Shown here: piece after piece, positions 1 to 64,000 of the stretch
Numbering within the stretch: position 1 is the first letter of the stretch
Layout of the letters: each line of letters starts with the position of its first letter
Assembly (NCBI GenBank): GCA_964540135.1
Contig: CAZILK010000002.1
Location: 33,074 to 97,073 of the forward strand
Reading direction: 5' to 3'
Source: an uncultured Candidatus Saccharibacteria bacterium
GTDB lineage: Bacteria > Patescibacteriota > WWE3 > UBA101185 > UBA10185
Length of the DNA: 64,000 nucleotides
Made by a program: the position numbers and the translations under genes
Notes under the pieces: generated by a model
Databases searched by the model: none
Seen by the model: only the letters and a program-made list of their open reading frames with translations
What the model was told of the DNA's origin: nothing

Positions 1-2
1 AT

Positions 3-125
3 ACGGACAGAGAAATTGTAGATGAAGCTAGGGCTCAAGCAGAAGAAGGTAGTTTCCCACTTGGTTCATTTACCGGAAATATTGGGCAACTTTTACTTAA
101 AGATTACGGTCCTAAGACTAGTTAG
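3..125 (+). CDS. 3' end (last 40 codons) of an unidentified plus-strand gene entering the window
   Basis: Open frame from the window edge to TAG at 123-125, converging on the recR stop. No recognisable motif in the fragment. Confidence 0.3.
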   Translation, partial: TDREIVDEARAQAEEGSFPLGSFTGNIGQLLLKDYGPKTS

Positions 126-742
126 AACTCCCCTCTCCCCTCAAGAGCACGACTTAGAGTGTTATCATCTGCATATTCAATATCACCACCAACCGGAAGT
201 CCTCTTGCGATTCTTGTTATTTTTACTCTTGTTCCAAAGTCTTGGTTTTTAAGGAGTTTTGAAATATACATAGCTGTTGATTCCCCTTCCATACCTGTAT
301 TTGTTGAAAGAATTATTTCCACTGTTTTAGTTTCATCTGTAAGTAGTTTGATAACTCTTTCAAGAAGGCTATCGATGTAGAGTTCTTCAGGTCCTATATT
401 TTCAAGCGGGTTAACAAGCCCGTGAAGAACATGGTATGTTCCTTTATAACCAGTCTTTTCAAATGCAAAGACATCTAAAGGTCCTGCTACAACAGCAATT
501 GTGTATTTGTCTCGCGAGTAATCAGAGCAGATACTGCAGAATGCTGATTCTGCAATGTTTTTACAGGTATCGCATTTTTGAATATTAGTTTTTAAATTTA
601 GAAATGAATTTCCCATCTTTTCAAGTTCACTTTGTGGGAAGTTTAAAAGGTAAAACGTGAGTCTTTGAGCAGTTTTTGGTCCAATACCTGGTAAACGTTC
701 AAAGGTTTCTATTAGGTTTGTCAGGGATTTTGGTATTTTCAC
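122..742 (-). CDS. recR: Recombination protein RecR
   Basis: N-terminal HhH motif 'LPGIGPKTAQRL', C4 zinc finger (CDTC...CSIC) and a Toprim-like C-terminus. Classic ~200-aa RecR architecture, immediately downstream of dnaX. Confidence 0.9.
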   Translation of the reverse strand: MKIPKSLTNLIETFERLPGIGPKTAQRLTFYLLNFPQSELEKMGNSFLNLKTNIQKCDTCKNIAESAFCSICSDYSRDKYTIAVVAGPLDVFAFEKTGYKGTYHVLHGLVNPLENIGPEELYIDSLLERVIKLLTDETKTVEIILSTNTGMEGESTAMYISKLLKNQDFGTRVKITRIARGLPVGGDIEYADDNTLSRALEGRGEF

Positions 743-755
743 GAGTCAAATTGTC

Positions 756-2426
756 CTACATCGGAAGGCCGCCGTCAAAGATATTAACTAAATTTTCAGG
801 ACTGACGTTATTAATAGATGTTCCAACAACAGGACTTATATTCATATCGGTTAGTTCCCCAACTTCAAATTTATTTTTTGTTTCGGGTTTAACACTTGAT
901 AAAACACATCGAATACCTTTGATACGGGAGAAATGTGCTTTAACGACTTCTTCAACAAGAGCTTTATTTTTTGAATTTTCAAGCCTTTCTTTGTGAAACT
1001 TATAAACAACCTCAAGAATAAGTTCACCTGAATCGTAATTAATGGGTTTACAGGACTTCAGGAGGGCTGAGATTGAGTTATTAATGAGAGATGCGCTGTT
1101 TACTATCTCTTCCCATTTATGAGACACCTCGTCAACCACACCGCTGTTCTCAGCTTGAAGATTATCATCCACCGCTTGAATTTCATCAGAAAGTGCTTCA
1201 CCTTTTTTATTTGCACTAGTTCTTAGAAATTCAACTGAAATACCCTTACCGTTATCTTCATCATCGTTGTCTTCAACCTGTTCTGGCGCACCTTTAGCTT
1301 TGGGACTAGGTTTATCTGTCTGCTTTGTTTTTGTGCTCTCTTCTTCTTTGAAATCCGAGCAGAGTCTTGCAACTGCTATCTCAAGCGGTAGTTCATGAAT
1401 TGGATATGACTTTATTCTGCTCTGGGCTTCAGCAAAAGTCTCAAGCATCTCAACCAGTCTTGCAGGAGTTAATGAATTAGCTTGTTTTTTGGCAAGCTCT
1501 TGATCAAAACTTTCTTGCTGGATTCCGGATTTTGTAAATAGAAGAGATCGTAAGTAGAAAAGAAGATCACTTGTCCAGGATGTAAGATCAATACCCTGCT
1601 CAGTTAAAGAATTAAGAAGACTTAAAGCTCCTTTTGTGTCTTTAGTAATAATACTTTCTGTGAAAAGACCAATTGTTGTAGCAGTTGAGAAGAAATCTTT
1701 AATTCCCCCTTCTACCGCTTGCTCCAGCATGGTTTCTGCATCTCTAAACCCACCTCGTGCAATACGGGCTATACTTGTTAGTTGTGAGAGAAGTATCTTT
1801 TCTTTACCTTTTAATTGGGCGAGTTCTTCTTCTGTTTTTACAACCTGAATTCCCTCAGCTTTGCAAATTAACTCCATCTTAGTGACAAGTTGAGCAATTG
1901 TTGCCCTCTTAAACTTAAACACCTGACACCTGGATTTTATTGTGTCCGGAACTTTATGTTCCTCAGTTGTGCAGAGTATAAAAACAGCATGTTTCGGAGG
2001 CTCTTCAAGAGTTTTTAGTAAAGCGTTAAATGCTTCGGTTGTTAACATGTGAACTTCATCTATGATATAGATTTTCTTAAGGCCGTTTACCGGCGTTAGT
2101 TTAACCTTTTCACGCAGTGCTCTTATATCATCAATACCTCTATTGCTTGCTGCATCAATCTCTATGAGATCAATAAAAGACCCGTTTTGCATCTCAATAC
2201 AGTTAGGGCATTTACAGCATGGGTCGCCAGTTTTAAGAAGATTTGTACAATTTAAAGCTTTTGCAAGAACTCTAGCTGTTGTTGTTTTTCCAGTACCTCT
2301 TGAGCCTATAAATAAATAGGCGTGGGCTGTTTTACCTGTTGTTAGTTGCTTTGCAATTGCTACTGAAACCTCATTTGGTTGTGATATTTCTGTAAAAGTC
2401 TGTGGGCGGTATTTTGTATAGTACAT
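756..2426 (-). CDS. dnaX: DNA polymerase III subunit gamma/tau
   Basis: Starts 'YRPQTFTEI...'. Walker A 'GSRGTGKTT', zinc module 'CCKCPNC', 'IIDEVHML' box and sensor 'SRC'. Acidic low-complexity C-terminus. Confidence 0.9.
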   Translation of the reverse strand: MYYTKYRPQTFTEISQPNEVSVAIAKQLTTGKTAHAYLFIGSRGTGKTTTARVLAKALNCTNLLKTGDPCCKCPNCIEMQNGSFIDLIEIDAASNRGIDDIRALREKVKLTPVNGLKKIYIIDEVHMLTTEAFNALLKTLEEPPKHAVFILCTTEEHKVPDTIKSRCQVFKFKRATIAQLVTKMELICKAEGIQVVKTEEELAQLKGKEKILLSQLTSIARIARGGFRDAETMLEQAVEGGIKDFFSTATTIGLFTESIITKDTKGALSLLNSLTEQGIDLTSWTSDLLFYLRSLLFTKSGIQQESFDQELAKKQANSLTPARLVEMLETFAEAQSRIKSYPIHELPLEIAVARLCSDFKEEESTKTKQTDKPSPKAKGAPEQVEDNDDEDNGKGISVEFLRTSANKKGEALSDEIQAVDDNLQAENSGVVDEVSHKWEEIVNSASLINNSISALLKSCKPINYDSGELILEVVYKFHKERLENSKNKALVEEVVKAHFSRIKGIRCVLSSVKPETKNKFEVGELTDMNISPVVGTSINNVSPENLVNIFDGGLPM

Positions 2427-2437
2427 AGATTTTCAGT

Positions 2438-2962
2438 TTAAAGCGTTTTTACAAAAGTTTCAAAGCTTTTTAATATTTGCTCTTCTTCCTCACGAAGAAA
2501 GTTTTGCAGTACATAGTTTTCGATATCAAATTGAGCTTGTGCGGGTCTTCCAACCCCAACTCTTATTCTATAAAAATCAAGAGTACCAATATGCTCTTTA
2601 ATACTTTCAATTCCATGGTGTCCGGCAGACCCACTATTTTTGGCAAGTTTAATCCTGCCAAGTTCTAAATCAACATCGTCATGAATAACAACAAGATCCG
2701 CAGGACTCTTTTTATAAAAGTTCAAAATCTTACTAACTGCTTCACCAGAATTGTTCATAAATGTCTGCGGTTTTGCAAAAATACTAGAGTCGGTTTTTAT
2801 AATCAAGGATTTGAACTGAGCCTGCTTAAGCCATGTATCAGTTCCGTGAACAAAAAAGGTGTCCAAGATTATAAATCCTATATTGTGTCTTGTGTTTGTA
2901 TATTTTTCACCAGGATTGCCAAGCCCTACAATAAGTTTATTTGAAAAAAAAGGACTACTCAT
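2438..2962 (-). CDS. pth: Peptidyl-tRNA hydrolase
   Basis: Motif 'LIVGLGNPGEKYTNTRHNIGF' is typical of Pth. Start moved to the internal Met (M28), which gives the canonical N-terminus. Confidence 0.85.
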   Translation of the reverse strand: MSSPFFSNKLIVGLGNPGEKYTNTRHNIGFIILDTFFVHGTDTWLKQAQFKSLIIKTDSSIFAKPQTFMNNSGEAVSKILNFYKKSPADLVVIHDDVDLELGRIKLAKNSGSAGHHGIESIKEHIGTLDFYRIRVGVGRPAQAQFDIENYVLQNFLREEEEQILKSFETFVKTL

Positions 2963-3263
2963 CTCCATCATGATGCACCCCCAACAGGTGAAGCATGCCG
3001 TGCCCAACAAGTTCCGAAACTTCTTCTTCAACTGAATTACCATACTTACCTGCTTGTCTTTGTGCTTGATCTTTGTTTACAACAATATCCCCTAAAAAAT
3101 AATCCCCTTCATGCTCTTCATCTATGTTAAATGACAAAACATCAGTTGGATAATCTCGCTTAAGGTATTTTTTGTTGAGTTTTTGGATTTCAACATCACC
3201 AACAACAGAAACAGAAACAACAAGTTTGTTTTTTTTGTTTAACTCAGGCTTTTTTGTAAACAT
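2955..3263 (-). CDS. ybeY: rRNA maturation endoribonuclease YbeY
   Basis: Metal-binding motif 'HGMLHLLGVHH' (H-x-x-x-H-x-x-G-x-x-H) at the C-terminus. Small size typical of YbeY. Confidence 0.75.
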   Translation of the reverse strand: MFTKKPELNKKNKLVVSVSVVGDVEIQKLNKKYLKRDYPTDVLSFNIDEEHEGDYFLGDIVVNKDQAQRQAGKYGNSVEEEVSELVGHGMLHLLGVHHDGDE

Positions 3264-3272
3264 AAGCCCCTG

Positions 3273-3470
3273 TTATTTACTCTTTTTTGTTCCGGTTAAA
3301 ATATACTTTCGAACTCGCTCTTTTAAGAGTTGTCTTCTAAGTTCACTTGGTTTGTAGTATCTTTCACGTTTCTTAAGTTCTTTTAAAACACCTGCTCTAT
3401 GTACTTCTCTGTTAAATCTCTTAAGAGCTGCGTCAAAAGATTCGTTATTTCTAATTTTTACTTTTGTCAT
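3273..3470 (-). CDS. rpsU: 30S ribosomal protein S21
   Basis: 65 aa, highly basic. 'VKIRNNESFDAALKRFNREV...KPSELRRQ' matches the S21 family pattern. Confidence 0.85.
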   Translation of the reverse strand: MTKVKIRNNESFDAALKRFNREVHRAGVLKELKKRERYYKPSELRRQLLKERVRKYILTGTKKSK

Positions 3471-3527
3471 ATTTATGGCAGACTAAATAGTTGTCTGCTA
3501 AATTACACCCCCAAACTATTTTTAATT

Positions 3528-3878
3528 CTATGTTTCACCTAACGGTTCTGTTTTTGAGCCACCTAGCAAATGAAAGTGCTCGTGCTCAAAATGGTTATAC
3601 CCGGCACCATTGTTTACCAATTTATAACCAGTCTTGTCAAGCCCTAGTAGCTTAACAGTTTCATAGATTGACATAAACATCTTATCCCAATAACCTTCTG
3701 AACTATAATCCCCTGCTAAGGTATTTTGTTTCTCTCTATGCTGTTTATCTAGAATTAAAACATGAACCGGAGCTTTTGGGAACTTATTATGAATTACCAA
3801 AAAGTCTTCTGACTCATATACCTTGCGACTAGGCTCGCTACCGTCAATTATTGAACAAAATAAACAAGATGCTGACAC
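3528..3878 (-). CDS. HIT-family (histidine triad) nucleotide hydrolase
   Basis: N-terminal 'CLFCSII' and C-terminal histidine triad 'HEHFHLL' (HxHxHxx). Confidence 0.75.
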   Translation of the reverse strand: MSASCLFCSIIDGSEPSRKVYESEDFLVIHNKFPKAPVHVLILDKQHREKQNTLAGDYSSEGYWDKMFMSIYETVKLLGLDKTGYKLVNNGAGYNHFEHEHFHLLGGSKTEPLGET

Positions 3879-3941
3879 ACACCCAGTATATGCTAGTATC
3901 GGAGCTTAAGGCAAGTTTAGAGACTGTGTGCAAGTGCTTAT

Positions 3942-5078
3942 TTAAAAGCTAAAAACAGATGCTATATCTTTTACTGTAACAAGAACGATTAGTCCAAGAA
4001 GAGCTATCATGCCCCACTTATGCATAAAGTTTTCGATAGCTGGAGAAACCTTTTTACGCGTTACACTCTCGATGAGGACAAAAACAAGTCTACCACCGTC
4101 AAGCGCTGGGAATGGCATGATATTTAAAAAGGCAAGACTTAACGAGAGTACAGCCATCAAGTCTATAATACCTAAGAAAGCCTCTTTCCCGCCATAATCC
4201 AAAATACTACCAACAACACCAAAGATACCAATTGGTCCCGATACTGATTCGGATAACCCGCTTGCGTCTTTTTCTTTAACTGAAGTACTTACAATACTTC
4301 CCATCGTAGACATGCTGTAAGACAAGATATTGTAGGAGTGCAAAACTCCAGCTAGAGCTTTATTGGAGCCTTCATACGACAAAGTTACAGCTTTACTTAA
4401 AGCAACTCCTAGAAGCCCCTCTCCTTTATCATTTGAGATAGTAGTTAATTCAACTGTTTTAAGTGTTCTTTTAAGGCTGATTACATCCATCACAAGGACT
4501 TTTATCTTCTGATTAGGTTTTGCTTTTAATTTCTCTTTAATGTCAGTTACTGTGTAAACAGGTTCTCCATTAATCTCAATAACTGCCTCCCCTACTTCAA
4601 GGCCTGCTTTTTTGGCAAGTGAATTTGGAGCAAAACCACTAATTACTGTATTTGTGATCTTTTCTTGGCCAAATTTGAAATCATAATCAAAAAGAAGAGG
4701 CATAGTGAGTGATTTAAAATTGGTAAAGGTGAAAAAGACGTAATACAAAACAATACCAAGTAAAACATTCATTGAGACTCCTGCAACAAGAACTACAGCC
4801 CTTTGCCATGGCTTTTTAGCTGAAAAACTTCTTGGATCATAAACTGTTTGAGATGTTTCGTCCGCGTCTTCGCCAAGGAGTTTTACAAAACCCCCGAAAG
4901 GCAAAGCATTGATTGAGTAAAGTGTTTCGCCTCGTTTTTTACCCCAAATTCTTGGCGGGAGACCAAAACCAAACTCTTCAACCTTTATACCAAAACCTTT
5001 TGCTGTAATAAAATGGCCAAACTCGTGTATAAACACAAGAGTAGATAGGATTAAAAAAAAGATTAAAAATGTAAACAT
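3942..5078 (-). CDS. rseP: Site-2 protease family zinc metalloprotease (RseP-like, M50 with PDZ)
   Basis: 'HEFGHF' HExxH motif in the first TM helix, central PDZ-like segment, and C-terminal 'LNIMPFPALDGGR' (LDG motif). Confidence 0.8.
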   Translation of the reverse strand: MFTFLIFFLILSTLVFIHEFGHFITAKGFGIKVEEFGFGLPPRIWGKKRGETLYSINALPFGGFVKLLGEDADETSQTVYDPRSFSAKKPWQRAVVLVAGVSMNVLLGIVLYYVFFTFTNFKSLTMPLLFDYDFKFGQEKITNTVISGFAPNSLAKKAGLEVGEAVIEINGEPVYTVTDIKEKLKAKPNQKIKVLVMDVISLKRTLKTVELTTISNDKGEGLLGVALSKAVTLSYEGSNKALAGVLHSYNILSYSMSTMGSIVSTSVKEKDASGLSESVSGPIGIFGVVGSILDYGGKEAFLGIIDLMAVLSLSLAFLNIMPFPALDGGRLVFVLIESVTRKKVSPAIENFMHKWGMIALLGLIVLVTVKDIASVFSF

Positions 5079-5085
5079 AGGTTAA

Positions 5086-5634
5086 TTAGATTTCAAGAAT
5101 TGCTTGTCTTTTGCTTTCCCCAATCTCGGTAACTTCTGAGATCTTATCTTTCACAATCTTTTCTACTTCTTCTTTTTGTGCAAATTTTTCATCTTCGCCA
5201 ATTTCTTTATCAGTAAACAATTTATCCACATATTTAATAGCGTCTTGTCTAATATTACGCATTGACTGCCTTGCCTGCTCCATTTTGGTATTTATTACCT
5301 TTGCAAACTCTTCTCTTCTTTCCTCAGAAAGTGGTGGGATTGGAATTCTTAAAACACCATCTGCTGAAACCGGATTTAATTTAAGATCGCTATTTCTAAT
5401 TGCTTTATCAATAAGTGCGAGAACACTTTTATCCCAGGGGGACACTACAATTAGTTGTGGTTCTGGAACTGAAATTGTTGCAAGTTCTTTTACTTTCATA
5501 ACAGTACCGTAAGCTTCAATACCCATATCTTCAATTAGGGTTGGGCTTGCTCTCCCTGTTCTAACCTGAGAAATATCAGTCTTGAAAAACTCTATTGCAC
5601 TGTCTAGTTTTTTGATTAATTCGTTTTTAGTCAT
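5086..5634 (-). CDS. frr: Ribosome recycling factor
   Basis: 182 aa. 'QVRTGRASPTLIEDM' and the coiled-coil arm are typical of Frr. Sits in rpsB-tsf-frr synteny. Confidence 0.9.
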   Translation of the reverse strand: MTKNELIKKLDSAIEFFKTDISQVRTGRASPTLIEDMGIEAYGTVMKVKELATISVPEPQLIVVSPWDKSVLALIDKAIRNSDLKLNPVSADGVLRIPIPPLSEERREEFAKVINTKMEQARQSMRNIRQDAIKYVDKLFTDKEIGEDEKFAQKEEVEKIVKDKISEVTEIGESKRQAILEI

Positions 5635-5637
5635 TAA

Positions 5638-6096
5638 TTATTCTTTAACAGCGTATCTAACAAATCGGCTCAGTTCTATTTTTTCACCAATTTTGGCAAT
5701 TGCTTGATTAATGAGATCTGCGATCTTAAGTGATGGATCTTTAATGTAGGTATCAGCCAAAACTTCTTCAACTGTTTCGTATTTAATTGCACAAACTTGC
5801 TTTGCAAGACTATTAGCAAGTTCAATAAAATCAGCATTTTTAGCAACAAAGTCAGTTTCACATGATAGATGGACAAGGCTTGCCATTTTACCGCCTGCAT
5901 GAACATAAGAAGCTATAACGCCTTCAAGCGTTGTCCTGTCAGCTTTTTTTAAAGCTTTGCTGAGGCTATTTTTCATAAGGTATTCTTTAGCTTTTGAAAA
6001 ATCCCCGCCTACCTCGTCAAGTGCTTTTTTAGCATCCATAACTCCAGCACCAGTCTCTTCTCGTAGTTTTTTTATATCTTCTGTTGATACTGCCAT
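5638..6096 (-). CDS. tsf: Elongation factor Ts (short form)
   Basis: N-terminal UBA-like 'IKKLREETGAGVMDAKKAL' signature. Located between rpsB and frr. Confidence 0.85.
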   Translation of the reverse strand: MAVSTEDIKKLREETGAGVMDAKKALDEVGGDFSKAKEYLMKNSLSKALKKADRTTLEGVIASYVHAGGKMASLVHLSCETDFVAKNADFIELANSLAKQVCAIKYETVEEVLADTYIKDPSLKIADLINQAIAKIGEKIELSRFVRYAVKE

Positions 6097-6141
6097 AAAA
6101 TTCTCCTTTTCAAAAAAATATTATCAGGTTTAAACTTTCGT

Positions 6142-7014
6142 TTAAAGGTCTTTTGCAAGTTCTTCATCTTTTGTTTCTTCTTTTGTGATGTGAACTGCTT
6201 GAGCTGTTGTAACTGTAAGCTTAGCAAGATCCAGTTCTTCTTGTACTTTTACTTCTTCGGCTTCGATGTCAGCTTTTATTTTGGCGTCTTTGGCGAGTTT
6301 ATCCTCTGCTTGTTTAGCAAACTCTTTATAACCTGCCTCTATCGCATCTGCAAAAGCTTTCAAAATAATACCGATTGAGCGCATAGCGTCGTCATTTCCC
6401 GGAACAGGGTACTTAACAAGTTTAGGATCGGTATTTGTATCAATAAGCGCGAATACCGGTATGCCAATATTATTACCTTCTTTTAAGGCTGTCTTTTCTT
6501 TCCTAGCATCTATTAAAACAAGCGCGTCAGGATTGCCGGTGAGTGACGTAAGACCGCCAAAGTATTTTTCAAGCTTCTCTATATCACGGTCAAGAAGTAG
6601 TCGTTCTTTTTTGGTGTACATAGCAAAATCCCCTTTTTCTCTTTTCTCTTTAAGTTCAAGGAGTTTTTTTATGCTTTTTCTTAGCATTGGGAAATTGGTT
6701 ATTGTTCCACCAAGCCATCTTTCGGTAACATATAAAGCGCCACATCGTTGTGCCTCAAGAGCTAAAATGTCTTTCGCTTGTCTTTTGGTACCAACAAAAA
6801 CTATCTTCTTGCCTGTCTTCGCAAGCTCAAACAATGCGTCGCAAGCTTCTTCAAGCTTTGCGACAGTCTTCTCAAGATCAAAGATATGAACACCTTGCTT
6901 GTTGGTGTAGATATACTCAAACATATTAGGATGCCATCTTTTAACTTGGTGCCCTATATGAACTCTTGATTCAATTAGGTCTGTAATACTTGGTATTTTA
7001 TAATTTTTTGCCAT
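6142..7014 (-). CDS. rpsB: 30S ribosomal protein S2
   Basis: 'HIGHQVKRWHPNM', 'VFVGTKRQA', 'VLIDARKE' S2 signatures. Lysine/glutamate-rich C-terminal tail. Confidence 0.9.
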   Translation of the reverse strand: MAKNYKIPSITDLIESRVHIGHQVKRWHPNMFEYIYTNKQGVHIFDLEKTVAKLEEACDALFELAKTGKKIVFVGTKRQAKDILALEAQRCGALYVTERWLGGTITNFPMLRKSIKKLLELKEKREKGDFAMYTKKERLLLDRDIEKLEKYFGGLTSLTGNPDALVLIDARKEKTALKEGNNIGIPVFALIDTNTDPKLVKYPVPGNDDAMRSIGIILKAFADAIEAGYKEFAKQAEDKLAKDAKIKADIEAEEVKVQEELDLAKLTVTTAQAVHITKEETKDEELAKDL

Positions 7015-7213
7015 GTTTTTTCAGTTAAGCTTGGGGTAAAGGATAGAAAACACAATGTAAGTTATTCAAACAAACAAAGTTAATGTTTTCTCTCTTTTAC
7101 TTTTGGCTTTATAAATAAGTATCAAAAAAGCCTCACCTGCAGGTTGTCAACCAGAGAGTTGCAGGTACTCAGGAAACTTAGCATAAAAACTGCTTGGTTT
7201 CAAGATGTTTGCC

Positions 7214-7999
7214 CTATTTCCACTGCCACGATGCTATCAAGGTAGCAAGATCTTGTTGCTGACCGAGCTGAAGTTCTGGATCAAGATACCCGTCTTGAAC
7301 AGTCATTAGCTGAAAATTCCGAGCCGGAAAACCTGAAACGTTATACTCTTTTGGCGCCAAAACAAAGATATGCACCGATTTAACAAGATTAACTGCGTTG
7401 CCTTCAATAACTTTCATAGCATCAACACCACCAAGTTTGATAGCCTCTTCTTCAAAAGTAACAGTTGGCGATGTTTTAAGTGTATTTGCAATAAACTTGT
7501 CAGCCATTTGCTTTGGGGTTGCCCCGTCTTGTACAACTGCAAGAGTTATATTAACGCTGAAAGGATAAGCTTGATTGGTTGAAATGTACTGTAAACATGA
7601 ATTATCTTCACCGGCATTGTGGTTCATCGGGATAAAAAGCGAGTAGCAAAGAGTTTCTTTAGGTACATAGCCTGGAAAATCACCAGCTACAGGTGGTTCT
7701 TGTTCCGGCGCTGCCGGAGTTTGAGAACTATCACTGTCCGAGGATCGTTCTTGCTTAAACACACTTACCTCAGGTGGGGTAGTAGTTTGCTTCGCATCCA
7801 TTACCCCAGGATCTGATGGCGGAAGCACGTTTACGCCAGTTTGTTTATTAAACAAAAGGAGTGAACCAAAAACACTAACTATTACAATCAATGCAACAAG
7901 CAATATAGCTACCCCAACAAGTAGTTTGGTGTTGCTGCTTTTATGTATCTGCAAAGGTTCATTTTGAGTTTCAAGGGTGTTCTGAGGTTGTATCTCCAT
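7214..7999 (-). CDS. Hypothetical membrane-anchored protein (N-terminal TM, Pro/Ser-rich linker, extracytoplasmic domain)
   Basis: Long ORF with a single hydrophobic helix 'LLVGVAILLVALIVIVSVFG'. No recognisable catalytic motif. Confidence 0.5.
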   Translation of the reverse strand: MEIQPQNTLETQNEPLQIHKSSNTKLLVGVAILLVALIVIVSVFGSLLLFNKQTGVNVLPPSDPGVMDAKQTTTPPEVSVFKQERSSDSDSSQTPAAPEQEPPVAGDFPGYVPKETLCYSLFIPMNHNAGEDNSCLQYISTNQAYPFSVNITLAVVQDGATPKQMADKFIANTLKTSPTVTFEEEAIKLGGVDAMKVIEGNAVNLVKSVHIFVLAPKEYNVSGFPARNFQLMTVQDGYLDPELQLGQQQDLATLIASWQWK

Positions 8000-8096
8000 A
8001 GCAAAATAATAACTGTGGAGATTTTCAAAGTCAATTTATTTAAAGAATAGATTATGCCTAAATTACAAGTCTGGTTATTAGTTAAAAAGAGCAACT

Positions 8097-10346
8097 CTAC
8101 TTTGTTGGTTTTGCTATCTTTTTAGCTTTTCTAACAGCCTTCTTAGGCTTTGCAATCTTCTTTTTTACTTCTTCTGGAGGCTGTAACACGAGTGGTTGGA
8201 CCTTTTTTAATCCCGGCTCATATACAGTATCAGCTGTTGGTATTTTCCAGCTAGCGAAATCACACTCTGGGTATCTACTGCAGCCATAAAAGTTACGACG
8301 TTTTGCTTTTTTAATGACAACGTCCCCTTCTTTACACTTAGGACAACTAACGCCAATCTTTTGAAGATATGGTTTTGCATTTTTGCATTTAGGATAATTT
8401 GAACAGGCTAAAAACTTTCCAAATTTTCCTTGTCTTATTATCATCTTGCCATCATTACACAGGTCACAGGCACCAAAATCTTCATGTTCTTCATTCTCAT
8501 CAAGTATTGGTTTGGCAAACTTACATTCTGGAAAGCCTGAGCAGCTTAAAAATTTACCGTACTTACCTAATTTAATGAAAAGGATTTTGCCGCATTCTGG
8601 GCATTTTTCATCACTCTCGCCAAGCTTAGTCATATCAGTTTTTTTCAAAAGCAGTTCTTTCTCGGCTAAATTTTTCTCAAATGGAAAATAAAAATCTTTA
8701 ATTACTTTTTGCCACAACATTGTTCCCTCGGCAACTTTATCAAGGTCTTCTTCAACAGAGGCTGTAAATTGATAATCTACAATTGATGGGAAATGTTCAA
8801 CTAGCATATCAGAGACAACAAAAGAAACGTCTTCGGGTACAAAATACTTGCCCTCTTTTCGAACATAACCTCTACCAATAATGGTTGAGATGGTCGGTGC
8901 GTAGGTTGAGGGACGCCCTATCTCAAGCTCCTCCAGTGTTTTTACTAAAGTAGCATCAGAAAATCTTGCAGGTGGCTGAGTAAAATGCTGATTCGGATCC
9001 AGTGTCACAAGTCCTAATTTGTCACCTTCTTTAACATCTGCTTCAAAAGCGGATTCGTTTTCTTCAGATTCTTCCTGTGATAAACCAAAAAGTCTGCCTG
9101 CATCTAAGAAACCTGCAAACTTTACCTTGCTTCCGCCAGCTCTAAAAGTGTATAAACTAGATGATATAACATCTACTGACATAGTCTCGTAGACTGCTGG
9201 AACCATCTGACACTCAAGTGACCTAATATAAATTAAAGTGTAAACATTGCGTTCATAGTCTGTCAGCTTATTAAGTTCTGCGTACTTTGGCGTAATACTC
9301 AGATCAGTTGGTCTTATCGCTTCGTGTGCCTCTTGAGCATTCTTTGATTTAGTCTTATAAACTACTGCCTCATCCGGTAAAAAAGATGCACCCATATGTT
9401 TTTTAATAAATGCGCGAGCTGAGGTTAAAAATTCAGGTGACAGATTAAGAGAGTCTGTTCTGTGATATGTTATTAACCCTTTTTCAAACAACTTTTGTGC
9501 TGATGACATAGTTTGTCTGGCTTGGTAGCCAAAAATATTTGAACCTGCTTGTTGGAGAGTCGATGTTTTAAACGGTGCGCCTGGCTGTCTCTTGCGTTCA
9601 CCTATTTTAACTGCTCCAACTTTAAATGTATCTTTTTGTAAATCTTGAAAAATTTTATCTGCGGCTTGCTTGGTCTTAATATCTGCTTTCTCACCATTTA
9701 TCTGTGCCAAACTTGCTTTAAACTGCTGATCGGTTGAGGTACTAAATTTAGCATCCAGTGTCCAATATTCATCAGGAATAAATGCTCTGCGTTCTTTCTC
9801 ACGTTCTACTACAAGTCTTACTGCAACACTCTGCACTCTACCGGCAGATAAACCATACCTAACTTTTTTCCAAAGAAGGGGTGATAATTTATACCCAACA
9901 AGCCGATCAAGCACTCTTCTTCCCTGCTGCGCATCTATTAAATGTTTATTTAGTTCGGTACTATGAGCGAAGGCTTCCTCGATTGCAGACTTCGTAATTT
10001 CATGAAAGACCGCGCGTTTAAAAACTTTCTTAGCGCTCTTTTTAGTCTTCTCATTTATTATATGCTCAAGATGCCACGCAATTGCCTCTCCTTCTCGGTC
10101 AGGGTCTGTTGCGAGATAAACTATCTCAGCGTCTTTTGCATACTTAAGAAGTTCAGCTAAGTTCTTTTCAGCTTTTTCAGGAATCACATATTCCGGTTTA
10201 AAATTGTTCTCAATATCAATACCGATCTTGCTTACAGGCAAGTCTCTGATATGGCCCATTGAAGCTTTAACAACATAATCTTTTCCTAAAAATTTAGCTA
10301 AAGTTTTTGCTTTTGTTGGTGATTCTACAACAACTAGATTTTTCAT
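8097..10346 (-). CDS. topA: DNA topoisomerase I
   Basis: Toprim N-terminus 'LVVVESPTKAKTL' and catalytic Tyr region. Four C-terminal C4 zinc ribbons (CPECG, CDLC, CPKC...) and a lysine-rich tail. Start placed at the ATG that gives the canonical MKNLVVVESP N-terminus. Confidence 0.9.
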   Translation of the reverse strand: MKNLVVVESPTKAKTLAKFLGKDYVVKASMGHIRDLPVSKIGIDIENNFKPEYVIPEKAEKNLAELLKYAKDAEIVYLATDPDREGEAIAWHLEHIINEKTKKSAKKVFKRAVFHEITKSAIEEAFAHSTELNKHLIDAQQGRRVLDRLVGYKLSPLLWKKVRYGLSAGRVQSVAVRLVVEREKERRAFIPDEYWTLDAKFSTSTDQQFKASLAQINGEKADIKTKQAADKIFQDLQKDTFKVGAVKIGERKRQPGAPFKTSTLQQAGSNIFGYQARQTMSSAQKLFEKGLITYHRTDSLNLSPEFLTSARAFIKKHMGASFLPDEAVVYKTKSKNAQEAHEAIRPTDLSITPKYAELNKLTDYERNVYTLIYIRSLECQMVPAVYETMSVDVISSSLYTFRAGGSKVKFAGFLDAGRLFGLSQEESEENESAFEADVKEGDKLGLVTLDPNQHFTQPPARFSDATLVKTLEELEIGRPSTYAPTISTIIGRGYVRKEGKYFVPEDVSFVVSDMLVEHFPSIVDYQFTASVEEDLDKVAEGTMLWQKVIKDFYFPFEKNLAEKELLLKKTDMTKLGESDEKCPECGKILFIKLGKYGKFLSCSGFPECKFAKPILDENEEHEDFGACDLCNDGKMIIRQGKFGKFLACSNYPKCKNAKPYLQKIGVSCPKCKEGDVVIKKAKRRNFYGCSRYPECDFASWKIPTADTVYEPGLKKVQPLVLQPPEEVKKKIAKPKKAVRKAKKIAKPTK

Positions 10347-10372
10347 ACGTTCAAAGGATACATTATAACCTT

Positions 10373-10429
10373 TATATTTCAAAATTTGAGCTATATTTCA
10401 AAATTTGAGCTATATTTCAAAATTTGAGA
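10373..10429. repeat. Three tandem copies of a 19-bp unit 'TATATTTCAAAATTTGAGC' directly upstream of the topA start/-10 region
   Basis: Copies 1 and 2 are identical and contiguous. Copy 3 differs at the last base. There are no spacers, so it is not CRISPR-like. Confidence 0.8.
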
Positions 10430-11067
10430 TCTACCAAAATATCTTCAGGAGAGCTAACCAAAATAGCGCCGCTTCGAATTAGCTGATTAGTACCTTGGGA
10501 GCTTTTGGAAAAAATATCACCCGGAACGCAATACACAGGTTTACCCATATCAAGACACTCTGTAACAACATAGCTTGTTTGGTACAAGTTGTAGGACTCC
10601 ACAATAAGGACAGCTAAACTAAGTCCTGCAAGGACAGTATACATTGCGTTACATAGCTTAGGATCAAACTTAGCGCCAGTATCAAAAGGTGAGATAACAC
10701 AGCCTTTTGAATACGAAGCCACCTTTTTAATTAACAGGTAGTCTTCGCTAGACGAGATATGAAGTAGACCCATGCTCAAAACACATATAACTGGGAGGTT
10801 ATATGTTATTGCGAGATGTATGACATTATCTGATATACCTCTTGATGTTTCAGTTACTAATGTTAACCCTGATAACCCAAGATTTGGGAGAAAAGAATTT
10901 AAGACGCATAAACCATAAGGACTAATAAACTCACACCCAATAACGGCAAGAGATGGTGCTTTAATATGACTATCATTGCCAATGACCGTAAGTATTGGAG
11001 CATAGGTTAATGCATTTTTTAAGCGAGCAGGATAGTTTGATGAACTCGGTCTGATGTAGTCAAACAC
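10417..11067 (-). CDS. dprA: DNA processing protein DprA/Smf (short form)
   Basis: 'ETSRGISDNVIHLAI' (SGxARGID-like) and 'GTNQLIRSGAILVSSPEDIL' DprA motifs. Conserved dprA-topA synteny. Confidence 0.7.
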   Translation of the reverse strand: MFDYIRPSSSNYPARLKNALTYAPILTVIGNDSHIKAPSLAVIGCEFISPYGLCVLNSFLPNLGLSGLTLVTETSRGISDNVIHLAITYNLPVICVLSMGLLHISSSEDYLLIKKVASYSKGCVISPFDTGAKFDPKLCNAMYTVLAGLSLAVLIVESYNLYQTSYVVTECLDMGKPVYCVPGDIFSKSSQGTNQLIRSGAILVSSPEDILVDLKF

Positions 11068-11114
11068 ACTTGATATGTAACAAAAAAACTGATCTTAGAA
11101 CAAGCTTCTTGATT

Positions 11115-12998
11115 CTACTTATAATAGATTGCCATCCATTGATCTATTATTTTACGTGCCATAACTGCTGCGTCATCAGATCCTGTACTACCGCCCTCTA
11201 AAAAAACAGTTAATGCAATTGTTGGTTTTGAATAAGGTGCGAAGACTGTGAACCAGCCATGAGTATCAGGCTTGCCAAACTTGTTAATAAATTCAGAAGT
11301 ACCAGTCTTCCCTGCTGCAAAGTCGCCATACTTTGTCTTAAAATCAAAAAAAGGATAGCCTGTTCCACCAGGTAAGGAGGCAAGCTTCATACCCTCGCGT
11401 ACTTTTTCAATAGCTGAATCAGTTACAATATTAGTGCTAATGATAGGGTTTGTGCCCTCCACCAAAGCAATTCTTGGCTTATATAAAACTCCCCCATTCG
11501 CAAAAAAAGTAGTTGTATTATTGACTTGAAGTGGTGTTGCCAAAACATCCCCTTGGCCAATAGCTGTAATAAAGTTATCGCCCAGATACCAATCTCGAGA
11601 TGTGCCATCTGGTATAAAACCCGGAGCCTCTCCTGGTAAGTCTATACCTGTCTTTTTACCGTAGCCAAGCTTGAGAGCCCAATCATGCATCTTTGTTATC
11701 CCAAGCCCTCTTACTGCTCCGTTCCCGCCCCCAACAGTGTAGAAGTAAGTGTCATTACTTTTCTGCATTGCAGTAAGGAGGTCTACCTCCCCATGGCCAT
11801 CAAGTTTCCAGTTTCTAAAGATAAATGACCCAACTCTAAGATATCCTGGATCAAAGATCTTGTAATCTGGGCTTACTGTCTTTTCCATAAGAACTGCTGT
11901 TGCGGTAGACATTTTAAATGTGGACCCTGGCGGATAAGTGCCGAGGACAGCTCTATTAAAGAAGGGCTGGCTTTTATTTGCTAAAAGATTTTCATACTCA
12001 ACTGAGGAAATACCTTTTGTCATTTTAGCTATGTCATAGGTTGGGTAGCTGACTAGAGCTAAAATTTCCCCAGTGTACGGACTTTGTGCGACGACGGCAC
12101 CACCAAAAACTTTCTTATCATCCACTTTTTTTGCAAGCTCGTTATATGCAAATAGTTGCAGATCGCGGTCAATACTTGTCTGAAGATCAATGCCAGGAAT
12201 CGCGTTTCTTTCAGATAAATCTTTGGCTATAAATCCAGCTGAATCAACTTGATAAACCTTCTCACCTGCAACTCCTTTTAAATGAGTGTCATACATTTTC
12301 TCAATCCCATCTTTACCCTGGATTGATGGATATGCTGTGTCCCCAACTCCAACGTAACCCAGTACATGAGAGAATGCCAAAGGATGAATATAATCCCGTT
12401 GTGGAAGTACATTTATAAAAATATTCTGAAAAGGATGAGTTGTACTTTCAAACCGTATTACATCATCTTTTGTTATGTCTGTCGCGACTACAATTGAAAG
12501 AGCACCTAAGGCAAGTTTATCTTCAATCTCAGGTAAGGAAAGAAACACATAATTAGACCCGAAAAACTTTGCAGCCGATGCAAGCTCTTGTTTACAACTA
12601 GCTTTGAGAGAAACCAAGTCTTCTTTACACCTCGTTAGATCAAGCTCAATTACAAATGCAGGTTGATTTTTTGCAAGTATCTTGCCGGTCCTGTCTACAA
12701 TTACACCTCTCTCGGGTTGAATGATGCTTACGCGCAAGCTGTTTCTTTTTGTCAGATCGCTATTCTTCTTCCCATCAACTAATTGTAAGTTAAATGCATG
12801 TGCCAAAAAATACAGAACCGAGAATAAGAGCAAAATAAAGATTGGCAGCATATTTCTTAATTTTGAAAGCTTATCAGGAGCAAGCGGGGTCGTAGGATTG
12901 AGTTTTTTTGGAAAAAACTCAAGCGCCATAAATCGCTTTTTACGACTATGTGTTTTACTACTATTAAGAGTTTGGGTTATCTCGTCATTTAACTTCAT
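11115..12998 (-). CDS. mrdA: Penicillin-binding protein 2 (elongasome transpeptidase)
   Basis: N-terminal TM helix. SxxK 'STFK', SxN 'SND' and 'KTGT' transpeptidase motifs. Directly after mreBCD. Confidence 0.85.
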   Translation of the reverse strand: MKLNDEITQTLNSSKTHSRKKRFMALEFFPKKLNPTTPLAPDKLSKLRNMLPIFILLLFSVLYFLAHAFNLQLVDGKKNSDLTKRNSLRVSIIQPERGVIVDRTGKILAKNQPAFVIELDLTRCKEDLVSLKASCKQELASAAKFFGSNYVFLSLPEIEDKLALGALSIVVATDITKDDVIRFESTTHPFQNIFINVLPQRDYIHPLAFSHVLGYVGVGDTAYPSIQGKDGIEKMYDTHLKGVAGEKVYQVDSAGFIAKDLSERNAIPGIDLQTSIDRDLQLFAYNELAKKVDDKKVFGGAVVAQSPYTGEILALVSYPTYDIAKMTKGISSVEYENLLANKSQPFFNRAVLGTYPPGSTFKMSTATAVLMEKTVSPDYKIFDPGYLRVGSFIFRNWKLDGHGEVDLLTAMQKSNDTYFYTVGGGNGAVRGLGITKMHDWALKLGYGKKTGIDLPGEAPGFIPDGTSRDWYLGDNFITAIGQGDVLATPLQVNNTTTFFANGGVLYKPRIALVEGTNPIISTNIVTDSAIEKVREGMKLASLPGGTGYPFFDFKTKYGDFAAGKTGTSEFINKFGKPDTHGWFTVFAPYSKPTIALTVFLEGGSTGSDDAAVMARKIIDQWMAIYYK

Positions 12999-13461
12999 AG
13001 TAGCTCGACTGTTTTAAGCCAAACAGAGTTCTATAAATAGAAAGAAGTATGACTGAGATAATTGAGGTCATAGCCCCAGAGACAACTAACCTGCCCCAGA
13101 TAAACGGGTAATGCATCATGACCACAAAAAACAAAGCATGTAGACACTGTGCTACTAATACAAAAAGGATATAGGCAAACACGTTCCGTGAGACTCTCTC
13201 AAATAGCAGACTACATACAAAGACAAACCCAATATAGAGCATAGATGTTATGCCAAGTGTGTTACCCCAAAACATGTCAAGAAAAATGCCTGAGACAAAA
13301 GCGAAAAATAGCGCATCAGCTTTTCTCCCTACGCGAAGTAAAAGCAGCACCAGGCTTAATAAAACTCCAGGAGTAAAAGCTGCAAAAAGTTCGTCAAGAA
13401 AAGCAGCCTGAACTAAAGCTAGTATAAATGCGCTTAAAAAATACATGGCATATTTTTTCAT
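12985..13461 (-). CDS. mreD: Rod shape-determining protein MreD (polytopic membrane protein)
   Basis: 158 aa with about 5 TM segments, in the canonical position after mreC. The assignment rests on synteny. Confidence 0.5.
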   Translation of the reverse strand: MKKYAMYFLSAFILALVQAAFLDELFAAFTPGVLLSLVLLLLRVGRKADALFFAFVSGIFLDMFWGNTLGITSMLYIGFVFVCSLLFERVSRNVFAYILFVLVAQCLHALFFVVMMHYPFIWGRLVVSGAMTSIISVILLSIYRTLFGLKQSSYYEVK

Positions 13462-13462
13462 A

Positions 13463-14257
13463 TTAATTTATTAGAACAAATACCTTTTCTATCTGTGACA
13501 AATTTACACTAGGTTCTATGAACGCATTTCTTAAGGCGTCAGCACTATCGCCTTCAAGTCTTGCAACACGCCCAATTAGTAAATCCGCTGGAAAACTCTG
13601 CGATATACCTTTAGTTAAAACCAAATCCCCAACCCTGACATTGTCCCCAGGTAGCAATCTGCTGAGTCTTATCGCAGTGCCAAATTGGCCAGACACAATT
13701 CCTTCAGCCTTTGGCAATGGACTAGCTTTAGCAGGAAGTACATAGGCTGCAACTTTAAGTAAGGGGGATGTAGGAAGAGCAACAATTGAGTTTGTATGGC
13801 CTGCATTAACAACTACACCAACAAGGACATTCTCAATTACAACACCCGATCCAACTTCAACTTTATCTTGAGTACCTTTATCTATAACTATGCTTGCTCC
13901 TGAAGGATCTTGGTGATTAACATATACTTGAGCTAAAACATATGAGCTTGATGAAAGATTCTTATTACTGGTGGCAACCTTAAGTTGTTTTCTTAATAGC
14001 ACGTTCTCCCCCGCTCGAAGTCGCAGCCTGCTATTTTCAGTCGTTAATGCAAAGTTTTCTTTATAGAGTTTTTCATAGTCTGCTTTAAGACGCTGTATAT
14101 CGTTAAAAAAACTCCCCAGCTGCTTTATTTCTCGAGCCTGCAGCTTTAAATGTAATTGAGCTGGAGTAGTTAGCTTGTCAAACATGCTTTGGATAGGTTT
14201 TGTAAACCCAAAAAAACTAAGTCCAAAAACGATAATGCTTAAAACAATATATTTCAC
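13463..14257 (-). CDS. mreC: Rod shape-determining protein MreC
   Basis: N-terminal TM and coiled-coil. C-terminal 'GDLVLTKGISQSFPADLLIGRV' MreC signature. Confidence 0.75.
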   Translation of the reverse strand: MKYIVLSIIVFGLSFFGFTKPIQSMFDKLTTPAQLHLKLQAREIKQLGSFFNDIQRLKADYEKLYKENFALTTENSRLRLRAGENVLLRKQLKVATSNKNLSSSSYVLAQVYVNHQDPSGASIVIDKGTQDKVEVGSGVVIENVLVGVVVNAGHTNSIVALPTSPLLKVAAYVLPAKASPLPKAEGIVSGQFGTAIRLSRLLPGDNVRVGDLVLTKGISQSFPADLLIGRVARLEGDSADALRNAFIEPSVNLSQIEKVFVLIN

Positions 14258-14258
14258 A

Positions 14259-15302
14259 TTAATTAGTTAACTTAACTTTATGCAACAACTCAGGATCTTC
14301 CAAGAGTTTTCCGCATCCTCTAACAACACAGGTTATGGGATCGCTGGCAATATACACATTAACATTTAATTCTTTAGAAATTAATAAATGAAGCCCCTTA
14401 AGAAGAGAGCCCCCACCCGTAAGCACTATCCCGCCTTTTAAAATATCTGAAACAAGCTCGGCCGGCGTTTGTTCAATAATATCTTTAATGGCTGTAATAA
14501 TTTGTGCAACTGACGATTTCATCGCGTCTCGTATTTCAAACGGCGTAACTTCAACAGCTTTTGGAAGACCTGATTTTAAGTCTCTCCCTCTGATTGAAGA
14601 TCTCAGAGAATTTTCCCCATCAAAAGTATACGCACTCCCAAGCTCCATCTTTAAATCTTCAGCAGATCTCTCACCTATTAAAATATTGTATTTTAATCTT
14701 GCAAACTCAACAATATCTCGATCAAGCGTTGTGCCTGCAATCTTTAATGACCTGTTGATAACTATGCCATTTAATGAAATTACTGCAACTTCGGTGGTAC
14801 CGCCCCCAATATCAACAACCATAATGCCGCGTGGAAGCTCTATACTAAGCCCTGCCCCAATTGCTGCAAGGATTGGTTCTTCGACAAGAATTGCCTGTCT
14901 TGCTCCAGCATTTTTAGTTGCATCAATGACAGCTTTTCGCTCAACTGATGAAACTCCACCTGGAACACCAAGAACAACAAGTGGTCTTGGAATTCTTGGT
15001 AAACGTCCTGGTATTTCATGTACTTTTTTAATGTAATACTCAAGCATTTTTTCAGTTACATTAAAATCAGAAATAACACCCTCAGATAGAGGTCTAACAA
15101 CATTTATTAGAGTTGGGGTTTTGCCAAACATTCTTTTTGCGTCAGCACCTGCTGCAATTATTTCTTTTGTCTTTTTATGAATTGCAACAACACTTGGCTC
15201 ACGTACCAAAATCCCCTTACCTTTCACATAGATGAGTGTGTTGGCAGTGCCTAAATCAATGCCAAGGTCGTAAGAAAAATACCCTAAAAGCCTATTCAAC
15301 AT
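14259..15302 (-). CDS. mreB: Rod shape-determining protein MreB (actin homologue)
   Basis: 'GIDLGTANTLIYVKG', 'VVDIGGGTTEVAV' and 'VLTGGGSLLKGL' actin-fold ATPase motifs. Confidence 0.9.
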   Translation of the reverse strand: MLNRLLGYFSYDLGIDLGTANTLIYVKGKGILVREPSVVAIHKKTKEIIAAGADAKRMFGKTPTLINVVRPLSEGVISDFNVTEKMLEYYIKKVHEIPGRLPRIPRPLVVLGVPGGVSSVERKAVIDATKNAGARQAILVEEPILAAIGAGLSIELPRGIMVVDIGGGTTEVAVISLNGIVINRSLKIAGTTLDRDIVEFARLKYNILIGERSAEDLKMELGSAYTFDGENSLRSSIRGRDLKSGLPKAVEVTPFEIRDAMKSSVAQIITAIKDIIEQTPAELVSDILKGGIVLTGGGSLLKGLHLLISKELNVNVYIASDPITCVVRGCGKLLEDPELLHKVKLTN

Positions 15303-15426
15303 AGGTGCAGTGTATCAAGGGATGCCTGTATTTGGTAGTCATAAATAAGTATGTTTTTATAAATACCTTTAGCTTTCTAAATGTACGTCCTAGTAGCTTT
15401 TGCCTAGGATATAGTAAAATGCATAC

Positions 15427-15960
15427 ATGCCAGTTTTAGAGATAATTAAAATACCAAGTCCAGTCCTACATGAAAAATGTAGACTCGTCAAAGAGCTTAA
15501 CCAAGATATTAAAAACCAGATAATTGGACTATCCGACACTCTTGCCGATCCAACAACAAAAGGTGTAGGTCTTGCAGCTCCGCAACTAGGTTTCACAACA
15601 AGAATATGTGTTGTTTTAAAGTTTTCTCAGGAAAAGGATGCACCTCCAACTGAGTTTGTCTTAATAAATCCTGTTATAACAAAGTTCTCATCTCCGACTG
15701 ATATAAGGTGGGAGGGATGTTTAAGTATCCCGGATACTTTTTGCAAAATTCAAAGAAGCAAAGAGATCACAGTTACCTTTATAAACATAAATGGCGAAGC
15801 TCAAAAGCTTAAAGCTACAGGCTTTTTTGCACGGGTGATTCAGCATGAAGTAGATCATTTAGATGGTATTTTAATAACTGATAAATGTGTTGGGGAGCCT
15901 GTAACTGAGGCTGAGCTGGATAAGCTAATGGAGGGTGAAAAGCTTAGAAAAAATGATTAA
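15427..15960 (+). CDS. def: Peptide deformylase
   Basis: Motifs 'GVGLAAPQLG', 'EGCLSIP' and 'QHEVDHLDG'. Confidence 0.9.
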   Translation: MPVLEIIKIPSPVLHEKCRLVKELNQDIKNQIIGLSDTLADPTTKGVGLAAPQLGFTTRICVVLKFSQEKDAPPTEFVLINPVITKFSSPTDIRWEGCLSIPDTFCKIQRSKEITVTFININGEAQKLKATGFFARVIQHEVDHLDGILITDKCVGEPVTEAELDKLMEGEKLRKND

Positions 15961-16873
15961 AGTTGCATTCTTTGGTACTTCAAACAAGTCGCTCCCGATT
16001 CTTGAAAACCTCAGTCGTAATCTCGATCTGTTACTATGTGTTACTAAAAGCGACAGAGTTTCCGGAAGAAAACAAATAAGTACACCAACGGTTGTTAAGA
16101 CTTGGGCACAAACACACAATGTTAAGGTGCTGGAGATTAATAGGTTAGATGAAGAGAGCACTGAAACTATAATCTCAAGCTTAAAAGACTTAAAGATCGA
16201 CTGTGTTATTGTTGCAGACTTCAGTTTTATCATTCCCAAAGCAATTATTAGCACTCCCCCATTTGGATTGATTAACATTCACTTCTCAGAGCTGCCAAAA
16301 TACAGAGGGGCAAGCCCTGTTCAACATACTATTTTAAATGGAGACAAAACAACTGCTGTTACATTTATGCTTATGAGCGAGGGGATGGATGAAGGAGATA
16401 TACTAACTCAATTTCCAGTAGAAGTCCCAGAGGAGATAGATACAGGGCAGCTATATAACAGTTTATTTAACCTAGCTGGTGAGAAGACAGCACAAGTGGT
16501 CTCAGACTATGTAAATGGGTACTTGAAACCGCAACCTCAAGAAGAGAGTAAAGTAACATACTGCTTTTCCAAAAGTCATCCAAAATCAACATTAATATAT
16601 AAAGAAGACGCCAGACTCAATTGGAGCGACTCCCCTCTTTCTCTTTACAGACAAATTCGAGCTTATAACCCATGGCCAGTTGCTTGGACTACTTTAGGCG
16701 AGCTTAAGACACAAGGATTTAGTTTAAAAGACTTAGAGAAAAAAGATCTTAAGCTTAAGATATATACAGCCAAGCTAACCGATACTGAATTGCTACCTTT
16801 GATTGTCCAACCTGAAAATGGCAAAAAAATAACATTTGAAGAACTTCTAAATGGCTATTTTGTGAAAGGGTAA
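15953..16873 (+). CDS. fmt: Methionyl-tRNA formyltransferase
   Basis: N-terminal 'MIKVAFFGTS', formyltransferase core 'NIHFSELPKYRGASPVQ', and a C-terminal domain. The ATG overlaps the def stop (def-fmt operon). Confidence 0.85.
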   Translation: MIKVAFFGTSNKSLPILENLSRNLDLLLCVTKSDRVSGRKQISTPTVVKTWAQTHNVKVLEINRLDEESTETIISSLKDLKIDCVIVADFSFIIPKAIISTPPFGLINIHFSELPKYRGASPVQHTILNGDKTTAVTFMLMSEGMDEGDILTQFPVEVPEEIDTGQLYNSLFNLAGEKTAQVVSDYVNGYLKPQPQEESKVTYCFSKSHPKSTLIYKEDARLNWSDSPLSLYRQIRAYNPWPVAWTTLGELKTQGFSLKDLEKKDLKLKIYTAKLTDTELLPLIVQPENGKKITFEELLNGYFVKG

Positions 16874-16879
16874 GAGATT

Positions 16880-17134
16880 TTAAGCAAGAGCTGCTTGTGA
16901 GGCTACAAGTGCCTTGGCTTCTTTATCGGCAAGATTTCTTTCGTATTTGATTCTTTTTAAACAAGAAGAGCACATCTTAATTTTAATGTTAACTCCATCA
17001 ATCTTAAGCTTTTTCTCAAACAAATTAGGCTCTTGTCTGGAAAGGGTTCTTCTAACAACACGGCGTCCAATACCTCTTTTAACAAGATTTGATTTAAGAT
17101 AGCTTTTTAAACAGATTTCGCAAACTTTTGACAT
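16880..17134 (-). CDS. rpmB: 50S ribosomal protein L28 (Zn-ribbon type)
   Basis: 'MSKVCEIC...RRTLSRQEPNLFEKK...CSSCLK' is similar to the Thermus-type L28 with two CxxC pairs. Confidence 0.7.
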   Translation of the reverse strand: MSKVCEICLKSYLKSNLVKRGIGRRVVRRTLSRQEPNLFEKKLKIDGVNIKIKMCSSCLKRIKYERNLADKEAKALVASQAALA

Positions 17135-17186
17135 AACTTAGGGATTAAAACACAAAACGCTCTTGACTGTCAATCTTTGTCTGATT

Positions 17187-17717
17187 TTAAAGGGAATGCT
17201 GGTTGCCTACACCTATACTTACAACTTTTTCTTTGCTGGTCTCTTGGAGTAAGTCAGATTCAAGAGGTTTAGCAATGGTATCGTCTTTTGCGATCCGGTC
17301 AGTGTCTCTTTTGATGTGAAGTAGTGTGTTTTTCTGGAGTTCCTCAAGCTTCTCTATCCTACTCTCCCATTTACTCTCTGATGCATGAAGTAAAGACATC
17401 ATGATGAATGTAAGGATTGTAGTTGTTGTATTAATCATCAAGTGCCATATTTCACCAAAGCCTAGGAAAAACCCTGATGGAAACCAGATAACAACAAGAA
17501 GAAGTGATAGCGCAAACCAATAGGGCGTACCAACAACTGAATCAACAGTGTCTGAGAGTTTCTCAAACATATTATAGATACGCCGACCAGTGGAGAGATC
17601 TTGTGACCCGGGCAGGTTTTTTGACATTAGTAGAATGGTATAAAATGCTTTAGTTAGTGTCAATGAATATGTTAAACTTTTTTGTGCACTTACATTAAAT
17701 TTAATGGTATGATTCAC
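17187..17717 (-). CDS. Small membrane protein, low-affinity iron permease-like (PF04120-like)
   Basis: Two TM helices followed by 'INTTTTILTF' and a C-terminal coiled-coil. Pattern recalled from the Iron_permease/DUF family. The start may be an internal Met. Confidence 0.35.
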   Translation of the reverse strand: MNHTIKFNVSAQKSLTYSLTLTKAFYTILLMSKNLPGSQDLSTGRRIYNMFEKLSDTVDSVVGTPYWFALSLLLVVIWFPSGFFLGFGEIWHLMINTTTTILTFIMMSLLHASESKWESRIEKLEELQKNTLLHIKRDTDRIAKDDTIAKPLESDLLQETSKEKVVSIGVGNQHSL

Positions 17718-17747
17718 TGTAAAAGTTGCTGTTAGACTAAAGTACTT

Positions 17748-17822
17748 GCCACCTTAGCTCAGCGGTAGAGCAATCCTTTTGTAAGGGATAGGTCGTGGGT
17801 TCAAATCCCACAGGTGGCTCCA
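17748..17822 (+). tRNA. tRNA-Thr (anticodon TGT)
   Basis: 75 nt cloverleaf. Acceptor GCCACCT/AGGTGGC, anticodon loop TTTGTAA, T-loop TTCAAAT, encoded CCA. Confidence 0.85.
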
Positions 17823-17844
17823 TTAAGTTTTAGAAGATAGAAAT

Positions 17845-17930
17845 GCCGGGATACCGAAGCGGCCAAACGGGGCAGACTGTAAATCTGCTGGTGTAAACCT
17901 ACACAGGTTCGAATCCTGTTCCCGGCACCA
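17845..17930 (+). tRNA. tRNA-Tyr (anticodon GTA), long variable arm
   Basis: 86 nt. Anticodon loop CTGTAAA, T-arm GGTTCGAATCC, encoded CCA. Confidence 0.85.
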
Positions 17931-17947
17931 ATTTATCTTCTATAAAA

Positions 17948-18022
17948 GCCTGGGTAGTTCAGTGGTAGAACGCCTCCATGGTAAGGAGGAGGTCGAGGGT
18001 TCAATTCCCTCCTCAGGCTCCA
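17948..18022 (+). tRNA. tRNA-Thr (anticodon GGT)
   Basis: 75 nt. Anticodon stem CCTCC/GGAGG with loop ATGGTAA. T-arm GGGTTCAATTCCC, CCA. The Thr-Tyr-Thr order resembles the thrU-tyrU-(glyT)-thrT cluster. Confidence 0.85.
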
Positions 18023-18121
18023 CTCATTAAATAAAATAGCGAAGCATAACAAGCAGCATTTGACATAAAGTATACGCGGTGGTATAAGAACTATAGGTCC
18101 AATTTATGCGCAGGAAAGCTT

Positions 18122-19018
18122 ATGGATAATTTTGGAAAATTTCTAACAATAACAACCTTTGGCTTCACTATAGCCGCTTGTGGGGTACGGCCTGAAACTC
18201 AGGAAACGAACACACAGCCAGACACTGAACTCCCAGAAGAACAACCCCCAACAGCAGCTCCAGCAAATCAAGCTGGCACTAATAGCGATGCTCTAACTGC
18301 CGCAACATTACCAGATATCATGAGGTATTCAGGTCTATCAGATAAACCATATACTCGCGATGTTATACTCAATAGAATGAACGGTATCCCCACAATTATC
18401 GAAATAGCCGGCATAGACCCTAATATTTATATTGAGCGTACAACAATTGCACGAGTTTTAGATTTGTGTGACGAATTAGAAGGTATACCGCTGTTTGACG
18501 ATGAAAGTCAGGACTACATTGAAGGCGAGGTTCTTCGACTAACTAGCAGAGAAGGTCTGCCTGTTACGCTAACTTTGTTTAATGAGGATGCTGTAAGAGA
18601 GGGTATGGCAGGAGACAGTGAAGCGACAGAATCTGGTAGCTTTGCATTACTTCAGGATGTTCCAATGCCTGTGAGATTCGAAGAATACGCCAATGGGACA
18701 CAAATTATAATCCCTGTAGGAGCAGGTATTACTGTCACCGCGTATAATGGAGAGATAGCATCAAATCTTTTTAAAGCCAGGCTTGCTACACAAACCGGCG
18801 ATATAACTCGTGATGTAAATTTAACCAACTTAATTGCTGAAAGCCTCGGTGTTGCGTACGCTATTGCCGCACAAGGTGAAAGCTACGAAAGCTACTTGAT
18901 GTGGTTAAGAATAAGTTCTGCTGATGATTACGGACGACTTGCTGACGGAAGACCTCTAGTGGTATCACCAAACACATACGCAAAGCTTAGCTTACCCGCG
19001 ATACTAACTTACCAGTAA
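18122..19018 (+). CDS. Hypothetical lipoprotein (signal peptide plus lipobox 'TIAAC'), markedly higher GC than the flanks
   Basis: N-terminal hydrophobic segment ending IAAC. Pro/Thr/Gln-rich linker. GC about 50% versus about 38% background, judged by eye. Confidence 0.5.
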   Translation: MDNFGKFLTITTFGFTIAACGVRPETQETNTQPDTELPEEQPPTAAPANQAGTNSDALTAATLPDIMRYSGLSDKPYTRDVILNRMNGIPTIIEIAGIDPNIYIERTTIARVLDLCDELEGIPLFDDESQDYIEGEVLRLTSREGLPVTLTLFNEDAVREGMAGDSEATESGSFALLQDVPMPVRFEEYANGTQIIIPVGAGITVTAYNGEIASNLFKARLATQTGDITRDVNLTNLIAESLGVAYAIAAQGESYESYLMWLRISSADDYGRLADGRPLVVSPNTYAKLSLPAILTYQ

Positions 19019-19089
19019 GTACTATCTGCAAAACAGAATTGCTTGTATTCCAAAACAATCATATAATCATTAAGTCTTTCGCGAGTAAA

Positions 19090-19163
19090 AGGGGCGTGGT
19101 GAAGAGGTATCACAGAGGTCTCCAAAACCTTTATCGGGGGTTCGATTCCCTCCGCCCCTGCCA
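19090..19163 (+). tRNA. tRNA-Trp (anticodon CCA)
   Basis: 74 nt. Acceptor AGGGGCG/CGCCCCT, anticodon loop CTCCAAA, T-arm GGGGGTTCGATTCCCTCC, CCA. Confidence 0.8.
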
Positions 19164-19364
19164 ATCAATCTTCTTTATATATGGAGGACATCTCCTCTTT
19201 TACTCTATCTGATAGGTATACTTTTATCAACGATTGATAAGGAACATCTTGAGAGTTTGCGAGTGTTTTAATTCGCGCCAAAAGATGCTTTGGAAGACGA
19301 AGAGAAATGGATTAGGTGCTAAGCTTTAGATTAGGAAAAACTACTCTTTCAGCTTTAGAAGACG

Positions 19365-20021
19365 CTACAATTTACCTTTTTCAAACTTAAAATCAAAAAG
19401 GTTTGGCAGGTTCTTTCCTGTTATACCCTGCAACCTAGCAGCCTTCTCGGCCGGACTCAACAAGGGATACCAGAGCTTGTCCGTTACTAATTGGGAACCC
19501 ATCAGCGCATATGCCGGTGTTATGATTAACTGAAATGCATTAAAAGCATCGATGCGAGGATCACCGGTTGGATTTTCAGGCATGAAATATAAACTTCCCA
19601 TTGTTATAAGACCTGAGACAGCTCCTGATGTTACTACTTGTGCCACCTGCGTTCTTCTGCCCTCTTGTCTCGCATTCGGATCTATGGCTCTAATTAAGTG
19701 CTCTCTTTCATGCCTCCAGACAGTATGAACATTTTGTCTAATGGCTGCTTCAACTATTTCTGGATGGGCGTGATCTAGCACTCTTGCAATGCCAACCATA
19801 CTATCAATATTCAAAAACAATGCGGGCGATGTTACTTCTGGGTATGTTGCCCCTATTAAATCTCGTACCTTTAGGACATCAGCCAATTTCATGGCAGGAG
19901 CGCTAACCGGTCCAAGTGCTCGCCAAAACTTACTATCAACACTTTTACGCCTCATATCACTCGAAACATGTGCGATTAGTAGCTTGCTATCGGTAAAAAA
20001 TAACACTCTCTCTCTCTGCAA
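19365..20021 (-). CDS. Hypothetical protein (higher GC). Possibly the C-terminal part of a gene split from 19987-20235.
   Basis: 218-aa ORF overlapping the next ORF by 35 nt in another frame. No recognisable motif. Confidence 0.35.
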   Translation of the reverse strand: MQRERVLFFTDSKLLIAHVSSDMRRKSVDSKFWRALGPVSAPAMKLADVLKVRDLIGATYPEVTSPALFLNIDSMVGIARVLDHAHPEIVEAAIRQNVHTVWRHEREHLIRAIDPNARQEGRRTQVAQVVTSGAVSGLITMGSLYFMPENPTGDPRIDAFNAFQLIITPAYALMGSQLVTDKLWYPLLSPAEKAARLQGITGKNLPNLFDFKFEKGKL

Positions 20022-20235
20022 CCTCCTCAGCCCGACTCATATCAAGATCCTTTCTACTGCGCACCTCTTCTAAAAAGTCCTTGCGGAGCTTATTAGTGTC
20101 AGCTGAAACAGTCACTACGCCATCTCTGTAGGAAGCGACCTCACTTAGTTCTCCGGGACTCGGTCTGAATAGTTGTTCTACATTTGTTTCACTCATATTT
20201 CCTGCTTCTTCGTATAATTTATCACAAATCAACAT
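19987..20235 (-). CDS. Hypothetical small protein or N-terminal fragment of a disrupted gene
   Basis: 82-aa acidic ORF overlapping the downstream ORF. Could be a frameshifted remnant. Confidence 0.25.
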   Translation of the reverse strand: MLICDKLYEEAGNMSETNVEQLFRPSPGELSEVASYRDGVVTVSADTNKLRKDFLEEVRSRKDLDMSRAEEVAERESVIFYR

Positions 20236-20333
20236 AAACGAAGAACTGACTGGGATTAATGGGCTTGTTGGATTCTGCAGAGATCAAGTGCGCCTAGCTA
20301 CCCGAGAATCTCGTATCTTTGTTACCAGACAAC

Positions 20334-21098
20334 CTAATCAAACCTTGAATTTTCAAGCATGTACAAATAGGTTACGCTCTTACTTGTCAGTTCGTGATCC
20401 AAATCAAGCTTTAGTTTTTTCGCAATAGCCTTGAGTTTCGGGACTATGATATCGCTGTCCTTATCTGTCATCATTTCTAGCTCAACCCCAGTTTTAAAAT
20501 CTTTAATATCATCAATGACTACTTTGCATTCACCGTATTTATATACTAATCGATCTTTATCAAGAGTAGTCATCTCTCTAAGGTTCATGAGGTTAAGTAG
20601 CCTTAAAGCACTCTCATAATCTGGAATATCTATCTCCTGTTCAATACAAGTATCATGTTTATATGGTGTTACTAACCTTTTTATCTCCAAAGTTGTTGTC
20701 ATCTTCCCTGTATAACCATTGTCTTGTTCTCTAATTCTTAACCCAAAACCAACACCGTTATCAAACCATTCATCTTTCTGATCTATATTTTTTATACTAC
20801 TTGGGACAAACCAATGATCTATTACATGACCGTGGTAAATAACATGCGCACCAAGTTGTAATAATATTGCCTCCACCTGTAGACGGTTTGGTGTTAAAAA
20901 GCGTAATTCAACCTCATTCAGCGGTGTTCTCGCCTCTTTTTGTGATAAAAAGGTATTAATGTCTGATTCCCTAATTCTTACTACCCTACCAACCTTGGTA
21001 GCCTTCAGTTTGCCCTGTGCAATATAGGTTCTAACTGTTTGCCAGTGAATCTTCAAATAAGCTGCAGTGTCTTTAATTGTTAATAGCCTATCACTCAT
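20334..21098 (-). CDS. Excisionase/MerR-type HTH DNA-binding domain fused to a CYTH (triphosphate tunnel metalloenzyme/CyaB-like) domain
   Basis: N-terminal 'LLTIKDTAAYLKIHWQTVRTYIAQGKLKATKVGRVVRI' (HTH_17-like). A CYTH-type 'EVELRFL' (ExExK-like) motif opens the C-terminal domain. Confidence 0.55.
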   Translation of the reverse strand: MSDRLLTIKDTAAYLKIHWQTVRTYIAQGKLKATKVGRVVRIRESDINTFLSQKEARTPLNEVELRFLTPNRLQVEAILLQLGAHVIYHGHVIDHWFVPSSIKNIDQKDEWFDNGVGFGLRIREQDNGYTGKMTTTLEIKRLVTPYKHDTCIEQEIDIPDYESALRLLNLMNLREMTTLDKDRLVYKYGECKVVIDDIKDFKTGVELEMMTDKDSDIIVPKLKAIAKKLKLDLDHELTSKSVTYLYMLENSRFD

Positions 21099-21224
21099 GC
21101 TAACGATTATATCATATTCATTATTTTAGGTGATAGGCGCAAGTTAGCCAATCTGTTGCATATGTCAAATTACCATGACACTTGACACATACCTCACAGG
21201 GAGAATATTATCCGATTACTTACT

Positions 21225-22496
21225 ATGATTGACACTAGATTACTGGAGCATATTATACTTAACCCGCATTGCAAAATTGCGGATATCCAAAAGGAACTGG
21301 GCTATAACAGAACTACTCTACTTTACAAGCTGGAAAGGCTTATAAAAGAAAGGGTAATTAAAAAGGCATTTGAAGGCAAAGTAGCTGTATACCTGCCTTC
21401 TGAAAAATCAGCAATTGAGAGCTATTTCAACTCACAAATAGACGAAACAAAGAACATACAACACCAACTACTCACTAAGTTTAAGGTAAAAAAAGGTAAA
21501 GTTGCCAAAACAAAGCCAAAGCTTGTGTTTGTTAACTACTACGACCTGCTACCTGCCTTTAAGGAAGAGCTCAACACTGCCTATGAAATAACCGACTATT
21601 CAAATAAAGAATTATTTCTCTCGCAAGAAGAATTTGCATATCGCGCGCAAGATGCTGACGTTATAGTTAATAACTGGGCATGTGATGTTGGCAAATCACT
21701 TATCAAACAGCTGCCAAAACTAAAATATATGCATGTTTCAACACACATGTATCGTTACGTTGACCTAAAAGCACTAGACGAAAACAAGATTCATTTTTCA
21801 TATCTTCAAGCACCTGATTACAGGGTTCACGCTCTCTCAGAGTTTGCAATTGCACAAACCTTTGCCCTACTTAGAAAAGTTGCTGTTGCATCTTCCCAAT
21901 TAAGATCTGGAGTTATGGAATTCAAACAATTCACTGGCGATGAACTAAGAGGAAAGGTTGTTGGAATTATTGGTACCGACGCTGTGAGTAAAGAGCTCTT
22001 TTATTCTCTTAAAAATTTAGGGACTGAGGTATATGTTCACAACGAGAACGCAGCTGCCAATCCGCATGACTGGGGTTTGTCTAAATTCACACCACTTAAA
22101 ATGTTGGTTGAGCAGTCTGACATACTTTATCTTGTAAACAGTGAGGACACTCCGCCTAAAGTTTGCGAAAGGCTTGATGCGAGTTTACTAAACTTCATCA
22201 AAAAGCCTACATACCTAATAAGTATTACAAAACACAAATATATCGACACCAAGCTTATCAAAAAATTCATCTATAACGGCAAAATTAAAGGACTGGCCTT
22301 AGATTATTTCGAAGATATGAATAAAATCAAAGAGCTTAAAGACTCTGAAATTAGTACCATCACCTACCTCCCCAATGTTTTAATAACACCAGACATAGCT
22401 TGGAGCACCAAGACATCGATTGAAAATATGAACATTGCAACGAACAAATACCTAATGGCATACGCAAAAGGAGATCATAGCTATTTGCTACTTTAA
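21225..22496 (+). CDS. Winged-HTH regulator fused to a degenerate D-isomer-specific 2-hydroxyacid dehydrogenase-like domain
   Basis: N-terminal wHTH 'KIADIQKELGYNRTTLLYKLERLIKE'. C-terminal NAD-binding-like 'VGIIGTDAVS' and 'LALDYFE'. The catalytic His position reads 'ITPDIAWST' (His replaced by Asp), which suggests a sensor pseudo-enzyme. Confidence 0.55.
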   Translation: MIDTRLLEHIILNPHCKIADIQKELGYNRTTLLYKLERLIKERVIKKAFEGKVAVYLPSEKSAIESYFNSQIDETKNIQHQLLTKFKVKKGKVAKTKPKLVFVNYYDLLPAFKEELNTAYEITDYSNKELFLSQEEFAYRAQDADVIVNNWACDVGKSLIKQLPKLKYMHVSTHMYRYVDLKALDENKIHFSYLQAPDYRVHALSEFAIAQTFALLRKVAVASSQLRSGVMEFKQFTGDELRGKVVGIIGTDAVSKELFYSLKNLGTEVYVHNENAAANPHDWGLSKFTPLKMLVEQSDILYLVNSEDTPPKVCERLDASLLNFIKKPTYLISITKHKYIDTKLIKKFIYNGKIKGLALDYFEDMNKIKELKDSEISTITYLPNVLITPDIAWSTKTSIENMNIATNKYLMAYAKGDHSYLLL

Positions 22497-22500
22497 TACA

Positions 22501-23472
22501 ATGAAATTTGTTGCATTAGATTTAGGCTATATCCATTTTGAACACCTAAGTAAAATTGGGGATATCGAGGGAATAACTGATTTTAAATACTTCCCTATCC
22601 CACCAATTGATGAGGCTGAAATCATCGCCAGAATTGGAGATGCTGAGCTTGTAACTGGGAGGGTTTATTGCAAAATTAACAAACATGTTATCGAGAATGC
22701 CACAAACCTCAAAGCAGTATTTACACAATCAGTGGGTTTTGATCACATAGACACTGACTTTGCAAAGTCTAAAGGTATTAAAGTCTACAATTGCCCCGGA
22801 TATAACTCAAATTCGGTTGCAGAGTTCGCGTTTAGCCTAGTTTTAAGTCTTTTTAGAAAAATCCCAGCTGCTCAAGAACACGTTAGAGCCGGCGGTGTTG
22901 AATACAGACTATTTGAAGGTACGGATCTCAGAAATAAAACAATTGGAATTATTGGAGCCGGCAATGTGGGCAGTAAAATTGTTTCAATTGCCAAAGGGTT
23001 TGGCATGAAGCCTCTTGTCGCTACAAAAAACCCATCTAACAAAAGAGCGCAGGCTATAGGAATAGAAGGCTTCACAGATTTAGACAAATTGTTAAGAAAC
23101 TCTGATGTAATTGTGGTTGCAGTTACCCTAACCCCTGAAACCAAGGGACTGCTGGGGAAAAAAGAACTTGGATTAATACCACAAACTAGTTTTCTGATCA
23201 ATATATCAAGACAAACAGTTATAGATGAGAACGAGCTCGCTAAACGAATAGTGGAAAGAAAAATTGCAGGCGCTGCATTAGATTTATTGCTAAAAGACCC
23301 TTTTAAAATTGACGAACATTCGCTCCTGATTCAAGAAATGGTTAATATGCCAAATGTCATAATAACTCCACATATTGCAGCTGAAACAAAAGAAGCGAAC
23401 TACAACCTAGGTGTTATAACGCTTGAAAACATTACAAACTTCTTAAGAGGAGTTGACCAAAACTTAGTATAA
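22501..23472 (+). CDS. D-isomer-specific 2-hydroxyacid dehydrogenase (intact catalytic residues)
   Basis: 'GIIGAGNVG' Rossmann motif, catalytic 'ISRQTVIDE', 'AALDLL' and 'IITPHIAAET' (catalytic His). Confidence 0.8.
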   Translation: MKFVALDLGYIHFEHLSKIGDIEGITDFKYFPIPPIDEAEIIARIGDAELVTGRVYCKINKHVIENATNLKAVFTQSVGFDHIDTDFAKSKGIKVYNCPGYNSNSVAEFAFSLVLSLFRKIPAAQEHVRAGGVEYRLFEGTDLRNKTIGIIGAGNVGSKIVSIAKGFGMKPLVATKNPSNKRAQAIGIEGFTDLDKLLRNSDVIVVAVTLTPETKGLLGKKELGLIPQTSFLINISRQTVIDENELAKRIVERKIAGAALDLLLKDPFKIDEHSLLIQEMVNMPNVIITPHIAAETKEANYNLGVITLENITNFLRGVDQNLV

Positions 23473-24285
23473 TTAGACTAGCACTGCTTCTCCCCTATTG
23501 TTTAAGACTTTAAACTTCTTTGCATTCTTCCACATGAACTCAAACACCTGCTTTTGCATCTCTGTAAGTTCTTTATTATAAATCTCAACACAAAAGATAT
23601 CAGCATCTTGATAACGGTAAAGAGCGTAAACATCGTTATAAATGAGAATTTCAAAGTTAATCTTCATTTGTTTTGCAGGAATATGTCTTATGCTCCAGTA
23701 TTTCTCAACCATCTCGTGTGTAGAAGTCCAAGCTGCAATCTTGACAACATTTGTCAGTGTTCTTATCTTTATCTTGTTCTCAACAAACCTATACCGCATG
23801 TCTTCGGCATACGCTTTATCTAAAAAAGCACTCATGTCTGAGACCTCAAGTGTAAGTAGTTCTCCTTTAGCTTTTAAAGAATTCCAAGTTACTTGCTTTA
23901 GACCCTCAACACCATGGTAATAAAGTACTTTTGAGTTCTTTTGTTCAGTGTTTGGCAGTAGTGCTAACTGCTCCTCAAGTGAATCTATATTGTTCTTAAA
24001 TAACCTGGCTTCAAACTCCTTTTGGGCAACTAAGGCTTCGAGTTGTACTTTGCCAGCAGCTTCAAATCGCTGACCCCTTGAATCAAGGATTGAATTAACT
24101 AGACCTATCTTAAGCAAACTGTCCAACATTCGGTACACTCTAGTTCTTGGGATCTCCAGCTTGCGACTTATCTCAAGGGCTGTATAGCTTGTATTTCTCC
24201 TTAATAACAGGTATAAAGAGGCTTCGTCTTGTTTAAGACCAAGAGGCAATAACAACGGTAATAAACTGTCTGTTTTATCGGACAT
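23473..24285 (-). CDS. TrmB-family transcriptional regulator
   Basis: N-terminal TrmB-type HTH 'LGLKQDEASLYLLLRRNTSYTALEISRKLEIPRTRVYRMLDSL'. Divergent from the EamA transporter gene. Confidence 0.6.
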   Translation of the reverse strand: MSDKTDSLLPLLLPLGLKQDEASLYLLLRRNTSYTALEISRKLEIPRTRVYRMLDSLLKIGLVNSILDSRGQRFEAAGKVQLEALVAQKEFEARLFKNNIDSLEEQLALLPNTEQKNSKVLYYHGVEGLKQVTWNSLKAKGELLTLEVSDMSAFLDKAYAEDMRYRFVENKIKIRTLTNVVKIAAWTSTHEMVEKYWSIRHIPAKQMKINFEILIYNDVYALYRYQDADIFCVEIYNKELTEMQKQVFEFMWKNAKKFKVLNNRGEAVLV

Positions 24286-24289
24286 CAGT

Positions 24290-25207
24290 TTGATAGTACA
24301 TCAATTGCTACTTATAATGCAAGACATGCACTATTCAAAAGGTGTTGTCTACATCTTAATATCAGCGGTCTTTTACGCCTCGTACGGCGTATGGTCTAGG
24401 CTGATGGGTTCATCTTTTGGTGAGTTTACCCAAGCCTGGACACGAGGACTATTCCTACTGGTAGTTATTCTGATACTCAACAGTAAATTTAAGTTCTTAA
24501 AGAAGTTTGGTAAGAAAGATTTGCCTTGGTTTATGCTAATTGCACTTGCCGGAGGTATTAATCAAGCTCCTTATTACTTTGGGTTTCAACATCTGCAAAT
24601 TGGTACTGCTACCCTACTCTTTTATGCCTCTCTTGTTGTTGGAGGATATGTTATGAGTAAGGTATTTCTACAAGAGAAAATTAACTCAACCAAGCTTTTT
24701 AGCCTTGGACTTTCAATTCTTGGCATGGTTTTAATTTACAAATTTTCACTCAGTACTGGGCAGCTTTTGGCAGCCGTTTTAACCTGTATCGCAGGGATTC
24801 TTGGAGCAGCAACTGTTGTACTTACAAAAAAACTTTCGGGAAATTATTCCGAGCTTCAAATTATGATTGGTTATTTTGCATTACAAGTAGTGATTAACCT
24901 CCCGCTTGCAGTTCTCAGTCACGAAGTAATGCCCTCTTTCTCAAATACAACAGCTTGGGTCGCACAAATCCTCTATGCATTTAGTATGCTTGCAGCCAAC
25001 TATGCTGTGATCGAGGGTTTTAAACATGTAGACGGAAGTATCGGCAGCTTAATCGGACTTGCTGAAATACTCTTTGGTGCTTTCTTTGGCTGGCTGTTGT
25101 TCTCAGAACTAATCTCAGCTTTTACTTTAATGGGTGGAATTATAATTATTGCTGCAGCAGCATATCCAAGTTTAAGAGCTAGAACTAAAGATGATCTTAA
25201 CTACTAG
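24290..25207 (+). CDS. EamA/DMT-superfamily transporter (10-TM)
   Basis: Two repeated 5-TM halves, with hydrophobic periodicity typical of EamA. Confidence 0.6.
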   Translation: MIVHQLLLIMQDMHYSKGVVYILISAVFYASYGVWSRLMGSSFGEFTQAWTRGLFLLVVILILNSKFKFLKKFGKKDLPWFMLIALAGGINQAPYYFGFQHLQIGTATLLFYASLVVGGYVMSKVFLQEKINSTKLFSLGLSILGMVLIYKFSLSTGQLLAAVLTCIAGILGAATVVLTKKLSGNYSELQIMIGYFALQVVINLPLAVLSHEVMPSFSNTTAWVAQILYAFSMLAANYAVIEGFKHVDGSIGSLIGLAEILFGAFFGWLLFSELISAFTLMGGIIIIAAAAYPSLRARTKDDLNY

Positions 25208-26048
25208 GTCTTTCTGATGCTCGCCTTCCCCATCCTGTACCTGGATCAAAGCGGTCGGTATCATATGGTGGTGGTACTGTAAGATCGTCTATAAGCCATG
25301 TATACCTATCTCCGTGTTTCAGCACTGTGTCAGATCTTTTTAAGTTGGGATAAAATCTGTCCGCAACCTTGTAATACAAAAATGTTAGGATGTAATCGCC
25401 GTTTGACCAGGTAACTTTTGGTAATTGCCTTGAAAGATTAAGCTCATCCAAAGTTGGAACCTCAAAAACACGTATTTTTCTTGTACCTGGTAGTCGGATT
25501 AAGTTAGTAGCCGCTATATAGGCCTCGGATATAGCGCTTTGTTCAACACCCATCTCTGTTAACTTTTTGACAATATTACCAGTCTGTTCGCCAAAAATTC
25601 TTAGATCATCAGCTACTACAAGATCATAACCTTTAAGGCTGCCCAGATCAGCTATTTCGTCTACGCTTATTGTTGAAAATCTATCTGGAGACCTTGTTGC
25701 TAGCTTGTCAGCTATCCAAACCCTACTCCCTCTCTCATCGCCATCATGAATCAACAGTATAGGCAGTTCACTAGATTCAAGATTAGCAGCTAAAACATCC
25801 AATGCATCTTCAAAAGTTTTATCATCTATGCATCTTATATTTGACCGTATGCCTTCTAAGCAGGTATCTGTGCCTCCGCTATTTAAAAATGCATCTCTAA
25901 AGTCTTCGAGCAGATCTAATCGCAACTGCTCAGGAGGGTTTTCTGGACTAATCAGTGGAGCGAGGCTCTCGCCATTTAAGCCAAGAGTCTCAAAAGATAC
26001 AGCTGCTGCTTCAGCGTATCGTACTTCATTATGCGCGGTAAGTATCAT
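25197..26048 (-). CDS. Hypothetical protein with a phosphoribosyltransferase (type I PRTase)-like segment. Higher GC.
   Basis: 'YDLVVADDLRIFGEQTGNIVKKL' resembles the PRPP-binding loop (hydrophobic-DD-x-x-TG-T) of type I PRTases. GC is clearly elevated. Confidence 0.4.
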   Translation of the reverse strand: MILTAHNEVRYAEAAAVSFETLGLNGESLAPLISPENPPEQLRLDLLEDFRDAFLNSGGTDTCLEGIRSNIRCIDDKTFEDALDVLAANLESSELPILLIHDGDERGSRVWIADKLATRSPDRFSTISVDEIADLGSLKGYDLVVADDLRIFGEQTGNIVKKLTEMGVEQSAISEAYIAATNLIRLPGTRKIRVFEVPTLDELNLSRQLPKVTWSNGDYILTFLYYKVADRFYPNLKRSDTVLKHGDRYTWLIDDLTVPPPYDTDRFDPGTGWGRRASERPSS

Positions 26049-26139
26049 TTCTAATTATAGTTTTATACTTAATAAATTAATTAATACCAAAATCAAAAAC
26101 GGAATACTCTTTTAAGTTTATAAGTTGGTGCACAGAAAT

Positions 26140-26700
26140 TCAATGTTCTTGGTTTAAAGCATCATCAAGCACCATTCTAAGATATTCAGATTTATTTACT
26201 CCTAACTCTTTTGCTTTACTTTCAAGATGAGCTTTATGTCTATCGGAAAGAAATAGGTTAAACCTGTTATGCAGGGTTTCGGTTGATATTTTGGTGATGA
26301 AATTTTCAAGAATCTCCTCATACGTATACTCGTTATATTTAGCACCGTGGAAATACCTGCTCTTAATCTTTTGGGAATAATCTTCATGTACTGACAGGCA
26401 TAACACATGTTTATTTGATTGAATTGCAAGAGTTGCTTCGTGCCCTAGTTGAAAATCTTCTTCACTAATTTCCATAATCACAGCATTTGCCCACTCAATC
26501 CCCTTTTTGATAGCAAGATAATGCTCTTCTTGTTTGGTCTTGAGATGTGAAGTTTTAGAAGTATTTAAGAGTGCTTTGTAGTTATTCTTTTCAGGAGATG
26601 TAACTACAAGATGCATTTCATCTAATTTTTTAAGTATTTTATCGTAATTTGCTTGATAGGACTTCTTTCCTCTAAACGATGCTGTAAAAAAGATGTTCAT
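26140..26700 (-). CDS. Nucleoside 2-deoxyribosyltransferase-like (NDT/DNPH1-fold) domain fused to a C-terminal ribbon-helix-helix DNA-binding domain
   Basis: N-terminal 'MNIFFTASFRG' plus a catalytic-Glu region 'VIMEISEEDFQLGHEATLAIQSNKHVLCL' (NDT-like). C-terminal 'DRHKAHLESKAKELGVNKSEYLRMVLDDAL' is CopG/Arc-type RHH. Start set at the internal Met. Confidence 0.5.
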   Translation of the reverse strand: MNIFFTASFRGKKSYQANYDKILKKLDEMHLVVTSPEKNNYKALLNTSKTSHLKTKQEEHYLAIKKGIEWANAVIMEISEEDFQLGHEATLAIQSNKHVLCLSVHEDYSQKIKSRYFHGAKYNEYTYEEILENFITKISTETLHNRFNLFLSDRHKAHLESKAKELGVNKSEYLRMVLDDALNQEH

Positions 26701-26763
26701 ACATATGTATGTATACACTAGTATATACAGGAATGCAAGAACAGTGGTATATAGTATATACAT

Positions 26764-27220
26764 ATGATTACAGGTATCGGAACACATATTAAAGTTAGGG
26801 ACTTTAAAAAATCAGTGGCTTTTTATAAAGCACTTGGCTTTAAGAAAGTCTTTGAATGCGGACCAAAATGCCCCGTGAAAGAAGCTTATAGCGGGATGAT
26901 TTTTGAAACACGGTGGCTGTAAGCTAGAAATCGCTGATGGTCACAGAGCTGTTAAAAAAGAGGTGTTTTTAGAACAAGTTACAAGTTCAAAAATATCGTT
27001 AGTAATATATGTCTCAACTCTTGGAAACGTGATCAAGTCTTGCGAACGAGCCGGCATTACAATTGCTGTAAAACCAAGACATTTCTACTGGAATACACTT
27101 GAGCTTGTTATAAAAGATCCTGACGGAGTTGTTCTAGTATTTGTAGCGCCATACATTAAACGCGAAGCTAAAAAACTAAACGCAGATGAAACATATTCTG
27201 TACAGAGCATGAGTCCTTAA
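26764..27220 (+). pseudogene. Glyoxalase/VOC-family gene disrupted by a +1 frameshift near a T4 run (~26900)
   Basis: ATG at 26764 encodes 'MITGIGTHIKVRDFKKSVAFYKALGF...', a VOC N-terminal beta-alpha-beta-beta-beta module, and ends at TAA 26920. The rest of the domain ('...KLEIADGH...PRHFYWNTLELVIKDPDGVVLVF') continues in the +1 frame from 26903. Confidence 0.5.
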
Positions 27221-27239
27221 TGCATTAATTGACAGTGAT

Positions 27240-27779
27240 ATGGAGCTTTGCAAAATTAAAACAAAATGTTTTAATTACTGTATGACATCTGAAACGAACA
27301 GTGACAAAGAAGTAGTACACGCTGAAAGAGAGCCTTCTGTGGACATGAGCGCTGCGTGTCTTTTGTATCTTATTCAAAATAGGGTTGGCGTAAAAGAAAG
27401 TATTTTTGTAAATTGGTCCCAAAGTAATGCAAGCGGTGCAAAAATAAGTGACGAGCCGGGACTTCTTGAGGAAATAATAAATGTTGCGAATGAAGGCCCT
27501 AACACAGACGTGGATGAAGACAGAGTACGAGCGTGGTTCGGCGTATTAAAATATAACGCTGGTGCTAGTTTTATATCGATTGAACAGGCACGAGGTCTGG
27601 GGAAAAGGGTAGGTGTTTTAATAGATTATTTACAAGACAGAGGTGTTGGCGCTGAGAGAGAACTAGCGACTTTAAACGAGGAAAATATCGGTCCAACACT
27701 TAGAAATGAGATTTTAAAGGCTACGCCTTCGTACGGAATATCTCCTAGTCAGTCAGAACAGATCTCCTCACTAGTGTAG
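27240..27779 (+). CDS. Hypothetical protein
   Basis: 179-aa ORF with no recognisable motif. The start may be an internal Met. Confidence 0.3.
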   Translation: MELCKIKTKCFNYCMTSETNSDKEVVHAEREPSVDMSAACLLYLIQNRVGVKESIFVNWSQSNASGAKISDEPGLLEEIINVANEGPNTDVDEDRVRAWFGVLKYNAGASFISIEQARGLGKRVGVLIDYLQDRGVGAERELATLNEENIGPTLRNEILKATPSYGISPSQSEQISSLV

Positions 27780-27914
27780 TTTTTCATACTTAATTTTCCC
27801 GATACAGAGCTCATCCTGTTTTTGTAGCTCTATACAACAAACAAGGAGCTAAAAGCAGACAAAATCTTCGCAATACAACCTGAGCCTGGTTAGCTTTTTT
27901 GATATACTTCCAGC

Positions 27915-28436
27915 ATGAGTAATATCACAATCAGAGAAGCAAAGCTAACAGATGCTGGAAGAATTGCAGAAATTCACATTAAAACTTGGCAGTTTGCCTA
28001 TAAAGGACTGATGCCGGATATTTTTCTCGCAGGTCTTTCTGTAGAAGCAAGAAAGACTTCATGGGAGAAAGCTCTATCTAATCCTAATCCAAAGGAAAGA
28101 TTTTTTGTAGCAGAATTAGATGGAAAACTTGTTGGTTTTTGTGGTCTTGGGGCAAGCAGAGACAATGATGCAGCTGAGGATACGGGTGAACTATACGCGA
28201 TCTATATTGATCCAGATTACATGGGAATAGGTGCAGGTTCTATACTAATGGCTACAGGACTTGCCTATCTTAAGGAAGTGGGTTTTAACTCTGCAACTCT
28301 TTGGGTTTTATCAACAAATACAAAAACACGCGAGTTTTATGAACACAAAGGGTGGAAAGCTGACGGCAAAACTAAAGTAGAAGCAAGACAAGATTTTGAG
28401 CTTCATGAGACTAGGTACGTTACTAGCTTAGTGTGA
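27915..28436 (+). CDS. GNAT-family N-acetyltransferase
   Basis: Acetyl-CoA-binding 'IYIDPDYMGIGAGSILM' (Q/RxxGxG/A-type motif) and a typical ~170-aa GNAT fold. Confidence 0.8.
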   Translation: MSNITIREAKLTDAGRIAEIHIKTWQFAYKGLMPDIFLAGLSVEARKTSWEKALSNPNPKERFFVAELDGKLVGFCGLGASRDNDAAEDTGELYAIYIDPDYMGIGAGSILMATGLAYLKEVGFNSATLWVLSTNTKTREFYEHKGWKADGKTKVEARQDFELHETRYVTSLV

Positions 28437-28457
28437 AAACCGAAAAACTATCAATAA

Positions 28458-28778
28458 CTAGACTAACGAGATAGGATAAATATCAAAAGAAACCTCATCA
28501 TAGGGATGAACTTGTTTTACTGCTGCCATAACTCCCTGAAGAAGATCTTTTGAGCAAACTGCTTCGATCCTCTCTTCCTCAGCTTCTGCAAACTCACCCA
28601 CTGAACCGATAACTGGATTAGCACCATTTAAAGGCTTGTAACGAGCTACTCCCGTTACCGAAAAACTACAATGACTATAGTTACCTATTTTCCCAGCTCC
28701 GGCATCCCCCATCGCTTTTCTTACCTGATCTGCATGTGTAACTGGTACAAAAACAGCTAATTTAACAATATCTTCCAT
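28458..28778 (-). CDS. Small conserved protein, GlnB/NIF3-insert-like alpha/beta fold (tentative)
   Basis: 106 aa. 'GDAGAGKIGNYSHCSF...HPYDEVSFDIYPI' recalled as similar to the standalone PII-like domain found in NIF3/YqfO proteins. Not verifiable here. Confidence 0.35.
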   Translation of the reverse strand: MEDIVKLAVFVPVTHADQVRKAMGDAGAGKIGNYSHCSFSVTGVARYKPLNGANPVIGSVGEFAEAEEERIEAVCSKDLLQGVMAAVKQVHPYDEVSFDIYPISLV

Positions 28779-28880
28779 AAAGCTAGATTAGACTATATTT
28801 GCCAAAAGATAAATATGAAAAAGATAAAGAAAGTAAGCAAATACCAATACCCCCGATCAACCTCAACAAGTCGAGGTGCT

Positions 28881-30044
28881 CTAGTTAGTCGATTGGCTGA
28901 CTGAAATCCCTCCAAAGTCGGTATATATCAGTGAACCTTTTAGAGGACCTGAGGTGACTATAATATGTTCATATTCCTCTGGAGTTCCCCCATTTTCAAA
29001 AACTATAGATCCAGTTGAATATAACATCTCTCGTAGCTCATCTGGAGTGTAATCAGGAATTGAAGTTGAGAATGTTACAGAATTTCCAGCAGCTCCAAGT
29101 ATTCTAAAGTCAACCTTGACATGAGAACGCCCATTTGAATCAACTGCAGCTTCACCTATATCTACTAGCGATTCTGGTAACGCGTCAACTTGTTCTGGGC
29201 TTAAATGCGTACCAGCTATCGGCAAGTGCAACCTACCCTCATCATCAACGTACGCACCAGCTTCGTTCAGTATACTCATAACATCGTCTCTATCGTCTTC
29301 CCCAACTATCTTTTCCTGCAATCTAGTGAAAAAACTGTCCTCAGCTGGATCCGGTGTGTACTCTGCTACTGGGTGCAAGTCCAAAGTACTAGGCATAGAT
29401 ACACCATTTAATTCCGCAATTTCAACATAACCATATCCGACCATGCCACCCACATGAGTCCAAGCTTTAAAATCGTACCTATTTGGATATTTATTACTTG
29501 GAAGGACTATTAATAGATTACCTTCACTGGCTGCTCGTGCAATTTTTGTTGAAGACTCATCATCCAGCTCACCAGATACTGTAATACTTAATATGTGTTT
29601 TTCACCGCCTGGTTCTTCAAACTCAAGTCCTATTTCAGTTACTAGCGGATTACCAACATAATCTGAAGAGTGCATATGTTTAAAACTAACTTCAATAGGC
29701 AGTTCAAGAGAAAAATACCCATCTCCAGGTTTAATGACTTTTCGACTCAGCAATTCTTGTAAACCGTCGGTAAACACACCATCTCGTGACTGGGCTTCGC
29801 CATCAAAGCGCATTGAAGGCCTAGTATGATCGGCAAGAGGGTTAGGTACCTTGGCATTCTCAATCATCTCAGCCAAAGCTTCTTGTCTTTCTTCAAGAGG
29901 TATAGAGGACTCAGGCCTGATGCTTGTAACTGCATCTGCAACCTTGTTTTCACCATAGATGTACCCCCCGAGAGCCGCGGCTCCTCCTAGACTTGCTATA
30001 AATAGTGCTGCCTTAGCCTTATCAGCATTCGAAAATTCCGACAT
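28881..30044 (-). CDS. Hypothetical secreted/membrane-anchored acidic protein
   Basis: N-terminal hydrophobic helix, then a 360-aa acidic domain. Elevated GC. No catalytic motif recognised. Confidence 0.45.
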   Translation of the reverse strand: MSEFSNADKAKAALFIASLGGAAALGGYIYGENKVADAVTSIRPESSIPLEERQEALAEMIENAKVPNPLADHTRPSMRFDGEAQSRDGVFTDGLQELLSRKVIKPGDGYFSLELPIEVSFKHMHSSDYVGNPLVTEIGLEFEEPGGEKHILSITVSGELDDESSTKIARAASEGNLLIVLPSNKYPNRYDFKAWTHVGGMVGYGYVEIAELNGVSMPSTLDLHPVAEYTPDPAEDSFFTRLQEKIVGEDDRDDVMSILNEAGAYVDDEGRLHLPIAGTHLSPEQVDALPESLVDIGEAAVDSNGRSHVKVDFRILGAAGNSVTFSTSIPDYTPDELREMLYSTGSIVFENGGTPEEYEHIIVTSGPLKGSLIYTDFGGISVSQSTN

Positions 30045-30176
30045 ACTACTAAAACCTCCTTTAAAATAAAATGTATCAATTTAATTATATATAAAAAACA
30101 TAAAAAGCGAAAGCTGATTTGATTTAACCTATTATTCGACCTCTGAATTCTTAAACACATTAGAATTTCGAAATAG

Positions 30177-30767
30177 TTGGCTAAATATAAGCTAGAAAGG
30201 ATAAGCACACTTATTCTAGAAGTCCTGCTTGAATTCAACTACAATCCATATATGACAACGCTTGGTCACATAACATCATCATATATACTAGCTAATGCCT
30301 CAAGACTTGTAGGAGTCAGTCCAACAGATAGTGAGATTCTAATTACAGTACTTGCAGGTAATATACTTGATCTTGATGTAATTGCCGGTGTATTGCTCAA
30401 AAAACGAGGCGATGAACACCACAACTTCATAACACACTCGCCTTTTGGTGCACTTCTTATCTATATCCCTATCGCAGTATTACTTGCCTACTTTGAAAAT
30501 TACTTCCTTCTTATTTTAATACCCCTCGCATTCCTCTTACACTTGGTACTTGATGACATAAGTTACTGGTTTTACCGTTTTGGATTTCAACAAATTAGCA
30601 AATATCCCCAAATAAATTGGCTGTATCCTGTCAGAAAAGGACGAACTGACAATTGGTCCCCATCCAATAGATACGCAATCATCACCTACTTTAAAAAAGC
30701 TCGAGTAAATGTTGCTATTGAGCTTATTTTTTTAGTAGTTGCAGTATTACTTTTTATCTATAGCTGA
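30177..30767 (+). CDS. Membrane-bound metal-dependent hydrolase-like protein (DUF457/YdjM-like), tentative
   Basis: Polytopic membrane protein with His/Asp-rich loops ('GDEHHNFITHSPF'). Confidence 0.35.
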   Translation: MAKYKLERISTLILEVLLEFNYNPYMTTLGHITSSYILANASRLVGVSPTDSEILITVLAGNILDLDVIAGVLLKKRGDEHHNFITHSPFGALLIYIPIAVLLAYFENYFLLILIPLAFLLHLVLDDISYWFYRFGFQQISKYPQINWLYPVRKGRTDNWSPSNRYAIITYFKKARVNVAIELIFLVVAVLLFIYS

Positions 30768-30804
30768 TTCTCAAATTAAGCATAGACTGCAGAGCAGTCT
30801 GGGT

Positions 30805-31674
30805 ATGGAAGTAAATATCGATTTGTTTTACAATCCTCAAATGAGTACCCTCGGAACAAGAGAAGATAATATTCAAATTGGCAATATAATTTCCTCAAAT
30901 TACGGACTTACAATAAGCTTTATTGAGCTTATCAGCTGGGGCTATACGACAAATTGCTTCTATATAAAAACAGATGAGGGAGATTTTGTTGCGCGTGTTT
31001 CTGATTTTAGTGAAGAGAAAGTACTAGATATTAAACGAGATATGCTCATCTCAAGTGTACTAGGAAGTGAGTTTTTACTGCCAACATTTCTTAAAACAAC
31101 CAATGAAGAAGATCTTGTAACCTTTACAGATCTTGATAACAAAAAAAGACTGCTTAGGATATCCGATCACAAAGAAGGAGTCATGCCTTTTGCTCTTGAT
31201 GAAGAGCTACTTATTAAAATAACTGAATATCTTTACAAGTTACATAATACTGTCCCTGTAACCGCACTTAACCAGCTCCGCGACTCGGAACTGGTCCCAA
31301 GCATCTCAAGTCCCCATCAAGTACTACTACATGGAGATTTAACACCGTCAAATGTACTTGTTGCACATGGGGAGATTGTTAGAGTTGTGGACTTTGAAAT
31401 GGCACACTTTGGTCCCCCAGAGTATGATCTTGCCAAAACCGCACTCTTTTCTTGGTTTTACTTAAATAAAAAAGAATTTACAGAGATTACTGAAATAGTA
31501 ACAAGAGCATATGCAAAGAATTTAAACAAAGACCTGCTTAATGAATACTCTAAAACACATCTCAAAACGCATCTAGATAATATTTTAGCTCATGAGGGTT
31601 CTTATCAGAATCCTGCAGATTTCCAAAGAGATGTAACCTTCACCAAATCTATGCTCTCACGCCTCCTGAGTTAA
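30805..31674 (+). CDS. Aminoglycoside-phosphotransferase/choline-kinase-like (APH-fold) kinase
   Basis: Catalytic loop 'LLHGDLTPSNVLV' (HGDxxxxN) and metal-binding 'VVDFEMAHFG' (DFE). Confidence 0.6.
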   Translation: MEVNIDLFYNPQMSTLGTREDNIQIGNIISSNYGLTISFIELISWGYTTNCFYIKTDEGDFVARVSDFSEEKVLDIKRDMLISSVLGSEFLLPTFLKTTNEEDLVTFTDLDNKKRLLRISDHKEGVMPFALDEELLIKITEYLYKLHNTVPVTALNQLRDSELVPSISSPHQVLLHGDLTPSNVLVAHGEIVRVVDFEMAHFGPPEYDLAKTALFSWFYLNKKEFTEITEIVTRAYAKNLNKDLLNEYSKTHLKTHLDNILAHEGSYQNPADFQRDVTFTKSMLSRLLS

Positions 31675-33204
31675 TCTTAGAGGCTGGTCTTGCATAAACT
31701 TAAGTCCAAGCTTAACTGCCGTCTCAGCCTTTGCTAACTGGCGTCCTAAGTCTGCTGCTGCACCAAGATCTGAAATCAACATATCCTTTATTGCAAGAGC
31801 ACACATATCTCTTGCAACTTTTGGTTTAGTCCCGTCTTCAACAAACTCAGCAAGCTTAGTGCTTCCTTCGGGGTTAAAAAACTTCAAAACAATATCTTTA
31901 CCATTTAACTCAACAGTGTAGTAGCCTCTTGGATCCCATTGGCAGGTTCTTCCTGTATTGTCATTGTCTTTCACAATCTTTAAACTATCGCTCCAATCAG
32001 TATCATAGATTTCAGCTATATGAGACACTGTTGTTAGAACCCCCATATCTTGGCCAATTTCAACAGCTAGTCTCTGCTGTAAAGTTCTTAATGCAAAAGC
32101 ATTAAGAGGCCATGCTCCATAAATATCATTGTTGCGAAAAACACAAGTCATATTGAGCTTTCCTTCGATACATTGGGCTAGTATCATCACAAGACAAGGT
32201 ACTTTCCATCCTTTTGTTTGCCCATCTGCTTTGATTTCAGTCTTTTTTGGCGGAAAATTATCAATATGCGGTTTCCAAAGTACTGCCAGTGCCCCCCTGT
32301 CATAAGGATATCTTGTTAACTTCTCAGCCATCTGTTTATATTGATCAACCTTGTCCCAAGTAAAAATACGCTCACCATATGTATATGCTTGCCCTTGTAA
32401 ATCAATATCAAAAAATCCCTTAATGTATAAATCTAACCCCTCTTTACCAAAATTTAAAAACTCCGGTAATACTGGGGTGGTTGGATCTTCTTTTTCAACA
32501 ACAATACTTAGGTTATGAACCTCTTTAACATTTGAATACATTCCGGGAACTTCGACCCCAAATCTGTTAATAACTTTAAGTGCATCTATCCATGCATCAG
32601 AAATTGTTTCTCTTCTAATTTTAAAAACTGAGGTGTCTGACGGAAATTTAGAAATCACTTCTTGTTTTGGTTCAGGAAATAAAATAGGTTTTGCAAAAGC
32701 TTCTTTTTGAACAAAAGTTTTTGTTAATTCTTTAATTTTAGTAAGAGGTTGCATTCTTAAGTCAAAGATCTCCACAGCCTGCTTAAGATCAGAAAGAGCC
32801 TCCGGAGTAAATTCTTTATCCAATAATGCTTCGGGATCGCCGTTAATTGAGAAGCCTTTTCGATCACCGCTTTCACCAAAACATTCGGTGAAACCATTGG
32901 CAAAAAACTTTAAAAGCGCGTCCCCACTCCCCTGTCGATCAACTCCACAAAGAACAATATAGCGGATTGTTGGATTTGCAAAAATATTTCGAAACATCGG
33001 ATTTATTCCGCGTTTAGTATAAAGCTGACCACACGCACAGTAATCAACCCCGTCTTTATCCAACACATCTGCAACGCTTTCTTTTGGCATCCACAAAGTC
33101 GCAATACCAATATTGGAGGCTTTGTTTTTTATAATCAAGGCATCTTTAAAATAGATCGGCCAGTTGGCAATTTTCTCTGCATCACTAACAGTTAATAAGT
33201 CCAT
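31657..33204 (-). CDS. Thymidylate-synthase-fold enzyme (ThyA/dUMP-C5-modifying family) with a ~200-aa N-terminal domain of unknown function
   Basis: The C-terminal half aligns by eye to E. coli ThyA. 'RGALAVLWKP' matches RRIIVSAWN. 'VPCLVMILAQCIEGKLNMTCVFRNNDIYGAWPLNAFAL' matches the APCH...QRSCDVFLGLPFNIASY region. The nucleophile Cys and the uracil-specifying Asn are present. The N-terminal 200 aa are unrelated to ThyA. Confidence 0.65.
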   Translation of the reverse strand: MDLLTVSDAEKIANWPIYFKDALIIKNKASNIGIATLWMPKESVADVLDKDGVDYCACGQLYTKRGINPMFRNIFANPTIRYIVLCGVDRQGSGDALLKFFANGFTECFGESGDRKGFSINGDPEALLDKEFTPEALSDLKQAVEIFDLRMQPLTKIKELTKTFVQKEAFAKPILFPEPKQEVISKFPSDTSVFKIRRETISDAWIDALKVINRFGVEVPGMYSNVKEVHNLSIVVEKEDPTTPVLPEFLNFGKEGLDLYIKGFFDIDLQGQAYTYGERIFTWDKVDQYKQMAEKLTRYPYDRGALAVLWKPHIDNFPPKKTEIKADGQTKGWKVPCLVMILAQCIEGKLNMTCVFRNNDIYGAWPLNAFALRTLQQRLAVEIGQDMGVLTTVSHIAEIYDTDWSDSLKIVKDNDNTGRTCQWDPRGYYTVELNGKDIVLKFFNPEGSTKLAEFVEDGTKPKVARDMCALAIKDMLISDLGAAADLGRQLAKAETAVKLGLKFMQDQPLRLTQEA

Positions 33205-33659
33205 TTATCCCCCCAAACTTCCTCACCTGCTATTTTTATAACCTCAATATTATTTGACTTGAAAAGACTTAGAGAAGCGTTGCCGTCATTTATATAGTCA
33301 GTCATGTAATAAAGTTTTGAGATACTTGCTTTAACGAGAAGTCTTGCACAGGCGGGACATGGGAACGTTGTCACATAAATCTCAGTTCCCTTAAGACTTA
33401 TCCCCTTCGCTGCGGCTTGACCTACAACCGATGCTTCTGCATGAATAGAACATGTAATCTCAGGACATCTCCCGGCTGTCAGTTCTCTTTCCCTCCTATC
33501 ACAAACTCCCTTTTGACAATATATCTCTCCGGGAAGAGTTTCGTTAAAGCTGGTGAGAATTTTAGTACCATCTCTCACAACAATACAGCCAACTTTATGA
33601 AAACAAAGCGAGTTATCACACAGGAGACAGGCAGATTTCATTATTTCTTTAGGCAGCAT
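33192..33659 (-). CDS. Deoxycytidylate (dCMP) deaminase, ComEB-like
   Basis: Zinc motifs 'HAEASVV' (H-A-E) and 'PCPACARLL' (PCxxC). It is ~155 aa, typical of dCMP deaminases. Overlaps the ThyA-like gene by 13 nt. Confidence 0.8.
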   Translation of the reverse strand: MLPKEIMKSACLLCDNSLCFHKVGCIVVRDGTKILTSFNETLPGEIYCQKGVCDRRERELTAGRCPEITCSIHAEASVVGQAAAKGISLKGTEIYVTTFPCPACARLLVKASISKLYYMTDYINDGNASLSLFKSNNIEVIKIAGEEVWGDKWTY

Positions 33660-33661
33660 AA

Positions 33662-34861
33662 TTATTTTTTAAGTTTTGGCTCTTCGGCGAGGATTTTATG
33701 ATACTTCTCCTCATCCATACATTCTTTAAATATTTGCTTAACTTTAAGTCCTGCTAACTTATCGATTATACCAGAGGACGAGGTATTGAATGCCTGTCTT
33801 TTTCCAAGTACCACCTGCCCTTTATAGGACTTAACAAGCTTATACTCTTTACTCTTCTTATATCCATTGTTCCAGCTCTCATCAACAGTATAAAACGCAT
33901 CTGGTTTTAGCTCTCTTAAGCACTCAAGGATCGGGCCTCCATCAAAGATTACAACGTAATCAACTGGATCTAAATGGCACAGAGTATATGCACGTGAGAA
34001 CTGTGAAATAATTGGCCTACCTATCCCCTTTGTATACCGAATAACATCATCAGAAGGTATGCCAACAACAAGTATGTCTCCGCACAAGCCCGCTTGCTCA
34101 ACAAACCTTGCATGACCAATATGGAATAAATCAAACCCCCCTGCAACAAATGAGATCTTTTTATTCCTGTGAAGCTTACGAATCTTACTAAGACTATCTA
34201 TGCCAACAACAGACATTGTTGGATCGTAAGCTTTCTTGGAAGATGGAGTTTGAGGTCCAAAGTCTGCAGGGCGTAAATCCTCGCCAGGAGTTAACGAAAA
34301 ATTCCTCACTTTTTCTTTTAAATAATATTCTAAAATCTGAATAACTCTGATATTTGCTATATGCTCAATAAGATCAGTTGTGCTGTAGTACGGTTTATGA
34401 ACTGGAGCAATTATAATTTTTGTTTTGGTCATTTTAGTAACTTCTTTATCTGTTGCACTACGAATACCGGTGTCCCAGCTAAGTTCTACTGTATAAAAAA
34501 TATCAGGCTTTAATAAAAGCACGACATCATATGGATTTTTTTCATCAACCGAAACTACATAATCTACAACTTTTAAAAAAGTGAGAAGTTCTTTTCTTAT
34601 CTCTTCCGAGATTAGTGGGAACTCAGAACCTTTTGCTTTTTCTGAAAAATCTGTTGATACTCCAACAACCAGAATGTCTCCCTGTGCTTTAGCTTCAGCC
34701 AAATACCTGCATTGCCCGGGGTGTAAAAGGTTGTATGAACCGATTGTGAAAACAATCTTTTTGTTTTGTTTTTTTAATTTTGTTGATAACTGTGGAAGCT
34801 GAGAGAGATCAAGTAGTTTTGTTTTACGTGTTAAATGATTTTTAAGCTTGGTTTTGTACAC
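33662..34861 (-). CDS. Tandem cytidylyltransferase-like (two CTP_transf_like domains) protein
   Basis: Domain 2 has the canonical 'GGFDLFHIGHARF' HxGH. Domain 1 is degenerate ('IGSYNLLHPGQ'). The two-domain layout is like ECT/TagD-type cytidylyltransferases. Confidence 0.6.
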   Translation of the reverse strand: MYKTKLKNHLTRKTKLLDLSQLPQLSTKLKKQNKKIVFTIGSYNLLHPGQCRYLAEAKAQGDILVVGVSTDFSEKAKGSEFPLISEEIRKELLTFLKVVDYVVSVDEKNPYDVVLLLKPDIFYTVELSWDTGIRSATDKEVTKMTKTKIIIAPVHKPYYSTTDLIEHIANIRVIQILEYYLKEKVRNFSLTPGEDLRPADFGPQTPSSKKAYDPTMSVVGIDSLSKIRKLHRNKKISFVAGGFDLFHIGHARFVEQAGLCGDILVVGIPSDDVIRYTKGIGRPIISQFSRAYTLCHLDPVDYVVIFDGGPILECLRELKPDAFYTVDESWNNGYKKSKEYKLVKSYKGQVVLGKRQAFNTSSSGIIDKLAGLKVKQIFKECMDEEKYHKILAEEPKLKK

Positions 34862-34904
34862 AGTGGGGATTATTATATATAATAACTTTTGTTTATCAAT
34901 AATT

Positions 34905-35402
34905 ATGAAACAAACTAAAGACCCTTATTCGAATGAAGCTCAGATGACTGCACGAATCGGGAACGAGTGGTACGATACTATCTCCTCAACAGTTACAAAA
35001 TGCCCTTTTTGTGATTTGAAAGCTAAATATCTTGTTAAAGACTGGGACAACTGCGTACTTACTGTTAATACTTTCCCTTACATTGATGGCCACCTGATGG
35101 TTGTTCCAAAAAGACATGTTGAACGGTTAACTGATCTAAACAAAAAGGAGTGGGCAGAAGCGCAAGAACTTTTATCAAAAGGGATGGATGTTTTGCGTAA
35201 ACATTTTGAGTATGTTGACTTCAATATACTGTACAGAGAAGGCGGCAAAGACTCAGGTTCAAGCCTTAAACACCTCCACATTCACATTATCCCAACACGA
35301 GGCCTATTAACGTATCGACTTGGTGGTTTTAATTTTGACTTTCAAAAGATCAACTTCCCGCCAGTAGAAACTGCTGATAAATTACGACAGTTGTACAACT
35401 GA
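34905..35402 (+). CDS. HIT-superfamily protein, GalT/Ap4A-phosphorylase-like branch
   Basis: Zinc knuckle 'CPFC' and the histidine motif 'HLHIHII'. Confidence 0.55.
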   Translation: MKQTKDPYSNEAQMTARIGNEWYDTISSTVTKCPFCDLKAKYLVKDWDNCVLTVNTFPYIDGHLMVVPKRHVERLTDLNKKEWAEAQELLSKGMDVLRKHFEYVDFNILYREGGKDSGSSLKHLHIHIIPTRGLLTYRLGGFNFDFQKINFPPVETADKLRQLYN

Positions 35403-35409
35403 GTTATGG

Positions 35410-36444
35410 CTAGAACTCTCCTACTCTAACAATTTCCTCAATCAAATCTAACCCTAGTTTGTTTTTAGCGGTTTCTTTTACAAATTCGATTAAACTTGCG
35501 TAATCTCTAGCAGTAGCACCAGGATGTGTGATAATAAAATTAGCATGTGTTTCACAAATCTGAACTCCTCCAATTTTATAGCCTTTTAAGTTTAAAACTT
35601 TATCGATGATGTAACCTGTAGATAGATTGTCAAGAGAACAAGAGGCCTTTTGTTCCTCAGTTATATTTCTAAAAATTGAACCAATGGAATTCTTTGGCTG
35701 AAGTGTTTTTTGCGCTATCCATTTATTAGCAACTTCCCTAGCCTTTTGCTTATCTCCCAAAAACAACACAAATGTAGCTGACAAAATATAATCTCCAGTA
35801 CTATGAAATATAGTGTCATAATAATTGAGCCCGAGTTCTTCTCTTTTGAGAATTTTTCTTTCCCCGCTTTTTGTTAGAATTTCAACTTCTTCTAAAAATT
35901 GTCCGATTAACCACTTGGCACCGTGAATATTATTCCAAACAGCACCGCCAATTGTTCCAGGTATTCCAGCAAACACCTCAAGTCCGCAAGCGCCATGCTC
36001 AATACAGTAACTAATGGCATAGGATAGTGGTGTACCACTAAGAATGTTGACTCGTATGCCCTCACTTGTAGGAGAGATATCTATACCTTTAAGATCCAGA
36101 AACCCTGGCATCCAGTGACTTTCTTCTTTTTTTGCCTCCCCTGTTTGGTTGAAATCAATTCTAACTTTATCTAAGAGCTCAATACCTGTACAAGAGTTTT
36201 TAATAACAAGGCCTCTAAACCCTTTATCCCCAATTAAGGTGTTAGATCCTCCGCCCAATACAAACAAAGGGATGTTGTTTTCTCGTGAGAAATTAATAGC
36301 AGGGGCAATATCTTCAATATTAGTTATGTTTATAAAGAGATCAGCAGGCCCACCTATCTTTAAAGTTGAGTATTTTGCAAGAGATTCGTTTTCAAAGACT
36401 TGAATTGATACAAGCTTCTGGAGCTTGCTAACATTATTTGTCAT
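35410..36444 (-). CDS. murB: UDP-N-acetylenolpyruvoylglucosamine reductase
   Basis: FAD-binding PCMH domain with 'LKIGGPAD' and 'VLGGGSNTL', followed by a C-terminal MurB substrate domain. Confidence 0.85.
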   Translation of the reverse strand: MTNNVSKLQKLVSIQVFENESLAKYSTLKIGGPADLFINITNIEDIAPAINFSRENNIPLFVLGGGSNTLIGDKGFRGLVIKNSCTGIELLDKVRIDFNQTGEAKKEESHWMPGFLDLKGIDISPTSEGIRVNILSGTPLSYAISYCIEHGACGLEVFAGIPGTIGGAVWNNIHGAKWLIGQFLEEVEILTKSGERKILKREELGLNYYDTIFHSTGDYILSATFVLFLGDKQKAREVANKWIAQKTLQPKNSIGSIFRNITEEQKASCSLDNLSTGYIIDKVLNLKGYKIGGVQICETHANFIITHPGATARDYASLIEFVKETAKNKLGLDLIEEIVRVGEF

Positions 36445-36706
36445 AGCATCAGAATGCGACTTAACTACTTGAGACAGGAGAATCTCCGCTTGAGGTCCCA
36501 GATGTTAGAACAGCTGAGTCCTTTATAACAATATCATCTCCCGGCTCTTGTAAGTTCAATATAGTCTCCTCCAACTCTAGTATAGCCCAAGCCGCTTTCT
36601 TTGCAGCAGCCCAAAGATCATCGGTAGCTAATTTGGGCTCTTCTTGTATTCCCTGTTCCGTTGCAAGATTTTCCATATTTAGTTCTTTCTTTGAGCAGAA
36701 TTCTAA

Positions 36707-38017
36707 CTATATACTTGTTATATCCGCACCAAGTTTACTATAAACATTGATGATATCTGGATATCTTCTTTTTAAAATATCGACACCGTGAATTTTCGTC
36801 TCAACTTTATCACAAAGACTCGCTAAAAACACTGCTTTGCATGCCTGAATAACTTCTGGTACAACAACATCACCTCCGTGAAATTTCACAGGGCCGTGAA
36901 CTATAATCTTCTGGGAATCTAATACATCAATTGTGGCTCCCATGTCTTTTAAGTTGTATACAAATCTAAGACCGGACTCATACATCCAGTTGTTTATAAG
37001 AAGCCTACCCTTTGTCCTAGAGGCTAAAGTTACAACAACAGGCAATACATCAACGGGAAAAGCGGGCCACGGACCTGGATTTAATTTAGGTAAATCGCTA
37101 TCCGCCATTGGAAAACCTGAATTTATCGTATCTATTTCCAAATCCCCTGTTCCATCAATTAACAGATCAGAACCTTTAACTGTAAGTCCTATTCCAAATT
37201 TTGAAAATATATTAACTAACCCTCCTGAAATGTGTGTCTCACCACCACCAAGAACTGTTATCTTACCTCTTGTAACAGCTGCAGCTACAATAAAGCCACC
37301 TATATCAACAAAGTCCGGCTCAGGAATAAATGTTGCTCCTTTTAAATTGGTAGAACCGTGAATAACTAGTTTATTCGACCCTATACCCTCAATAGTTGCT
37401 CCCATATCAACAAGGAGTTTACTGAGCTGAACAACATGTGGTTCGCATGCAGCATTAATTAATGTTGTTTTTGCATCAAGACCTGCTAAATACATGAGTA
37501 GATTTTCGGTAGCTGTAACACTCGGTTCCGTTTGCCATATCGTTAAAGGCTCTGTACGAGGCTGTGCCGGTGCTTTAAACACAACACTATCTTCGTGATA
37601 TTCAATGGAAACACCAGCTTTAGTAAACACCTCAATATGAGCTGCAATAGATCTTTTCCCAAGAGTGCATCCTCCAGGAAGAGGTATCTTCGCCTGTTTA
37701 AAACGATTTAGAAGCGGACCAACGAACACTATGGAAGTTCTAATTAAGCTACCAAGCTCGTGATCAACTTCAAAAGTTGTTAAGTTATCAGCGGTAATAG
37801 TTACATCTGGAAGATTTTTCTCAACCTTTGCACCAAGAAGTGCAGCCATCTCAAGCATTTTTGAAACATCAGTTGTATCGGGAAAGTTTTTACAGAAAAC
37901 AGGTTCTTTTGTGAGAAGACTTGCAGAAATGACTTTAATAATTGCGTTTTTGTTTGGAATTGGCTCAACAGTTCCGTTTAGTGCTATTCCACCATTTACG
38001 ATAATTGAGTTTGACAC
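36707..38017 (-). CDS. murA: UDP-N-acetylglucosamine 1-carboxyvinyltransferase
   Basis: EPT-family fold. N-terminal 'IVNGGIALNGTV' matches the MurA start. 436 aa. Confidence 0.85.
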   Translation of the reverse strand: MSNSIIVNGGIALNGTVEPIPNKNAIIKVISASLLTKEPVFCKNFPDTTDVSKMLEMAALLGAKVEKNLPDVTITADNLTTFEVDHELGSLIRTSIVFVGPLLNRFKQAKIPLPGGCTLGKRSIAAHIEVFTKAGVSIEYHEDSVVFKAPAQPRTEPLTIWQTEPSVTATENLLMYLAGLDAKTTLINAACEPHVVQLSKLLVDMGATIEGIGSNKLVIHGSTNLKGATFIPEPDFVDIGGFIVAAAVTRGKITVLGGGETHISGGLVNIFSKFGIGLTVKGSDLLIDGTGDLEIDTINSGFPMADSDLPKLNPGPWPAFPVDVLPVVVTLASRTKGRLLINNWMYESGLRFVYNLKDMGATIDVLDSQKIIVHGPVKFHGGDVVVPEVIQACKAVFLASLCDKVETKIHGVDILKRRYPDIINVYSKLGADITSI

Positions 38018-38038
38018 AAATTCATTTTAACACCTCTG

Positions 38039-38848
38039 TCAAATATGCAAGTGGTTCATGAGTAAAAATCTAACAACCAAAGGACCCATTCCTCCTGGAG
38101 ACGGAGAAACAACTCCTAAATGATCTAAGGAATGATTTAAATTCAAATCTCCAGTCGTTTTGCCATTTAACACAGAGGACCCAAAATCAATTACATTACA
38201 CCCAGATTTAATATCTTGGGGATTAACAAGATTTGGAATCCCAGCACTTAAAATTATTAGGTCATAATCAAGTCTATCTCCAGCGTTGTAATTAATATTA
38301 ATTTCAACAGAGTAACCTTGAGATTTTAAGAAATAACTAGCAGGTTTTCCAACCAATTCTCCATACCCTATAATACAAGCTCTAAGAGGCTCGGCTTTTG
38401 GCGGGAGCATTGTACCCAAGAAGTACCGGACCCCCCGAACTACGGGAGATTCAAACTCACTTACACCTGTATAAAATAGGTTTTTTGACTCTTTACCTAA
38501 AATATCTATATCCTTTGCTTGAGGCAATAAATCAAGCAGTGGGTACAAAGATGAGTCAGGTAGTGGTAGTTGGACTATAATACTACCCACGCTGGCGTCT
38601 TCTGAGAGCTTAAGCAACAGCTGTTTGGTGATCTCAGCATCAGACTGACTTTTATAGTCTAACCTATATAGTCCTGCGGGAATACCGAGTCTTTTACAAA
38701 CTTTGAGCTTTAAAGACACATACTTTTCAGAAGACTCATTGTCCCCTATTTGGATTATTGCGAGTTCTTTTTCTTTAAAAGTTTTAGGGGCATTGAGTAT
38801 CTGTTCTTCTAACTTTTCTGCATGTAACTTACCATCAAACAGGATCAT
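38039..38848 (-). CDS. folD: Bifunctional methylenetetrahydrofolate dehydrogenase/cyclohydrolase
   Basis: 'KYVSLKLKVCKRLGI', 'VQLPLP', 'SPSPGGMGPLVV' FolD motifs. Confidence 0.9.
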   Translation of the reverse strand: MILFDGKLHAEKLEEQILNAPKTFKEKELAIIQIGDNESSEKYVSLKLKVCKRLGIPAGLYRLDYKSQSDAEITKQLLLKLSEDASVGSIIVQLPLPDSSLYPLLDLLPQAKDIDILGKESKNLFYTGVSEFESPVVRGVRYFLGTMLPPKAEPLRACIIGYGELVGKPASYFLKSQGYSVEININYNAGDRLDYDLIILSAGIPNLVNPQDIKSGCNVIDFGSSVLNGKTTGDLNLNHSLDHLGVVSPSPGGMGPLVVRFLLMNHLHI

Positions 38849-38860
38849 GGAAAAATGGTA

Positions 38861-38895
38861 TCAAAAAAAGGGACAATGCGCTAAAAGCGCATTGT
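38861..38895 (-). terminator. Rho-independent terminator (minus strand) 13 nt upstream of the folD start codon
   Basis: Perfect 9-bp stem ACAATGCGC/GCGCATTGT with a 5-nt loop, followed on the minus strand by CCC-TTTTTTT. Confidence 0.7.
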
Positions 38896-39120
38896 GTTGT
38901 TTGAAAAATAAGTTCGTCCCGATGTGGAGTATGAACTGAAATGGATCCCTTTAGGAAACGTGGAGTTCTATTGCAAATTCAAAAGAACCTGCAAAAACTG
39001 AACTCCTAAAATGAGTAACGTCGGGAAACTCATTTGTGTACAGATCAACACTCTCACATCAGGAACCCTTGCGGGTTGACCTAATAGTCCTTTTAAATAT
39101 ACAAAAAACAGGATTAATCG

Positions 39121-39750
39121 TCAAACACCAACACCTAAAAGTTTTATTGATATATCAACAAACGGCTGAATAAGAATGCCTGTTGAACGCGTCACAACAA
39201 GAATAAGTAGTATAAACATCCCGTATTGTTCCATCTGAATCCATTGTACTGCAAGACTTCTTGGTAACAGGCCAAATACTACCTTAAAGCCATCCAAAGG
39301 GTGCACGGGGATTAGATTAAAAAATGCTAAAAATAAATTGAAATAGACCATTAAATATGCAAAAGTAGATAGAGCTGTTATAAAAAGTGCACTTCCCTGC
39401 CCTTCTGAAATTCTAAAGATTACGGCAAATACCCCAGCTATTAGAAGATTTGATAACGGACCTGCAAATGAGATTACGGCTCCATCTCTTCTTGGGTTTT
39501 TAAGATTGTATGGATTAAAAGGTACTGGTTTTCCCCACCCAAAGCCAACGACAAGAAGAAGTAGAGTTCCAAAAGGGTCAAGATGTTTTAACGGATTAAG
39601 TGTTAGCCTGCCTAGGTCTTTTGCTGTGTTATCACCTAAAAGGTGGGCTGAAAACGCATGAGCAAACTCATGGATAGACAAAGAAATAACTAAACATGAA
39701 AAAAGAAGCCCAAACATTATTGGGTTTTCACTTAGCGTCTGAAGTAACAT
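39121..39750 (-). CDS. Site-2 protease family (M50) zinc metalloprotease, SpoIVFB-like without PDZ
   Basis: 'HEFAHA' HExxH in a TM helix and a downstream 'HPLDG' motif. About 6 TM segments. Confidence 0.7.
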   Translation of the reverse strand: MLLQTLSENPIMFGLLFSCLVISLSIHEFAHAFSAHLLGDNTAKDLGRLTLNPLKHLDPFGTLLLLVVGFGWGKPVPFNPYNLKNPRRDGAVISFAGPLSNLLIAGVFAVIFRISEGQGSALFITALSTFAYLMVYFNLFLAFFNLIPVHPLDGFKVVFGLLPRSLAVQWIQMEQYGMFILLILVVTRSTGILIQPFVDISIKLLGVGV

Positions 39751-39867
39751 ATCCAGTAGTATAGCTCAAAGACTCTGCCTGGTAAAACATAGGCCTAACA
39801 GCTGTAAACACTTTCGTACTACAACAAACTACTACAACTTTTTTAAATAGGGTGCTAAAATCCGCTA

Positions 39868-40041
39868 GTGATAAAGTTTTTACAATCATCTTATGACGAA
39901 CTTAAACTTGTAAGCTGGCCGACAAGAGCTGAGGCAACTAGGCTTTGCCTTATTATTGCAGGTATGAGTATTTTTATAAGTTTATTTGTAGCGGGAGCAG
40001 ATTTTGTGTATACTAAGCTGCTCGAATTAATTATTAACTAA
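39868..40041 (+). CDS. secE: Preprotein translocase subunit SecE (missed by the ORF track, GTG start)
   Basis: Translation '...FLQSSYDELKLVSWPTRAEATRLCLIIAGMSIFISLFVAGADFVYTKLLELI' matches the SecE C-terminal signature (EL+KV.WP...) and TM helix. It sits directly upstream of nusG as in most bacteria. Confidence 0.55.
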   Translation: MIKFLQSSYDELKLVSWPTRAEATRLCLIIAGMSIFISLFVAGADFVYTKLLELIIN

Positions 40042-40076
40042 AGTACTAGCTTTTTAGTACTTAACCAAGCAAAAAA

Positions 40077-40682
40077 ATGACAAAAACAACTGATCTAGAA
40101 AGCACAAAAGGCCAAATACTTAAAGACAGTATTATTGAAATATCAGACAAAGTCACAGATAGTGCAAAGTGGTATGTAATACATACTTACTCTGGTCATG
40201 AAAAAAAAGTAGCTTTAACTTTAAAACAAAGAATAGAAGCTTTGGGTCTTCTTGATAAGGTATTTAAAGTAATGATCCCAACACAAGAAAAAATCGTTGT
40301 ATCTGAAGGTAAAAAACGAAAAGTAGAAGAACGAATATATCCAGGATACGTTCTTGTTCAAATGGACCTCAATGACGATGTATGGTACGTAGTCCGCTCA
40401 ACTAGAGGTGTTACTGGCTTTGTAGGTACAGGAACAAACCCTGCTCCTATTGCTGAGGTTGAGGTTCAAACACTTATGAAAGTTATGAGTATGGATTCAC
40501 CAAAATTTGAAACCAAGTTTTCTGAAGGCGATGCAGTTAAAATTATTGAAGGTCCTTTTGCAGACTTTTTAGGTAAGATTGACGAAGTTAACGAAGAACA
40601 AGGCAAGCTTAAGGTTTTAGTATCTGTTTTTGGTCGTGAAACACCAGTTGAGCTTGACTTTACCCAGGTAAAAAGCTTATAA
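40077..40682 (+). CDS. nusG: Transcription termination/antitermination factor NusG
   Basis: NGN domain 'WYVIHTYSGHEKKV' and C-terminal KOW 'FSEGDAVKIIEGPFADFLGKI'. Confidence 0.9.
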   Translation: MTKTTDLESTKGQILKDSIIEISDKVTDSAKWYVIHTYSGHEKKVALTLKQRIEALGLLDKVFKVMIPTQEKIVVSEGKKRKVEERIYPGYVLVQMDLNDDVWYVVRSTRGVTGFVGTGTNPAPIAEVEVQTLMKVMSMDSPKFETKFSEGDAVKIIEGPFADFLGKIDEVNEEQGKLKVLVSVFGRETPVELDFTQVKSL

Positions 40683-40691
40683 CAATTCAAC

Positions 40692-41135
40692 ATGGCTGAC
40701 GTAATTAAAAAAACTAAAAAAATAAAAGCTATTATTAAGCTAAACGTACCGGCAGGACAAGCAACACCTGCTCCACCGGTAGGACCGGCGCTTGGTCAAC
40801 ACGGCGTACCTCTAATGGAGTTTTGTAAGGAATACAATGCTCGTACCCAAAAACAATCAGGCAGCATTATTCCTGTTGTTATAACAGTTTACGAAGATAG
40901 ATCATTCAGCTTTATTACAAAAACACCGCTAACATCAGATCTTATTAAAAAGGCGCTTGGCATTAAGTCCGGATCAGCAGTTCCTAACAAAAATAAAGTA
41001 GGAAAACTAAGTAAAGCTCAAATTGAAGAGATTGCTAATGCTAAAATGGTTGATTTAAACGCAAGAGACCTAGCAGAGGCTGTCAAAGTTGTTGCTGGTA
41101 CTGCCAGATCAATGGGTGTTGAGGTGGAAAAATAA
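40692..41135 (+). CDS. rplK: 50S ribosomal protein L11
   Basis: '[20 protein letters not shown]' L11 signature. Confidence 0.9.
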
Positions 41136-41136
41136 C

Positions 41137-41820
41137 ATGAAAGAATCAGAAGTTAAGAAAAAACAACAAGGTAAAAAAGTCGTTAAGACTCCCCTATCTG
41201 TTACTGATGCTATTACTCAAGCTGTTAAGGCATCTAAAACAAAGTTCCCGGCAACAGTTGAAGCTCATTTTAACTTCAATCTTGATGTTACAAAAGCTGA
41301 CCAAACAATCAGAACAACTACAGTTTTACCAAACGGAACAGGTAAAACAGTTAAGATTGCTGTTTTTGCTTCAAAATCAGTTCCTGAGGCAGATCTTGAA
41401 CTCAGTGAAGATGATTTGCCAAAGATTTTATCCGGAGCTATCAAACCACATGTAGATTTTGATTTCTTAGTTTCTGAACCAAGATATATGCCTAAACTTG
41501 CAACCGTTGCAAGAACTCTAGGGCCTGCAGGAGTGATGCCAAATCCTAAAAACGGAACAGTTAGTGATAACCCTGCTGAGGCTGTTAAAAAGCTACGACA
41601 AGGTCAGGTAGAGCTTAAAAACGAACAAAACCAAGCTGTAATCCATACTGTTATTGGGAAAACAAGTTTCACACAAGAACAACTTGAAGAAAACTTTGCA
41701 GAAGTTCTCTCAACACTTAAGCAAAATAAGCCCGTCAAAGCAAAACCAGGCTGGATTAAATCCTGTTTTATAACAACAACCATGGGACCAAGCTTCTCAG
41801 TTAACCTCCTTGAACTCTAA
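41137..41820 (+). CDS. rplA: 50S ribosomal protein L1
   Basis: L1 fold motifs ('FPATVEAHFNF', 'GKTVKIAVFA'). The ATG is preceded by a GAGGTGG SD. The ORF-track start lies upstream, inside rplK. Confidence 0.9.
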   Translation: MKESEVKKKQQGKKVVKTPLSVTDAITQAVKASKTKFPATVEAHFNFNLDVTKADQTIRTTTVLPNGTGKTVKIAVFASKSVPEADLELSEDDLPKILSGAIKPHVDFDFLVSEPRYMPKLATVARTLGPAGVMPNPKNGTVSDNPAEAVKKLRQGQVELKNEQNQAVIHTVIGKTSFTQEQLEENFAEVLSTLKQNKPVKAKPGWIKSCFITTTMGPSFSVNLLEL

Positions 41821-42310
41821 TCCCACTCTTTTTAGACAATATACGCTAAAGTAAAGCAAAAACTTGACAGTTTTAAAACTCGGAACTAATATTTTGGCAT
41901 GGAAAAACCAATCACAAGCCTAACCGATCTCATTGTACTTTTAACTAATATCACCACAGTAGCTTGCAACGTTTTTAATTCCACTTGGCGCCCTGCCCGC
42001 CCTCATCTCTCTAATAGTATATTTTCTAAGCAGTAACCCAAACACAAAGAAAACTACAAAGAGGATTGTATTTGCGTATCTCCTTGTATTCCCAGTTATG
42101 ATCGCATTTATAACCCTAAGAGTTATAGTGTTGAATATAGTCAAATAGACCTTAATTAAGTGGTAATTGACAACCGCCTCCCCTTCCTTTAAACTGACCT
42201 ACAGCCAAAGACAGCAAGGGCGAAAGCTTAATTATCTTGCCGAGGTAAAATACAGTTCGTGTTTTAACTCACCTTTGGTGGGTTTTTTTAATTGGATTTA
42301 AGGAGATCGT
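41821..42310 (+). promoter_or_regulatory. Long rplA-rplJ intergenic region, putative L10(L12) autoregulatory leader
   Basis: A 490-nt untranslated spacer ends in a strong SD (AAGGAGA) before rplJ. Many bacteria carry an L10-leader RNA here. The structure was not verified. Confidence 0.35.
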
Positions 42311-42838
42311 ATGCCAAATATTAAAAATACAGATATAGTCCAAGGACTTGAGAAAAAGCTTACAGGCAGTACTGGCGTTCTTGTTGCAGCCTATTCTGGC
42401 GTTAATGCAAATAGCTTTAACAAACTAAGAGACGCTATTGCGGGGGCTTCAGGCTATACAGAAGTTGCTAAAAACACACTTATGAAAATAGCATTGAAAG
42501 AAACAGGACTTCATAATGCCGACTTAGATATGTTCTTAAAAGAACAAACAGTTACAGTAATCTGTACTGGTGATCCTTTTGCTATGCTCAAAAGGCTCTA
42601 TGATTTCTCAAAAGAAAATGAAAAGTTTGTTGTCAAAGCGGGGCTTATGGACAACATGGTTTATACAGGAGCCCAGTTGGAAGCAATAAGCAAGCTTCCA
42701 AGCAAAGAAGTGCTTATTGCCAAGATGATCGGTGGACTAATCTCCCCTATCTACGGAATAGTAAATGTTTTAAGTGGACCGCATAGAAACTTTGTATATG
42801 CGCTATCCGCTATCGCTACAAAAAAGGAGGTAGCATAA
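42311..42838 (+). CDS. rplJ: 50S ribosomal protein L10
   Basis: 175 aa with typical L10 N-terminal region. Immediately followed by rplL. Confidence 0.9.
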
Positions 42839-42839
42839 C

Positions 42840-43241
42840 ATGACAGACGTAAAACTATCCGCAACAGCTGAGAAAGTAATGGAAATGGTCGAAAAAATGA
42901 CCGTTTTAGAGCTAAATGACTTAGTCAAAGCTTTAGAAGAAAAGTTTGGAGTATCAGCAAGTGCTCCTATGATGATGGGGGCTCAAGGAGCCGCACCAGC
43001 AGCTGACGCTGCACCGGTTGAAGAAAAAACCGAGTATGATGTAGTACTTGCAGACGCAGGCGCAAATAAGCTTGCAGTTATCAAGGTAGTTCGAGAACTC
43101 AACCAGACACTCGGTCTTGTTGAAGCCAAGAACCTTGTTGAAGCAGCACCAAAAACAATCTTAGAAGGTGCTAAAAAAGACGCAGCAGATCAGGCTAAGA
43201 AAAAGCTTGAAGAAGCTGGTGCTAAAGTAGAGTTAAAATAA
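42840..43241 (+). CDS. rplL: 50S ribosomal protein L7/L12
   Basis: N-terminal dimerisation helix, Ala/Pro hinge '[14 protein letters not shown]', and C-terminal '[29 protein letters not shown]'. Confidence 0.9.
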
Positions 43242-43266
43242 CTCGCTTTTAAGTTGTAATCAAAGC

Positions 43267-43297
43267 AAAAAGCTCCCTTTGGGAGCTTTTTGTGTTT
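43267..43297 (+). terminator. Rho-independent terminator after rplL
   Basis: GC-rich inverted repeat AAAGCTCCC-TTTG-GGGAGCTTT followed by TTTTGTGTTT. Confidence 0.8.
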
Positions 43298-43358
43298 CTA
43301 GATATAAAGTTATATATCGCACTTAGATTATTAATATTTGATATACTTCAAAGCAGAT

Positions 43359-44315
43359 ATGTTTAGTACCATTTACCAGATTGCAAGGACAGCACGACCC
43401 CGTCAGTGGCTTAAAAACGCCAGTTTATTTGCAGCTCCACTATTTGCAGGAGCACTCAGTAACCCCGAAACACTGAGTCTTAGTTTTAGAGCACTATTTG
43501 TGTTCTGCTTAATAGCCTCAGCAGGATATTTTATTAATGACATTGTCGATGCACCAAAAGACAGAATGCATCCTGTTAAGAAAAATAGACCAATAGCCTC
43601 GGGCAAGCTTAAGATGTCTACAGCTCTTCTTATAGTAATCTTGTTAGTTATCTTTGGCTTATTTTATTCCGTTTCATACATTGGCACATATTTCACGGTT
43701 GTTGTTCTAGCATATATTGTCATACAGCTTGTGTATTCTTTTTACCTCCGAGATGTCATTATTTTAGATGCTATGGTTGTAGCATCACTTTTCATAGTTA
43801 GAGTTTTTGCAGGAGGACTTGCTGCAGAAGTCTCTGTCTCATCATGGCTTATATTGACAACTATTGGTTTGGCTTTACTACTGGCTTTTGGTAAAAGAAG
43901 GTCAGAAAAAACCATTCTTAAAAAATATGATGCTGGAAATGATGCGGGTAAAGAGACACGTAAAACCTTAAGACACTACCCCGATAGCCTACTCGATAGT
44001 ATGATTTCTATGTCAGCTGCTTTTTGCATCATAACCTATGCTCTTTTCACATTCCAGATCTCGCCTACCGGTTTTTACAGCCCATCTCTTTCATCTATCT
44101 TGCCGTCAATACTTAGAACACCAAAGCTCATGATGCTAACAATTCCTCTTGTAATTTATGGGGTAGCAAGATATCTATATGTAATTTATGAAAAAAATGA
44201 AGGAGAATCTCCCGAACGAGTACTTCTATCAGATAAAGCGTTATTAACCTCTGTGATTCTTTGGGTTCTAGTGACAGTTGTTGTCATATATATACTGCCT
44301 GTGATAGCGGGGTAA
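43359..44315 (+). CDS. UbiA-family prenyltransferase, decaprenyl-phosphate phosphoribosyltransferase (DPPR synthase)-like
   Basis: 'NDIVDAPKDRMHPVKKNRPIASGKL' closely matches the DPPR-synthase-type NDxxDxxxDRxHPxKxxRPIAxG motif. About 8 TM helices. Confidence 0.7.
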   Translation: MFSTIYQIARTARPRQWLKNASLFAAPLFAGALSNPETLSLSFRALFVFCLIASAGYFINDIVDAPKDRMHPVKKNRPIASGKLKMSTALLIVILLVIFGLFYSVSYIGTYFTVVVLAYIVIQLVYSFYLRDVIILDAMVVASLFIVRVFAGGLAAEVSVSSWLILTTIGLALLLAFGKRRSEKTILKKYDAGNDAGKETRKTLRHYPDSLLDSMISMSAAFCIITYALFTFQISPTGFYSPSLSSILPSILRTPKLMMLTIPLVIYGVARYLYVIYEKNEGESPERVLLSDKALLTSVILWVLVTVVVIYILPVIAG

Positions 44316-44318
44316 ATT

Positions 44319-46994
44319 CTACTGTAAAATTGTGCTATAAAAGTCAGCTTGATACGCAAATCTATTCGATACCTCCGTCCCTTCGTTTAGAAAACCTGTA
44401 CTGTAATCAGGCCCTGCGGGACTAAGCTCTTGCAGTGAGATCCTATCAATGTAGAAGATGTCTCCAACAAAGCCGTTTAATGAAAACATTAATCTGACCG
44501 CAGAAACACCTTCTGCACTGGAATCAAAGCTGATTACTCCGGTATGTTCTTTCCAGTCAGGCTTAATATCCACGTTATATTTAACTTGAGTTAGCATCTG
44601 GTAAGGAAATGCTGAATTTGATAAGGATACATCTAAGTCAGAGCCAAGGTCGGATTTTGCCCAAAAACTCAGCTTATATTTAACGCCTGGTTTTAGCGCA
44701 AGCCGGTTCTGATAAAGCTCAATTGTGCCTTTTTGAGGCAGTTTGCTAATCTTCAGACTTAGTATCTTACCGCTGACAGCATCCGCACTACCTGCAGATT
44801 CTCCAACTGAGACCGCCCCATCAACCCCAGTCTTGATATACCAGTCTTTGGGCATACCCTTTTCAGTTTTCCCAAGCTCAAAATTGCCGTTTTTTAGCAA
44901 GTTTGTAGCTTCTAAATTATATGCCTCTGGATCATAATTTCCAAAAGATGCGTAATCTAGGTCTGTAGGAGTTTCCTCAGGCATCTCGTAAAGGTTATCT
45001 GGGTACGGGTCTTCGTAGGCTAAGTCATAGGACTCATAGTCTTGATATAAAAGATCCTCTTCTGAATAATCTGAAGGAACATACACCTGGTCTTCATATT
45101 CCTCATACTCTTCATATGTAGAATCCTCATACTCTTGGTATTCGTATTGCTCTTCTTCCGGGTCCGTTGGCGGAGTCGTATACTCTGGCACATCAGACGT
45201 TTCGTATTCAACAATCTCATCCTCTTGAGGTATATCGTACGCTGGATCCTCAACTTCAGGGTCACCGATAGGCGGTGTCGGATCCTCAACATCAGCAGGA
45301 AGGTTTTCATCTGATACAGGTAATGTAACCACCGGAACATATGCAAGTGCACCAGGGTCATTTGTAGGACCTCTTACAACTCCTTTATAATCAGTATCAA
45401 GACCAGTAAGCGGCAAAGCCAACGCCCCCTTGCCTATAACGCTCGATCCAGCTGCATATTCAAAGCCAGAGGTTGATAATGAATTAACATCAATAACTCC
45501 AAACGGAGCGGCCAACTTCGGATCTTCAACAACAAATCCATTATTCACAAGACTTTTAGAAACGGCCGGAAAGACATAGTTTGACTTAATAGTTGAAGCA
45601 GGGTTTGGCAGCAACCCAACTACTGATCTTACCGTTGAATCTTTTTGGAGAACAATATTATTTGCAAAAGTTAGTGCTTCTATATCAGAACCAATCAGAA
45701 GAACTGATCTTGCAGACATGTTCTTTCGAAGCCTTGACCTGGCATTTACAAATGTATTGTTCACGACATTAAAATCTTTAAGCTTTGCGCGCTGAGCATA
45801 CATTGCGATGTTTGTACTACATCCATAGACTATGTTATTTGTAAATGTTGTGCCTATATAATTAGGGCTTGCAGCAACCGCATCACTGACACCTGAAATA
45901 TAAACACCGGTGGGATAATCTCTTTGGGTCAGATTCTTAACTGATGACAACCGGGCACTAACGTTCTCAAGACATGCTACAAAGTTTTTATTTATAACCG
46001 TGGCGCTTGGATTCTTAACGTTGAGATTATCTTTTAAGTTATCGTGAAATAAGTTATCCTCAAGCGTTAAAGCGGTTGCTCCATCACTATATAAGCCAAA
46101 TCCTAAATTTTTTGAAATAATCGAGTTTTTAACTGATACAGTATTAAGCGCATTACCGTTTAACTGAAGCCCGGCGCCAACTGCAAGCGAATTAATCTTG
46201 ATAGCAGCGTTATTGTCTTGAAACCTTGAGTTTAAGATCTGGGTATTAGATGTTGTTTTCCCAACACAAGTTGCCGAATCAAGACAAGTACTCCCCACAA
46301 CTGCACCAAAAAAGTTGTTATTTGATGCTACAACCGACGACAAAGTAATATTCTCAGAGTTTAATAGTCCAATACCACTGCCCGCAGACTCGGTAACAGT
46401 AACACCAACTATGTCTGTGAATTTAGCGCCTGAAATAGTAACTAAAAAAGTAGAGCTACAATTTGCAAGTGTAGCTTTTGTTCTGTTGTTAGTACCTCTT
46501 AGACTAGAAACTTTAGTACAAGTACCGACGGGAGCTGTGAAGTTTTTCCCGCTAATATTAACAACTCCCACGCCATCATAACCACCAATCCTAATTTTGG
46601 ACTCAGCAGTACCAACTGTTGAAACAGTTAGTACTTCGTTGTAAGTACCACTTCCGATACACAAGGCTTCCCCAGGTACTAGAGTGGATATTCCTTTTGC
46701 TATGGTTTTAAATGAAGCAGTGGGAGCTAAACCAGTGTTGGTATCATTTCCAGTGAGTGATACATATTTTGAACAATCAGCCAAAGGAATCAATGTCTCA
46801 TCTGAACTTGTTGTTACCGCCAAACCAAGAGTTTGTTCTGTACTAGAAGAACTACCCTGCTCCGGTATATCAAAAATTTCTTGCGCAAATACTAATTTTG
46901 GAAATAAAAAAGTAAAAACACTTATTAAAATTAGGCAGGAAATGAGTTTTCTCACTGTAAAAAGTATAGATAACCTTGTAAGTTTTAGCAACAA
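44319..46994 (-). CDS. Large secreted cell-surface protein: signal peptide, right-handed parallel beta-helix repeats, acidic Tyr/Glu-rich low-complexity linker, and a C-terminal CBM4/9/22-like carbohydrate-binding module
   Basis: Signal peptide '...KLVFAQE'. Repeated 'N-x-x-x-x-N/SG' beta-helix turns ('NNNFFGAVVGS', 'NSRFQDNNAAIKINS'). The low-complexity run is 'EEEQYEYQEYEDSTYEEYEEYEDQVYVPSDY'. The C-terminal 'NLLKNGNFELG...W' start is typical of CBM_4_9. Confidence 0.55.
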   Translation of the reverse strand: MLLKLTRLSILFTVRKLISCLILISVFTFLFPKLVFAQEIFDIPEQGSSSSTEQTLGLAVTTSSDETLIPLADCSKYVSLTGNDTNTGLAPTASFKTIAKGISTLVPGEALCIGSGTYNEVLTVSTVGTAESKIRIGGYDGVGVVNISGKNFTAPVGTCTKVSSLRGTNNRTKATLANCSSTFLVTISGAKFTDIVGVTVTESAGSGIGLLNSENITLSSVVASNNNFFGAVVGSTCLDSATCVGKTTSNTQILNSRFQDNNAAIKINSLAVGAGLQLNGNALNTVSVKNSIISKNLGFGLYSDGATALTLEDNLFHDNLKDNLNVKNPSATVINKNFVACLENVSARLSSVKNLTQRDYPTGVYISGVSDAVAASPNYIGTTFTNNIVYGCSTNIAMYAQRAKLKDFNVVNNTFVNARSRLRKNMSARSVLLIGSDIEALTFANNIVLQKDSTVRSVVGLLPNPASTIKSNYVFPAVSKSLVNNGFVVEDPKLAAPFGVIDVNSLSTSGFEYAAGSSVIGKGALALPLTGLDTDYKGVVRGPTNDPGALAYVPVVTLPVSDENLPADVEDPTPPIGDPEVEDPAYDIPQEDEIVEYETSDVPEYTTPPTDPEEEQYEYQEYEDSTYEEYEEYEDQVYVPSDYSEEDLLYQDYESYDLAYEDPYPDNLYEMPEETPTDLDYASFGNYDPEAYNLEATNLLKNGNFELGKTEKGMPKDWYIKTGVDGAVSVGESAGSADAVSGKILSLKISKLPQKGTIELYQNRLALKPGVKYKLSFWAKSDLGSDLDVSLSNSAFPYQMLTQVKYNVDIKPDWKEHTGVISFDSSAEGVSAVRLMFSLNGFVGDIFYIDRISLQELSPAGPDYSTGFLNEGTEVSNRFAYQADFYSTILQ

Positions 46995-47055
46995 TTACGG
47001 GTAATAAATATGCGCAAGGAGCGAGCGTCTTAGCTATATTGCCTTTGCAACAACA

Positions 47056-48459
47056 CTAAGATTTTGAGGCTAGTACTTTTTTGTACAAACTTTTGTACTC
47101 AGCAGCACTCTTGTCCCAACTAAAATCAGTCTTCAGAGCATTCTGCACCATCTTGTCATACTTTCGCTTATCGTTAAAGAGCAGTGCAGCTTTCTTTATG
47201 GTGTTTGTGAGTTCAGATGAAGAATAGGTCTTAAACTTAAAACCATTCACAGAATCTGTAACTGAATCCTTCAGCCCTCCGGTATCTCTGACAACAGGGA
47301 GGCAGCCGTAATACATAGCAAGCATCTGAGTTAAACCGCACGGTTCAAATCGTGAGGGTATTAGCAAGAAATCACTAGCTTGATATAGTTCTTCAGCTAG
47401 TGTTACATCAAAACTTATATTTACACTTACTCTCTTGCCATACAATCTATTAGATTGTTCGGAAAACTCAAGCAGTTTCTTCTCCCAATGAGGATCACCG
47501 GTACCAAGAAGTATGAAAGCACCAAACTTTGCCACAATATCATGCAAAGATTCATACAATATATCAATTCCCTTTTGATTTGGATCTAGTCTGGAAACAA
47601 ATGCAAACAATGGAAGTTTTGAATCAATTGCTAGTCCTAGTTTGTCGTACAATTTTGTCTTGGCGGCAGCCTTACCTTTTTTCCAATCAGCTAGTTCAAA
47701 GCCTCTTGTCAAAATCGAATAATCAATCCCATTGAGAATACCTGTTAATCGGCTACGTCTGTCATATAATATACTGCTTAAATCCCCACCAATATCTTTG
47801 TAGAGAATTTCACTTGCATAAGAAGGTGAAACAGTATTTATGTAATCTGCAGACATTAGAGCCTCTTGCATGAAGTTGAGAAAGCCGTCTTGAATATCAT
47901 AATAAACAGAAGGATGGTTAGAAACATTGATATCTATATCTTTTAAGATCGAGCTTGAAGTATTCCCTTGATATGAAATATTATGAATTGTGAATAAGAC
48001 TGGCGGTTTTGAAGTACTTAGATCGTCAGTCAGCATATGCGGAATCATCCCAGTGTGCCAATCATGACAATGCACAATGTCGTAGATATTAAAGCCGTGA
48101 TTGATAAAGTGCACAACAGCTTTACAAAAAAACGCGTAAGGAACAACTTCATCGACAATATAGCCGCGTCTGACATCAAATAGCTTGTCGTTTCTGACTA
48201 AGAAAACATCAACTGTTGATTGAGGTAATTTAGTTTTGTAGATTGAGGTCACAACAGTTTCACCGTTAAATGGCACCTCTAGATCACAGTGTTTATATAT
48301 CTTGTATTTTGAGACTTCAATCGCGCTATAAAATGGAACAATGACATCAACATCAAGTTTTAGTTTTGATAATGCTTTTGGAAGCGAACCGATAACATCT
48401 CCAAGTCCACCCATTTTTACAATGGGAGCAACTTCTGAGGCAGCAAATAAAACTTTCAT
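47056..48459 (-). CDS. glgA: Glycogen/starch synthase (GT5)
   Basis: 'MKVLFAASEVAPIVKMGGLGDVIGSLPKAL' is the canonical GlgA N-terminus (KxGGL motif). C-terminal GT-B nucleotide-binding domain. Confidence 0.85.
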   Translation of the reverse strand: MKVLFAASEVAPIVKMGGLGDVIGSLPKALSKLKLDVDVIVPFYSAIEVSKYKIYKHCDLEVPFNGETVVTSIYKTKLPQSTVDVFLVRNDKLFDVRRGYIVDEVVPYAFFCKAVVHFINHGFNIYDIVHCHDWHTGMIPHMLTDDLSTSKPPVLFTIHNISYQGNTSSSILKDIDINVSNHPSVYYDIQDGFLNFMQEALMSADYINTVSPSYASEILYKDIGGDLSSILYDRRSRLTGILNGIDYSILTRGFELADWKKGKAAAKTKLYDKLGLAIDSKLPLFAFVSRLDPNQKGIDILYESLHDIVAKFGAFILLGTGDPHWEKKLLEFSEQSNRLYGKRVSVNISFDVTLAEELYQASDFLLIPSRFEPCGLTQMLAMYYGCLPVVRDTGGLKDSVTDSVNGFKFKTYSSSELTNTIKKAALLFNDKRKYDKMVQNALKTDFSWDKSAAEYKSLYKKVLASKS

Positions 48460-48471
48460 GTTAAAAGTATA

Positions 48472-50013
48472 TCAAGACTTAGACTTTTGCCAATTTTCAA
48501 AATCTTCCTGAGATGCAACATCTAAGAAATGTGCTTTAGCAAAATCTGAAAACTCAACCCATGAATGCGCAAGAAATGGTTTTACCTGAGGCTGCGCCCA
48601 AGGCACATTCCGCCCAAGCCAGAGCTCATCAACCACATGTAAAATATCGTGTTTATCTGTTCCAAGACTTATTTTTATAACAGCGTCACGCCATTTTATA
48701 GCTCGTTCAAAATCTTGCCTGAGTACTGCATCATTCATCTCTTTTTCAAACTCAAGCACAAGTTGATTAAACCATTCGGCTGATGTCCTGTCCTTTAAAG
48801 GAGGCAGTCTGTGGGTTGTTGATTCCTCACTGTGTCTTTTTCTAATATAGCCGCTTCTTTGCCATTCAAATGCAATTGTTAAGATCTCGTTATACAAAGT
48901 CTCTGCTAAGACAGTCTTGCTCTTATCCTCGCTGGACTTAAACAAAGTCAAGATAACCTGCTTCAAATCAAAAGCACCTGATTCGATCATCTCAAGACTC
49001 CACCAAGGTTTTGCACTCGCCCACCAAAATTGATCCGATGCAAGCGCTACATCAGCTTGCGTTCGAGCTAGGTACCAACTTGGCGATTCTTTATCACTAA
49101 AGCTTGCAAGCTCCTTAACTACAAAGTTTGCAAGCTCCCATTGTTTCTTATGAATTGGGTTTGCTTTATCATCCCACAAAGTGAAAGGAGACTCCCCTTT
49201 TTGCAAAAAAGTATCTTGTTCGTCATTTGTCCAAGTACCTTCGATAGGACTAACAGGAATACTTGGCAGGGCTGTATCACAAACTGCGTCAGATCCAAGT
49301 CTATTGTCAAAAAACGGAGAATCTAGAAGCTCAAAAAGCAGCTTTTCATGGCCAACTCGGTGGTGTCCAAAAGTTTCAGCGTCCATAACGGTAAACCAAA
49401 GTTTATCAGCTAAAGCAAAATCTTTTGTTTCTTTAATCAAGTCTTCTGCGGTTCGAACTTGAGCTGATAAAATAAGCGAACTAACAGGCTTGTTTCTAAA
49501 AAGGATCGAAAGCTCAGAGTTTTTATATGTAAATCTACTACTTGCCATAGAATATTCTTTTGGACAACCGACAGTTGGAGCTGCAACCCAAGAATACCCA
49601 AGCTCAACGCATAACTCATAAACCATGTCATTCATCGCCATTTCTGGCGGGAAAAAACCTTTAGGATTATACAGGTCGCCAAATGCTTTCTTCCCCTCTG
49701 CATTGTTTAATTCAATCTGTCTTAGACATTCATGTTTTGGAAGTAAAGGTAAGATTGGATGGTACATCGCACTTGCTGTTAGTTCAATTTGTCCTCTTGC
49801 AAGCAAAAGCGTAATGCCTTCTATGACATCTGTGTATCCTTTTTGAACTAGCAGCTTAAGTAGAGAGCCTGCAAAATTTATGTTAATTCTGGAGTTAGGC
49901 CTTGCTAAAAGACCTGAGACAATAGGTCTATATGACTCATTAACAATTCGGTCCAGAATGTCATCTTGCTGGTTTATAGGTTGATAAAAATGAAGTAAAT
50001 TAACAAGTATCAT
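48472..50013 (-). CDS. Glycoside hydrolase family 57 protein (alpha-amylase / branching enzyme type)
   Basis: N-terminal 'NLLHFYQP' (H-x-H/Y-QP GH57 motif) and catalytic region 'MDAETFGHH'. Confidence 0.75.
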   Translation of the reverse strand: MILVNLLHFYQPINQQDDILDRIVNESYRPIVSGLLARPNSRININFAGSLLKLLVQKGYTDVIEGITLLLARGQIELTASAMYHPILPLLPKHECLRQIELNNAEGKKAFGDLYNPKGFFPPEMAMNDMVYELCVELGYSWVAAPTVGCPKEYSMASSRFTYKNSELSILFRNKPVSSLILSAQVRTAEDLIKETKDFALADKLWFTVMDAETFGHHRVGHEKLLFELLDSPFFDNRLGSDAVCDTALPSIPVSPIEGTWTNDEQDTFLQKGESPFTLWDDKANPIHKKQWELANFVVKELASFSDKESPSWYLARTQADVALASDQFWWASAKPWWSLEMIESGAFDLKQVILTLFKSSEDKSKTVLAETLYNEILTIAFEWQRSGYIRKRHSEESTTHRLPPLKDRTSAEWFNQLVLEFEKEMNDAVLRQDFERAIKWRDAVIKISLGTDKHDILHVVDELWLGRNVPWAQPQVKPFLAHSWVEFSDFAKAHFLDVASQEDFENWQKSKS

Positions 50014-51272
50014 AGATTGGCTAATATCTTCTCACAAAGTTCTTTAATTGAGTCATCTTCAGTGTACTCCCCAAAAGCAAGAGCAAGGGCTATAAACTTA
50101 TGAAGAATAGGCGCATCGTATACAACAGCACCACTGTAAAGTTTTTTTCTTGACGCCCACCATAAGAAATCACTGGCAACAAGTTTCATAAGGCTGAGTT
50201 GTTTAAACAAGAACTGGCGTAACTCATCGTCTTTAATTTTTGCGAGTAACTCCTCTTTCCAAAACGGCATATTGGCAAACTCGCTATTTTCATAAGTAAG
50301 TGATGGTAGATCTACATAAAGACCATGAAGATACTGAAGTAACTTATTTATGTGTGACTGGAGTTCATTGGCTTCGTTTTTCCAAAAAGGTAATGTATCA
50401 CCTGCCTGAACATCAGTTTTTGATGCTCCCCAGCTTGCAGATACAATATCATATGATTTACCAGTTACATCACGGTCAATCTTTGACCCTAAATACAAGA
50501 CGGCATCTGTTGCTTTAGCGACTTTAAACTCCCCAGATCCTGCAAGCTTATCAAGCAGACTGTCTAAAAATAAAATGCCATCTTTATTGTGATGCCCAAA
50601 AGTTTCAGCATCAAATGCAAGTGTTATCTCTTTTCGTGTACTTTGTTCGAAAAGATTAAATACTTCATCTACTTTATACCCGCGGTAAAAAGCGATCTTG
50701 TTACTAATTTCAGTATCGCGGACTAAAATCTTAATCCCGGAGCTATGTAAAAATGTGTCTTTATCTTTCACTTCGTTTGGTGCTGCGCACGAATCAATTA
50801 GAAGCCACTTATACCCAAGACCCTCAAGCATATAACACAGCTCATTATTACAAGCAAGTTCTGGTGCAAAAAAACCATTTAAGTTTTTAAGAACAACAGC
50901 TTTCTCCCCTTCAAAACCTGTTGTCTTGCCGAGATAGTACCCAAGGCCATATTCATTAAGAATTATTTCTTCAAGAGCCAGTCTTTCTGGTACTGTTGTT
51001 AAAAGACAATGGTAGGAGGCGCTCCCTACAAATTCAATAATACCTGCGTCATGGAGTTTACGAACATCTGTTAGCCAATCGGTATAGCCGTATTTATCTA
51101 CAAGTTCAAGAAAGCTTAAAGGCATATTGAAAGTAAATGACAGATCTTTTTTGAGTTTAATGAGTTTAATCAAAGGGTTGTAGCATGTATCAAATACTTG
51201 TTTAAAAACGGTTTTAGTCTGGATACTTGGTTGGTAGAAGTGGAAAATGAAGCTTACCTGTTTTGTACTCAT
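50010..51272 (-). CDS. Glycoside hydrolase family 57 protein (second tandem paralogue)
   Basis: 'FIFHFYQP' and 'FDAETFGHH' GH57 motifs. Overlaps the downstream paralogue by 4 nt. Confidence 0.75.
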   Translation of the reverse strand: MSTKQVSFIFHFYQPSIQTKTVFKQVFDTCYNPLIKLIKLKKDLSFTFNMPLSFLELVDKYGYTDWLTDVRKLHDAGIIEFVGSASYHCLLTTVPERLALEEIILNEYGLGYYLGKTTGFEGEKAVVLKNLNGFFAPELACNNELCYMLEGLGYKWLLIDSCAAPNEVKDKDTFLHSSGIKILVRDTEISNKIAFYRGYKVDEVFNLFEQSTRKEITLAFDAETFGHHNKDGILFLDSLLDKLAGSGEFKVAKATDAVLYLGSKIDRDVTGKSYDIVSASWGASKTDVQAGDTLPFWKNEANELQSHINKLLQYLHGLYVDLPSLTYENSEFANMPFWKEELLAKIKDDELRQFLFKQLSLMKLVASDFLWWASRKKLYSGAVVYDAPILHKFIALALAFGEYTEDDSIKELCEKILANL

Positions 51273-51481
51273 AACTTGGGTATTATAAATTTAATCCGGG
51301 ATAAAGGCAAAGTTTTGCTAAACCAATAAAAAAATGCGCTCTACCCCAGTTGGGTTTAGCATTTCTTATTCTCCTGCCCACAGAATAAGAAAGTGATCGA
51401 ATAAGAATCCAATCAAAAACCCTACTGGGATACAACGCACTTTACTTAACTTTTTGCATTATATAATATGAGTATTTAATG

Positions 51482-53056
51482 TCAAGATTCTTCTAAATCC
51501 TGACCTTTGGGGTACGGCTTTTTCTTTAAAACCATTGTCTTTTCATACAATTTCACGTATTCGGAAGCACTGTAATCCCAGCTAAAATCTTTAGACATAG
51601 CGTTAACTTGCAGTTTTCTCCACACTTTTTTGCTTTTATAAAGCTCAAGAACTCTAGCAATCTGACCATATAAAGACATCTCGTTAAACTCTTTTAGCAT
51701 AAATCCGGTTCCCTCCCCCGTATTTGTATCAAAATCAGTAACTGTATCAACAAGACCCCCAACTTTTCTAACCATCGGGATACTTCCATATCTCATTGCC
51801 TCGAGCTGAACAATACCACAAGGTTCAAATCTTGAAGGATACATGATGACATCTGTTCCCGCGAAAAATAATCTTGGTAATACAAAGTTTGGATAAGTGT
51901 GAATACCAACTTTTTGTGGATACCTCTCTTTAAGCTCCTTAAGCATGTTAACGATATTTTCATCGCCTCCGCCAACTTGTACAAACTGAATATTATATTC
52001 CTTTAATGCTTGATGAAGAGTATTAACAATAAGATCAATACCCTTTTGATAATCAAGTCTCCCAACAAATCCAAATAGCGGTATGTCCTCATCAACTGGC
52101 AGATCCATCTCATCTTGAAGTGCTAGCTTGTTCTTAATTCTTCTATCAAGAGCTTTTATATCGTAATTTGTATGTATATACTTGTCTGTTGCGGGATCGA
52201 ATTCTTCAAAATCCATCCCATTAACAATTCCAAATAGTTTGCTTCGGACCTCAAGTAAAAGGTTGTTTAGACCGCAACCATACTCTGGCGTCAATATTTC
52301 TTTGGCATAGGTTTTTGAAACAGTATTTACTGCGTCAGAATATATGATTCCTCTTCGCATAAAATTTAGTTTTAAGTATTTAGAATCGAGTATCGGCGGA
52401 ATACCTGTTTGTCCATCATCATAATCAAGCTCAGACACATTTTGAGGAACTGTAAAGCCTTGATGAGCAATGCTGTGAATTGTATGAAGTGTAGCTATTT
52501 TAGAAATTACAGGGTGTTGTTTATAGACTGTTTTTACATAGTTTGCAACAAGACCGGTATGCCAATCATTGGTATGAATTACATCTGGAATAAACTCTTC
52601 TTTAGCTATGAATTCAAGAGCTCCCCTGCACAAAAGTCCCCATCTCACCGGATCATCGCTATAACCATAAACATTGGCACGTTTTTCATAGTACTCCATG
52701 TTTTCAAGAAAATATGTGGTAATACCATATTGATTTACATGTGATTTGACATTACAAATGAGATGTTCCTCAACAGCGGAATCAGTTGGTACTTTTAGCC
52801 CTTCAACAACCATCTCAAGCTCATACATTTCGGTTTGATCTATAAATCCAAATTTAGGCATGAATATGCGGACGTCATGTCCAAGATTATTCAAAGCCCT
52901 AGCCAAATACAAAAGTACACTGGAATAACCGCCTACTTTTGCATAAGGCATTGCCTCAGCCCCTACTAGAAGTATTTTAAGTTTTTTTTCTGGTGAAGTA
53001 TCAGAAGTCTCACTAATGATATTTTCCAAAGCTGTTACAAGCCTATTAGGAGTCAT
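51482..53056 (-). CDS. Glycogen-synthase-like alpha-glucan glycosyltransferase (GT-B, GlgA-related)
   Basis: 'KILLVGAEAMPYAKVGGYSSVLLYLARAL' (KxGG motif) and a C-terminal GT-B domain with an E-x7-E-like region. 524 aa. Confidence 0.65.
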   Translation of the reverse strand: MTPNRLVTALENIISETSDTSPEKKLKILLVGAEAMPYAKVGGYSSVLLYLARALNNLGHDVRIFMPKFGFIDQTEMYELEMVVEGLKVPTDSAVEEHLICNVKSHVNQYGITTYFLENMEYYEKRANVYGYSDDPVRWGLLCRGALEFIAKEEFIPDVIHTNDWHTGLVANYVKTVYKQHPVISKIATLHTIHSIAHQGFTVPQNVSELDYDDGQTGIPPILDSKYLKLNFMRRGIIYSDAVNTVSKTYAKEILTPEYGCGLNNLLLEVRSKLFGIVNGMDFEEFDPATDKYIHTNYDIKALDRRIKNKLALQDEMDLPVDEDIPLFGFVGRLDYQKGIDLIVNTLHQALKEYNIQFVQVGGGDENIVNMLKELKERYPQKVGIHTYPNFVLPRLFFAGTDVIMYPSRFEPCGIVQLEAMRYGSIPMVRKVGGLVDTVTDFDTNTGEGTGFMLKEFNEMSLYGQIARVLELYKSKKVWRKLQVNAMSKDFSWDYSASEYVKLYEKTMVLKKKPYPKGQDLEES

Positions 53057-53119
53057 ACTGAGATTCTAGCACAGTTAGATCACTTAGCGTTAGTAACAGC
53101 CTAGAAATGCCCTCTAATC

Positions 53120-54127
53120 TTATGCAATGTTCTCAAGCTCGTCTACGAGCTCTTTTTCGCCTGCATTGATTAAATCTGTCTTAAGCTTCTCTTTTGACAC
53201 AACATTTAATCCATACATCTCTTTCTTGCTCTCATATACCTCGCGATCATCAGACATTATAAGACAAAGCTGGGCTGAGTTCTTAGAGACCTCAGTTAAT
53301 TTTAGAGCTTTCTCAAAGTACTCTCTATCAGCAGGTCTTATGTAAGAGTGAATTAAAGAGAATGGGCGTATTGGTTTAAAGAGTGACAAACCAGCGTCCA
53401 TTGTAAAAGCATAATCTAGTGAAGCTTTTTTAGCTGCTTTATCAAGTCCTTGTGCTATGTCTTTAAGACTTCCAACACCGCTTAAGTAATAGTATTCACC
53501 CTTCTCGTCAATAACTACTTCCTCATACTTTGGTATGAAGCTATCAACGGACTCGGTGTCTACCTTTGCAGATTCTACCGGTCTATCATGTAAAGGTGCT
53601 CTTACAGGTGCGGTAACATCTTCTTTCACAGCAACTTGTTCTGTCTTATATTTCTCAGCAGCAGCTCTAAATCGAGCAAGCCAGTCAACAGGTTCTTCTT
53701 CAGGTTCTTTAGTATCAGGCATGTCATTTGACCCTAATTCTGTATCATCCTCCCCCTTAGCTTGTTCTACTGAGTCTCGCTCTTCGTCTAAAAGATTAAC
53801 ACCACTTGGTGCTGCTTGACCTACTCTTGTATCCATAACAACATCATCACTTTCTACAGCATCACTTGTTGCAAGCTTTCTAGCAACAATAGGTTTTCTT
53901 ACAGATTCAGATGCAGATGCCTCTTTTTGAGCTTCTTGAGATCTATCAGGGTAAAGAAAATCTAATATATTTTGTCTTGAGAATCTATGTCTGCCTGTTG
54001 CAGTTTTAACGTCTGCGTTTAGTTTATTTTCATCTAAGTATCTGTAAACAGATCTTAAACTAACGCCTAAAATGTTTGCTACTTCTGTGGATGTATAAAG
54101 TTTATCTTTTAAATCTAGTATTGTCAT
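53120..54127 (-). CDS. Excisionase/MerR-type HTH protein with a long acidic linker and an uncharacterised C-terminal domain
   Basis: N-terminal 'LYTSTEVANILGVSLRSVYRYLDENKL' HTH. An Asp/Glu-rich region of about 120 aa. The C-terminal ~130 aa has no recognised motif. Confidence 0.5.
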   Translation of the reverse strand: MTILDLKDKLYTSTEVANILGVSLRSVYRYLDENKLNADVKTATGRHRFSRQNILDFLYPDRSQEAQKEASASESVRKPIVARKLATSDAVESDDVVMDTRVGQAAPSGVNLLDEERDSVEQAKGEDDTELGSNDMPDTKEPEEEPVDWLARFRAAAEKYKTEQVAVKEDVTAPVRAPLHDRPVESAKVDTESVDSFIPKYEEVVIDEKGEYYYLSGVGSLKDIAQGLDKAAKKASLDYAFTMDAGLSLFKPIRPFSLIHSYIRPADREYFEKALKLTEVSKNSAQLCLIMSDDREVYESKKEMYGLNVVSKEKLKTDLINAGEKELVDELENIA

Positions 54128-54178
54128 GCCATAACTATCACAGAGTAAAAAAATAATGTCAATAACTTTCTTACGAAT

Positions 54179-55057
54179 TTACGACGTGTATCTTGAAAGC
54201 GTTGAGGAGAAAACTAAAAGAGGAAAAACAATGAGTGCTTTTAACATTCTTTTGTAACGCCATGGCTGCTTAATTAGTCTATACAACCACTCTACATTAT
54301 GTTTAGAGTATCTCGTCGCATTTTCAAAATCGCCATTGCAGATAGAATCAAACGACCCGCCAACACCGATGCTAAGTTTAGCTTTAAGTAGACTGCTATT
54401 TCTTACAATCCATTTCTCTTGCTTAGGATGACCAAAAGCAACAAATAATAAATCTATCTCTTTGTCATAAAGTGAGAGCAGTTTTGCACGAGATTCTGTG
54501 TCAAAGCTCTCCGCATGCCGTATATTAGACTCTGCAAGAACTATGTTAAGGCCTGGGTATCTTTTTTTAAGAATCTCAGATGTTTGAAATGCCATATTAA
54601 ATGTTGCGCTTTTCACAGGCCTTCCTAACTTGTCTTTGGGCCACCCGCCAATAAGCCCAACAGTAAGTCGGTTCTTTGACGCATATTCACATAAATGCAA
54701 CATTAAACTTACACCTTGTGTAACTGGGGGTTTCTCTTTGGCAAGTATTGGAATAGAAATACCAATTAAGAATGACTTTAATGGGTATAACAATCCTGGT
54801 GTCAGCAACGCTACTCTAGTTAAATACTCGTATGCAAAGACAACTCCAGAGCCGTCAGGTACAGACAATGTTGAATTATTTATAATTTGCTTAAACTCAA
54901 TGTCTTTTTGAGCATCAACAATAAATTCAGGATTTGTTGTACAAATATAGTGAGTTCCCTTCTTGGCAAGTAAGTCAACAGTTCTTTTGACCACATCTTC
55001 CATAGATAGTCCAAAGTTTACTTTCACGCCTAGTATGTATTTTTCTACTTCTGTCAT
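54179..55057 (-). CDS. WecB/TagA/CpsF-family glycosyltransferase (GT26)
   Basis: 'ICTTNPEFIVDAQKD' and 'FGHPKQEKWI' (GxPKQExW-type) GT26 motifs. Confidence 0.75.
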   Translation of the reverse strand: MTEVEKYILGVKVNFGLSMEDVVKRTVDLLAKKGTHYICTTNPEFIVDAQKDIEFKQIINNSTLSVPDGSGVVFAYEYLTRVALLTPGLLYPLKSFLIGISIPILAKEKPPVTQGVSLMLHLCEYASKNRLTVGLIGGWPKDKLGRPVKSATFNMAFQTSEILKKRYPGLNIVLAESNIRHAESFDTESRAKLLSLYDKEIDLLFVAFGHPKQEKWIVRNSSLLKAKLSIGVGGSFDSICNGDFENATRYSKHNVEWLYRLIKQPWRYKRMLKALIVFPLLVFSSTLSRYTS

Positions 55058-56058
55058 TTGCGCATAATACTTTTTTCAAAATAATCCATATTATCAAGGA
55101 CTTTAGCAATACCACTGATCACTGCTTGAAGCGGATCATCAGCCAAATGTACAGGAACACCCGTAAAATTGGTCAGATACTTATCTAGATTTCTCAAAAG
55201 CCCTGTTCCTCCACTTAGCACTATACCTTTATCAATAACATCAGAAGAAAGCTCTGGGGGAGTTTTTTCCAAAACATTTTTGATGGCAAGGGCTATTTGT
55301 TGAAGTGGAAATGAGATACATTCAGAAATTTCATTTGATCCTATTGTAACTGTTTTTGGAAAACCAGATACAGAATCTCTGCCTTTTACTTCATAAAATT
55401 CTTCTTTATTTAAAGGGTGTGCAGAACCAATTTCTTTTTTTAATTTTTCAGCTGTATTTTCCCCAACAATAAGGTTGTACTTCCTCCTAAGGTTTTGGGC
55501 AATATATTCATCAAGTGCATTACCGCCAACTCTTACGCTACCATGGACCACCATACCGTACATTGAAACTATGGCAATCTCTGTTGTACCGCCCCCTATA
55601 TTAACAATCATATTTCCAGTAGGCTCAGCGATTGGAAGTCCAACACCGATTGCAGCTGCTAAGGGCTCTGGTATCAGATAAGCATTTTTAGCTCCTGCCG
55701 AATAAGCAGCGTCAAGAACTGCTCGAGCTTCAACAGAAGTAGCGCCTGCTGGAATTGAAATTAGAACGTCTGGCCTAAAGATTCTTAAATTACCAACTGC
55801 TTTTGTTATGAAATATCTAAGCAAAGCCTCAGTAACTATATAGTCTGCAATGACACCGTTTTTAAGAGGTTTAAGCGCTGTAATAGATTCAGGAGTTTTG
55901 CCAAGCATACTTCTTGCCTCTTCCCCAACTGCAACCACTTGTTCGTCTTCAATAGTCACTGCAACTACAGTAGGCTCACGTAAAATTACCCCCTTACCTT
56001 GCAGGTAAACAAGCGAGTTTGCGGTCCCTAAATCAATCCCGATCTTTTTAAATAACAT
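55054..56058 (-). CDS. Second MreB/Mbl-like actin homologue
   Basis: 'GIDLGTANSLVYLQG', 'IVNIGGGTTEIAI', 'VLSGGTGLLRNL' motifs. A distinct paralogue of the mreB at 14259-15302. Confidence 0.85.
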   Translation of the reverse strand: MLFKKIGIDLGTANSLVYLQGKGVILREPTVVAVTIEDEQVVAVGEEARSMLGKTPESITALKPLKNGVIADYIVTEALLRYFITKAVGNLRIFRPDVLISIPAGATSVEARAVLDAAYSAGAKNAYLIPEPLAAAIGVGLPIAEPTGNMIVNIGGGTTEIAIVSMYGMVVHGSVRVGGNALDEYIAQNLRRKYNLIVGENTAEKLKKEIGSAHPLNKEEFYEVKGRDSVSGFPKTVTIGSNEISECISFPLQQIALAIKNVLEKTPPELSSDVIDKGIVLSGGTGLLRNLDKYLTNFTGVPVHLADDPLQAVISGIAKVLDNMDYFEKSIMRK

Positions 56059-56093
56059 ATTCGAAATATAGTTCCAAATTTAGTATACTATCT

Positions 56094-57293
56094 ATGCTAG
56101 GTTTAGATTCTATGAATAAAAAACACATAATTCAATCATTACTCACGGGACTCTTGTTGCTATCTGTAACAACTGCATTGTTTTTATACACTTCAGGTTA
56201 TAGAGTATCAAAACCTGGAAAAGATGACAAAAACCAGAATCAGATTCAAGTTAAACAAACAGGTATGATTGGTGCAAAATCAATCCCAGAAGGAGCTAAC
56301 GTTTATCTAAACGGTAACCTTGTTACAGCAACAAACGATACCATTTCAAACTTAAAACCAGGTGAAAAATATGAACTTACTATTAAAAAGAGCGGATTCG
56401 TTATTTGGAAGAAAAAAGTAGATATCTATCCTGAGCTTGTAACTGACATTACGGCGGTTCTCATCTCAATGACCCCACGACTTGAGCCTCTAACAAATAC
56501 CGGTGCAAAATTACCAGTCATGGCACCAAGCCTTTCAAAGATTGCGTTTTTTTCAAGAGATCCAGAAGCTCCGGGAATTTGGGTCATCCCACTGATTGGT
56601 GGCGGACTTGATCTGTTTAAATCAAATGCAAATAGTGTTCTTGAAGACACTCTATATAATGAATTTTCTAAAGGAACTGAAATAAAATGGTCACCGGATG
56701 AAAAGCAACTTCTTATTACAGTACCTGAGAATGAATCAGACTCCTATTATATAGTGGATATTCAAAACAAAACAGCTGAATCAACAGAATCACCAGAACT
56801 ATTAAAAGCAACATGGCTTGATAAAGAAATCAAGCTTAAAAGCGAAATTATTAAAGCTATTGATCTTGAACCAAATATCAAACAAATTGCGTTAAGAGAA
56901 GACTCTATGTGGTCTCCTGATAACAAAAAGTTCCTTTATAAAGTAAGAAAAGACGGGAAAATGGAATACAGAGTTTACAATATGGAAAAGCCAATTCCAG
57001 TTGGTGAAAAAGCTCAGACACTTGTATTTGTCACAAGTATCACCGATCCCCAACCAAAGATCAGCTGGTATGCTGATAGCTTCCACTTGATCTTAACTGA
57101 AGGCGATGTTGAAGAAACAAAACGAGGCAAAATAAGCCTTATTCGCATTGATGGGACAAATAAGACAGAAATATACAACAACTCACTTCACACAGACAGA
57201 GTATTCAGCTCTCCTGGTGGCGATAAGCTAATAATTAGCACCTCTTTTACATCAGAAGACCAGACAAACCTTTATACTCTCGGTATCAGATAG
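56094..57293 (+). CDS. Membrane-anchored PEGA-domain protein with a TolB-like beta-propeller region
   Basis: N-terminal TM. PEGA module 'IPEGANVYLNGNLVTATNDTISNLKPGEKYELTIKKSGF'. Downstream repeated 'WSPD' propeller-like blades. Confidence 0.55.
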   Translation: MLGLDSMNKKHIIQSLLTGLLLLSVTTALFLYTSGYRVSKPGKDDKNQNQIQVKQTGMIGAKSIPEGANVYLNGNLVTATNDTISNLKPGEKYELTIKKSGFVIWKKKVDIYPELVTDITAVLISMTPRLEPLTNTGAKLPVMAPSLSKIAFFSRDPEAPGIWVIPLIGGGLDLFKSNANSVLEDTLYNEFSKGTEIKWSPDEKQLLITVPENESDSYYIVDIQNKTAESTESPELLKATWLDKEIKLKSEIIKAIDLEPNIKQIALREDSMWSPDNKKFLYKVRKDGKMEYRVYNMEKPIPVGEKAQTLVFVTSITDPQPKISWYADSFHLILTEGDVEETKRGKISLIRIDGTNKTEIYNNSLHTDRVFSSPGGDKLIISTSFTSEDQTNLYTLGIR

Positions 57294-57295
57294 TC

Positions 57296-57940
57296 TTAAT
57301 TAACCTCAAGAAGTCTTGCAGTTACCACCATCCTGTTTATTGTAGTTCCAGGAGGATCACATGTTTGAAGAGTTAAAATTGGCTCAATTGTTTTTCTCTT
57401 AATTGGATAGGTGTCAAAGCCTTTACGCACCTCCTTATTAAATACCTCGTATACAAAGTCTTGATTATCATAAAACACATGCACTTTATCTCCAGGTTCA
57501 AGCTTTCGTAAAAGGTTGAATGCTGTCGCGTACTTACCGAGCCTCCAAAAATTAACAGATGAATGTGCAAAGATATACACGTTTCCGGGATCGGTTGATG
57601 GGTATGGGGATGTTGCAGCATGAGCTATACCATTTTTTAAAGAATTAATATAAGCGTCTTCATTTGTAACTATGACATCACGTACAACTGGCACGTTTAC
57701 ACCTATTTTTTCAATTACAACAGAGAATTCTGTATTTACAGGGGTTAGAAGTATAGGTTTTGACGATATTAGACGCGCAAAAGGGCTATCTATCACTCCA
57801 CCCGATTCATTTAAACCATATCTTTGGTTTTTTATCTGCTTAATTTTATAGCCAACTTCTGCAAATATAACCGGTCCGTACGTCAAAAAAAGGATTAATA
57901 TCCCAGCACCAATTAATAATTCAGGCAGTTTTTTTTTCAC
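57296..57940 (-). CDS. Sortase-family transpeptidase
   Basis: N-terminal TM anchor, catalytic His context 'VYIFAHS', and TLxTC motif 'LTLQTCDP' with the conserved Arg downstream ('TTINRMVV'). Confidence 0.7.
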   Translation of the reverse strand: MKKKLPELLIGAGILILFLTYGPVIFAEVGYKIKQIKNQRYGLNESGGVIDSPFARLISSKPILLTPVNTEFSVVIEKIGVNVPVVRDVIVTNEDAYINSLKNGIAHAATSPYPSTDPGNVYIFAHSSVNFWRLGKYATAFNLLRKLEPGDKVHVFYDNQDFVYEVFNKEVRKGFDTYPIKRKTIEPILTLQTCDPPGTTINRMVVTARLLEVN

Positions 57941-57944
57941 AAGA

Positions 57945-58274
57945 CTAAAGTTTACTCAAAAATGATGAAACTACTGAAACAAGGAAGCCAAAGAGTAAAA
58001 CCGACAAAAGTGAGGCTATGCTAAAGCCCTCAACAAGATAATCGGTTAGATAGATAAACCCTATATTAATAATGAAGGAGAACAGCCCTAATGTCAGGAT
58101 ATTTATAGGGAGAGTTAAGATTGTAACAACTGGTTTGACAAAAGTGTTTAGTAAACCAAGTACAAGAGCCACTGCAAAAGCAGTAAGCAAGCTATCAAGC
58201 ACAACTCCTGGTAATAATTTTGAAACCACGAATACGGCTATGGTATTTGCAAGTAGATTAAGAATAAATTTCAT
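57945..58274 (-). CDS. Small 4-TM membrane protein, YvlD/DUF360 (Phage_holin_4_2-like) family
   Basis: 109 aa with four hydrophobic helices and an 'LPG' motif typical of the family. Confidence 0.5.
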   Translation of the reverse strand: MKFILNLLANTIAVFVVSKLLPGVVLDSLLTAFAVALVLGLLNTFVKPVVTILTLPINILTLGLFSFIINIGFIYLTDYLVEGFSIASLLSVLLFGFLVSVVSSFLSKL

Positions 58275-58314
58275 ATTCTAAGTATATTAGAATGTGGAAG
58301 AGTGATCAAGCGTA

Positions 58315-58389
58315 TGGTGCCCCAGGTAGGAATTGAACCTACATCTCACCCTTAGGAGGGGCGTGTTCTATCCGTTGAACTACAGAGGC
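58315..58389 (-). tRNA. tRNA-Arg (anticodon CCT)
   Basis: Reverse complement gives a 75-nt cloverleaf. Anticodon loop CTCCTAA, T-arm GTAGGTTCAATTCCTAC, encoded CCA. There is one U-U mismatch in the acceptor stem. Confidence 0.65.
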
Positions 58390-58487
58390 ATACCTAAGCC
58401 CACATGTCTTAAAATTAGGACTTTACAACTCAGGGGTATTTTACATTTATATTTGGGAATTATAAAGTATAATGGTTAGGTCAGTTT

Positions 58488-58575
58488 GGAGGGGTGCAAG
58501 AGTGGTTTAATTGGCCGGTCTTGAAAACCGTGCGTCTTAACGGACACGAGAGTTCGAATCTCTCCCCCTCCGCCA
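58488..58575 (+). tRNA. tRNA-Ser (anticodon TGA), class II with long variable arm
   Basis: 88 nt. Acceptor GGAGGGG/CCCCTCC, anticodon loop CTTGAAA, long variable arm, T-arm GAGAGTTCGAATCTCTC, CCA. Confidence 0.8.
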
Positions 58576-58644
58576 GTTAATTAACACATGTAAAAGGTAA
58601 TACTCTTGACCTGGCATCCTTACTTTAGTATTATTATCCTTACT

Positions 58645-58899
58645 ATGACCTATACCTCAAGTTTGACTCAAAAAGGTCAAGTAACAATTCCTCAAGAGAT
58701 AAGAAAGCACTTAAAGTTAAAGCCTTCAGACAAAGTTTTCTTTATTAAACACGAAGATAGTGTGATTATAAAACCTGCACGCAGTTTTCTAGATATAGAG
58801 GGATCTGTGAAATATAAGGTTAAGTATTCGGACTCACTCGCCGATAAGCAGGTATCAGATTACATTTCTACAGAAAATGAAGAAACTACCAATTCTTGA
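58645..58899 (+). CDS. vapB: AbrB/MazE/SpoVT-type antitoxin (VapB-like)
   Basis: Swapped-hairpin motif 'LTQKGQVTIPQEIRKHLKLKPSDKV'. Overlaps the downstream PIN gene. Confidence 0.65.
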   Translation: MTYTSSLTQKGQVTIPQEIRKHLKLKPSDKVFFIKHEDSVIIKPARSFLDIEGSVKYKVKYSDSLADKQVSDYISTENEETTNS

Positions 58900-59278
58900 T
58901 ACTAACTTAATAATTAGATTTTTAACAAACGACTCAGCTCTACAATCAGGTAAAGTTAGGGATTTGTTAAGCAATTCCTCAAAAGGCGATGTAGAAATAC
59001 CAGATATTGTGTTGGCAGAGATAATTTACGTTCTCCTTTCGGTTTACAAGCTTGCAAAAGAAGATGTGGTGGAAAAAGTCTCATTACTTATTGAACTAGA
59101 CTCAATTTCTTGTAACAAAAAGCTGATTAGAAAGGCTCTGGACTTATTTAATACTTTTCACATCTCATATATCGATGCGTATTTGGGTGCTTTAGTTGTA
59201 ACAAGAAAAAACACTAAACTGTATACCTTCGACAGGAAGCTAGTGAAGGTTTTAGGTAAAAGCGCAGTGGAACCTTAG
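58877..59278 (+). CDS. vapC: PIN-domain ribonuclease toxin (VapC-like)
   Basis: 'ILDTNLIIRFL' with the first conserved Asp. Later acidic residues (E47, D99-region, D119 'FDRKL') complete the PIN pattern. Confidence 0.7.
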   Translation: MKKLPILDTNLIIRFLTNDSALQSGKVRDLLSNSSKGDVEIPDIVLAEIIYVLLSVYKLAKEDVVEKVSLLIELDSISCNKKLIRKALDLFNTFHISYIDAYLGALVVTRKNTKLYTFDRKLVKVLGKSAVEP

Positions 59279-59436
59279 CAGTACCCACCATAACGAATTT
59301 ATACTTCCTTTAAAGAAAAGGTTCTAAGAACTTCCAACTCCCCTCCCCATAGATTAAAATTTGTCTTTTTAGAAGATATTTCGCGATCTCTTAATATAAC
59401 TGGAATTGTTGATTGCCTTTTGTTAATATTGCGACT

Positions 59437-60137
59437 ATGAGAACAACTCAAGTTTACTACCAAGATCCATACCTCAAAGAGCTAGACGCGACAGTTATAT
59501 CCGTTGAACAAAAGGCGCTTTACTTAATGTCATTTTGGATAAAACCATCTTTTATCCTGAAGGCGGCGGACAGCCCTCCGATAAAGGTATGGTTGGCACA
59601 TCTAGGATTGAGTATGTAAGGAATATTGACGGTGAGGTTGTTCACCAAGTAAAAGGTGAGCTAACTGTTGGCTCGACTGTAACTTGTGTACTTGACTGGA
59701 ACTGGCGATACAAACACATGAAAATTCAAACAGCAGGACATCTAATCCACGATGTTCTAACTTCAAAAACAAGTAACTTGGTACCAACACAAGGTAGTCA
59801 CGGTAAAAAAGCCTATATTGAGTATTTGGGTAACTACGATCCGTTGCACAAAGACGAACTAGAGGCAGAGGTGAATGCGGTATTGCAAAAAGATCTACCT
59901 GTTGTTACACGAGAAACAACATATGAAGAACTAGAAAAGCTTTGTAAGTTTCTTCCGCCTAATTTACCAAAGAATAAATCTCTACGTATGATTCAAATTG
60001 GCGACTTCTCTCCAATGCCTGACGGTGGTGTACAAGTTAAAGCAACAAAAGAGATTGGAAAGATCTGGATTGCAAGTATTGTGAACCAAGAGGACAAAAC
60101 TACCATTCGTTACGGGGTAGTGGGTAGTGAAAACTAA
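59437..60137 (+). pseudogene. alaX: AlaX-type alanyl-tRNA editing protein (AlaRS second-additional-domain homologue) interrupted by a 1-nt frameshift in an A4 run (~59509-59512)
   Basis: Frame 1 reads 'MRTTQVYYQDPYLKELDATVISVEQK'. The next frame reads 'ALLNVILDKTIFYPEGGGQPSDKG...HTAGHLI...'. These are the canonical AlaX N-terminal and zinc-binding motifs. The two ORFs overlap across 59505-59619. Confidence 0.6.
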
Positions 60138-60138
60138 C

Positions 60139-60681
60139 TTAGTGCCTAATTGCTTGAAGAATCTCACTTATCGATCCCTCTACTGTTTTGTTTGTTGTAT
60201 CAACTTCTAGTCTCGATGGGAAATTAATTACCAGTTCTGCATATACACGCCTCACTTCTTCCAAGAAGGCTAGATTCTCAAACTTATTTGTAGTACTTCT
60301 GGCATCTAATCTATTCTTTATCTGTTCTTTTGTAGCGGTTAGGTAGATTAATTTATCCGGCATTAAGATATCCGGAAAGCGTAGTCTCATTCTTAACAAC
60401 ACTGAATGATAGGCAATAGTTGAAAAGACATACCAATCGCAAACAACACTAGTGTTTTTAAGTAGAGATTTAATTTCGTATTGGGCAATATAATTGCCTA
60501 CTAAGTAGTAAAGATACCGAAATAGATAAGGGGAACTGTCTGCAAGTCGCCTTATAGGAAGTATTAATTTGGGTGGACATCTGTAATATCTTGCACCAAG
60601 CCTTCTAGCTAGCTCTTTTGATATCGAGGACTTGCCTGTTCCATCAACTCCTTCTACCACAATAAATAGATTATTAGCCAC
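60139..60681 (-). CDS. Thymidylate-kinase-family (dNMP kinase) protein with an atypical DRY-motif
   Basis: P-loop 'VVEGVDGTGKSS' is like Tmk 'IEGxDGAGKTT'. The region aligned to Tmk 'GDRHxxSTxAYQ' reads 'CDWYVFSTIAYH', so Arg is replaced by Trp. Confidence 0.6.
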   Translation of the reverse strand: MANNLFIVVEGVDGTGKSSISKELARRLGARYYRCPPKLILPIRRLADSSPYLFRYLYYLVGNYIAQYEIKSLLKNTSVVCDWYVFSTIAYHSVLLRMRLRFPDILMPDKLIYLTATKEQIKNRLDARSTTNKFENLAFLEEVRRVYAELVINFPSRLEVDTTNKTVEGSISEILQAIRH

Positions 60682-60800
60682 CTACTTATTATAATATAAA
60701 ATATCTGCTTGTTACTGAAAGCTCTAGATGAGTTCCCTTCTCAATTGCTCTAGGTTTTATACCAGATGACTGCTTTCAAGATTTTCGCTATATTGTTTGT

Positions 60801-61226
60801 ATGGACATATTTGAGATTGTTAAAAGCTTGGAATTTCCTTTAGGTAGCTACATTGTTGTTGGCAGCGGACACCTTATTGCGCTTGGCCTTAAAGACTTTA
60901 AAGATGTTGATATTGTGGTTACACCGGAAGTTTTTGCAGAGTGTTGTCGTGATCCTCATTGGGAACAAATCCCTTGGACATATCCTGAGAAGATTGGACA
61001 TATATTTTTAAGACAAGGTGTTGTTGAGCTTTACGAAGATGTGAACTCAGGCTCTTTTAATCCAACAACGGATGAGCTTCTTGAAAGAGCGGCAATTATT
61101 AATGGGGTGGCTTTTGTCTCACTTGAAGACACTCTTAACTTTAAAAAAGAGTACTGTAAAAAGAATCCAAAACACTTAGCAGACATTAATCTTATTGAGC
61201 AGTATTTAGCTAGTAAAAGCCTCTAG
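60801..61226 (+). CDS. Minimal nucleotidyltransferase (Pol-beta superfamily) domain protein
   Basis: 'VVGSGHLIALGLKDFKDVDIVV' fits the G-S-x(9-13)-D-x-D NTase signature. Confidence 0.45.
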   Translation: MDIFEIVKSLEFPLGSYIVVGSGHLIALGLKDFKDVDIVVTPEVFAECCRDPHWEQIPWTYPEKIGHIFLRQGVVELYEDVNSGSFNPTTDELLERAAIINGVAFVSLEDTLNFKKEYCKKNPKHLADINLIEQYLASKSL

Positions 61227-61279
61227 TAGAAGTTTTCAAAATCATTCCATTTCCTATTTTAATCTTGTAGACTTTACTC

Positions 61280-62065
61280 ATGCCAAACCACAAAAGATTC
61301 CAATTGATCTCACTTACAGTTTTAGTTCTTATAACAGGTCTTACTATAGCTTTTTTTATAAGTGTTAAGAGAAATGAAGGTAAAATTGTTCAGCAAAACA
61401 CAATTGTAATTGAAAATAATCTGCCAGATACTAAAACTACTGGGAATGAAAGTTACAAAGCTTTGAATGTTAAGGTTGAGGACTATTTCTGGGATGTTGA
61501 AAAACGAGAGGATAGTGGTTTGGAACAATCAGAAATACCGGAAATTGTTGAAGGTGCAAATAAACTCCTTGCAGCAAAATTAGGTGAAGAGTTTTTTGAT
61601 TCGTACGTGAAATACAGCCCAGAGAGATCTGCAAAGTATGGAAGTCTTGGTCAATACGACTTAACCTACATAGTTACGATACCTGAAAAAGATATCGCAT
61701 TTAAAACAACGTCGCATCCGGTTGTTATTAATTTAAGTCTAAATCAAGACTTATCTTTAGTACTTCCAGAACAATTAGAAGACTTACCAAACTGCGTCTT
61801 ATTGATGGATTGCCTAAGCTATCTTGATAAACAAGCAGCACTAGAAGCAGCAGCGAGTGATATCAAAAAAAGAAACATTAAAGTTACAGATATTACACTT
61901 GACTGGGATTTGAAAACTAAAGAATGGTATATAAACTATTTAGTCTCGAAAGAAACTATGAAAGAGTGTGAATTTGATTTAGGAGGAAATGTTACTTTAT
62001 ACTTTGACGCTGTTAAAAACGAGATTACAAAGACCGAAGAAGCGTGTAATGTTCCGGGGCTTTAA
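61280..62065 (+). CDS. Hypothetical membrane-anchored protein
   Basis: N-terminal TM 'LISLTVLVLITGLTIAFFI', then a 230-aa extracytoplasmic region. No motif recognised. Confidence 0.45.
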   Translation: MPNHKRFQLISLTVLVLITGLTIAFFISVKRNEGKIVQQNTIVIENNLPDTKTTGNESYKALNVKVEDYFWDVEKREDSGLEQSEIPEIVEGANKLLAAKLGEEFFDSYVKYSPERSAKYGSLGQYDLTYIVTIPEKDIAFKTTSHPVVINLSLNQDLSLVLPEQLEDLPNCVLLMDCLSYLDKQAALEAAASDIKKRNIKVTDITLDWDLKTKEWYINYLVSKETMKECEFDLGGNVTLYFDAVKNEITKTEEACNVPGL

Positions 62066-62086
62066 TTAATATAGATAAACACCGTG

Positions 62087-62674
62087 CTAATCAATGTAGT
62101 TATATAAGTCTTCGTGAACTCTCTTGTAAGTGACAAGCTCGTCTTTACTAAACCAAAGCTCTATTTCTCTTTCAGCCTCTTCAACACTTCCTGATGCATG
62201 TACTAGGTTATATATGTTTCTTTTACTGCTGTTTGCAGCAATAGCACTCTCAAGTGCAAAATCCCCTCTTATAGTTCCGGGTACTGCTTTAAAAGGCACT
62301 GTGTGACCTACAAACGCCCGAATATTCAACACTGCAGAAGGTCCTTCTAAAACCATCGCAATAACAGGCCCTGACTTTAAAAATGCAACATTATAGCCCC
62401 AAATTAGTTTCCCGATTTCAAGAGGATCTGCTGTTCCCATACTCGCTATAATATCAATATTATTTTCTTCACAGTCTTTAACTGTGTTATTACCCATACC
62501 AGTGAGTTGCTTGTCTGTTGTTAGATAGTGTTTTTTGACCATCTCGTCATTCGGTACAAGCATCTTAAGACCAACTATTTTAAGCCCAGCTCGCTCAAAT
62601 CTATGAAGTATTTCCCCAGTGATGCCTCTTTTAATAGCATCTTGTTTTAAGAGAACTAGCGACCTTTCAATCAT
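62087..62674 (-). CDS. ndk: Nucleoside diphosphate kinase with an internal insertion of about 30 aa
   Basis: 'SLVLLKQDAIKRG', 'NLVHASGSVEEAEREIELWF' (catalytic His). Extra residues lie between the alpha-A/alpha-2 hairpin and the 'SGPVIAMVLEG' strand, relative to the 143-aa E. coli Ndk. Confidence 0.8.
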   Translation of the reverse strand: MIERSLVLLKQDAIKRGITGEILHRFERAGLKIVGLKMLVPNDEMVKKHYLTTDKQLTGMGNNTVKDCEENNIDIIASMGTADPLEIGKLIWGYNVAFLKSGPVIAMVLEGPSAVLNIRAFVGHTVPFKAVPGTIRGDFALESAIAANSSKRNIYNLVHASGSVEEAEREIELWFSKDELVTYKRVHEDLYNYID

Positions 62675-62722
62675 GGAGTAAGATTAGCAAACTTGCATTA
62701 AAAGCACCACACTTTTTTAAAG

Positions 62723-63808
62723 TTACAACAGCTGCTCAGTCATTGTATAAGAACCATCAGCTCTCACTCTTAAGATACTAAATCTCGAAGTCTGCAAAAG
62801 CGACTGAGGTTTATCATTTATTGTCTTAGTAACTGCACCAACAACATAGTGCATCAAGCTCTCTTTTTGAGGATCAATATTCTCAGAAGATAAGTGGTGA
62901 TCCCCGGCAATCACAGCTTTTACGTTACTACTCCTAACTAATTCAAGCATGGCGTCTGCTTGTTCTCTAACAGTAAGAATATTCTCACCATCAGAGTTAC
63001 CCATAACCTTATTTGATGGGTGATACAAAGGTTGAGATAGTATGACAAAATCTGCGTCTGTTACTTCACTTTTAAACCAAGTAAAGTCACTCTCTGGTAC
63101 TCTTGAGAAATTCCTACTGTTATCAAAAACTACAAACTTCACGTCTCCCAGTTTAAAAGCGTGTTTATTATCTCCGAAAACTTTAATAAAATTTTCAGGT
63201 CCTGTAGTTTCCCATAAGTCGCGATCGCCGGGTATAACATAGTAAGGAACAGAACTTAAATCTAATTCTTGTTTTGCCGCTTCTAAATCAGCAATTAACC
63301 CAAGATCGGTCACATCGCCGGTATGAATTATTGCATCCACTTCTTGATTCTGTGCTAATATTAACGAAGCCTTTAAGTTTGATGAGTCGTTATGTGAATC
63401 TGCAAAAATAGCGATTGTAATATTATCAGCCTCTGTCTTATTAGCAATGTCCTGCTCATCAGTGCTAATACCTGTAGATGTGCTTGTATCAGAAGCCTCT
63501 GCGTTGTTTTCTTGAGGGACCTCCTCTTCAACAGCAGCGGCAATCTCCTGGCGATTTACAACTTCAGAATTATATTTTTCATAGCCTTTTGTCAACATCC
63601 CGGCAACCTGCCCTACCTTTGAATCAGCCGGAATTCTTCTTGAATAGTCATAAAAAACAAGCTGCGGATTTTTCTCTGATAAAAACTTCATACCGTAAGA
63701 TATAGAGAAAACAAAAACAGATATTATTGTTATAGATACAAACGACCTCGTAAACCTTGCAAATAAACTCTTCTTTTTAGTTGTCTCTGATGAGTGTCTT
63801 CTTAACAT
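62723..63808 (-). CDS. Membrane-anchored calcineurin-like metallophosphoesterase
   Basis: N-terminal TM. Motifs 'IAIFADSH' (DxH), 'IIHTGDVTD' (GD), 'IPGDRD' (GNHD-like) and 'IAGDHHLS' (GDHH). Confidence 0.7.
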   Translation of the reverse strand: MLRRHSSETTKKKSLFARFTRSFVSITIISVFVFSISYGMKFLSEKNPQLVFYDYSRRIPADSKVGQVAGMLTKGYEKYNSEVVNRQEIAAAVEEEVPQENNAEASDTSTSTGISTDEQDIANKTEADNITIAIFADSHNDSSNLKASLILAQNQEVDAIIHTGDVTDLGLIADLEAAKQELDLSSVPYYVIPGDRDLWETTGPENFIKVFGDNKHAFKLGDVKFVVFDNSRNFSRVPESDFTWFKSEVTDADFVILSQPLYHPSNKVMGNSDGENILTVREQADAMLELVRSSNVKAVIAGDHHLSSENIDPQKESLMHYVVGAVTKTINDKPQSLLQTSRFSILRVRADGSYTMTEQLL

Positions 63809-64000
63809 ATCAAACCTTTTCCGTAGCTTTTATACCTAAAATACTAAGCCCGTTATGTAATACTATTTTAACTCCATATGTTATGAAAAGTCTAAAATCT
63901 CGCAATTGTAACGGCTGTGAGGTTAGTACAGGCACATCATTATAAAAGTTATTAAACAATTTAGACAGCTTGAAAAGATACTCGCACAATATACTTGGTG

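Follow-up and report, generated by a model that had tools for sequence, protein, structure and literature searches.

A probable gene-turnover hot spot beside conserved tRNA genes in a small-genome Patescibacteria bacterium

Two kinds of flexible genomic island (fGI) come closest to the locus considered here. Additive fGIs are exemplified by fGI-2 of 'Ca. Methylopumilus', which lies after a tRNA-Lys gene and ranges from 330 bp to 42 kb, while replacement fGIs are tRNA-flanked cassettes, equivalent in function and highly divergent, that are swapped by homologous recombination (PMC10872708). Elements that target tRNA genes (genomic islands, ICEs, prophages, tycheposons) are a further point of comparison. 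The tRNA genes themselves resemble a canonical bacterial order, tRNA-Thr-Tyr-(Gly)-Thr / tufB / tRNA-Trp / secE-nusG-rplKAJL.

The locus lies in a 64,000-nt stretch of genomic DNA, analysed as a whole and referred to as the window. Between two conserved syntenic blocks, the interval from 19164 to about 30800 (slot 2), together with a smaller one at 18023-19089 (slot 1), is probably a chromosomal hot spot of gene turnover, or flexible region, for which the tRNA genes are likely to be the fixed landmarks of two adjacent slots.

Table 1. Features of the region (window coordinates).
Feature	Coordinates	Strand	Basis or remark
tRNA Thr-Tyr-Thr cluster	17748-18022	+	conserved; left anchor of slot 1
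tRNA-Thr(UGU)	17748-17822	+	ARAGORN, Rfam
tRNA-Tyr(GUA)	17845-17930	+	ARAGORN, Rfam
tRNA-Thr(GGU)	17948-18022	+	ARAGORN, Rfam
Lipoprotein, 298 aa	18122-19018	+	slot 1 cargo; clade-specific family, very fast divergence
tRNA-Trp(CCA)	19090-19163	+	ARAGORN, Rfam; bounds slot 1 on the right and slot 2 on the left
brnA/CopG-type antitoxin remnant	19168-19359	-	codons 33-96 of 96, internal stop; abuts tRNA-Trp 3′ end
Frameshifted gene, ~275-aa HExxH-motif ('WRHEREHL') membrane protein	19365-20235	-	ORFs 19987-20235 and 19365-20021
Excisionase-type HTH (HTH_17) fused to CYTH domain	20334-21098	-	Pfam; NCBIfam TIGR01764 and cyaB
Winged HTH fused to degenerate D-2-hydroxyacid dehydrogenase domain	21225-22496	+	Pfam
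D-2-hydroxyacid dehydrogenase paralogue	22501-23472	+	Pfam E = 2.6e-46; motifs intact
TrmB-family regulator	23473-24285	-	Pfam; divergent from EamA/DMT transporter
EamA/DMT transporter	24290-25207	+	Pfam; pair spans 23473-25207
283-aa acidic protein	25197-26048	-	no family match
DNPH1/Rcl-like N-terminal domain with C-terminal ribbon-helix-helix	26140-26787	-	both assignments weak
VOC/glyoxalase pseudogene	26764-27220	+	frameshift near 26900; Pfam matches model positions 51-121 only
179-aa hypothetical protein	within 27240-28778	+	
GNAT acetyltransferase	27915-28436	+	Pfam
Stand-alone NIF3-insert-like domain protein	28458-28778	-	PDB 2gx8 residues 159-260, E = 3.8e-32
387-aa acidic orphan protein	28881-30044	-	N-terminal hydrophobic anchor
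YdjM-family membrane protein	30177-30767	+	Pfam; right-most accessory gene
APH-family kinase (+) and MtrA-like/ThyA/PterinBD fusion protein (-)	30805-33204	both	synteny; conserved right flank

Flanks, extent and composition

ARAGORN and Rfam place the tRNA genes exactly where the initial annotation had them. The Thr-Tyr-Thr cluster lies 3′ of an iron-permease gene here and in six relatives (L004, L006, L008, L027, L029, L031). The left flank has the order mreB-def-fmt-L28-iron permease-tRNAs and the right flank APH-ThyA-dCMP deaminase; both are collinear in seven relatives (L004, L006, L008, L025, L027, L029, L031; 51-96% protein identity), with collinearity of the right flank recorded in L006, L008, L012-L016, L025, L027, L029, and L031. 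As in the canonical tufB arrangement, the Thr-Tyr-Thr and Trp tRNA genes share a strand with secE-nusG-rplK-rplA-rplJ-rplL (39868-43241), but the tuf position holds a lipoprotein gene (or nothing, in L006), and 20.7 kb separate tRNA-Trp from secE further downstream. A conserved APH-ThyA...murA-folD block accounts for the greater part of this stretch; since relatives carry this block too, the separation of tRNA-Trp from secE is older than the variable block.

The interval from tRNA-Trp to APH measures 171 bp in L008, about 1 kb in L006 and L029, 2.7 kb in L027, 5.1 kb in L031, and 11.6 kb in the window, the largest among the genomes compared. Its right edge is at about 30.8 kb, past the YdjM gene, and not at 30.1 kb as first drawn. 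L006, L008, L027, L029, and L031 lack counterparts of most genes lying at 19.2-30.8 kb. The block is not present or absent as one unit; relatives carry different subsets, L027 and L031 having a TrmB-EamA gene pair as their only intact block content and L029 nothing beyond a remnant of the 283-aa gene. Other genes occupy the same slot elsewhere: a NUDIX gene and a 73-aa ORF in L006, L029, and L031; PNPOx, GNAT, and GH10 in L013; a Mutator/IS256-family transposase adjoining tRNA-Trp in L031; and a hydrolase-like gene, GNAT286, brnTA, and mazE in L004, which has an extra 2.06 kb inserted exactly at the tRNA-Trp CCA end, with flanks ~89% identical. In the sister species (~88-90% nucleotide identity) at least the outermost additions are shared (the brnA remnant on the left, the YdjM gene and the N-terminus of the 387-aa orphan on the right), the slot being sampled at its ends only, as contigs L004 and L025 break mid-slot. 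Same-species contigs are all identical, with no presence/absence polymorphism seen within the population. About seven relatives were compared, and all except the fragmentary sister species are deeply diverged (Fmt 51-56% identity), so that gains and losses can be polarised only loosely. The suggestion in the initial annotation of a repeatedly invaded accessory region comes close, synteny revealing a variable slot; gene loss has to be added to it, and several of the flagged genes are not newcomers.

The locus shares with additive fGIs (PMC10872708) a fixed, tRNA-bounded chromosomal site with a wide size range, a large proportion of hypothetical proteins, annotated cargo of transport, metabolism, and resistance type, and a streamlined, otherwise syntenic host genome. 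Size and content vary at this one site among seven otherwise syntenic relatives, and slot 2 adjoins a tRNA gene. The locus differs in that repeated copies of the tRNA 3′ end, a feature of fGIs, are found neither in the window nor in six relatives; in that the window copy has no mobile-element gene, although one relative has a transposase and another toxin-antitoxin modules; and in that the window content is partly ancestral, not all of it added.

Composition gives little sign of foreign origin. The GC content of the lipoprotein gene, first estimated by eye at ~50%, is 43.1%; the split-gene ORFs at 19365-20235 have 43.4 and 42.6% and the other flagged ORFs 41.4 and 42.4%; the window as a whole averages 38.0% (z = 1.5-2.4 for these ORFs). 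The clustering of GC-rich ORFs is real, six of the eight richest in the window falling in the block (hypergeometric p ~0.001), but they reach only 41-43%, and native homologues in relatives share the excess. It resides in codon positions 1 and 2: of the four flagged ORFs, three have background GC3 (0.30-0.31 vs. 0.30), and the proteins are rich in A/G/P and poor in I/K/N/F/Y. For the block as a whole GC3 is 0.308 vs. 0.294 elsewhere (p = 0.33), and no difference in synonymous codon usage sets it apart from the remaining window (Mann-Whitney p = 0.92). Tetranucleotide distance rises to a peak only over 17.5-21 kb (z 2.1-2.7), with the ribosomal-protein cluster and the 4.5-7.5 kb region at least as high, and stays between -1.2 and +1.2 over 21-30 kb. 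With GC3, codon, and tetranucleotide usage all host-like, the GC excess stems from amino-acid composition, and none of these measures shows the atypical composition of an integrative element. Host-like composition is equally compatible with genes that are old and vertically inherited.

The lipoprotein slot

Slot 1, from tRNA-Thr(GGU) to tRNA-Trp, holds zero to two copies of one lipoprotein family and is 1 bp, ~1.0-1.1 kb, or ~1.9 kb long across genomes. That a lipoprotein gene lies between the tRNA genes had been recognized at the outset; the lipobox Cys20 of its product is kept in nine homologues (all nine proteins align), while Pfam, NCBIfam, PHROG, and PADLOC return no match. Six relatives have a member of the family in this position, with homologues between tRNA-Thr and tRNA-Trp in L004 (27% identity), L008 (34%), L027 (30%), L029 (26%), and L031; those in five relatives show the same GC excess, of 2-6 points, and low GC3.

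Against the sister contig L004, 88.8% nucleotide identity ends 68 nt into the lipoprotein ORF, just past the signal peptide and lipobox, and returns at tRNA-Trp, which is 100% identical. Between flanks that are 88-100% identical, the L004 allele scores 114 bits against the allele of the distant L031 and 47 bits against that of its sister in the window, which is itself closest to the L008 allele (114 bits). By these comparisons the allele classes are deeply divergent and discordant with the phylogeny of the flanks, which is replacement-type behaviour.

As in replacement fGIs, homologous and highly divergent cassettes occupy one site and conflict with the core phylogeny. Slot 1 has a tRNA gene at either end, its envelope-protein alleles are only 24-33% identical, and identity collapses abruptly inside a gene to recover at the next tRNA. 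The position of the break and the unchanged tRNA-Trp fit exchange by homologous recombination through the borders. Classical replacement fGIs differ in being multi-gene glycosylation or O-antigen clusters, whereas slot 1 has a lipoprotein gene or two. The same pattern can arise without recombination if old tandem paralogues have been differentially lost.

Contents of the second slot

The block is a composite of old residents, newer or lineage-specific additions on both sides, and three dead genes. The old residents are in the centre. TrmB and EamA are found in the tRNA-Trp-to-APH slot of L027 (77.6% and 76.4% identity) and L031 (75% and 74%), and the pair is present at the same site in L032 too; its identity across these three relatives (74-78%) is on a par with that of ThyA (73-76%), and it is an ancestral, conserved resident. 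The 283-aa gene is also ancestral at the site, with decayed remnants in two relatives (L027, L029): fragments lie just upstream of APH in the same orientation in L027/L028 (residues 10-56) and L029/L030 (residues 194-241 and 254-276).

At the left end, the brnA remnant has 92.5% nucleotide and 94% amino-acid identity to an intact CopG_antitoxin gene of L004, which adjoins BrnT_toxin; no intact BrnT/BrnA module is left here, brnT being absent and brnA partial. The neighbouring gene, suspected from the first of being split, has its frameshift within a (GA)n run (about 20010-20022). An exhaustive search returned 18 representatives, of which the longer, intact ones (263-286 aa) match from their own residue ~60 on, with N-termini that align to ORF A, and a single intact L033 ORF spans both halves (59% and 51% identity). 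This closest homologue (51% identity) is among core genes at an unrelated locus of another Patescibacteria genome.

Pfam bears out the two unusual regulator fusions that had been noted. PHROG excisionase families match only the HTH part of the HTH_17-CYTH protein, which resembles a regulator more than a stand-alone Xis and has no homologue in the relatives' loci. In the winged-HTH fusion, comparison with its paralogue and PDB 1wwk finds GxGxxG changed to GTDAVS, the catalytic Arg to Lys, and the catalytic His to Asp; it is a probable pseudoenzyme with a sensor-regulator role. The paralogue has 1wwk, a phosphoglycerate dehydrogenase, as its best PDB match (E = 1.9e-50).

To the right, the gene at 26140-26787 probably starts near 26700; it has weak matches to DNPH1 (PDB phmmer E ~0.005-0.01) and to a NikA-like RHH (E = 0.0012, under the Pfam cut-off). 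The VOC gene is a pseudogene, as proposed, whose N-terminal half (MITGIGTHIKVRDFKK..., from ~26764) and C-terminal half (26903-27220) are read in different frames; an independently assembled contig has no gene call there. The cargo at 27240-28778, without counterparts in the relatives' loci, is lineage-specific. Among 5.8 billion proteins the 387-aa orphan matched only itself; the sister contig L025 ends, cut off, 26 codons into a homologue (60% identity), and none was found outside its own genus-level group. The YdjM gene is 87% identical in L025 and absent from L006, L008, L027, L029, and L031.

Origin of the region

A chimeric contig, joining DNA of different organisms at repeated tRNA genes, scarcely deserves belief, even though assemblies are classically mis-joined at tRNA genes and there is a slight alternation of GC along the region. 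A 21.7-kb Logan contig (SRR16481187), built independently, is 100% identical over 17971-39633 and so covers the whole block and the right flank, although it and the NCBI record may share source reads; contigs from SRR29289992 and SRR31051132 cover 17993-19205 (partial matches), in sister-species contigs these flanks are joined to the outermost genes of the block as they are here, and codon usage is uniform. The spanning contigs refute a chimera, subject to that possible sharing of reads.

An eroded integrative element, as the initial annotation proposed, would be a genomic island, ICE, or prophage remnant in tRNA-Trp or tRNA-Thr that has lost its integrase and att sites. With such tRNA-targeting elements the block shares its position directly 3′ of tRNA genes, an HTH domain of the excisionase family, three pseudogenes, and a toxin-antitoxin remnant lying exactly at the 3′ end of tRNA-Trp, and its strand switches are frequent (0.5 per gene junction vs. 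0.11 in the left flank). This origin is nevertheless unlikely. In agreement with the initial annotation, no integrase was found, nor any other recombinase (tyrosine or serine) or transposase, among all ORFs of 17187-33659 searched against Pfam, NCBIfam, PHROG, and PADLOC; conjugation and phage genes are likewise missing from the block, which shows no viral, phage, or plasmid similarity (IMG/VR included). The att repeats that had been proposed as a check did not appear: blastn-short and a repeat finder gave chance-level matches of 12 nt or less, and 17-18-nt tRNA ends, with up to 3 mismatches, matched only the tRNAs themselves, in the window and likewise in six relatives. The excisionase-type HTH is part of a regulator-like fusion, and composition is host-like. 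The centre (TrmB-EamA and the 283-aa gene) is ancestral in relatives without the rest, so that the block cannot be one inserted unit. As a single element this reading is largely refuted.

Nor need there have been any horizontal input at all: an ancestral gene set may have been lost to differing degrees by the relatives, with the window lineage retaining most of it. CPR genomes are reductive, the central genes persist, intact or decayed, in only some of the relatives, and composition is fully host-like. This account, improbable as a whole if less so than the integrative element, has to accommodate different, non-homologous genes in the same slot of L004, L006, L013, L029, and L031, the split-gene homologue at an unrelated core locus in L033, the 2.06-kb indel exactly at the tRNA-Trp end of L004 between flanks of ~89% identity, and a 387-aa protein restricted to one genus-level group.

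The region is instead probably a flexible hot spot of known kind; it is neither compositionally foreign nor an integrase-borne island. None of the cargo genes could be traced to a donor lineage. The cargo consists of dispensable small-molecule and envelope functions, none of which moves DNA. Slot 2 would grow and shrink by piecemeal insertion, deletion, and pseudogenisation. DNA may enter on small mobile modules, as the toxin-antitoxin pairs and IS256-family transposase in the same slot of relatives suggest, and perhaps also by homologous recombination for which the conserved flanks (the tRNA genes and APH-ThyA) serve as anchors; the donors would be compositionally similar Patescibacteria, and reductive evolution would later erode what had been inserted.

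Synteny around the variable region

Related loci were found through Fmt and APH homologues, and by scanning genomes and metagenomes with ThyA and TrmB as queries. Two come from a sister species with ~88-90% nucleotide identity to the window (L004, covering the left side, and L025, covering the right); the others (L006, L008, L013, L027, L029, and L031) belong to distant Patescibacteria relatives, with Fmt 51-56% and ThyA 73-76% identical. Both flanks are collinear in all recovered loci: mreC-mreB, def-fmt, L28, an iron permease, and tRNA-Thr-Tyr-Thr on the left; APH, an MtrA-ThyA-PterinBD fusion, dCMP deaminase, a cytidylyltransferase, and HIT on the right. Two variable slots separate them. 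This collinearity, with slot content differing among relatives, favors a variable accessory region, as the initial annotation had supposed.

Gene content of the two variable slots in the window and related loci
Locus	Slot 1 (tRNA-Thr to tRNA-Trp)	Slot 2 (tRNA-Trp to APH)	Slot 2 content
L008	2 lipoprotein genes	171 bp	Empty
L006	1 bp	~1 kb	73-aa ORF, NUDIX
L029	2 lipoprotein genes	~1 kb	NUDIX, gene remnant
L027	2 lipoprotein genes	2.7 kb	68-aa ORF, TrmB, EamA, 73-aa ORF, remnant
L031	1 lipoprotein gene	5.1 kb	Split IS256/Mutator transposase, 199-aa ORF, TrmB, EamA, 73-aa ORF, NUDIX
L013		> 5.4 kb	NUDIX, distant TrmB-like gene, PNPOx, GNAT, GH10
L004	1 lipoprotein gene
Window	1 lipoprotein gene	11.6 kb	brnA remnant through YdjM (see text)

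The tRNA genes, tRNA-Thr(UGU), tRNA-Tyr(GUA), tRNA-Thr(GGU), and tRNA-Trp(CCA), were placed by ARAGORN and Rfam exactly where first annotated, and the lipoprotein gene proposed between the last two is there, as a 298-aa ORF with a lipobox. Across the whole window, Rfam found nothing beyond tRNAs and an L10 leader.

tRNA-Trp and secE are usually linked. In the window, secE-nusG-rplK-rplA-(L10 leader)-rplJ-rplL lies on the tRNA-Trp strand, 20.7 kb downstream of it; most of this separation is due to the conserved APH-ThyA...murB-murA-folD block rather than to the variable one. The three-part fusion protein on the right flank (MtrA-like, thymidylate synthase, and PterinBD/DUF4346) is kept beside dCMP deaminase in many Patescibacteria loci, at 34-96% identity. 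A second synteny break occurs ~5 kb right of the studied region: after HIT, L008, L027, and L029 have an alpha-2-macroglobulin-like gene (~2,000 aa) where the window and L006 carry murB-murA.

Coordinates of features in the window and in related loci
Feature	Locus	Position	Remarks
tRNA-Thr-Tyr-Thr	Window	17748-18022
Lipoprotein ORF	Window	18122-19018	GC 43.1%
tRNA-Trp	Window	19090-19163
brnA/CopG remnant	Window	19168-19359 (-)	Truncated, internal stop; abuts tRNA-Trp 3′ end
Split gene (ORFs A and B)	Window	19365-20235 (-)	GC 43.4% and 42.6%
Winged-HTH-fused 2HADH paralogue and adjoining stand-alone 2HADH	Window	21225-23472
GC-rich ORF	Window	25197-26048	GC 41.4%; 283-aa protein
GC-rich ORF	Window	28881-30044	GC 42.4%; 387-aa orphan
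MtrA-like/ThyA/PterinBD fusion	Window	31657-33204 (-)
secE to rplL	Window	39868-43241
L10 leader	Window	42187-42299
Sortase and PF04020 genes	Window	57296-58274 (-)
tRNA-adjacent toxin-antitoxin region	Window	58488-59278
MazE/AbrB-type antitoxin	Window	58606-58899	Intact
PIN-domain toxin	Window	58877-59278
2.06-kb insert	L004	3535-5594	At window 19164
Mutator/IS256-family transposase	L031	12175-13108	Split
Alpha-2-macroglobulin-like gene	L008	19261-20921
Alpha-2-macroglobulin-like gene	L027, L029	14624-20638

Base composition and the integrative-element hypothesis

The initial annotation based its island reading partly on GC content, estimated by eye at ~50% for the lipoprotein gene. The measured values for this and the other ORFs singled out as GC-rich are 41.4-43.4%, against a window mean of 38.0% (z = 1.5-2.4 relative to all window ORFs). 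The clustering is real, with six of the eight GC-richest ORFs of the window falling in the block (p ~0.001). The tetranucleotide/dinucleotide signature deviates only at 17.5-21 kb (z 2.1-2.7), by no more than at 4.5-7.5 kb or in the ribosomal-protein cluster; 21-30 kb is at background. In synonymous codon usage, the block and the remaining window are alike (Mann-Whitney p = 0.92). The excess resides in codon positions 1 and 2, with GC3 at background (0.30-0.31) in three of the four singled-out ORFs; the singled-out proteins are acidic, high in A/G/P and low in I/K/N/F/Y, and a search for paralogy among them found none. Since the excess recurs in the lipoprotein homologues of five relatives (2-6 points above their own loci, with low GC3), it is a property of the protein family rather than a sign of foreign origin.

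The initial annotation also proposed an eroded integrative element. The block genes include none for integrases (as already annotated), transposases, conjugation, phage, or defence functions, and when the unannotated ORFs were scanned for mobile or defence content with PHROG, PADLOC, and NCBIfam, the only match was an excisionase-type HTH. This HTH_17 domain, the sole excision-related signal in the block, is fused to CYTH, and the protein most likely acts as a regulator. No att-like repeat of the tRNA-Trp or tRNA-Thr 3′ end was found in the window or six relatives, allowing up to 3 mismatches (blastn-short, repeat finder, and pattern searches). Neither half of the block matched any of 50,697 phage and 72,556 plasmid records by blastn, and IMG/VR scans with two block proteins were likewise negative. 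Mobile elements do land in slot 2, since the L031 transposase lies directly beside tRNA-Trp.

An assembly chimera was rejected, as spanning contigs are identical: a Logan contig from SRR16481187 matches 17971-39633 at 100%, and contigs from two other runs cover 17993-19205.

Residents, additions, and remnants in slot 2

In order from tRNA-Trp, the window block begins with what is left of a brnA antitoxin gene, a HExxH membrane-protein gene with a frameshift, an excisionase-type HTH-CYTH fusion, and a winged-HTH-2HADH (2-hydroxyacid dehydrogenase) fusion. A true 2HADH comes next, then the divergent genes of a TrmB-family regulator and an EamA transporter, and a protein of 283 aa without family match. 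These are followed by a weakly DNPH1-like protein that ends in a ribbon-helix-helix, the frameshifted VOC gene, a hypothetical protein of 179 aa, a GNAT acetyltransferase, and a NIF3-insert-like domain standing alone (PDB 2gx8, E = 4e-32). The last two are a membrane-anchored 387-aa orphan, whose homologue search returned only itself, and a YdjM-family protein. The unusual regulator fusions of the initial annotation are real, as HTH-CYTH and winged-HTH-2HADH, and the VOC pseudogene is confirmed by its two halves, read in different frames, with the shift near 26900.

The block is a composite, not a single element. Its TrmB and EamA share 74-78% identity with the L027 and L031 pairs at the same site, conservation on a par with ThyA. 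The 283-aa gene survives as a decayed N-terminal remnant in L027 and a C-terminal one in L029, each immediately upstream of APH and oriented as in the window, which makes all three genes old residents of the site. Nothing in the distant relatives' loci corresponds to the sub-blocks on either side (19361-23472 and 26049-30800). The outer ends of these sub-blocks are common to the window and the sister species: L025 has YdjM (87% identity), a homologue of the orphan protein of which the first 26 codons are present (60% identity), and an additional 479 bp before APH. On the left, L004 has mazE and an intact brnA-brnT pair; of this pair, the window retains 200 bp of brnA (92.5% nucleotide and 94% amino-acid identity to the intact gene), a remnant missing from the initial annotation. 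L004 also has a 2.06-kb segment (266-aa hydrolase-like and 286-aa GNAT genes) inserted exactly at the tRNA-Trp CCA end, without a tRNA-derived repeat and with a junction overlap of only 4 nt. Gene loss and gene gain both contribute to the hot spot.

A second tRNA-adjacent toxin-antitoxin module (MazE/AbrB-type and PIN-domain) lies 30 nt downstream of tRNA-Ser(UGA) elsewhere in the window. tRNA-Arg(CCU) is divergent just upstream, and genes for a sortase and a PF04020 protein (4-TMS holin superfamily IV) directly precede the tRNA pair.

The suspected split gene is indeed one: a single ORF in L033, from another Patescibacteria genome, spans both halves, ORF A (19987-20235) and ORF B (19365-20021), and the frameshift sits in a (GA)n run near 20015. 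The family is very small: an exhaustive search of 1.84 billion proteins yielded 18 representatives. The longer ones (263-286 aa) align to ORF B from their residue ~60 on, and their N-termini to ORF A. In the intact homologues (~270 aa), a WRHEREHL (HExxH) motif is conserved and the C-terminus forms hydrophobic helices; this may be an uncharacterised membrane metalloprotease family. The nearest homologue (51% identity) lies among uvrB, dprA, argS, and lon in a different Patescibacteria genome, so the gene has changed location or lineage.

In the winged-HTH-fused 2HADH paralogue, the GxGxxG NAD motif has become GTDAVS, the catalytic Arg is Lys, and the catalytic His is Asp; the adjoining stand-alone 2HADH keeps all three. 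Judging from these residues, the fusion is probably catalytically dead and may be a regulator that arose through duplication of the neighboring enzyme gene. A metagenome scan with it found no relatives.

The lipoprotein slot and overall interpretation

Nine slot 1 proteins can be aligned; their lipobox Cys is invariant, residues at the C-terminus are conserved, and they comprise an upstream (~265 aa) and a downstream (~270-300 aa) subfamily. A genome-contig scan with the window lipoprotein found no relatives, and its single-sequence AlphaFold2 model (mean pLDDT 30.5) was unusable. Between the window and L004, nucleotide identity is 88.8% until 68 nt inside the ORF, is then lost, and is 100% again at tRNA-Trp. 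The L004 allele scores 114 bits to the distant L031 allele and 47 to that of the window, whose closest match is the L008 allele. This discordance between alleles and flanks, with the identity break, speaks for one of two processes: recombination that replaced the cassette, or old tandem paralogues retained differently among lineages. Under replacement, lineages would exchange alleles of about 25-33% identity, under diversifying selection from hosts or phages, through recombination that uses the invariant tRNA genes and the conserved signal-peptide region as anchors. The fast-diverging lipoprotein and the 387-aa orphan could reasonably be proposed as proteins that interact with hosts or phages. 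It seems rather doubtful that the lipoprotein gene is a dedicated surface-protein replacement cassette of an episymbiotic Patescibacteria clade and slot 2 that clade's main landing pad for new genes.

Of the proposed tRNA-anchored island, most features are real and the variable accessory region is favored by synteny; neither the compositional argument nor an eroded integrative element finds support. The description that fits best is a flexible hot spot with two slots, to be placed with the replacement and additive flexible genomic islands defined in PMC10872708, although without their tRNA-repeat signature. It is an ordinary case of a known phenomenon, and a fresh example in an under-studied phylum.

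Tiny, highly syntenic genomes characterize the Patescibacteria (CPR), nearly all of which are uncultured. A tRNA-adjacent hot spot can lack foreign GC, an integrase, and att sites, yet be revealed by synteny, and the slightly raised GC of orphan envelope proteins stems from their amino-acid composition and is no evidence of transfer. Mapping sites tolerant of gene flux in CPR helps to tell core from adaptive genes and aids judgement of MAG quality.

Follow-up and report, generated by a model that had tools for sequence, protein, structure and literature searches.

A predicted winged-helix regulator with a pseudo-dehydrogenase domain encoded beside an intact 2HADH paralogue in CPR/Patescibacteria

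Regulators built on enzyme folds

Bacterial sensors derived from disabled enzymes include the MocR/GabR regulators with an aminotransferase fold, the ROK proteins Mlc and NagC with a sugar kinase fold, CggR/SorC, Bacillus subtilis PurR with a PRTase fold and NrtR with a Nudix fold. Rex, a repressor, consists of a winged helix and a non-catalytic Rossmann domain that senses NADH, and binds to a palindromic operator as a dimer. The eukaryotic corepressor CtBP keeps its catalytic triad and NAD(H) binding, has no domain of its own for binding DNA and depends for recruitment on proteins with a PXDLS motif; both CtBP and Rex keep the canonical dinucleotide loop, GxGxxG, of which the second Gly packs against the pyrophosphate. 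Open/closed domain movement is typical of the 2-hydroxyacid dehydrogenase (2HADH) fold. Very few transcription factors of CPR/Patescibacteria have, to our knowledge, a predicted operator or target, and neither Pfam, NCBIfam nor the literature searched yielded a description of an HTH-2HADH regulator.

The window, meaning the whole 64-kb stretch of DNA that was analysed, contains a gene encoding a predicted winged helix joined to a degenerate 2HADH domain (the fused protein), followed by the gene of an intact 2HADH paralogue (the partner). Both proteins share the two-domain fold of the 2HADH enzymes, and the partner keeps GxGxxG, the Arg, the acid and the His, whereas in the fused copy His, Arg, glycine loop and substrate-anchoring Gly are all gone and a winged helix is added at the N-terminus.

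As in Rex, an N-terminal winged helix precedes a non-catalytic Rossmann-type domain, and a dimer on a palindrome is proposed here, but the C-terminal domain belongs to another fold family and its dinucleotide loop is degenerate; the Rex family combines a Rex N-domain with a CoA/NAD Rossmann domain and an intact glycine loop, and neither Rex domain was matched in the fused protein by Pfam at E up to 0.1. The likeness to CtBP, itself a 2HADH-family protein, lies in the use of this fold in transcriptional control (PMC6303947). In contrast to the CtBP type, defined by a retained NAD(H) motif and triad and no DNA-binding domain of its own, the fused protein has lost triad and NAD motifs and carries its own predicted DNA-binding winged helix, so that the relation would be one of convergent use of the fold and not of membership. 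The route thus differs from the eukaryotic parallel, a DNA-binding domain having been fused on and the cofactor motif lost, and the 2HADH fold would join the set of enzyme folds that bacteria have turned into sensor domains. MocR/GabR, Mlc/NagC, PurR, NrtR and CggR/SorC similarly combine a DNA-binding domain with an enzyme-derived ligand domain, and their genes often lie beside the pathway under their control, whereas the fused gene shares a coupled operon with its own active paralogue.

Architecture and degenerate sites of the fused protein

Both open reading frames were recovered with exactly the boundaries given by the first-pass annotation (Table 1), which had read the upstream gene as a winged helix-turn-helix joined to a 2HADH fold; Pfam, AF2 and Foldseek concur. 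The Pfam scan detected HTH_24 at residues 2-46 (25.0 bits, cut-off 21.9), 2-Hacid_dh_C (PF02826, E 8e-20) and 2-Hacid_dh (PF00389, E 4e-9), and the best Foldseek matches, 6p2i, 5tx7 and 1wwk, were all 2HADH enzymes (E about 1e-20), in agreement on a substrate-binding and a Rossmann domain. In the AF2 model (pLDDT 83.9), residues 2-58 form three helices and two strands (H2-12, H18-25, H29-41, E45-50, E53-58), that is, a winged helix, of which residues 29-41, RTTLLYKLERLIK, are the recognition helix. The single helix 61-86 is probably a dimerisation or transmission helix.

Table 1. Coordinates of the features at the locus, numbered from the first letter of the window.
Feature	Position	Strand	Description
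Operator-like palindrome TGTCAA-ATTACC-ATGACA	21163..21180	.	core TGTC-N10-GACA, 62 nt upstream of the fused ATG
-35 hexamer TTGACA	21182..21187	+	promoter scan, 11/12 match
-10 hexamer TATTAT	21206..21211	+	18 nt after the -35, 13 nt before the ATG
Fused-protein gene	21225..22496	+	winged helix, long helix and pseudo-2HADH domain, 423 aa
Winged helix-turn-helix domain	21225..21398	+	residues 1-58; Pfam, AF2, profile matches
Long single helix	21405..21482	+	residues 61-86, joins the winged helix to the enzyme-like domain; AF2
Pseudo-2HADH domain	21510..22493	+	residues about 96-423; Pfam, Foldseek
Degenerate dinucleotide loop G250-T-D252-A-V-S255	21972..21989	+	replaces GxGxxG
Lys336 at the position of the catalytic, substrate-binding Arg	22230..22232	+	K22/R1/S1 of 24 homologues
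Asp390 at the position of the catalytic His	22392..22394	+	in invariant P389-D390-x-x-W393; D in 24/24
Intact 2HADH paralogue gene	22501..23472	+	323 aa, 4 nt past the stop codon of the fused gene
Gene with TrmB-type N-terminal HTH	23473-24285	-	
Candidate second operator-like site TGTCTG-TTTTAT-CGGACA	24267..24284	.	spans the first codons of the TrmB-like gene
EamA gene	24290-25207	+	

Three helices, a beta-hairpin wing and profile similarity mark the N-terminal domain as a winged helix of the ArsR/MarR/Lrp-like kind, and the family's N-termini match solved repressors of the SmtB/ArsR and Lrp types (SmtB, E 3e-6; best match 5duk, E 2e-7), with HTH_24 detected in 10 of 17 members and HTH_5/ArsR in 9 of 17. 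The resemblance to ArsR/SmtB, MarR and Lrp holds for this domain at the profile level, whereas the fused protein has neither a metal site nor the MarR dimerisation domain and ends in a 330-residue enzyme fold. Weak matches to the TrmB N-terminus were found in 6/17 members, and the C-terminal part is a 2HADH fold and not the sugar-binding domain of the TrmB family.

Regarding the catalytic residues, which are defined for the 2HADHs in PMC6303947, the motif 'ITPDIAWS' (22383-22406) bears out the reported replacement of the catalytic His, Asp standing at this position in every homologue compared. Of the triad, His and Arg are lost in the alignment, and the Glu-equivalent may survive: the MAFFT column of the Glu is hydrophobic in the fused family, and an acid (E12/D7 of 24) stands four residues after Asp360, one residue before that column, where BLASTP matches it to Asp266 of the partner with a one-residue gap. 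Two changes go beyond those noted previously, namely the replacement of the catalytic Arg by Lys336 ('SITKHKYID', compared with 'TSRGPVVD' of 1wwk) and that of the Gly in the beta4-alpha4 loop by Met in the window, with M, S or A in 25/25 members of the family. In 2HADH enzymes the main chain of this Gly positions the substrate (PMC6303947). Binding of the enzyme's substrate by the fused protein is uncertain because this Gly is lost, the Arg is Lys and the His is Asp.

The strong conservation of Lys336, Asp390, Trp393 and the acid at 364 resembles that of an active site, and a bifunctional enzyme-regulator of the BirA/PutA kind might be envisaged, in which an active non-canonical Lys/acid/Asp site, perhaps for a non-redox reaction, is combined with DNA binding. 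Active enzymes of the 2HADH fold without the His do exist: Bsp5 (6p2i), the top fold match of the fused protein, has TPG in place of the His motif, and SERA type IIIK is active with Lys in place of the His (PMC6303947). These precedents, however, keep the dinucleotide loop (GLIGIGQIG for Bsp5 in the alignment), which the fused family does not, the substrate-positioning Gly is lost in 25/25, and in a more distant fused family ('TPE') the His position is taken by Glu or other residues, the Arg position being unconserved. This reading is therefore very improbable.

The first-pass annotation also described the NAD loop of the fused protein as degenerate, and GIIGTDAVS is indeed found at the expected GxGxxG site. 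Across the 24 homologues the first Gly is retained in 23, the second (position 252) in one and the third (position 255) in none, with D11/E5/N4/S2/A1/G1 at position 252 and T13/S6 and others at position 255. Canonical NAD(H) binding by the fused protein is unlikely because the second Gly is Asp, Glu or Asn in 20/24 and the third is Thr or Ser in 19/24.

This bears on the proposal of CtBP-type redox sensing and on any Rex/CtBP-like sensor in which the degenerate domain would bind NAD(P)(H) and the NADH/NAD+ ratio would set DNA binding. The Rossmann topology and the first Gly of the loop are retained, and an acid is kept at the end of betaB in 21/24 homologues (E15/D6), at the site of the ribose-binding Asp of NADH-specific 2HADHs (PMC6303947); some nucleotide binding is therefore possible on the strength of this conserved acid. 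In P0194, a relative that lacks the HTH, the TPD substitution occurs together with an intact GAGKIG loop. Against such a sensor stand the substitutions of the second and third Gly, the presence of Lys or other residues at the loop Gly of the 'TPE' family and the lack of a Rex domain in the Pfam scan. The redox sensor is thus distinctly improbable, and CtBP-type sensing finds no support in a loop that is degenerate across the family.

These pseudoenzyme changes are family-wide among the 24-25 homologues aligned. The winged helix has diverged further than the degenerate domain (66% vs 85% between P0001 and P0003; 38% vs 69% between P0022 and P0018), and in the latter N104, N150, H170, Y178, D180, Y199, D390 and W393 are invariant and Y105, D107 and K336 nearly so; these residues fall in loops taken as lining the 2HADH cleft. 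In public sources these proteins are unnamed, called 'hypothetical protein' or labelled as dehydrogenase/oxidoreductase, with 'predicted transcriptional regulator' appended in one JGI name; the enzyme labels are probably incorrect.

The intact partner and conservation of the gene pair

The downstream gene was proposed to encode an intact enzyme, which agrees with the presence of GIIGAGNVG (GAGNVG 152-157), Arg237, His291 and Gly79, except that the catalytic residue given as Glu is Asp266 (in LKDP). The GxGxxG loop, Arg, acid, His and beta4-alpha4 Gly are present in 22/22 members of the partner clade, the acid being Glu in 13 and Asp in 9. Assignment to SerA/PGDH was considered and rejected: the partner lies far under every NCBIfam equivalog cut-off (TIGR01327 for PGDH, 223 bits vs 454), and the Arg of 1wwk 'VRS', which we take to be the phosphate-binding Arg, aligns with a position that is unconserved among seven partner orthologues. 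The clade has an invariant Thr where NADH-specific enzymes carry Asp, and the partner may therefore prefer NADP(H).

The fused family is rare. All of its 24-25 homologues belong to the ultra-small bacteria of the CPR (Patescibacteria), and four loci were found in the scan of GTDB species representatives and five in that of JGI metagenomes. The intact enzyme is encoded on the same strand +1 to +20 nt downstream of the fused gene in 14/15 loci, and the juxtaposition of an inactivated copy and its intact paralogue, first seen in the window, thus extends to nearly all of them; the most divergent homologue (L009) lacks an adjacent partner. In a blind reverse test starting from the partner clade, P0076 had a 423-aa fused gene directly upstream. 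This clade comprises about 24 clusters, followed by a steep fall in score, on contigs common to many fused proteins, and all of its readable loci carry a fused gene. Gene order accordingly points to fused gene and intact enzyme as a conserved module; for the 'TPE' family, contigs of matching length give a hint of pairing with an enzyme.

Partner proteins are among the best non-fused matches of the degenerate domain in 1.84 billion representatives; this domain scores 105 bits against its own partner, compared with 73.8 for the best other non-fused match. On these scores the enzyme clade is its closest non-fused relative, and the domain itself appears to be a duplicate of the partner enzyme. A live enzyme and its inactivated copy lying side by side in many genomes offer a clean natural case of pseudoenzyme evolution from a parent.

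No Shine-Dalgarno sequence is visible before the partner gene in the window, so that its translation is probably coupled to that of the fused gene. Such strict coupling, on the same strand at +1 to +20 nt, and the tie of the partner clade to fused genes in all readable loci, would also suit a hetero-oligomer of enzyme and pseudoenzyme, for example 2+2 through the usual dimer interface of the 2HADHs, in which substrate or cofactor state controls DNA binding or the inactive subunit controls the enzyme. For a regulator to be co-translated with its target from a tightly coupled bicistronic message is unusual, and a protein complex fits this arrangement better. Both proteins carry the unusual loop motif G-[GV]-x-E-[YF]-[RK]-x-F-x-G, the equivalent of which reaches into the neighbouring subunit in 2HADH dimers; in the monomer model of the fused protein this loop (residues 222-235) is of low confidence. 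The 2HADHs normally act as dimers (PMC6303947).

The fused protein would still bind palindromic DNA in such a complex; a simple 1:1 heterodimer, however, would supply one winged helix where a palindromic operator calls for two, and only a heterotetramer would do; moreover, the locus L009 has no adjacent partner. That the live dehydrogenase and the inactive, DNA-binding subunit are joined in a single hetero-oligomer, through which the catalytic or cofactor state of the enzyme is read directly at the promoter, is on balance unlikely. If true, it would be a bacterial, self-contained counterpart of the CtBP-type 'enzyme as co-regulator' control, arisen by enzyme duplication and winged-helix capture and so far seen only in CPR/Patescibacteria.

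Promoter, palindrome and proposed regulation

Upstream of the fused gene, a promoter and an operator-like palindrome were detected (Table 1). The very short leader in the window contains no Shine-Dalgarno sequence, and in seven other loci 5-7 nt separate the -10 hexamer from the start codon, so that the transcripts there should be leaderless. The palindrome takes the general form TG[TG]C-N10-G[AC]CA over 18 bp (consensus TGTCTATTGCATTAGACA). The core was found no more than 120 nt upstream of the fused gene in 11/16 loci, or 12/16 when a one-mismatch site in L015 is included, compared with four core sites in 198.5 kb elsewhere; the binomial probability of this enrichment is about 1e-26, a value that overstates independence because the loci share phylogeny. 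A clear palindrome is absent from four of the 16 loci (L001, L002, L007 and L009). In the 64-kb window only two core matches occur, against 0.77 expected by chance.

The palindrome overlaps or adjoins the -35 box of a promoter that seems to be leaderless: it begins at -41 or -40 in seven loci, where the 6-bp spacer is the -35 hexamer. In the window, its copy is imperfect in the N6 register (ATGACA, not TTGACA), and the -35 TTGACA doubles as a third half-site (GACA-CT-TGACA), the 'CTTGACA' 3' of the palindrome being common to the window, L019 and L020. The same hexamer is the right arm of a perfect TGTCAA-N13-TTGACA palindrome, unique in the window and found also in L008. This longer form was rejected as the operator, the general unit TG[TG]CNN-N6-NNG[AC]CA being present in more loci; the N13 palindrome is that unit plus the third half-site.

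The bases of the palindrome co-vary with the recognition helix, which argues for its being the predicted operator of the fused protein. RTAALYHL helices pair with TGTCTA half-sites and RTAxRHHL helices with TGGCTA, and the locus L019, a 78%-identical relative, has a compensatory symmetric change, TGTCG/CGACA vs TGTCA/TGACA in the window. The TGTCTA/TGGCTA change of helix and operator arose twice: P0022 shares 64-69% identity with TGTCTA-class proteins in its C-domain, and the eight relatives nearest to it, each with an identity of 55% or more, do not include the P0009 group.

Taken with the degenerate domain, these features make it rather probable that the fused protein is a one-component regulator that represses its own gene and senses through its pseudo-dehydrogenase domain. 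The N-terminal winged helices of a symmetric dimer would bind the 18-bp TGTCNN-N6-NNGACA palindrome, and binding over or beside the -35 box would repress the regulator's own short-leader or leaderless two-gene operon, which would yield the fused protein and the intact 2HADH paralogue. The C-terminal duplicate would have lost hydride-transfer chemistry and kept a strongly conserved, remodelled interdomain cleft. This cleft could bind a small-molecule effector linked to the reaction of the enzyme, and an open/closed domain movement, passed through helix 61-86 to the DNA-binding heads, could free the operator. The computed results are the domain architecture, the loss of catalytic and cofactor motifs throughout the family, the gene pair, the promoter palindrome and its co-variation with the helix; from these we infer that the regulator represses and does not activate, that it is a homodimer, and that there is an effector and what it might be. 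Of the earlier reading as a sensor pseudo-enzyme acting as a regulator, the winged-helix regulator role is supported by the palindrome and its co-variation with the helix, while sensing of the substrate is uncertain, and to say that the fused protein 'senses the enzyme's substrate' is a guess. For uncultured CPR/Patescibacteria the locus supplies a set of regulator, operator and target gene that can be tested, and the promoter is sigma-70-like and hence testable in E. coli.

As annotated previously, a TrmB-type regulator and an EamA gene follow the pair. They were rejected as conserved parts of the system, a TrmB-like gene adjoining the pair in the window and L001 alone and EamA in no locus but the window. 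The core match over the first TrmB-like codons, absent from the other loci, is suggestive of a second operator site. Its end lies 5 nt short of a strong promoter-like site for EamA found in the promoter scan, with TTGATA at 24290 and TATAAT at 24313, followed by ATG at 24326.

Domain architecture and catalytic sites of the fused protein

Both genes of the pair, the fused gene and the intact 2-hydroxyacid dehydrogenase (2HADH) partner, lie exactly where the first-pass annotation had placed them, on the same strand with 4 nt between them (Table), and the N-terminal HTH proposed for the fused protein was borne out by a match to Pfam HTH_24 (residues 2-46, 25.0 bits against a cut-off of 21.9), while Pfam also recognized both 2HADH domains (2-Hacid_dh_C, E 8e-20; 2-Hacid_dh, E 4e-9). 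The AlphaFold2 model (input 24 homologues, mean pLDDT 83.9) has helices at residues 2-12, 18-25 and 29-41 followed by strands at 45-50 and 53-58, residues 2-58 being modelled as a winged helix, after which come a 26-residue helix (61-86) and the 2HADH fold. Foldseek matches of this model were 2HADH enzymes throughout (6p2i, 5tx7, 1wwk and others, E ~1e-20), and a profile of the N-termini of the fused family matched solved ArsR/SmtB and Lrp-type repressors.

Table. Coordinates of the features, in the window unless a locus on another contig (L) is named.
Feature	Position	Strand	Description
tRNA cluster and ribosomal protein L10 leader	17748-18022, 19090-19163, 42187-42299		tRNAs Thr, Tyr, Thr, then Trp
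HTH_17-CYTH gene	20334-21098	-	excisionase/MerR-type HTH; divergent from fused gene
Upstream palindrome	21163-21180
Fused gene	21225-22496	+	423 aa
Partner gene	22501-23472	+	323 aa
Second core site	24267-24284
EamA promoter-like site	24290-24318		TTGATA-17-TATAAT
EamA start, as listed	24290		TTG
EamA start, alternative	24326		ATG
HTH_17-M20 peptidase fusion, L001	9040-10422
HTH_17-M20 peptidase fusion, L019	1308-2642
Tandem repeat, L017	about 310-370		(TTAACTA)n

The catalytic triad of 2HADHs is Arg/Glu/His, and the role of the Gly in the beta4-alpha4 loop has been defined in the classification of the family (PMC6303947). A comparison of the fused protein, residue by residue, with 1wwk and the partner next to it confirmed the earlier suggestions that the catalytic His is replaced (Asp390, in ITPDIAWS) and that the NAD loop is degenerate (G-T-D-A-V-S in place of GxGxxG); in addition, the catalytic Arg is Lys336 (SITKHKYID) and the beta4-alpha4 Gly is Met. 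Across 24-25 full-length homologues (32-80% identity) Asp replaces the His in every one and Lys the Arg in 22/24, the second Gly of the dinucleotide loop is Asp, Glu, Asn or Ser and the third Thr or Ser, and the beta4-alpha4 Gly is kept in none; by these alignments, motif loss is family-wide and not the private decay of one gene. The catalytic Glu may survive, since an acid at Asp360+4 (Glu in 12 and Asp in 7 of 24 homologues) aligns with the catalytic-acid column given a one-residue gap. Sequence conservation is higher in the dead 2HADH domain than in the winged helix (e.g., 85% vs 66%, 69% vs 38%). Many residues that are invariant or nearly so (N104, Y105, D107, N150, H170, Y178, D180, Y199, K336, D390 and W393) are in loops taken to line the interdomain cleft, which resembles a pocket that has been remodelled yet still works.

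The top fold match, Bsp5 (PDB 6p2i), an NADPH-dependent acyclic imino acid reductase, has, by alignment, Gly in place of the catalytic His (TPGSAW) and keeps GxGxxG, so loss of the His is by itself no proof of inactivity in this fold; a fused protein that is still an active bifunctional enzyme is considered very improbable. Sensing of NAD(H) by the dead domain, in the manner of Rex or CtBP, finds some support in an acid kept in 21/24 homologues at the end of betaB, the place of the ribose-binding Asp of NADH-specific 2HADHs (PMC6303947), and in the TPD motif and intact glycine loop of the HTH-less relative P0194, but the loss of the glycine loop in the fused protein speaks against it, and thus against the CtBP-type redox sensing initially proposed, which we regard as distinctly improbable. 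CtBP shares the fold of the fused protein but keeps NAD binding and the triad and has no DNA-binding domain (PMC6303947).

The gene pair and the partner enzyme

At 14 of the 15 distinct loci in which the DNA downstream of the fused gene was readable, an intact 2HADH (324-341 aa) follows directly on the same strand after a gap of 1-20 nt (two over-long gene calls having been reset to the conserved MKF start), the sole locus without an adjacent partner being that of the most divergent homologue (L009). In a blind reverse test, P0076, a partner-clade protein with no fused neighbour known beforehand, was found to have a 423-aa fused gene 1 nt upstream. The remaining neighbours vary by locus; among the other loci read, the TrmB-like gene recurs next to the pair in L001 only and EamA recurs nowhere.

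The partner had been described as intact, and it does retain GAGNVG, Arg237 and the catalytic His (His291), but its catalytic acid is Asp266 and not the Glu reported; orthologues have Glu (13/22) or Asp (9/22). SerA was rejected as its identity (TIGR01327, 223 bits vs a cut-off of 454). An invariant Thr at the end of betaB, where Asp is expected, hints at use of NADP(H). The partner clade is small (about 24 clusters at ≥267 bits, followed by an abrupt fall in score), and its members share contigs with fused proteins. The dead domain most likely arose through duplication of the partner gene, because partner proteins are its closest non-fused relatives: its own partner scored 105 bits vs 73.8 for the best other match in a search of 5.8 billion proteins, and partner proteins were among the top non-fused matches in a search of 1.84 billion representatives.

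Operator-like palindrome and proposed regulation

In 11/16 loci the 120 nt before the fused gene's start codon contain a palindrome whose core is TG[TG]C-N10-G[AC]CA; a one-mismatch site in L015 raises this to 12, and no recognisable palindrome was present upstream of the fused gene in four. The other 198.5 kb examined contain four core matches (binomial P ~1e-26, a value overstated because the loci are related), and the 64-kb window contains two only. At seven loci, where the first base of the palindrome is at -41 or -40 relative to the start codon, the -35 hexamer is formed by the 6-bp spacer of the palindrome (TTGnnT), with the -10 box 17 nt past this hexamer and the start codon 5-7 nt further; these promoters appear leaderless, with the putative operator on the -35. 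Boxes at very nearly 35 and 10 nt before the start codon in L005, L008, L012, L015, L017, L022 and L023 point to leaderless mRNAs from fused-gene operons. In the window, L019 and L020, CT-TGACA directly follows the palindrome as a third half-site and -35 box. A short tandem repeat occurs upstream of the operator in L017, a Dojkabacteria-like contig.

The site differs symmetrically between the window and a 78%-identical relative in L019 (TGTCA...TGACA vs TGTCG...CGACA), and half-site TGTCTA pairs with RTAALYHL recognition helices and TGGCTA with RTAxRHHL. By sequence comparison the RHH/TGGCTA state has two separate origins: P0022 shares 64-69% identity in its C-domain with proteins of the TGTCTA class, and none of its eight closest relatives belongs to the other RHH group. 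These three observations point to the winged helix encoded in the operon itself as the reader of the palindrome, a candidate operator. Being a palindrome, the site implies two DNA-binding heads, as in a fused-protein homodimer or a larger symmetric assembly. A hetero-oligomer of the fused protein with the live partner enzyme would agree with the closeness of the two genes' coupling and with a cross-subunit loop motif common to both proteins, but a simple 1:1 dimer is incompatible with the palindrome, and we consider a hetero-oligomer unlikely. We favour, as reasonably probable, an autorepressing one-component regulator in which the pseudo-2HADH domain would bind an effector and domain closure would be passed via helix 61-86 to the winged helices. 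The architecture, catalytic-motif loss, gene pair, predicted operator and the co-variation between operator and recognition helix are computational results; repression, homodimer and effector are each what we infer.

The window's only other core site covers the opening codons of the TrmB-like gene, and 5 nt separate its end from a strong promoter-like site for EamA downstream; in this genome the regulon could include EamA, TrmB or both. Since this promoter-like site begins at the listed TTG and an ATG follows 7 nt after its -10 box, the ATG is suggested to be the true EamA start, on a leaderless transcript.

Related systems and distribution

MocR/GabR, ROK repressors, Bacillus subtilis PurR, NrtR and Rex are regulators with a disabled-enzyme sensor domain, a design that the fused protein shares. 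The matches of the fused and partner proteins in Pfam and NCBIfam are to generic domains only; fused-family proteins are unnamed in most public sources and elsewhere called 'phosphoglycerate dehydrogenase-like enzyme', 'NAD(P)-dependent oxidoreductase' or 'hypothetical protein', and no description of a winged-helix/2HADH regulator was found in the literature searched. The family is rare (four species among 185,579 GTDB representatives), its source labels, where present, being Parcubacteria, Shapirobacteria, Dojkabacteria and Patescibacteria group.

An exhaustive profile search revealed a second, more distant fused family of the same architecture (P0182-P0250; about 18 clusters at 50% identity), in which the His is Glu in 15/18 and no residue is conserved in place of the Arg. 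Pairing with intact enzymes is hinted at here also, because the contigs of its members P0321 and P0183 have the same sizes (17148 and 33486) as those of intact enzymes P0084 and P0130. The HTH-less relative P0194 (326 aa; ITPDMAWYT, His replaced by Asp) has lost the Arg and retains its GAGKIG loop and beta4-alpha4 Gly, and may be an evolutionary intermediate between enzyme and dead sensor domain.

Beside the pair, HTH_17 is fused to a CYTH domain in the window and to M20 peptidases in L001 and L019, and the acquisition of an N-terminal HTH by enzyme folds may be a habit that recurs in these genomes. The tRNA cluster and L10 leader of the window are nothing unusual for a bacterial chromosome.

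Follow-up and report, generated by a model that had tools for sequence, protein, structure and literature searches.

Regulators that sense their effector through an enzyme fold include B. subtilis PurR (PRTase fold), NrtR (Nudix fold), NadR and BirA, in which the fold of a nucleotide-metabolism enzyme has lost some of its catalytic residues and kept its pocket. Ribbon-helix-helix (RHH) proteins offer a second precedent. NikR, MetJ, CopG-type repressors and PutA carry an RHH and a ligand-binding or enzyme domain on the same polypeptide, bind a palindromic operator over their own or a divergent promoter, and occupy two sites spaced by a whole number of helical turns. The third group consists of enzymes of the PF05014 superfamily, namely DNPH1/Rcl, the nucleoside 2-deoxyribosyltransferases (NDTs) and the MilB/BlsM CMP hydrolases, which have in common an active-site strand-loop of the form ...E-x-S/T-x-x-D/S-x-x-x-G-x-E.... 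The nucleophile is E104 in DNPH1 and E98 in NDT, and mutants of the DNPH1 Asp and Glu serve as substrate traps (PMC10603095). The nucleotide specificity of DNPH1 comes from Ser98 and, from the partner subunit, Ser128', which together hold the 5'-phosphate (PMC10603095).

Gene A lies in a 64-kb window (the whole stretch of DNA analysed here) from an uncultured Candidatus Saccharibacteria bacterium. Its product has the same active-site strand-loop, and it alone, compared with the characterised DNPH1, NDT and MilB enzymes, also has a C-terminal DNA-binding domain (Table 1). As in NikR, MetJ, CopG-type repressors and PutA, the RHH shares one polypeptide with a ligand-binding or enzyme domain, the operator is palindromic (predicted for gene A) and there are two sites in helical phase. 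However, the domain order is the reverse of that in NikR and PutA (sensor N-terminal, RHH C-terminal), the effector domain has the NDT/DNPH1 fold, and the operator sequence and regulon (VOC, EamA) are new. The protein also resembles PurR, NrtR, NadR and BirA in its enzyme-derived effector domain, but differs from them in fold, DNA-binding domain and taxonomic range (Patescibacteria), and its targets would be a VOC enzyme and an exporter rather than nucleotide biosynthesis. A full-text literature search found no description of an NDT/DNPH1-RHH fusion or of such a regulon, and a search on SLOG/Nuc_deoxyrib_tr sensors returned nothing relevant. The reading we favour, and hold to be somewhat probable, is that gene A encodes a ligand-responsive one-component RHH autorepressor with the VOC and exporter genes also under its control.

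Table 1. Features of the gene A locus, in window coordinates.
Feature	Position	Strand	Basis
EamA/DMT-family transporter gene	24290..25207	+	family match, synteny
Gene B: 283-aa lineage-specific ORF, outside the conserved module	25197..26048	-	synteny, homologue search
Gene A: 186-aa NDT/DNPH1-fold + RHH protein	26140..26700	-	ORF reading, homologue N-termini
C-terminal RHH domain, residues 144-186	26143..26271	-	profile matches, predicted structure, alignment
N-terminal NDT/DNPH1/MilB-fold domain, residues 1-140	26281..26700	-	alignment, predicted structure, fold comparison
Proximal operator (predicted)	26698..26718	-	conserved palindrome, PWM scan, comparative alignment
-35-like hexamer TTGCAT	26733..26738	-	sequence reading, 17 bp upstream of TATACA -10-like hexamer
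Distal operator or half-site (predicted)	26745..26766	+	inverted repeats I2, I3; direct repeats D2, D3
Divergent VOC gene (glyoxalase/bleomycin-resistance/dioxygenase, PF00903)	26764..27220	+	family match, synteny

The ORF list and the sequence give gene A as one uninterrupted reading frame of 186 aa with its stop codon at 26140-26142, which rules out that the RHH part is a separate ORF. Public gene calls use a longer start, 21 codons too long. Judging by the homologues, translation begins with the ATG at 26698-26700 (MNIFF...), and the longer ORF and the annotated 207-aa start are wrong, because homologue N-termini begin at this ATG without exception (M[KREN][IV]F[YF]TAS) and the upstream extension of the longer ORF is conserved at the DNA level, not the protein level. 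At least 296 close homologues keep the fusion at full length, as do most of the 854 representatives obtained by clustering at 50% identity, and nearly all of these proteins are 180-195 aa long and contain both domains. The family was found at 48 further species-level genome loci, those with a stated taxonomy being Patescibacteria, and these together with the window locus form the set of 49 loci used for synteny and motif analysis. The original prediction had placed gene A inside an accessory island. On comparative evidence it is not a gene specific to such an island, given that the family spans many lineages of Patescibacteria, in which both its gene neighbourhood and its predicted operator are conserved.

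An NDT-like N-terminal domain had been predicted, with an HMM search (PF05014) and structure prediction suggested as checks, and both found similarity to NDT and DNPH1. The domain has a flavodoxin-like α/β fold that superposes on NDT, DNPH1 and MilB. The gene A protein matches PF05014 at E 0.026 (15.1 bits; gathering cut-off 28.8 bits), 13 of 36 family members match at E<0.01, and a broader N-domain profile finds Rcl/DNPH1 at E 2.4e-7 and NDT at 0.013. Homology to the NDT/DNPH1 superfamily is supported by these profiles, though the scores stay below the curated Pfam threshold. The invariant motif E77-x-S79-x-E81-D82-F-Q-L-G86-H87-E88 ends in E88, which aligns with the Rcl/DNPH1 nucleophile and is present in 36/36 RHH-fused members and in all fusion variants; E37, likewise invariant, aligns with DNPH1 E55. 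In contrast to the characterised enzymes, the position of the catalytic Tyr (DNPH1 Y24, NDT Y7) is occupied by an invariant F4 and that of the general-acid Asp (DNPH1 D80, NDT D72) by A63 or I64, depending on the alignment register. Thus, canonical hydrolase or transferase chemistry is not assured. The phosphate-binding Ser98 position of DNPH1 corresponds to the invariant D82, as in NDT, and we take this to be the position at which NDT, six residues ahead of its nucleophile, has its 3'-OH-binding Asp. A possible phosphate-binding element is the invariant G11-K12 loop.

The active site also bears on a second reading, to which we give distinctly less weight than to an autorepressor, in which gene A encodes a bifunctional enzyme-repressor (cf. 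PutA, BirA, NadR): an active N-glycosidase or transferase of nucleoside salvage, whose RHH ties the expression of gene A, the VOC gene and the exporter to its substrate. The invariance of E88, E37 and D82 favours it, as do about 15 polar residues that are invariant in the N-domain alignment and the enzyme-like contexts in which N-domain relatives occur, with PfkB kinase fusions encoded between PGK and TIM and methyltransferase fusions encoded next to GTP cyclohydrolase II. Given the invariant nucleophile and the metabolic contexts of these fusions, the N-domain may be a working enzyme and not a passive sensor, but of the three residues in the DNPH1/NDT triad it lacks two (Tyr to F4, Asp to A63/I64). 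All of the DNA-binding evidence is common to the enzyme-repressor and the autorepressor, and catalysis is the sole difference between them. In one further relative of the N-domain, P0172, an HTH_3 domain takes the place of the RHH, an exchange typical of sensor modules.

The C-terminal domain comprises a strand (R146-F-N148-L-F150-L-S) followed by helices at residues 153-166 and 170-185 (model pLDDT ~90), and the region aligns with CopG residues 2-40. R146, F147, N148 and F150 are invariant throughout the family. In RHH proteins a strand of the R-F-N-x-F type is the DNA-reading element, and R146 and N148 are the predicted base-contacting residues. Among profile matches, the Pfam NikA-like family was found in the gene A protein at E 9e-4 (score 19.7 bits, cut-off 27) and in 15 of 36 family members, and RHH_3 in three (best 6.8e-6), all below the curated cut-offs. 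An RHH-only profile searched against the PDB gave NikA (0.12), HP0222 (0.22) and CopG (0.85) as its top natural matches, which are weak and non-significant, and mutually consistent. The predicted fusion of a CopG/Arc-type RHH to the NDT-like domain is upheld by the strand-helix-helix arrangement and by the conservation of the fusion across the family.

A perfect 14-bp palindrome, CATACATATGTATG, lies at 26698-26711 and has the gene A start codon inside it. It belongs to the predicted proximal operator, for which the family consensus is TGATATACATATATATGTAT (also given as ATACATATATATGTAT) and which overlaps a -10-like TATACA (26710-15 on the plus strand, read as TGTATA). About 45 of the 49 loci have the motif in front of gene A, lying across the -10 region and start codon and usually touching the ATG. 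Across the 447 kb of sequence in these loci, 78 of 78 PWM matches of at least 12 bits fall within 400 bp upstream of gene A and none elsewhere, where shuffles would give about five; the proximal sites themselves served to train the PWM, so part of this specificity count is circular, which does not apply to the absence elsewhere or to the negative controls. In the window, the proximal site is the sole strong match. Furthermore, seven relatives that carry the same N-domain without an RHH (an HTH_3 fusion, PfkB fusions, methyltransferase fusions and one tandem form) have no motif in 400 nt, with a best score of ≤1.9 bits. The palindrome is, on this comparison, specific to the locus, fixed in spacing and strict in its co-occurrence with the RHH domain. 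A clade with an RFNxFLY strand has a variant operator (TGTATGTATATA...), a covariation that could be plain phylogenetic inertia.

The predicted distal element lies at the start of the VOC gene. The sequence TATATACATATG at 26755-26766 is an inverted copy of the proximal site, its 3' end being the VOC start codon, and TAGTATATACA is present twice, at 26719-29 and 26752-62. A distal ATATGTATA half-site was found in 23 loci, and in 21 of them its distance upstream from the proximal site is 49-54 nt (controls 2/141). The pattern TTGNNN-N16-18-NATAYA recurs at the matching position in 16 of 39 aligned loci, and by manual and comparative reading TTGCAT/TATACA would be the gene A promoter, yielding a leaderless or near-leaderless mRNA. 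A generic sigma-70 scan of 25900-27000 called no promoter in the intergenic region. An Rfam scan of 25900-27400 found no riboswitch, and its sole match (mir-297, 27 bits against a gathering score of 90) is spurious and due to the TA/TG palindrome.

That the motif overlaps -10-like and start-codon sequences, and that the RHH sequence scores are weak, would also suit a plain metabolic enzyme with an RHH-like tail for oligomerisation, the AT-rich palindrome then being a lineage-typical promoter or leaderless-start element bound otherwise. We consider this improbable. No further copy of the motif turned up in the 447 kb from these genomes or in the window, so it was rejected as a general promoter or leaderless-start signal; moreover, it is missing upstream of 7/7 non-RHH relatives, and the invariant strand is of the DNA-reading RHH type. 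The comparative evidence for a putative RHH operator, a palindrome near the predicted promoter of gene A itself, is strong. Autoregulation through the RHH fusion, as originally proposed, is supported as a putative function by the conserved palindrome at the gene A start and its absence from non-RHH relatives.

The synteny of gene A points to two partners. The VOC gene is divergent from gene A in 32 of 49 loci, with H8, E55, H60 and E113 invariant in its product, and an EamA gene takes the divergent position in about nine further loci and is found close by in about 13. Apart from these two families, none is enriched near gene A in the 49 loci. In the window, the EamA gene is convergent and lies past gene B, and the VOC gene is split by a 1-nt insertion at 26906-26908 relative to an intact VOC gene (L050). 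The VOC enzyme, with its predicted metal site, and/or the EamA-type exporter looks like a detoxification or efflux module.

An autorepressor at this locus would work through its two domains. The RHH domain would dimerise and bind the AT-rich palindrome, and would thereby cover the -10 region, transcription start and start codon of gene A. With a related half-site positioned where the divergent gene begins, some five helical turns from the palindrome, an oligomer joined by both RHH dimers and NDT-fold dimers would shut off both divergent promoters. The N-domain would be the effector module for a nucleoside- or nucleotide-like small molecule, which it would bind and may also cleave, or by which it may become covalently modified. 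Ligand binding would alter the affinity for DNA and so de-repress the partner genes. We infer RHH binding to the palindrome, repression as the mode of action, the chemical nature of the ligand and which way it acts. Against this reading stand the frameshifted VOC target in the window, the RHH matches below curated cut-offs and the failure of the generic sigma-70 scan to call the proposed promoters. A more specific form of the model is speculative: gene A may represent an undescribed class of one-component regulator, widespread in Patescibacteria, in which a DNPH1/NDT-fold sensor of a toxic or damaged nucleoside or nucleotide frees an RHH clamp from two phased operators, inducing the VOC gene and the DMT exporter via leaderless divergent promoters. 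In such a sensor, with the nucleophilic Glu kept and the acid and Tyr lost, a long-lived covalent ribosyl-enzyme adduct could possibly form.

Gene A had originally been paired with gene B, described as an upstream neighbour on the same strand, rich in GC and with a segment resembling a PRPP-binding loop. The strand is the same, but as both genes are on the minus strand gene B is downstream of gene A, across a 91-nt gap. Its GC excess proved marginal (41.4%, where the window averages 38.0% with sd 2.0; within the top 8% of equal-sized windows), and its GC3 (0.296) is no different from that of its neighbours. Searches of Pfam (E<=1), NCBIfam, PHROGs, PADLOC and PDB sequences gave no family match for gene B, and its LVVADDLRIFGEQ segment is kept in its one homologue. 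The sole support for a PRTase fold comes from a poor model built from a two-sequence alignment (pLDDT 44; residues 80-175 alone moderately confident), for which the best Foldseek matches were to E. coli XGPRT (E 0.025-0.05, probability 0.5-0.8; 0.69 for the match at E 0.025), a weak hint that gene B may be PRTase-like. Among 5.8 billion proteins, a single distant relative of gene B was found. A co-occurrence search, which the original prediction had also suggested, found the A-B adjacency restricted to assemblies of the same species (0/48 other loci), and co-function was rejected for this reason. By its distribution, gene B is a lineage-specific near-orphan unrelated to the gene A module; the functional pair is therefore unsupported.

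An antitoxin or anti-phage role had likewise been proposed, in which gene A, maybe with gene B, would form a nucleotide-depleting, signal-processing or toxin-antitoxin-like module with the RHH as antitoxin or autoregulator. RHH domains are common antitoxins, and there is a weak VapB match (E 0.013). The region around gene A differs between strains, and a sister assembly has a PIN-MazE pair. However, PADLOC matched neither gene, no toxin or defence genes are enriched within ~5 kb either side of gene A in the 49 loci, and searches of phage, plasmid and IMG/VR collections found no relatives. The scarcity of gene B and its absence from all other loci weigh against such a module as well, and the conserved partners of gene A are a VOC enzyme and an exporter. 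The proposal is thus very improbable and, as judged from these searches, genes A and B do not form an anti-phage or toxin-antitoxin pair.

Gene regulation in Patescibacteria (CPR) is, to our knowledge, almost unexplored by experiment; most of these bacteria are uncultured, and they rely on scavenged nucleosides and nucleotides. The locus offers a complete candidate regulatory unit, with a small soluble regulator, a predicted operator of 16-20 bp, a phased second site and target genes, and this unit is conserved in 48 or more species-level genomes as well as in metagenomic protein clusters that number in the hundreds. For annotation, the start of gene A is corrected and the neighbouring 283-aa ORF is separated from the module. 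If the model is true, the NDT/DNPH1 fold would join the enzyme folds recruited as sensor domains of transcription factors, and the identity of the ligand could lead to a metabolite or toxin of nucleoside type that is relevant to CPR-host interactions.

Gene A combines an N-terminal NDT/DNPH1-like domain with a C-terminal ribbon-helix-helix (RHH) domain, and this part of the original prediction was upheld by structure and profile comparisons. In Pfam, the window protein alone gave sub-threshold matches to Nuc_deoxyrib_tr (E 0.026, residues 3-108) and a NikA-like RHH family (E 9e-4, residues 147-177). The AF2 model, built from a 36-sequence alignment, was confident (pLDDT 87, pTM 0.78); its top Foldseek matches were all DNPH1/Rcl (E about 1e-6, probability 1.0), and CopG residues 2-40 aligned to the RHH region. 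A wider N-domain profile that included fusion variants matched Rcl/DNPH1 (E 2.4e-7) and NDT (0.013-0.03). Among 36 family members, NikA-like matches were found in 15 and RHH_3 matches in three (best 6.8e-6), and the top natural matches of a profile of the RHH domain only were NikA, HP0222 and CopG, none significant. Two findings that would speak against a fusion, lack of fold likeness and an RHH part forming a separate ORF, were looked for and neither was made, since the frame runs unchanged and without a stop codon from one domain into the next, and family members share the fusion. At least 296 close full-length homologues (about 183-190 aa) were found, those with a named source being Patescibacteria, including Levy-, Ames- and Dojkabacteria. 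An exhaustive profile search returned 854 family representatives at 50% identity, most of them 180-195 aa and covered in both domains. Public names are 'hypothetical' or 'ribbon-helix-helix domain-containing protein', with no others.

Coordinates of gene A, neighbouring genes and operator-like elements in the window
Feature	Position	Strand	Remarks
Gene A	26140-26700	minus	186 aa, begins MNIFFTASFRG
RHH domain of gene A	C-terminal 45 residues		strand R146-F-N-L-F-L-S; helices 153-166, 170-185
Gene B	25197-26048	minus	283 aa; 91 nt downstream of gene A
EamA gene	24290-25207	plus	
VOC gene	26764-27220	plus	split by 1-nt insertion
Proximal site	26699-26718	minus	GTGTATACATACATATGTAT
Perfect palindrome CATACATATGTATG	26698-26711		inside proximal site, start codon of gene A included
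-35-like TTGCAT	26733-26738		
Inverted half-site TATATACATATG	26755-26766		terminates in VOC start codon

The ORF over gene A can be read further, to 26787, and the start chosen in public gene calls gives 207 aa. All homologues start M-[KREN]-[IV]-F-[YF]-T-A-S, and the extra residues (…LVYTYICM) are operator DNA in translation. Because the homologue N-termini agree and the extension is a translated conserved DNA motif, the 186-aa start is the true one. The public start lies 21 codons too early (window 26701-26763, minus strand; 2286-2909 and 1160-1783 in assembly L049 and the sister assembly L050, respectively), and an artefactual N-terminus 'MYTY[VI]CM' also occurs on several database homologues.

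The ORFs up to about 5 kb away from gene A were all clustered across 49 loci, comprising 48 species-level genome loci and the window. The sole strongly enriched family was a divergently transcribed protein of roughly 150 aa (32 of 49 loci), which belongs to VOC (PF00903, Glyoxalase/Bleomycin-resistance/Dioxygenase; E 1e-16). Its residues H8, E55, H60 and E113 vary little or not at all, which fits a metal site, and database comparison found no close characterised relative. About nine loci that lack VOC have an EamA/DMT transporter as the divergent gene, and EamA genes lie near gene A in about 13. The insertion in the window VOC gene (26906-26908, AAA vs AA) is also present in L049, and L050 has an intact gene (151 aa); the insertion marks a recent pseudogene or a strain polymorphism, unless it is an assembly error common to the window and L049. 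The anti-phage or antitoxin role first proposed for gene A was not borne out. PADLOC returned no match, the 49 loci contain no toxin or defence partner, and relatives are absent from phage, plasmid and viral collections, so that a defence or toxin-antitoxin module is disfavoured as highly improbable.

The divergent intergenic region, about 65-90 bp long, carries a motif (consensus TGATATACATATATATGTAT) whose core is a 16-bp palindrome (ATACATATATATGTAT). About 45 of the 49 loci carry this proximal site ahead of gene A, and its end usually falls exactly at the ATG. A PWM trained on 28 proximal sites (cut-off 12 bits) gave 78 matches in 447 kb of loci, against about five expected in shuffles. 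Every one of the 78 fell in the 400 bp ahead of gene A, and the strong matches in the 64-kb window were confined to the gene A intergenic spot. Of 47 loci, 23 have a distal half-site (ATATGTATA, at most one mismatch). Its distance upstream from the proximal site is 49-54 nt in 21 of them (mode 51-52, about five helical turns), compared with 2/141 control segments. Furthermore, a -35-like TTGCNT stands 17 bp upstream of TATACA, the left arm of the palindrome, and the arrangement is the same in 16 of 39 loci. This placement would set the operator over the -10 element and transcription start, and would leave the gene A mRNA leaderless or nearly so. A generic promoter scan did not call the proposed promoter, and Rfam gave no RNA family over this region. 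A mir-297 precursor at 26697-26770 (27 bits vs a gathering score of 90) was rejected as spurious, the DNA being TA/TG-rich and palindromic.

Among RHH-fused loci, 39 of 48 score at least 12 bits and the remainder at least 7.5. The N-domain also occurs with a PfkB kinase (P0155, P0170 and the L046 protein), a SAM methyltransferase (P0178, P0188) or HTH_3 (P0172), and as a tandem duplication (P0252); in seven loci with non-RHH architectures the motif is absent upstream (best <=1.9 bits in 400 nt). In a clade with the RHH strand RFNxFLY, which includes Gottesman-, Beckwith-, Woese- and Levybacteria, the operator is a variant (TGTATGTATATA…) and the divergent gene is mostly EamA. This covariation of strand and operator is suggestive, and shared ancestry alone may explain it. 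A purely enzymatic role, to which the palindrome is unrelated, is unlikely. The simplest model, which is moderately favoured, makes gene A an RHH repressor of the one-component type that has two target sets and an NDT/DNPH1-fold effector domain. Under this model, (i) gene A would regulate itself by way of the proximal palindrome, which covers its -10 element and start, (ii) the divergent VOC or EamA gene would be controlled via the phased distal site, and (iii) the ligand of the effector domain would be nucleoside- or nucleotide-like.

In human DNPH1 the catalytic triad is Y24, D80 and E104, with E55 and H56 assisting and the phosphate held by S98 and S128' (PMC10603095). Mapping through HMM alignments placed the nucleophile E104 at gene A E88 and the assisting E55 at E37, both invariant. 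The triad Tyr Y24 corresponds to an invariant F4, the general acid D80 to A63 or I64, by register, and the phosphate-binding S98 to an invariant D82. T6, G11, K12, Q16, Y41, H60, E77, E81, H87, S103, K111 and Y122 are also invariant. The segment S-E-E-D-F-Q-L-G-H-E-A-T-L-A resembles the NDT segment in which the 3'-OH-binding Asp lies six residues ahead of the nucleophile. The pocket is thus strongly conserved, yet two members of the canonical catalytic triad are missing. The main alternative, a bifunctional enzyme-repressor, differs solely in that the N-domain would be an active glycosidase as well; in its favour stand the conserved nucleophile and the fusions of enzyme type, the lost Tyr and Asp count against it, and it is a tentative, clearly less probable reading. 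Of these fusions, the N-domain-PfkB gene is flanked by phosphoglycerate kinase on one side and triose-phosphate isomerase on the other (locus L054, 705-4292), a context compatible with a nucleoside-to-sugar-phosphate salvage enzyme. The methyltransferase fusion is directly downstream of GTP cyclohydrolase II on two unrelated contigs (L055 1296-3336; L056 149-2864), which suggests that GTP-derived ribosylaminopyrimidine-type nucleotides can be substrates of this domain family.

Gene B, originally described as an upstream, high-GC, PRTase-like ORF paired with gene A, lies downstream on the same minus strand. Its GC content is marginally high at best (41.4% vs a window mean of 38.0%, sd 2.0 in equal-sized windows), with GC3 (0.296) similar to neighbouring genes. 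Among 5.8 billion proteins it matched itself and one other at 44% identity, and Pfam (E<=1), NCBIfam, PHROGs, PADLOC and PDB sequences gave no match. The AF2 model from two sequences was poor (pLDDT 44), an alpha/beta core at residues 80-175 alone reaching about 70-85; its best Foldseek match was E. coli XGPRT (E 0.025-0.05, probability 0.5-0.8). This fold match is a weak hint towards the PRTase idea, which gains no family match in any sequence search; the LVVADDLRIFGEQ segment is conserved in the single homologue. Gene B adjoins gene A in three assemblies, all of the same species, and in 0/48 other loci, and appears not to be its partner.

The 3' ends of gene B and the convergent EamA gene overlap by 11 nt (25197-25207). 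Next to the TrmB gene, L050 carries a PIN-MazE toxin-antitoxin pair (4568-5223), at the place where two 2-hydroxyacid dehydrogenase genes stand in tandem in the window (21225-23472); the region is thus strain-variable, though gene A itself is conserved. The first (21225-22496, plus strand) encodes a 423-aa D-isomer enzyme with a winged-helix-like N-terminal extension of about 60 aa, for which a faint HTH_24 match was the only one; an unfused paralogue follows directly (22501-23472).

PurR has a PRTase fold and NrtR a Nudix fold, and gene A resembles both of these enzyme-fold sensors. Functionally, it is also like the NikR, MetJ and CopG-type RHH repressors and PutA, an RHH-enzyme fusion. On the predicted model its effector domain is structurally a member of the NDT/DNPH1/MilB superfamily, from which it departs in two catalytic residues and in falling below the Pfam curated threshold. 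A full-text literature search turned up neither an NDT-RHH regulator nor a VOC/EamA regulon. Gene A is rated as a probable ligand-responsive RHH repressor with an unusual sensor fold. For the Patescibacteria, a poorly understood group, it would provide a regulator-operator-target unit that is conserved and fully specified, and its putative ligand may be informative.
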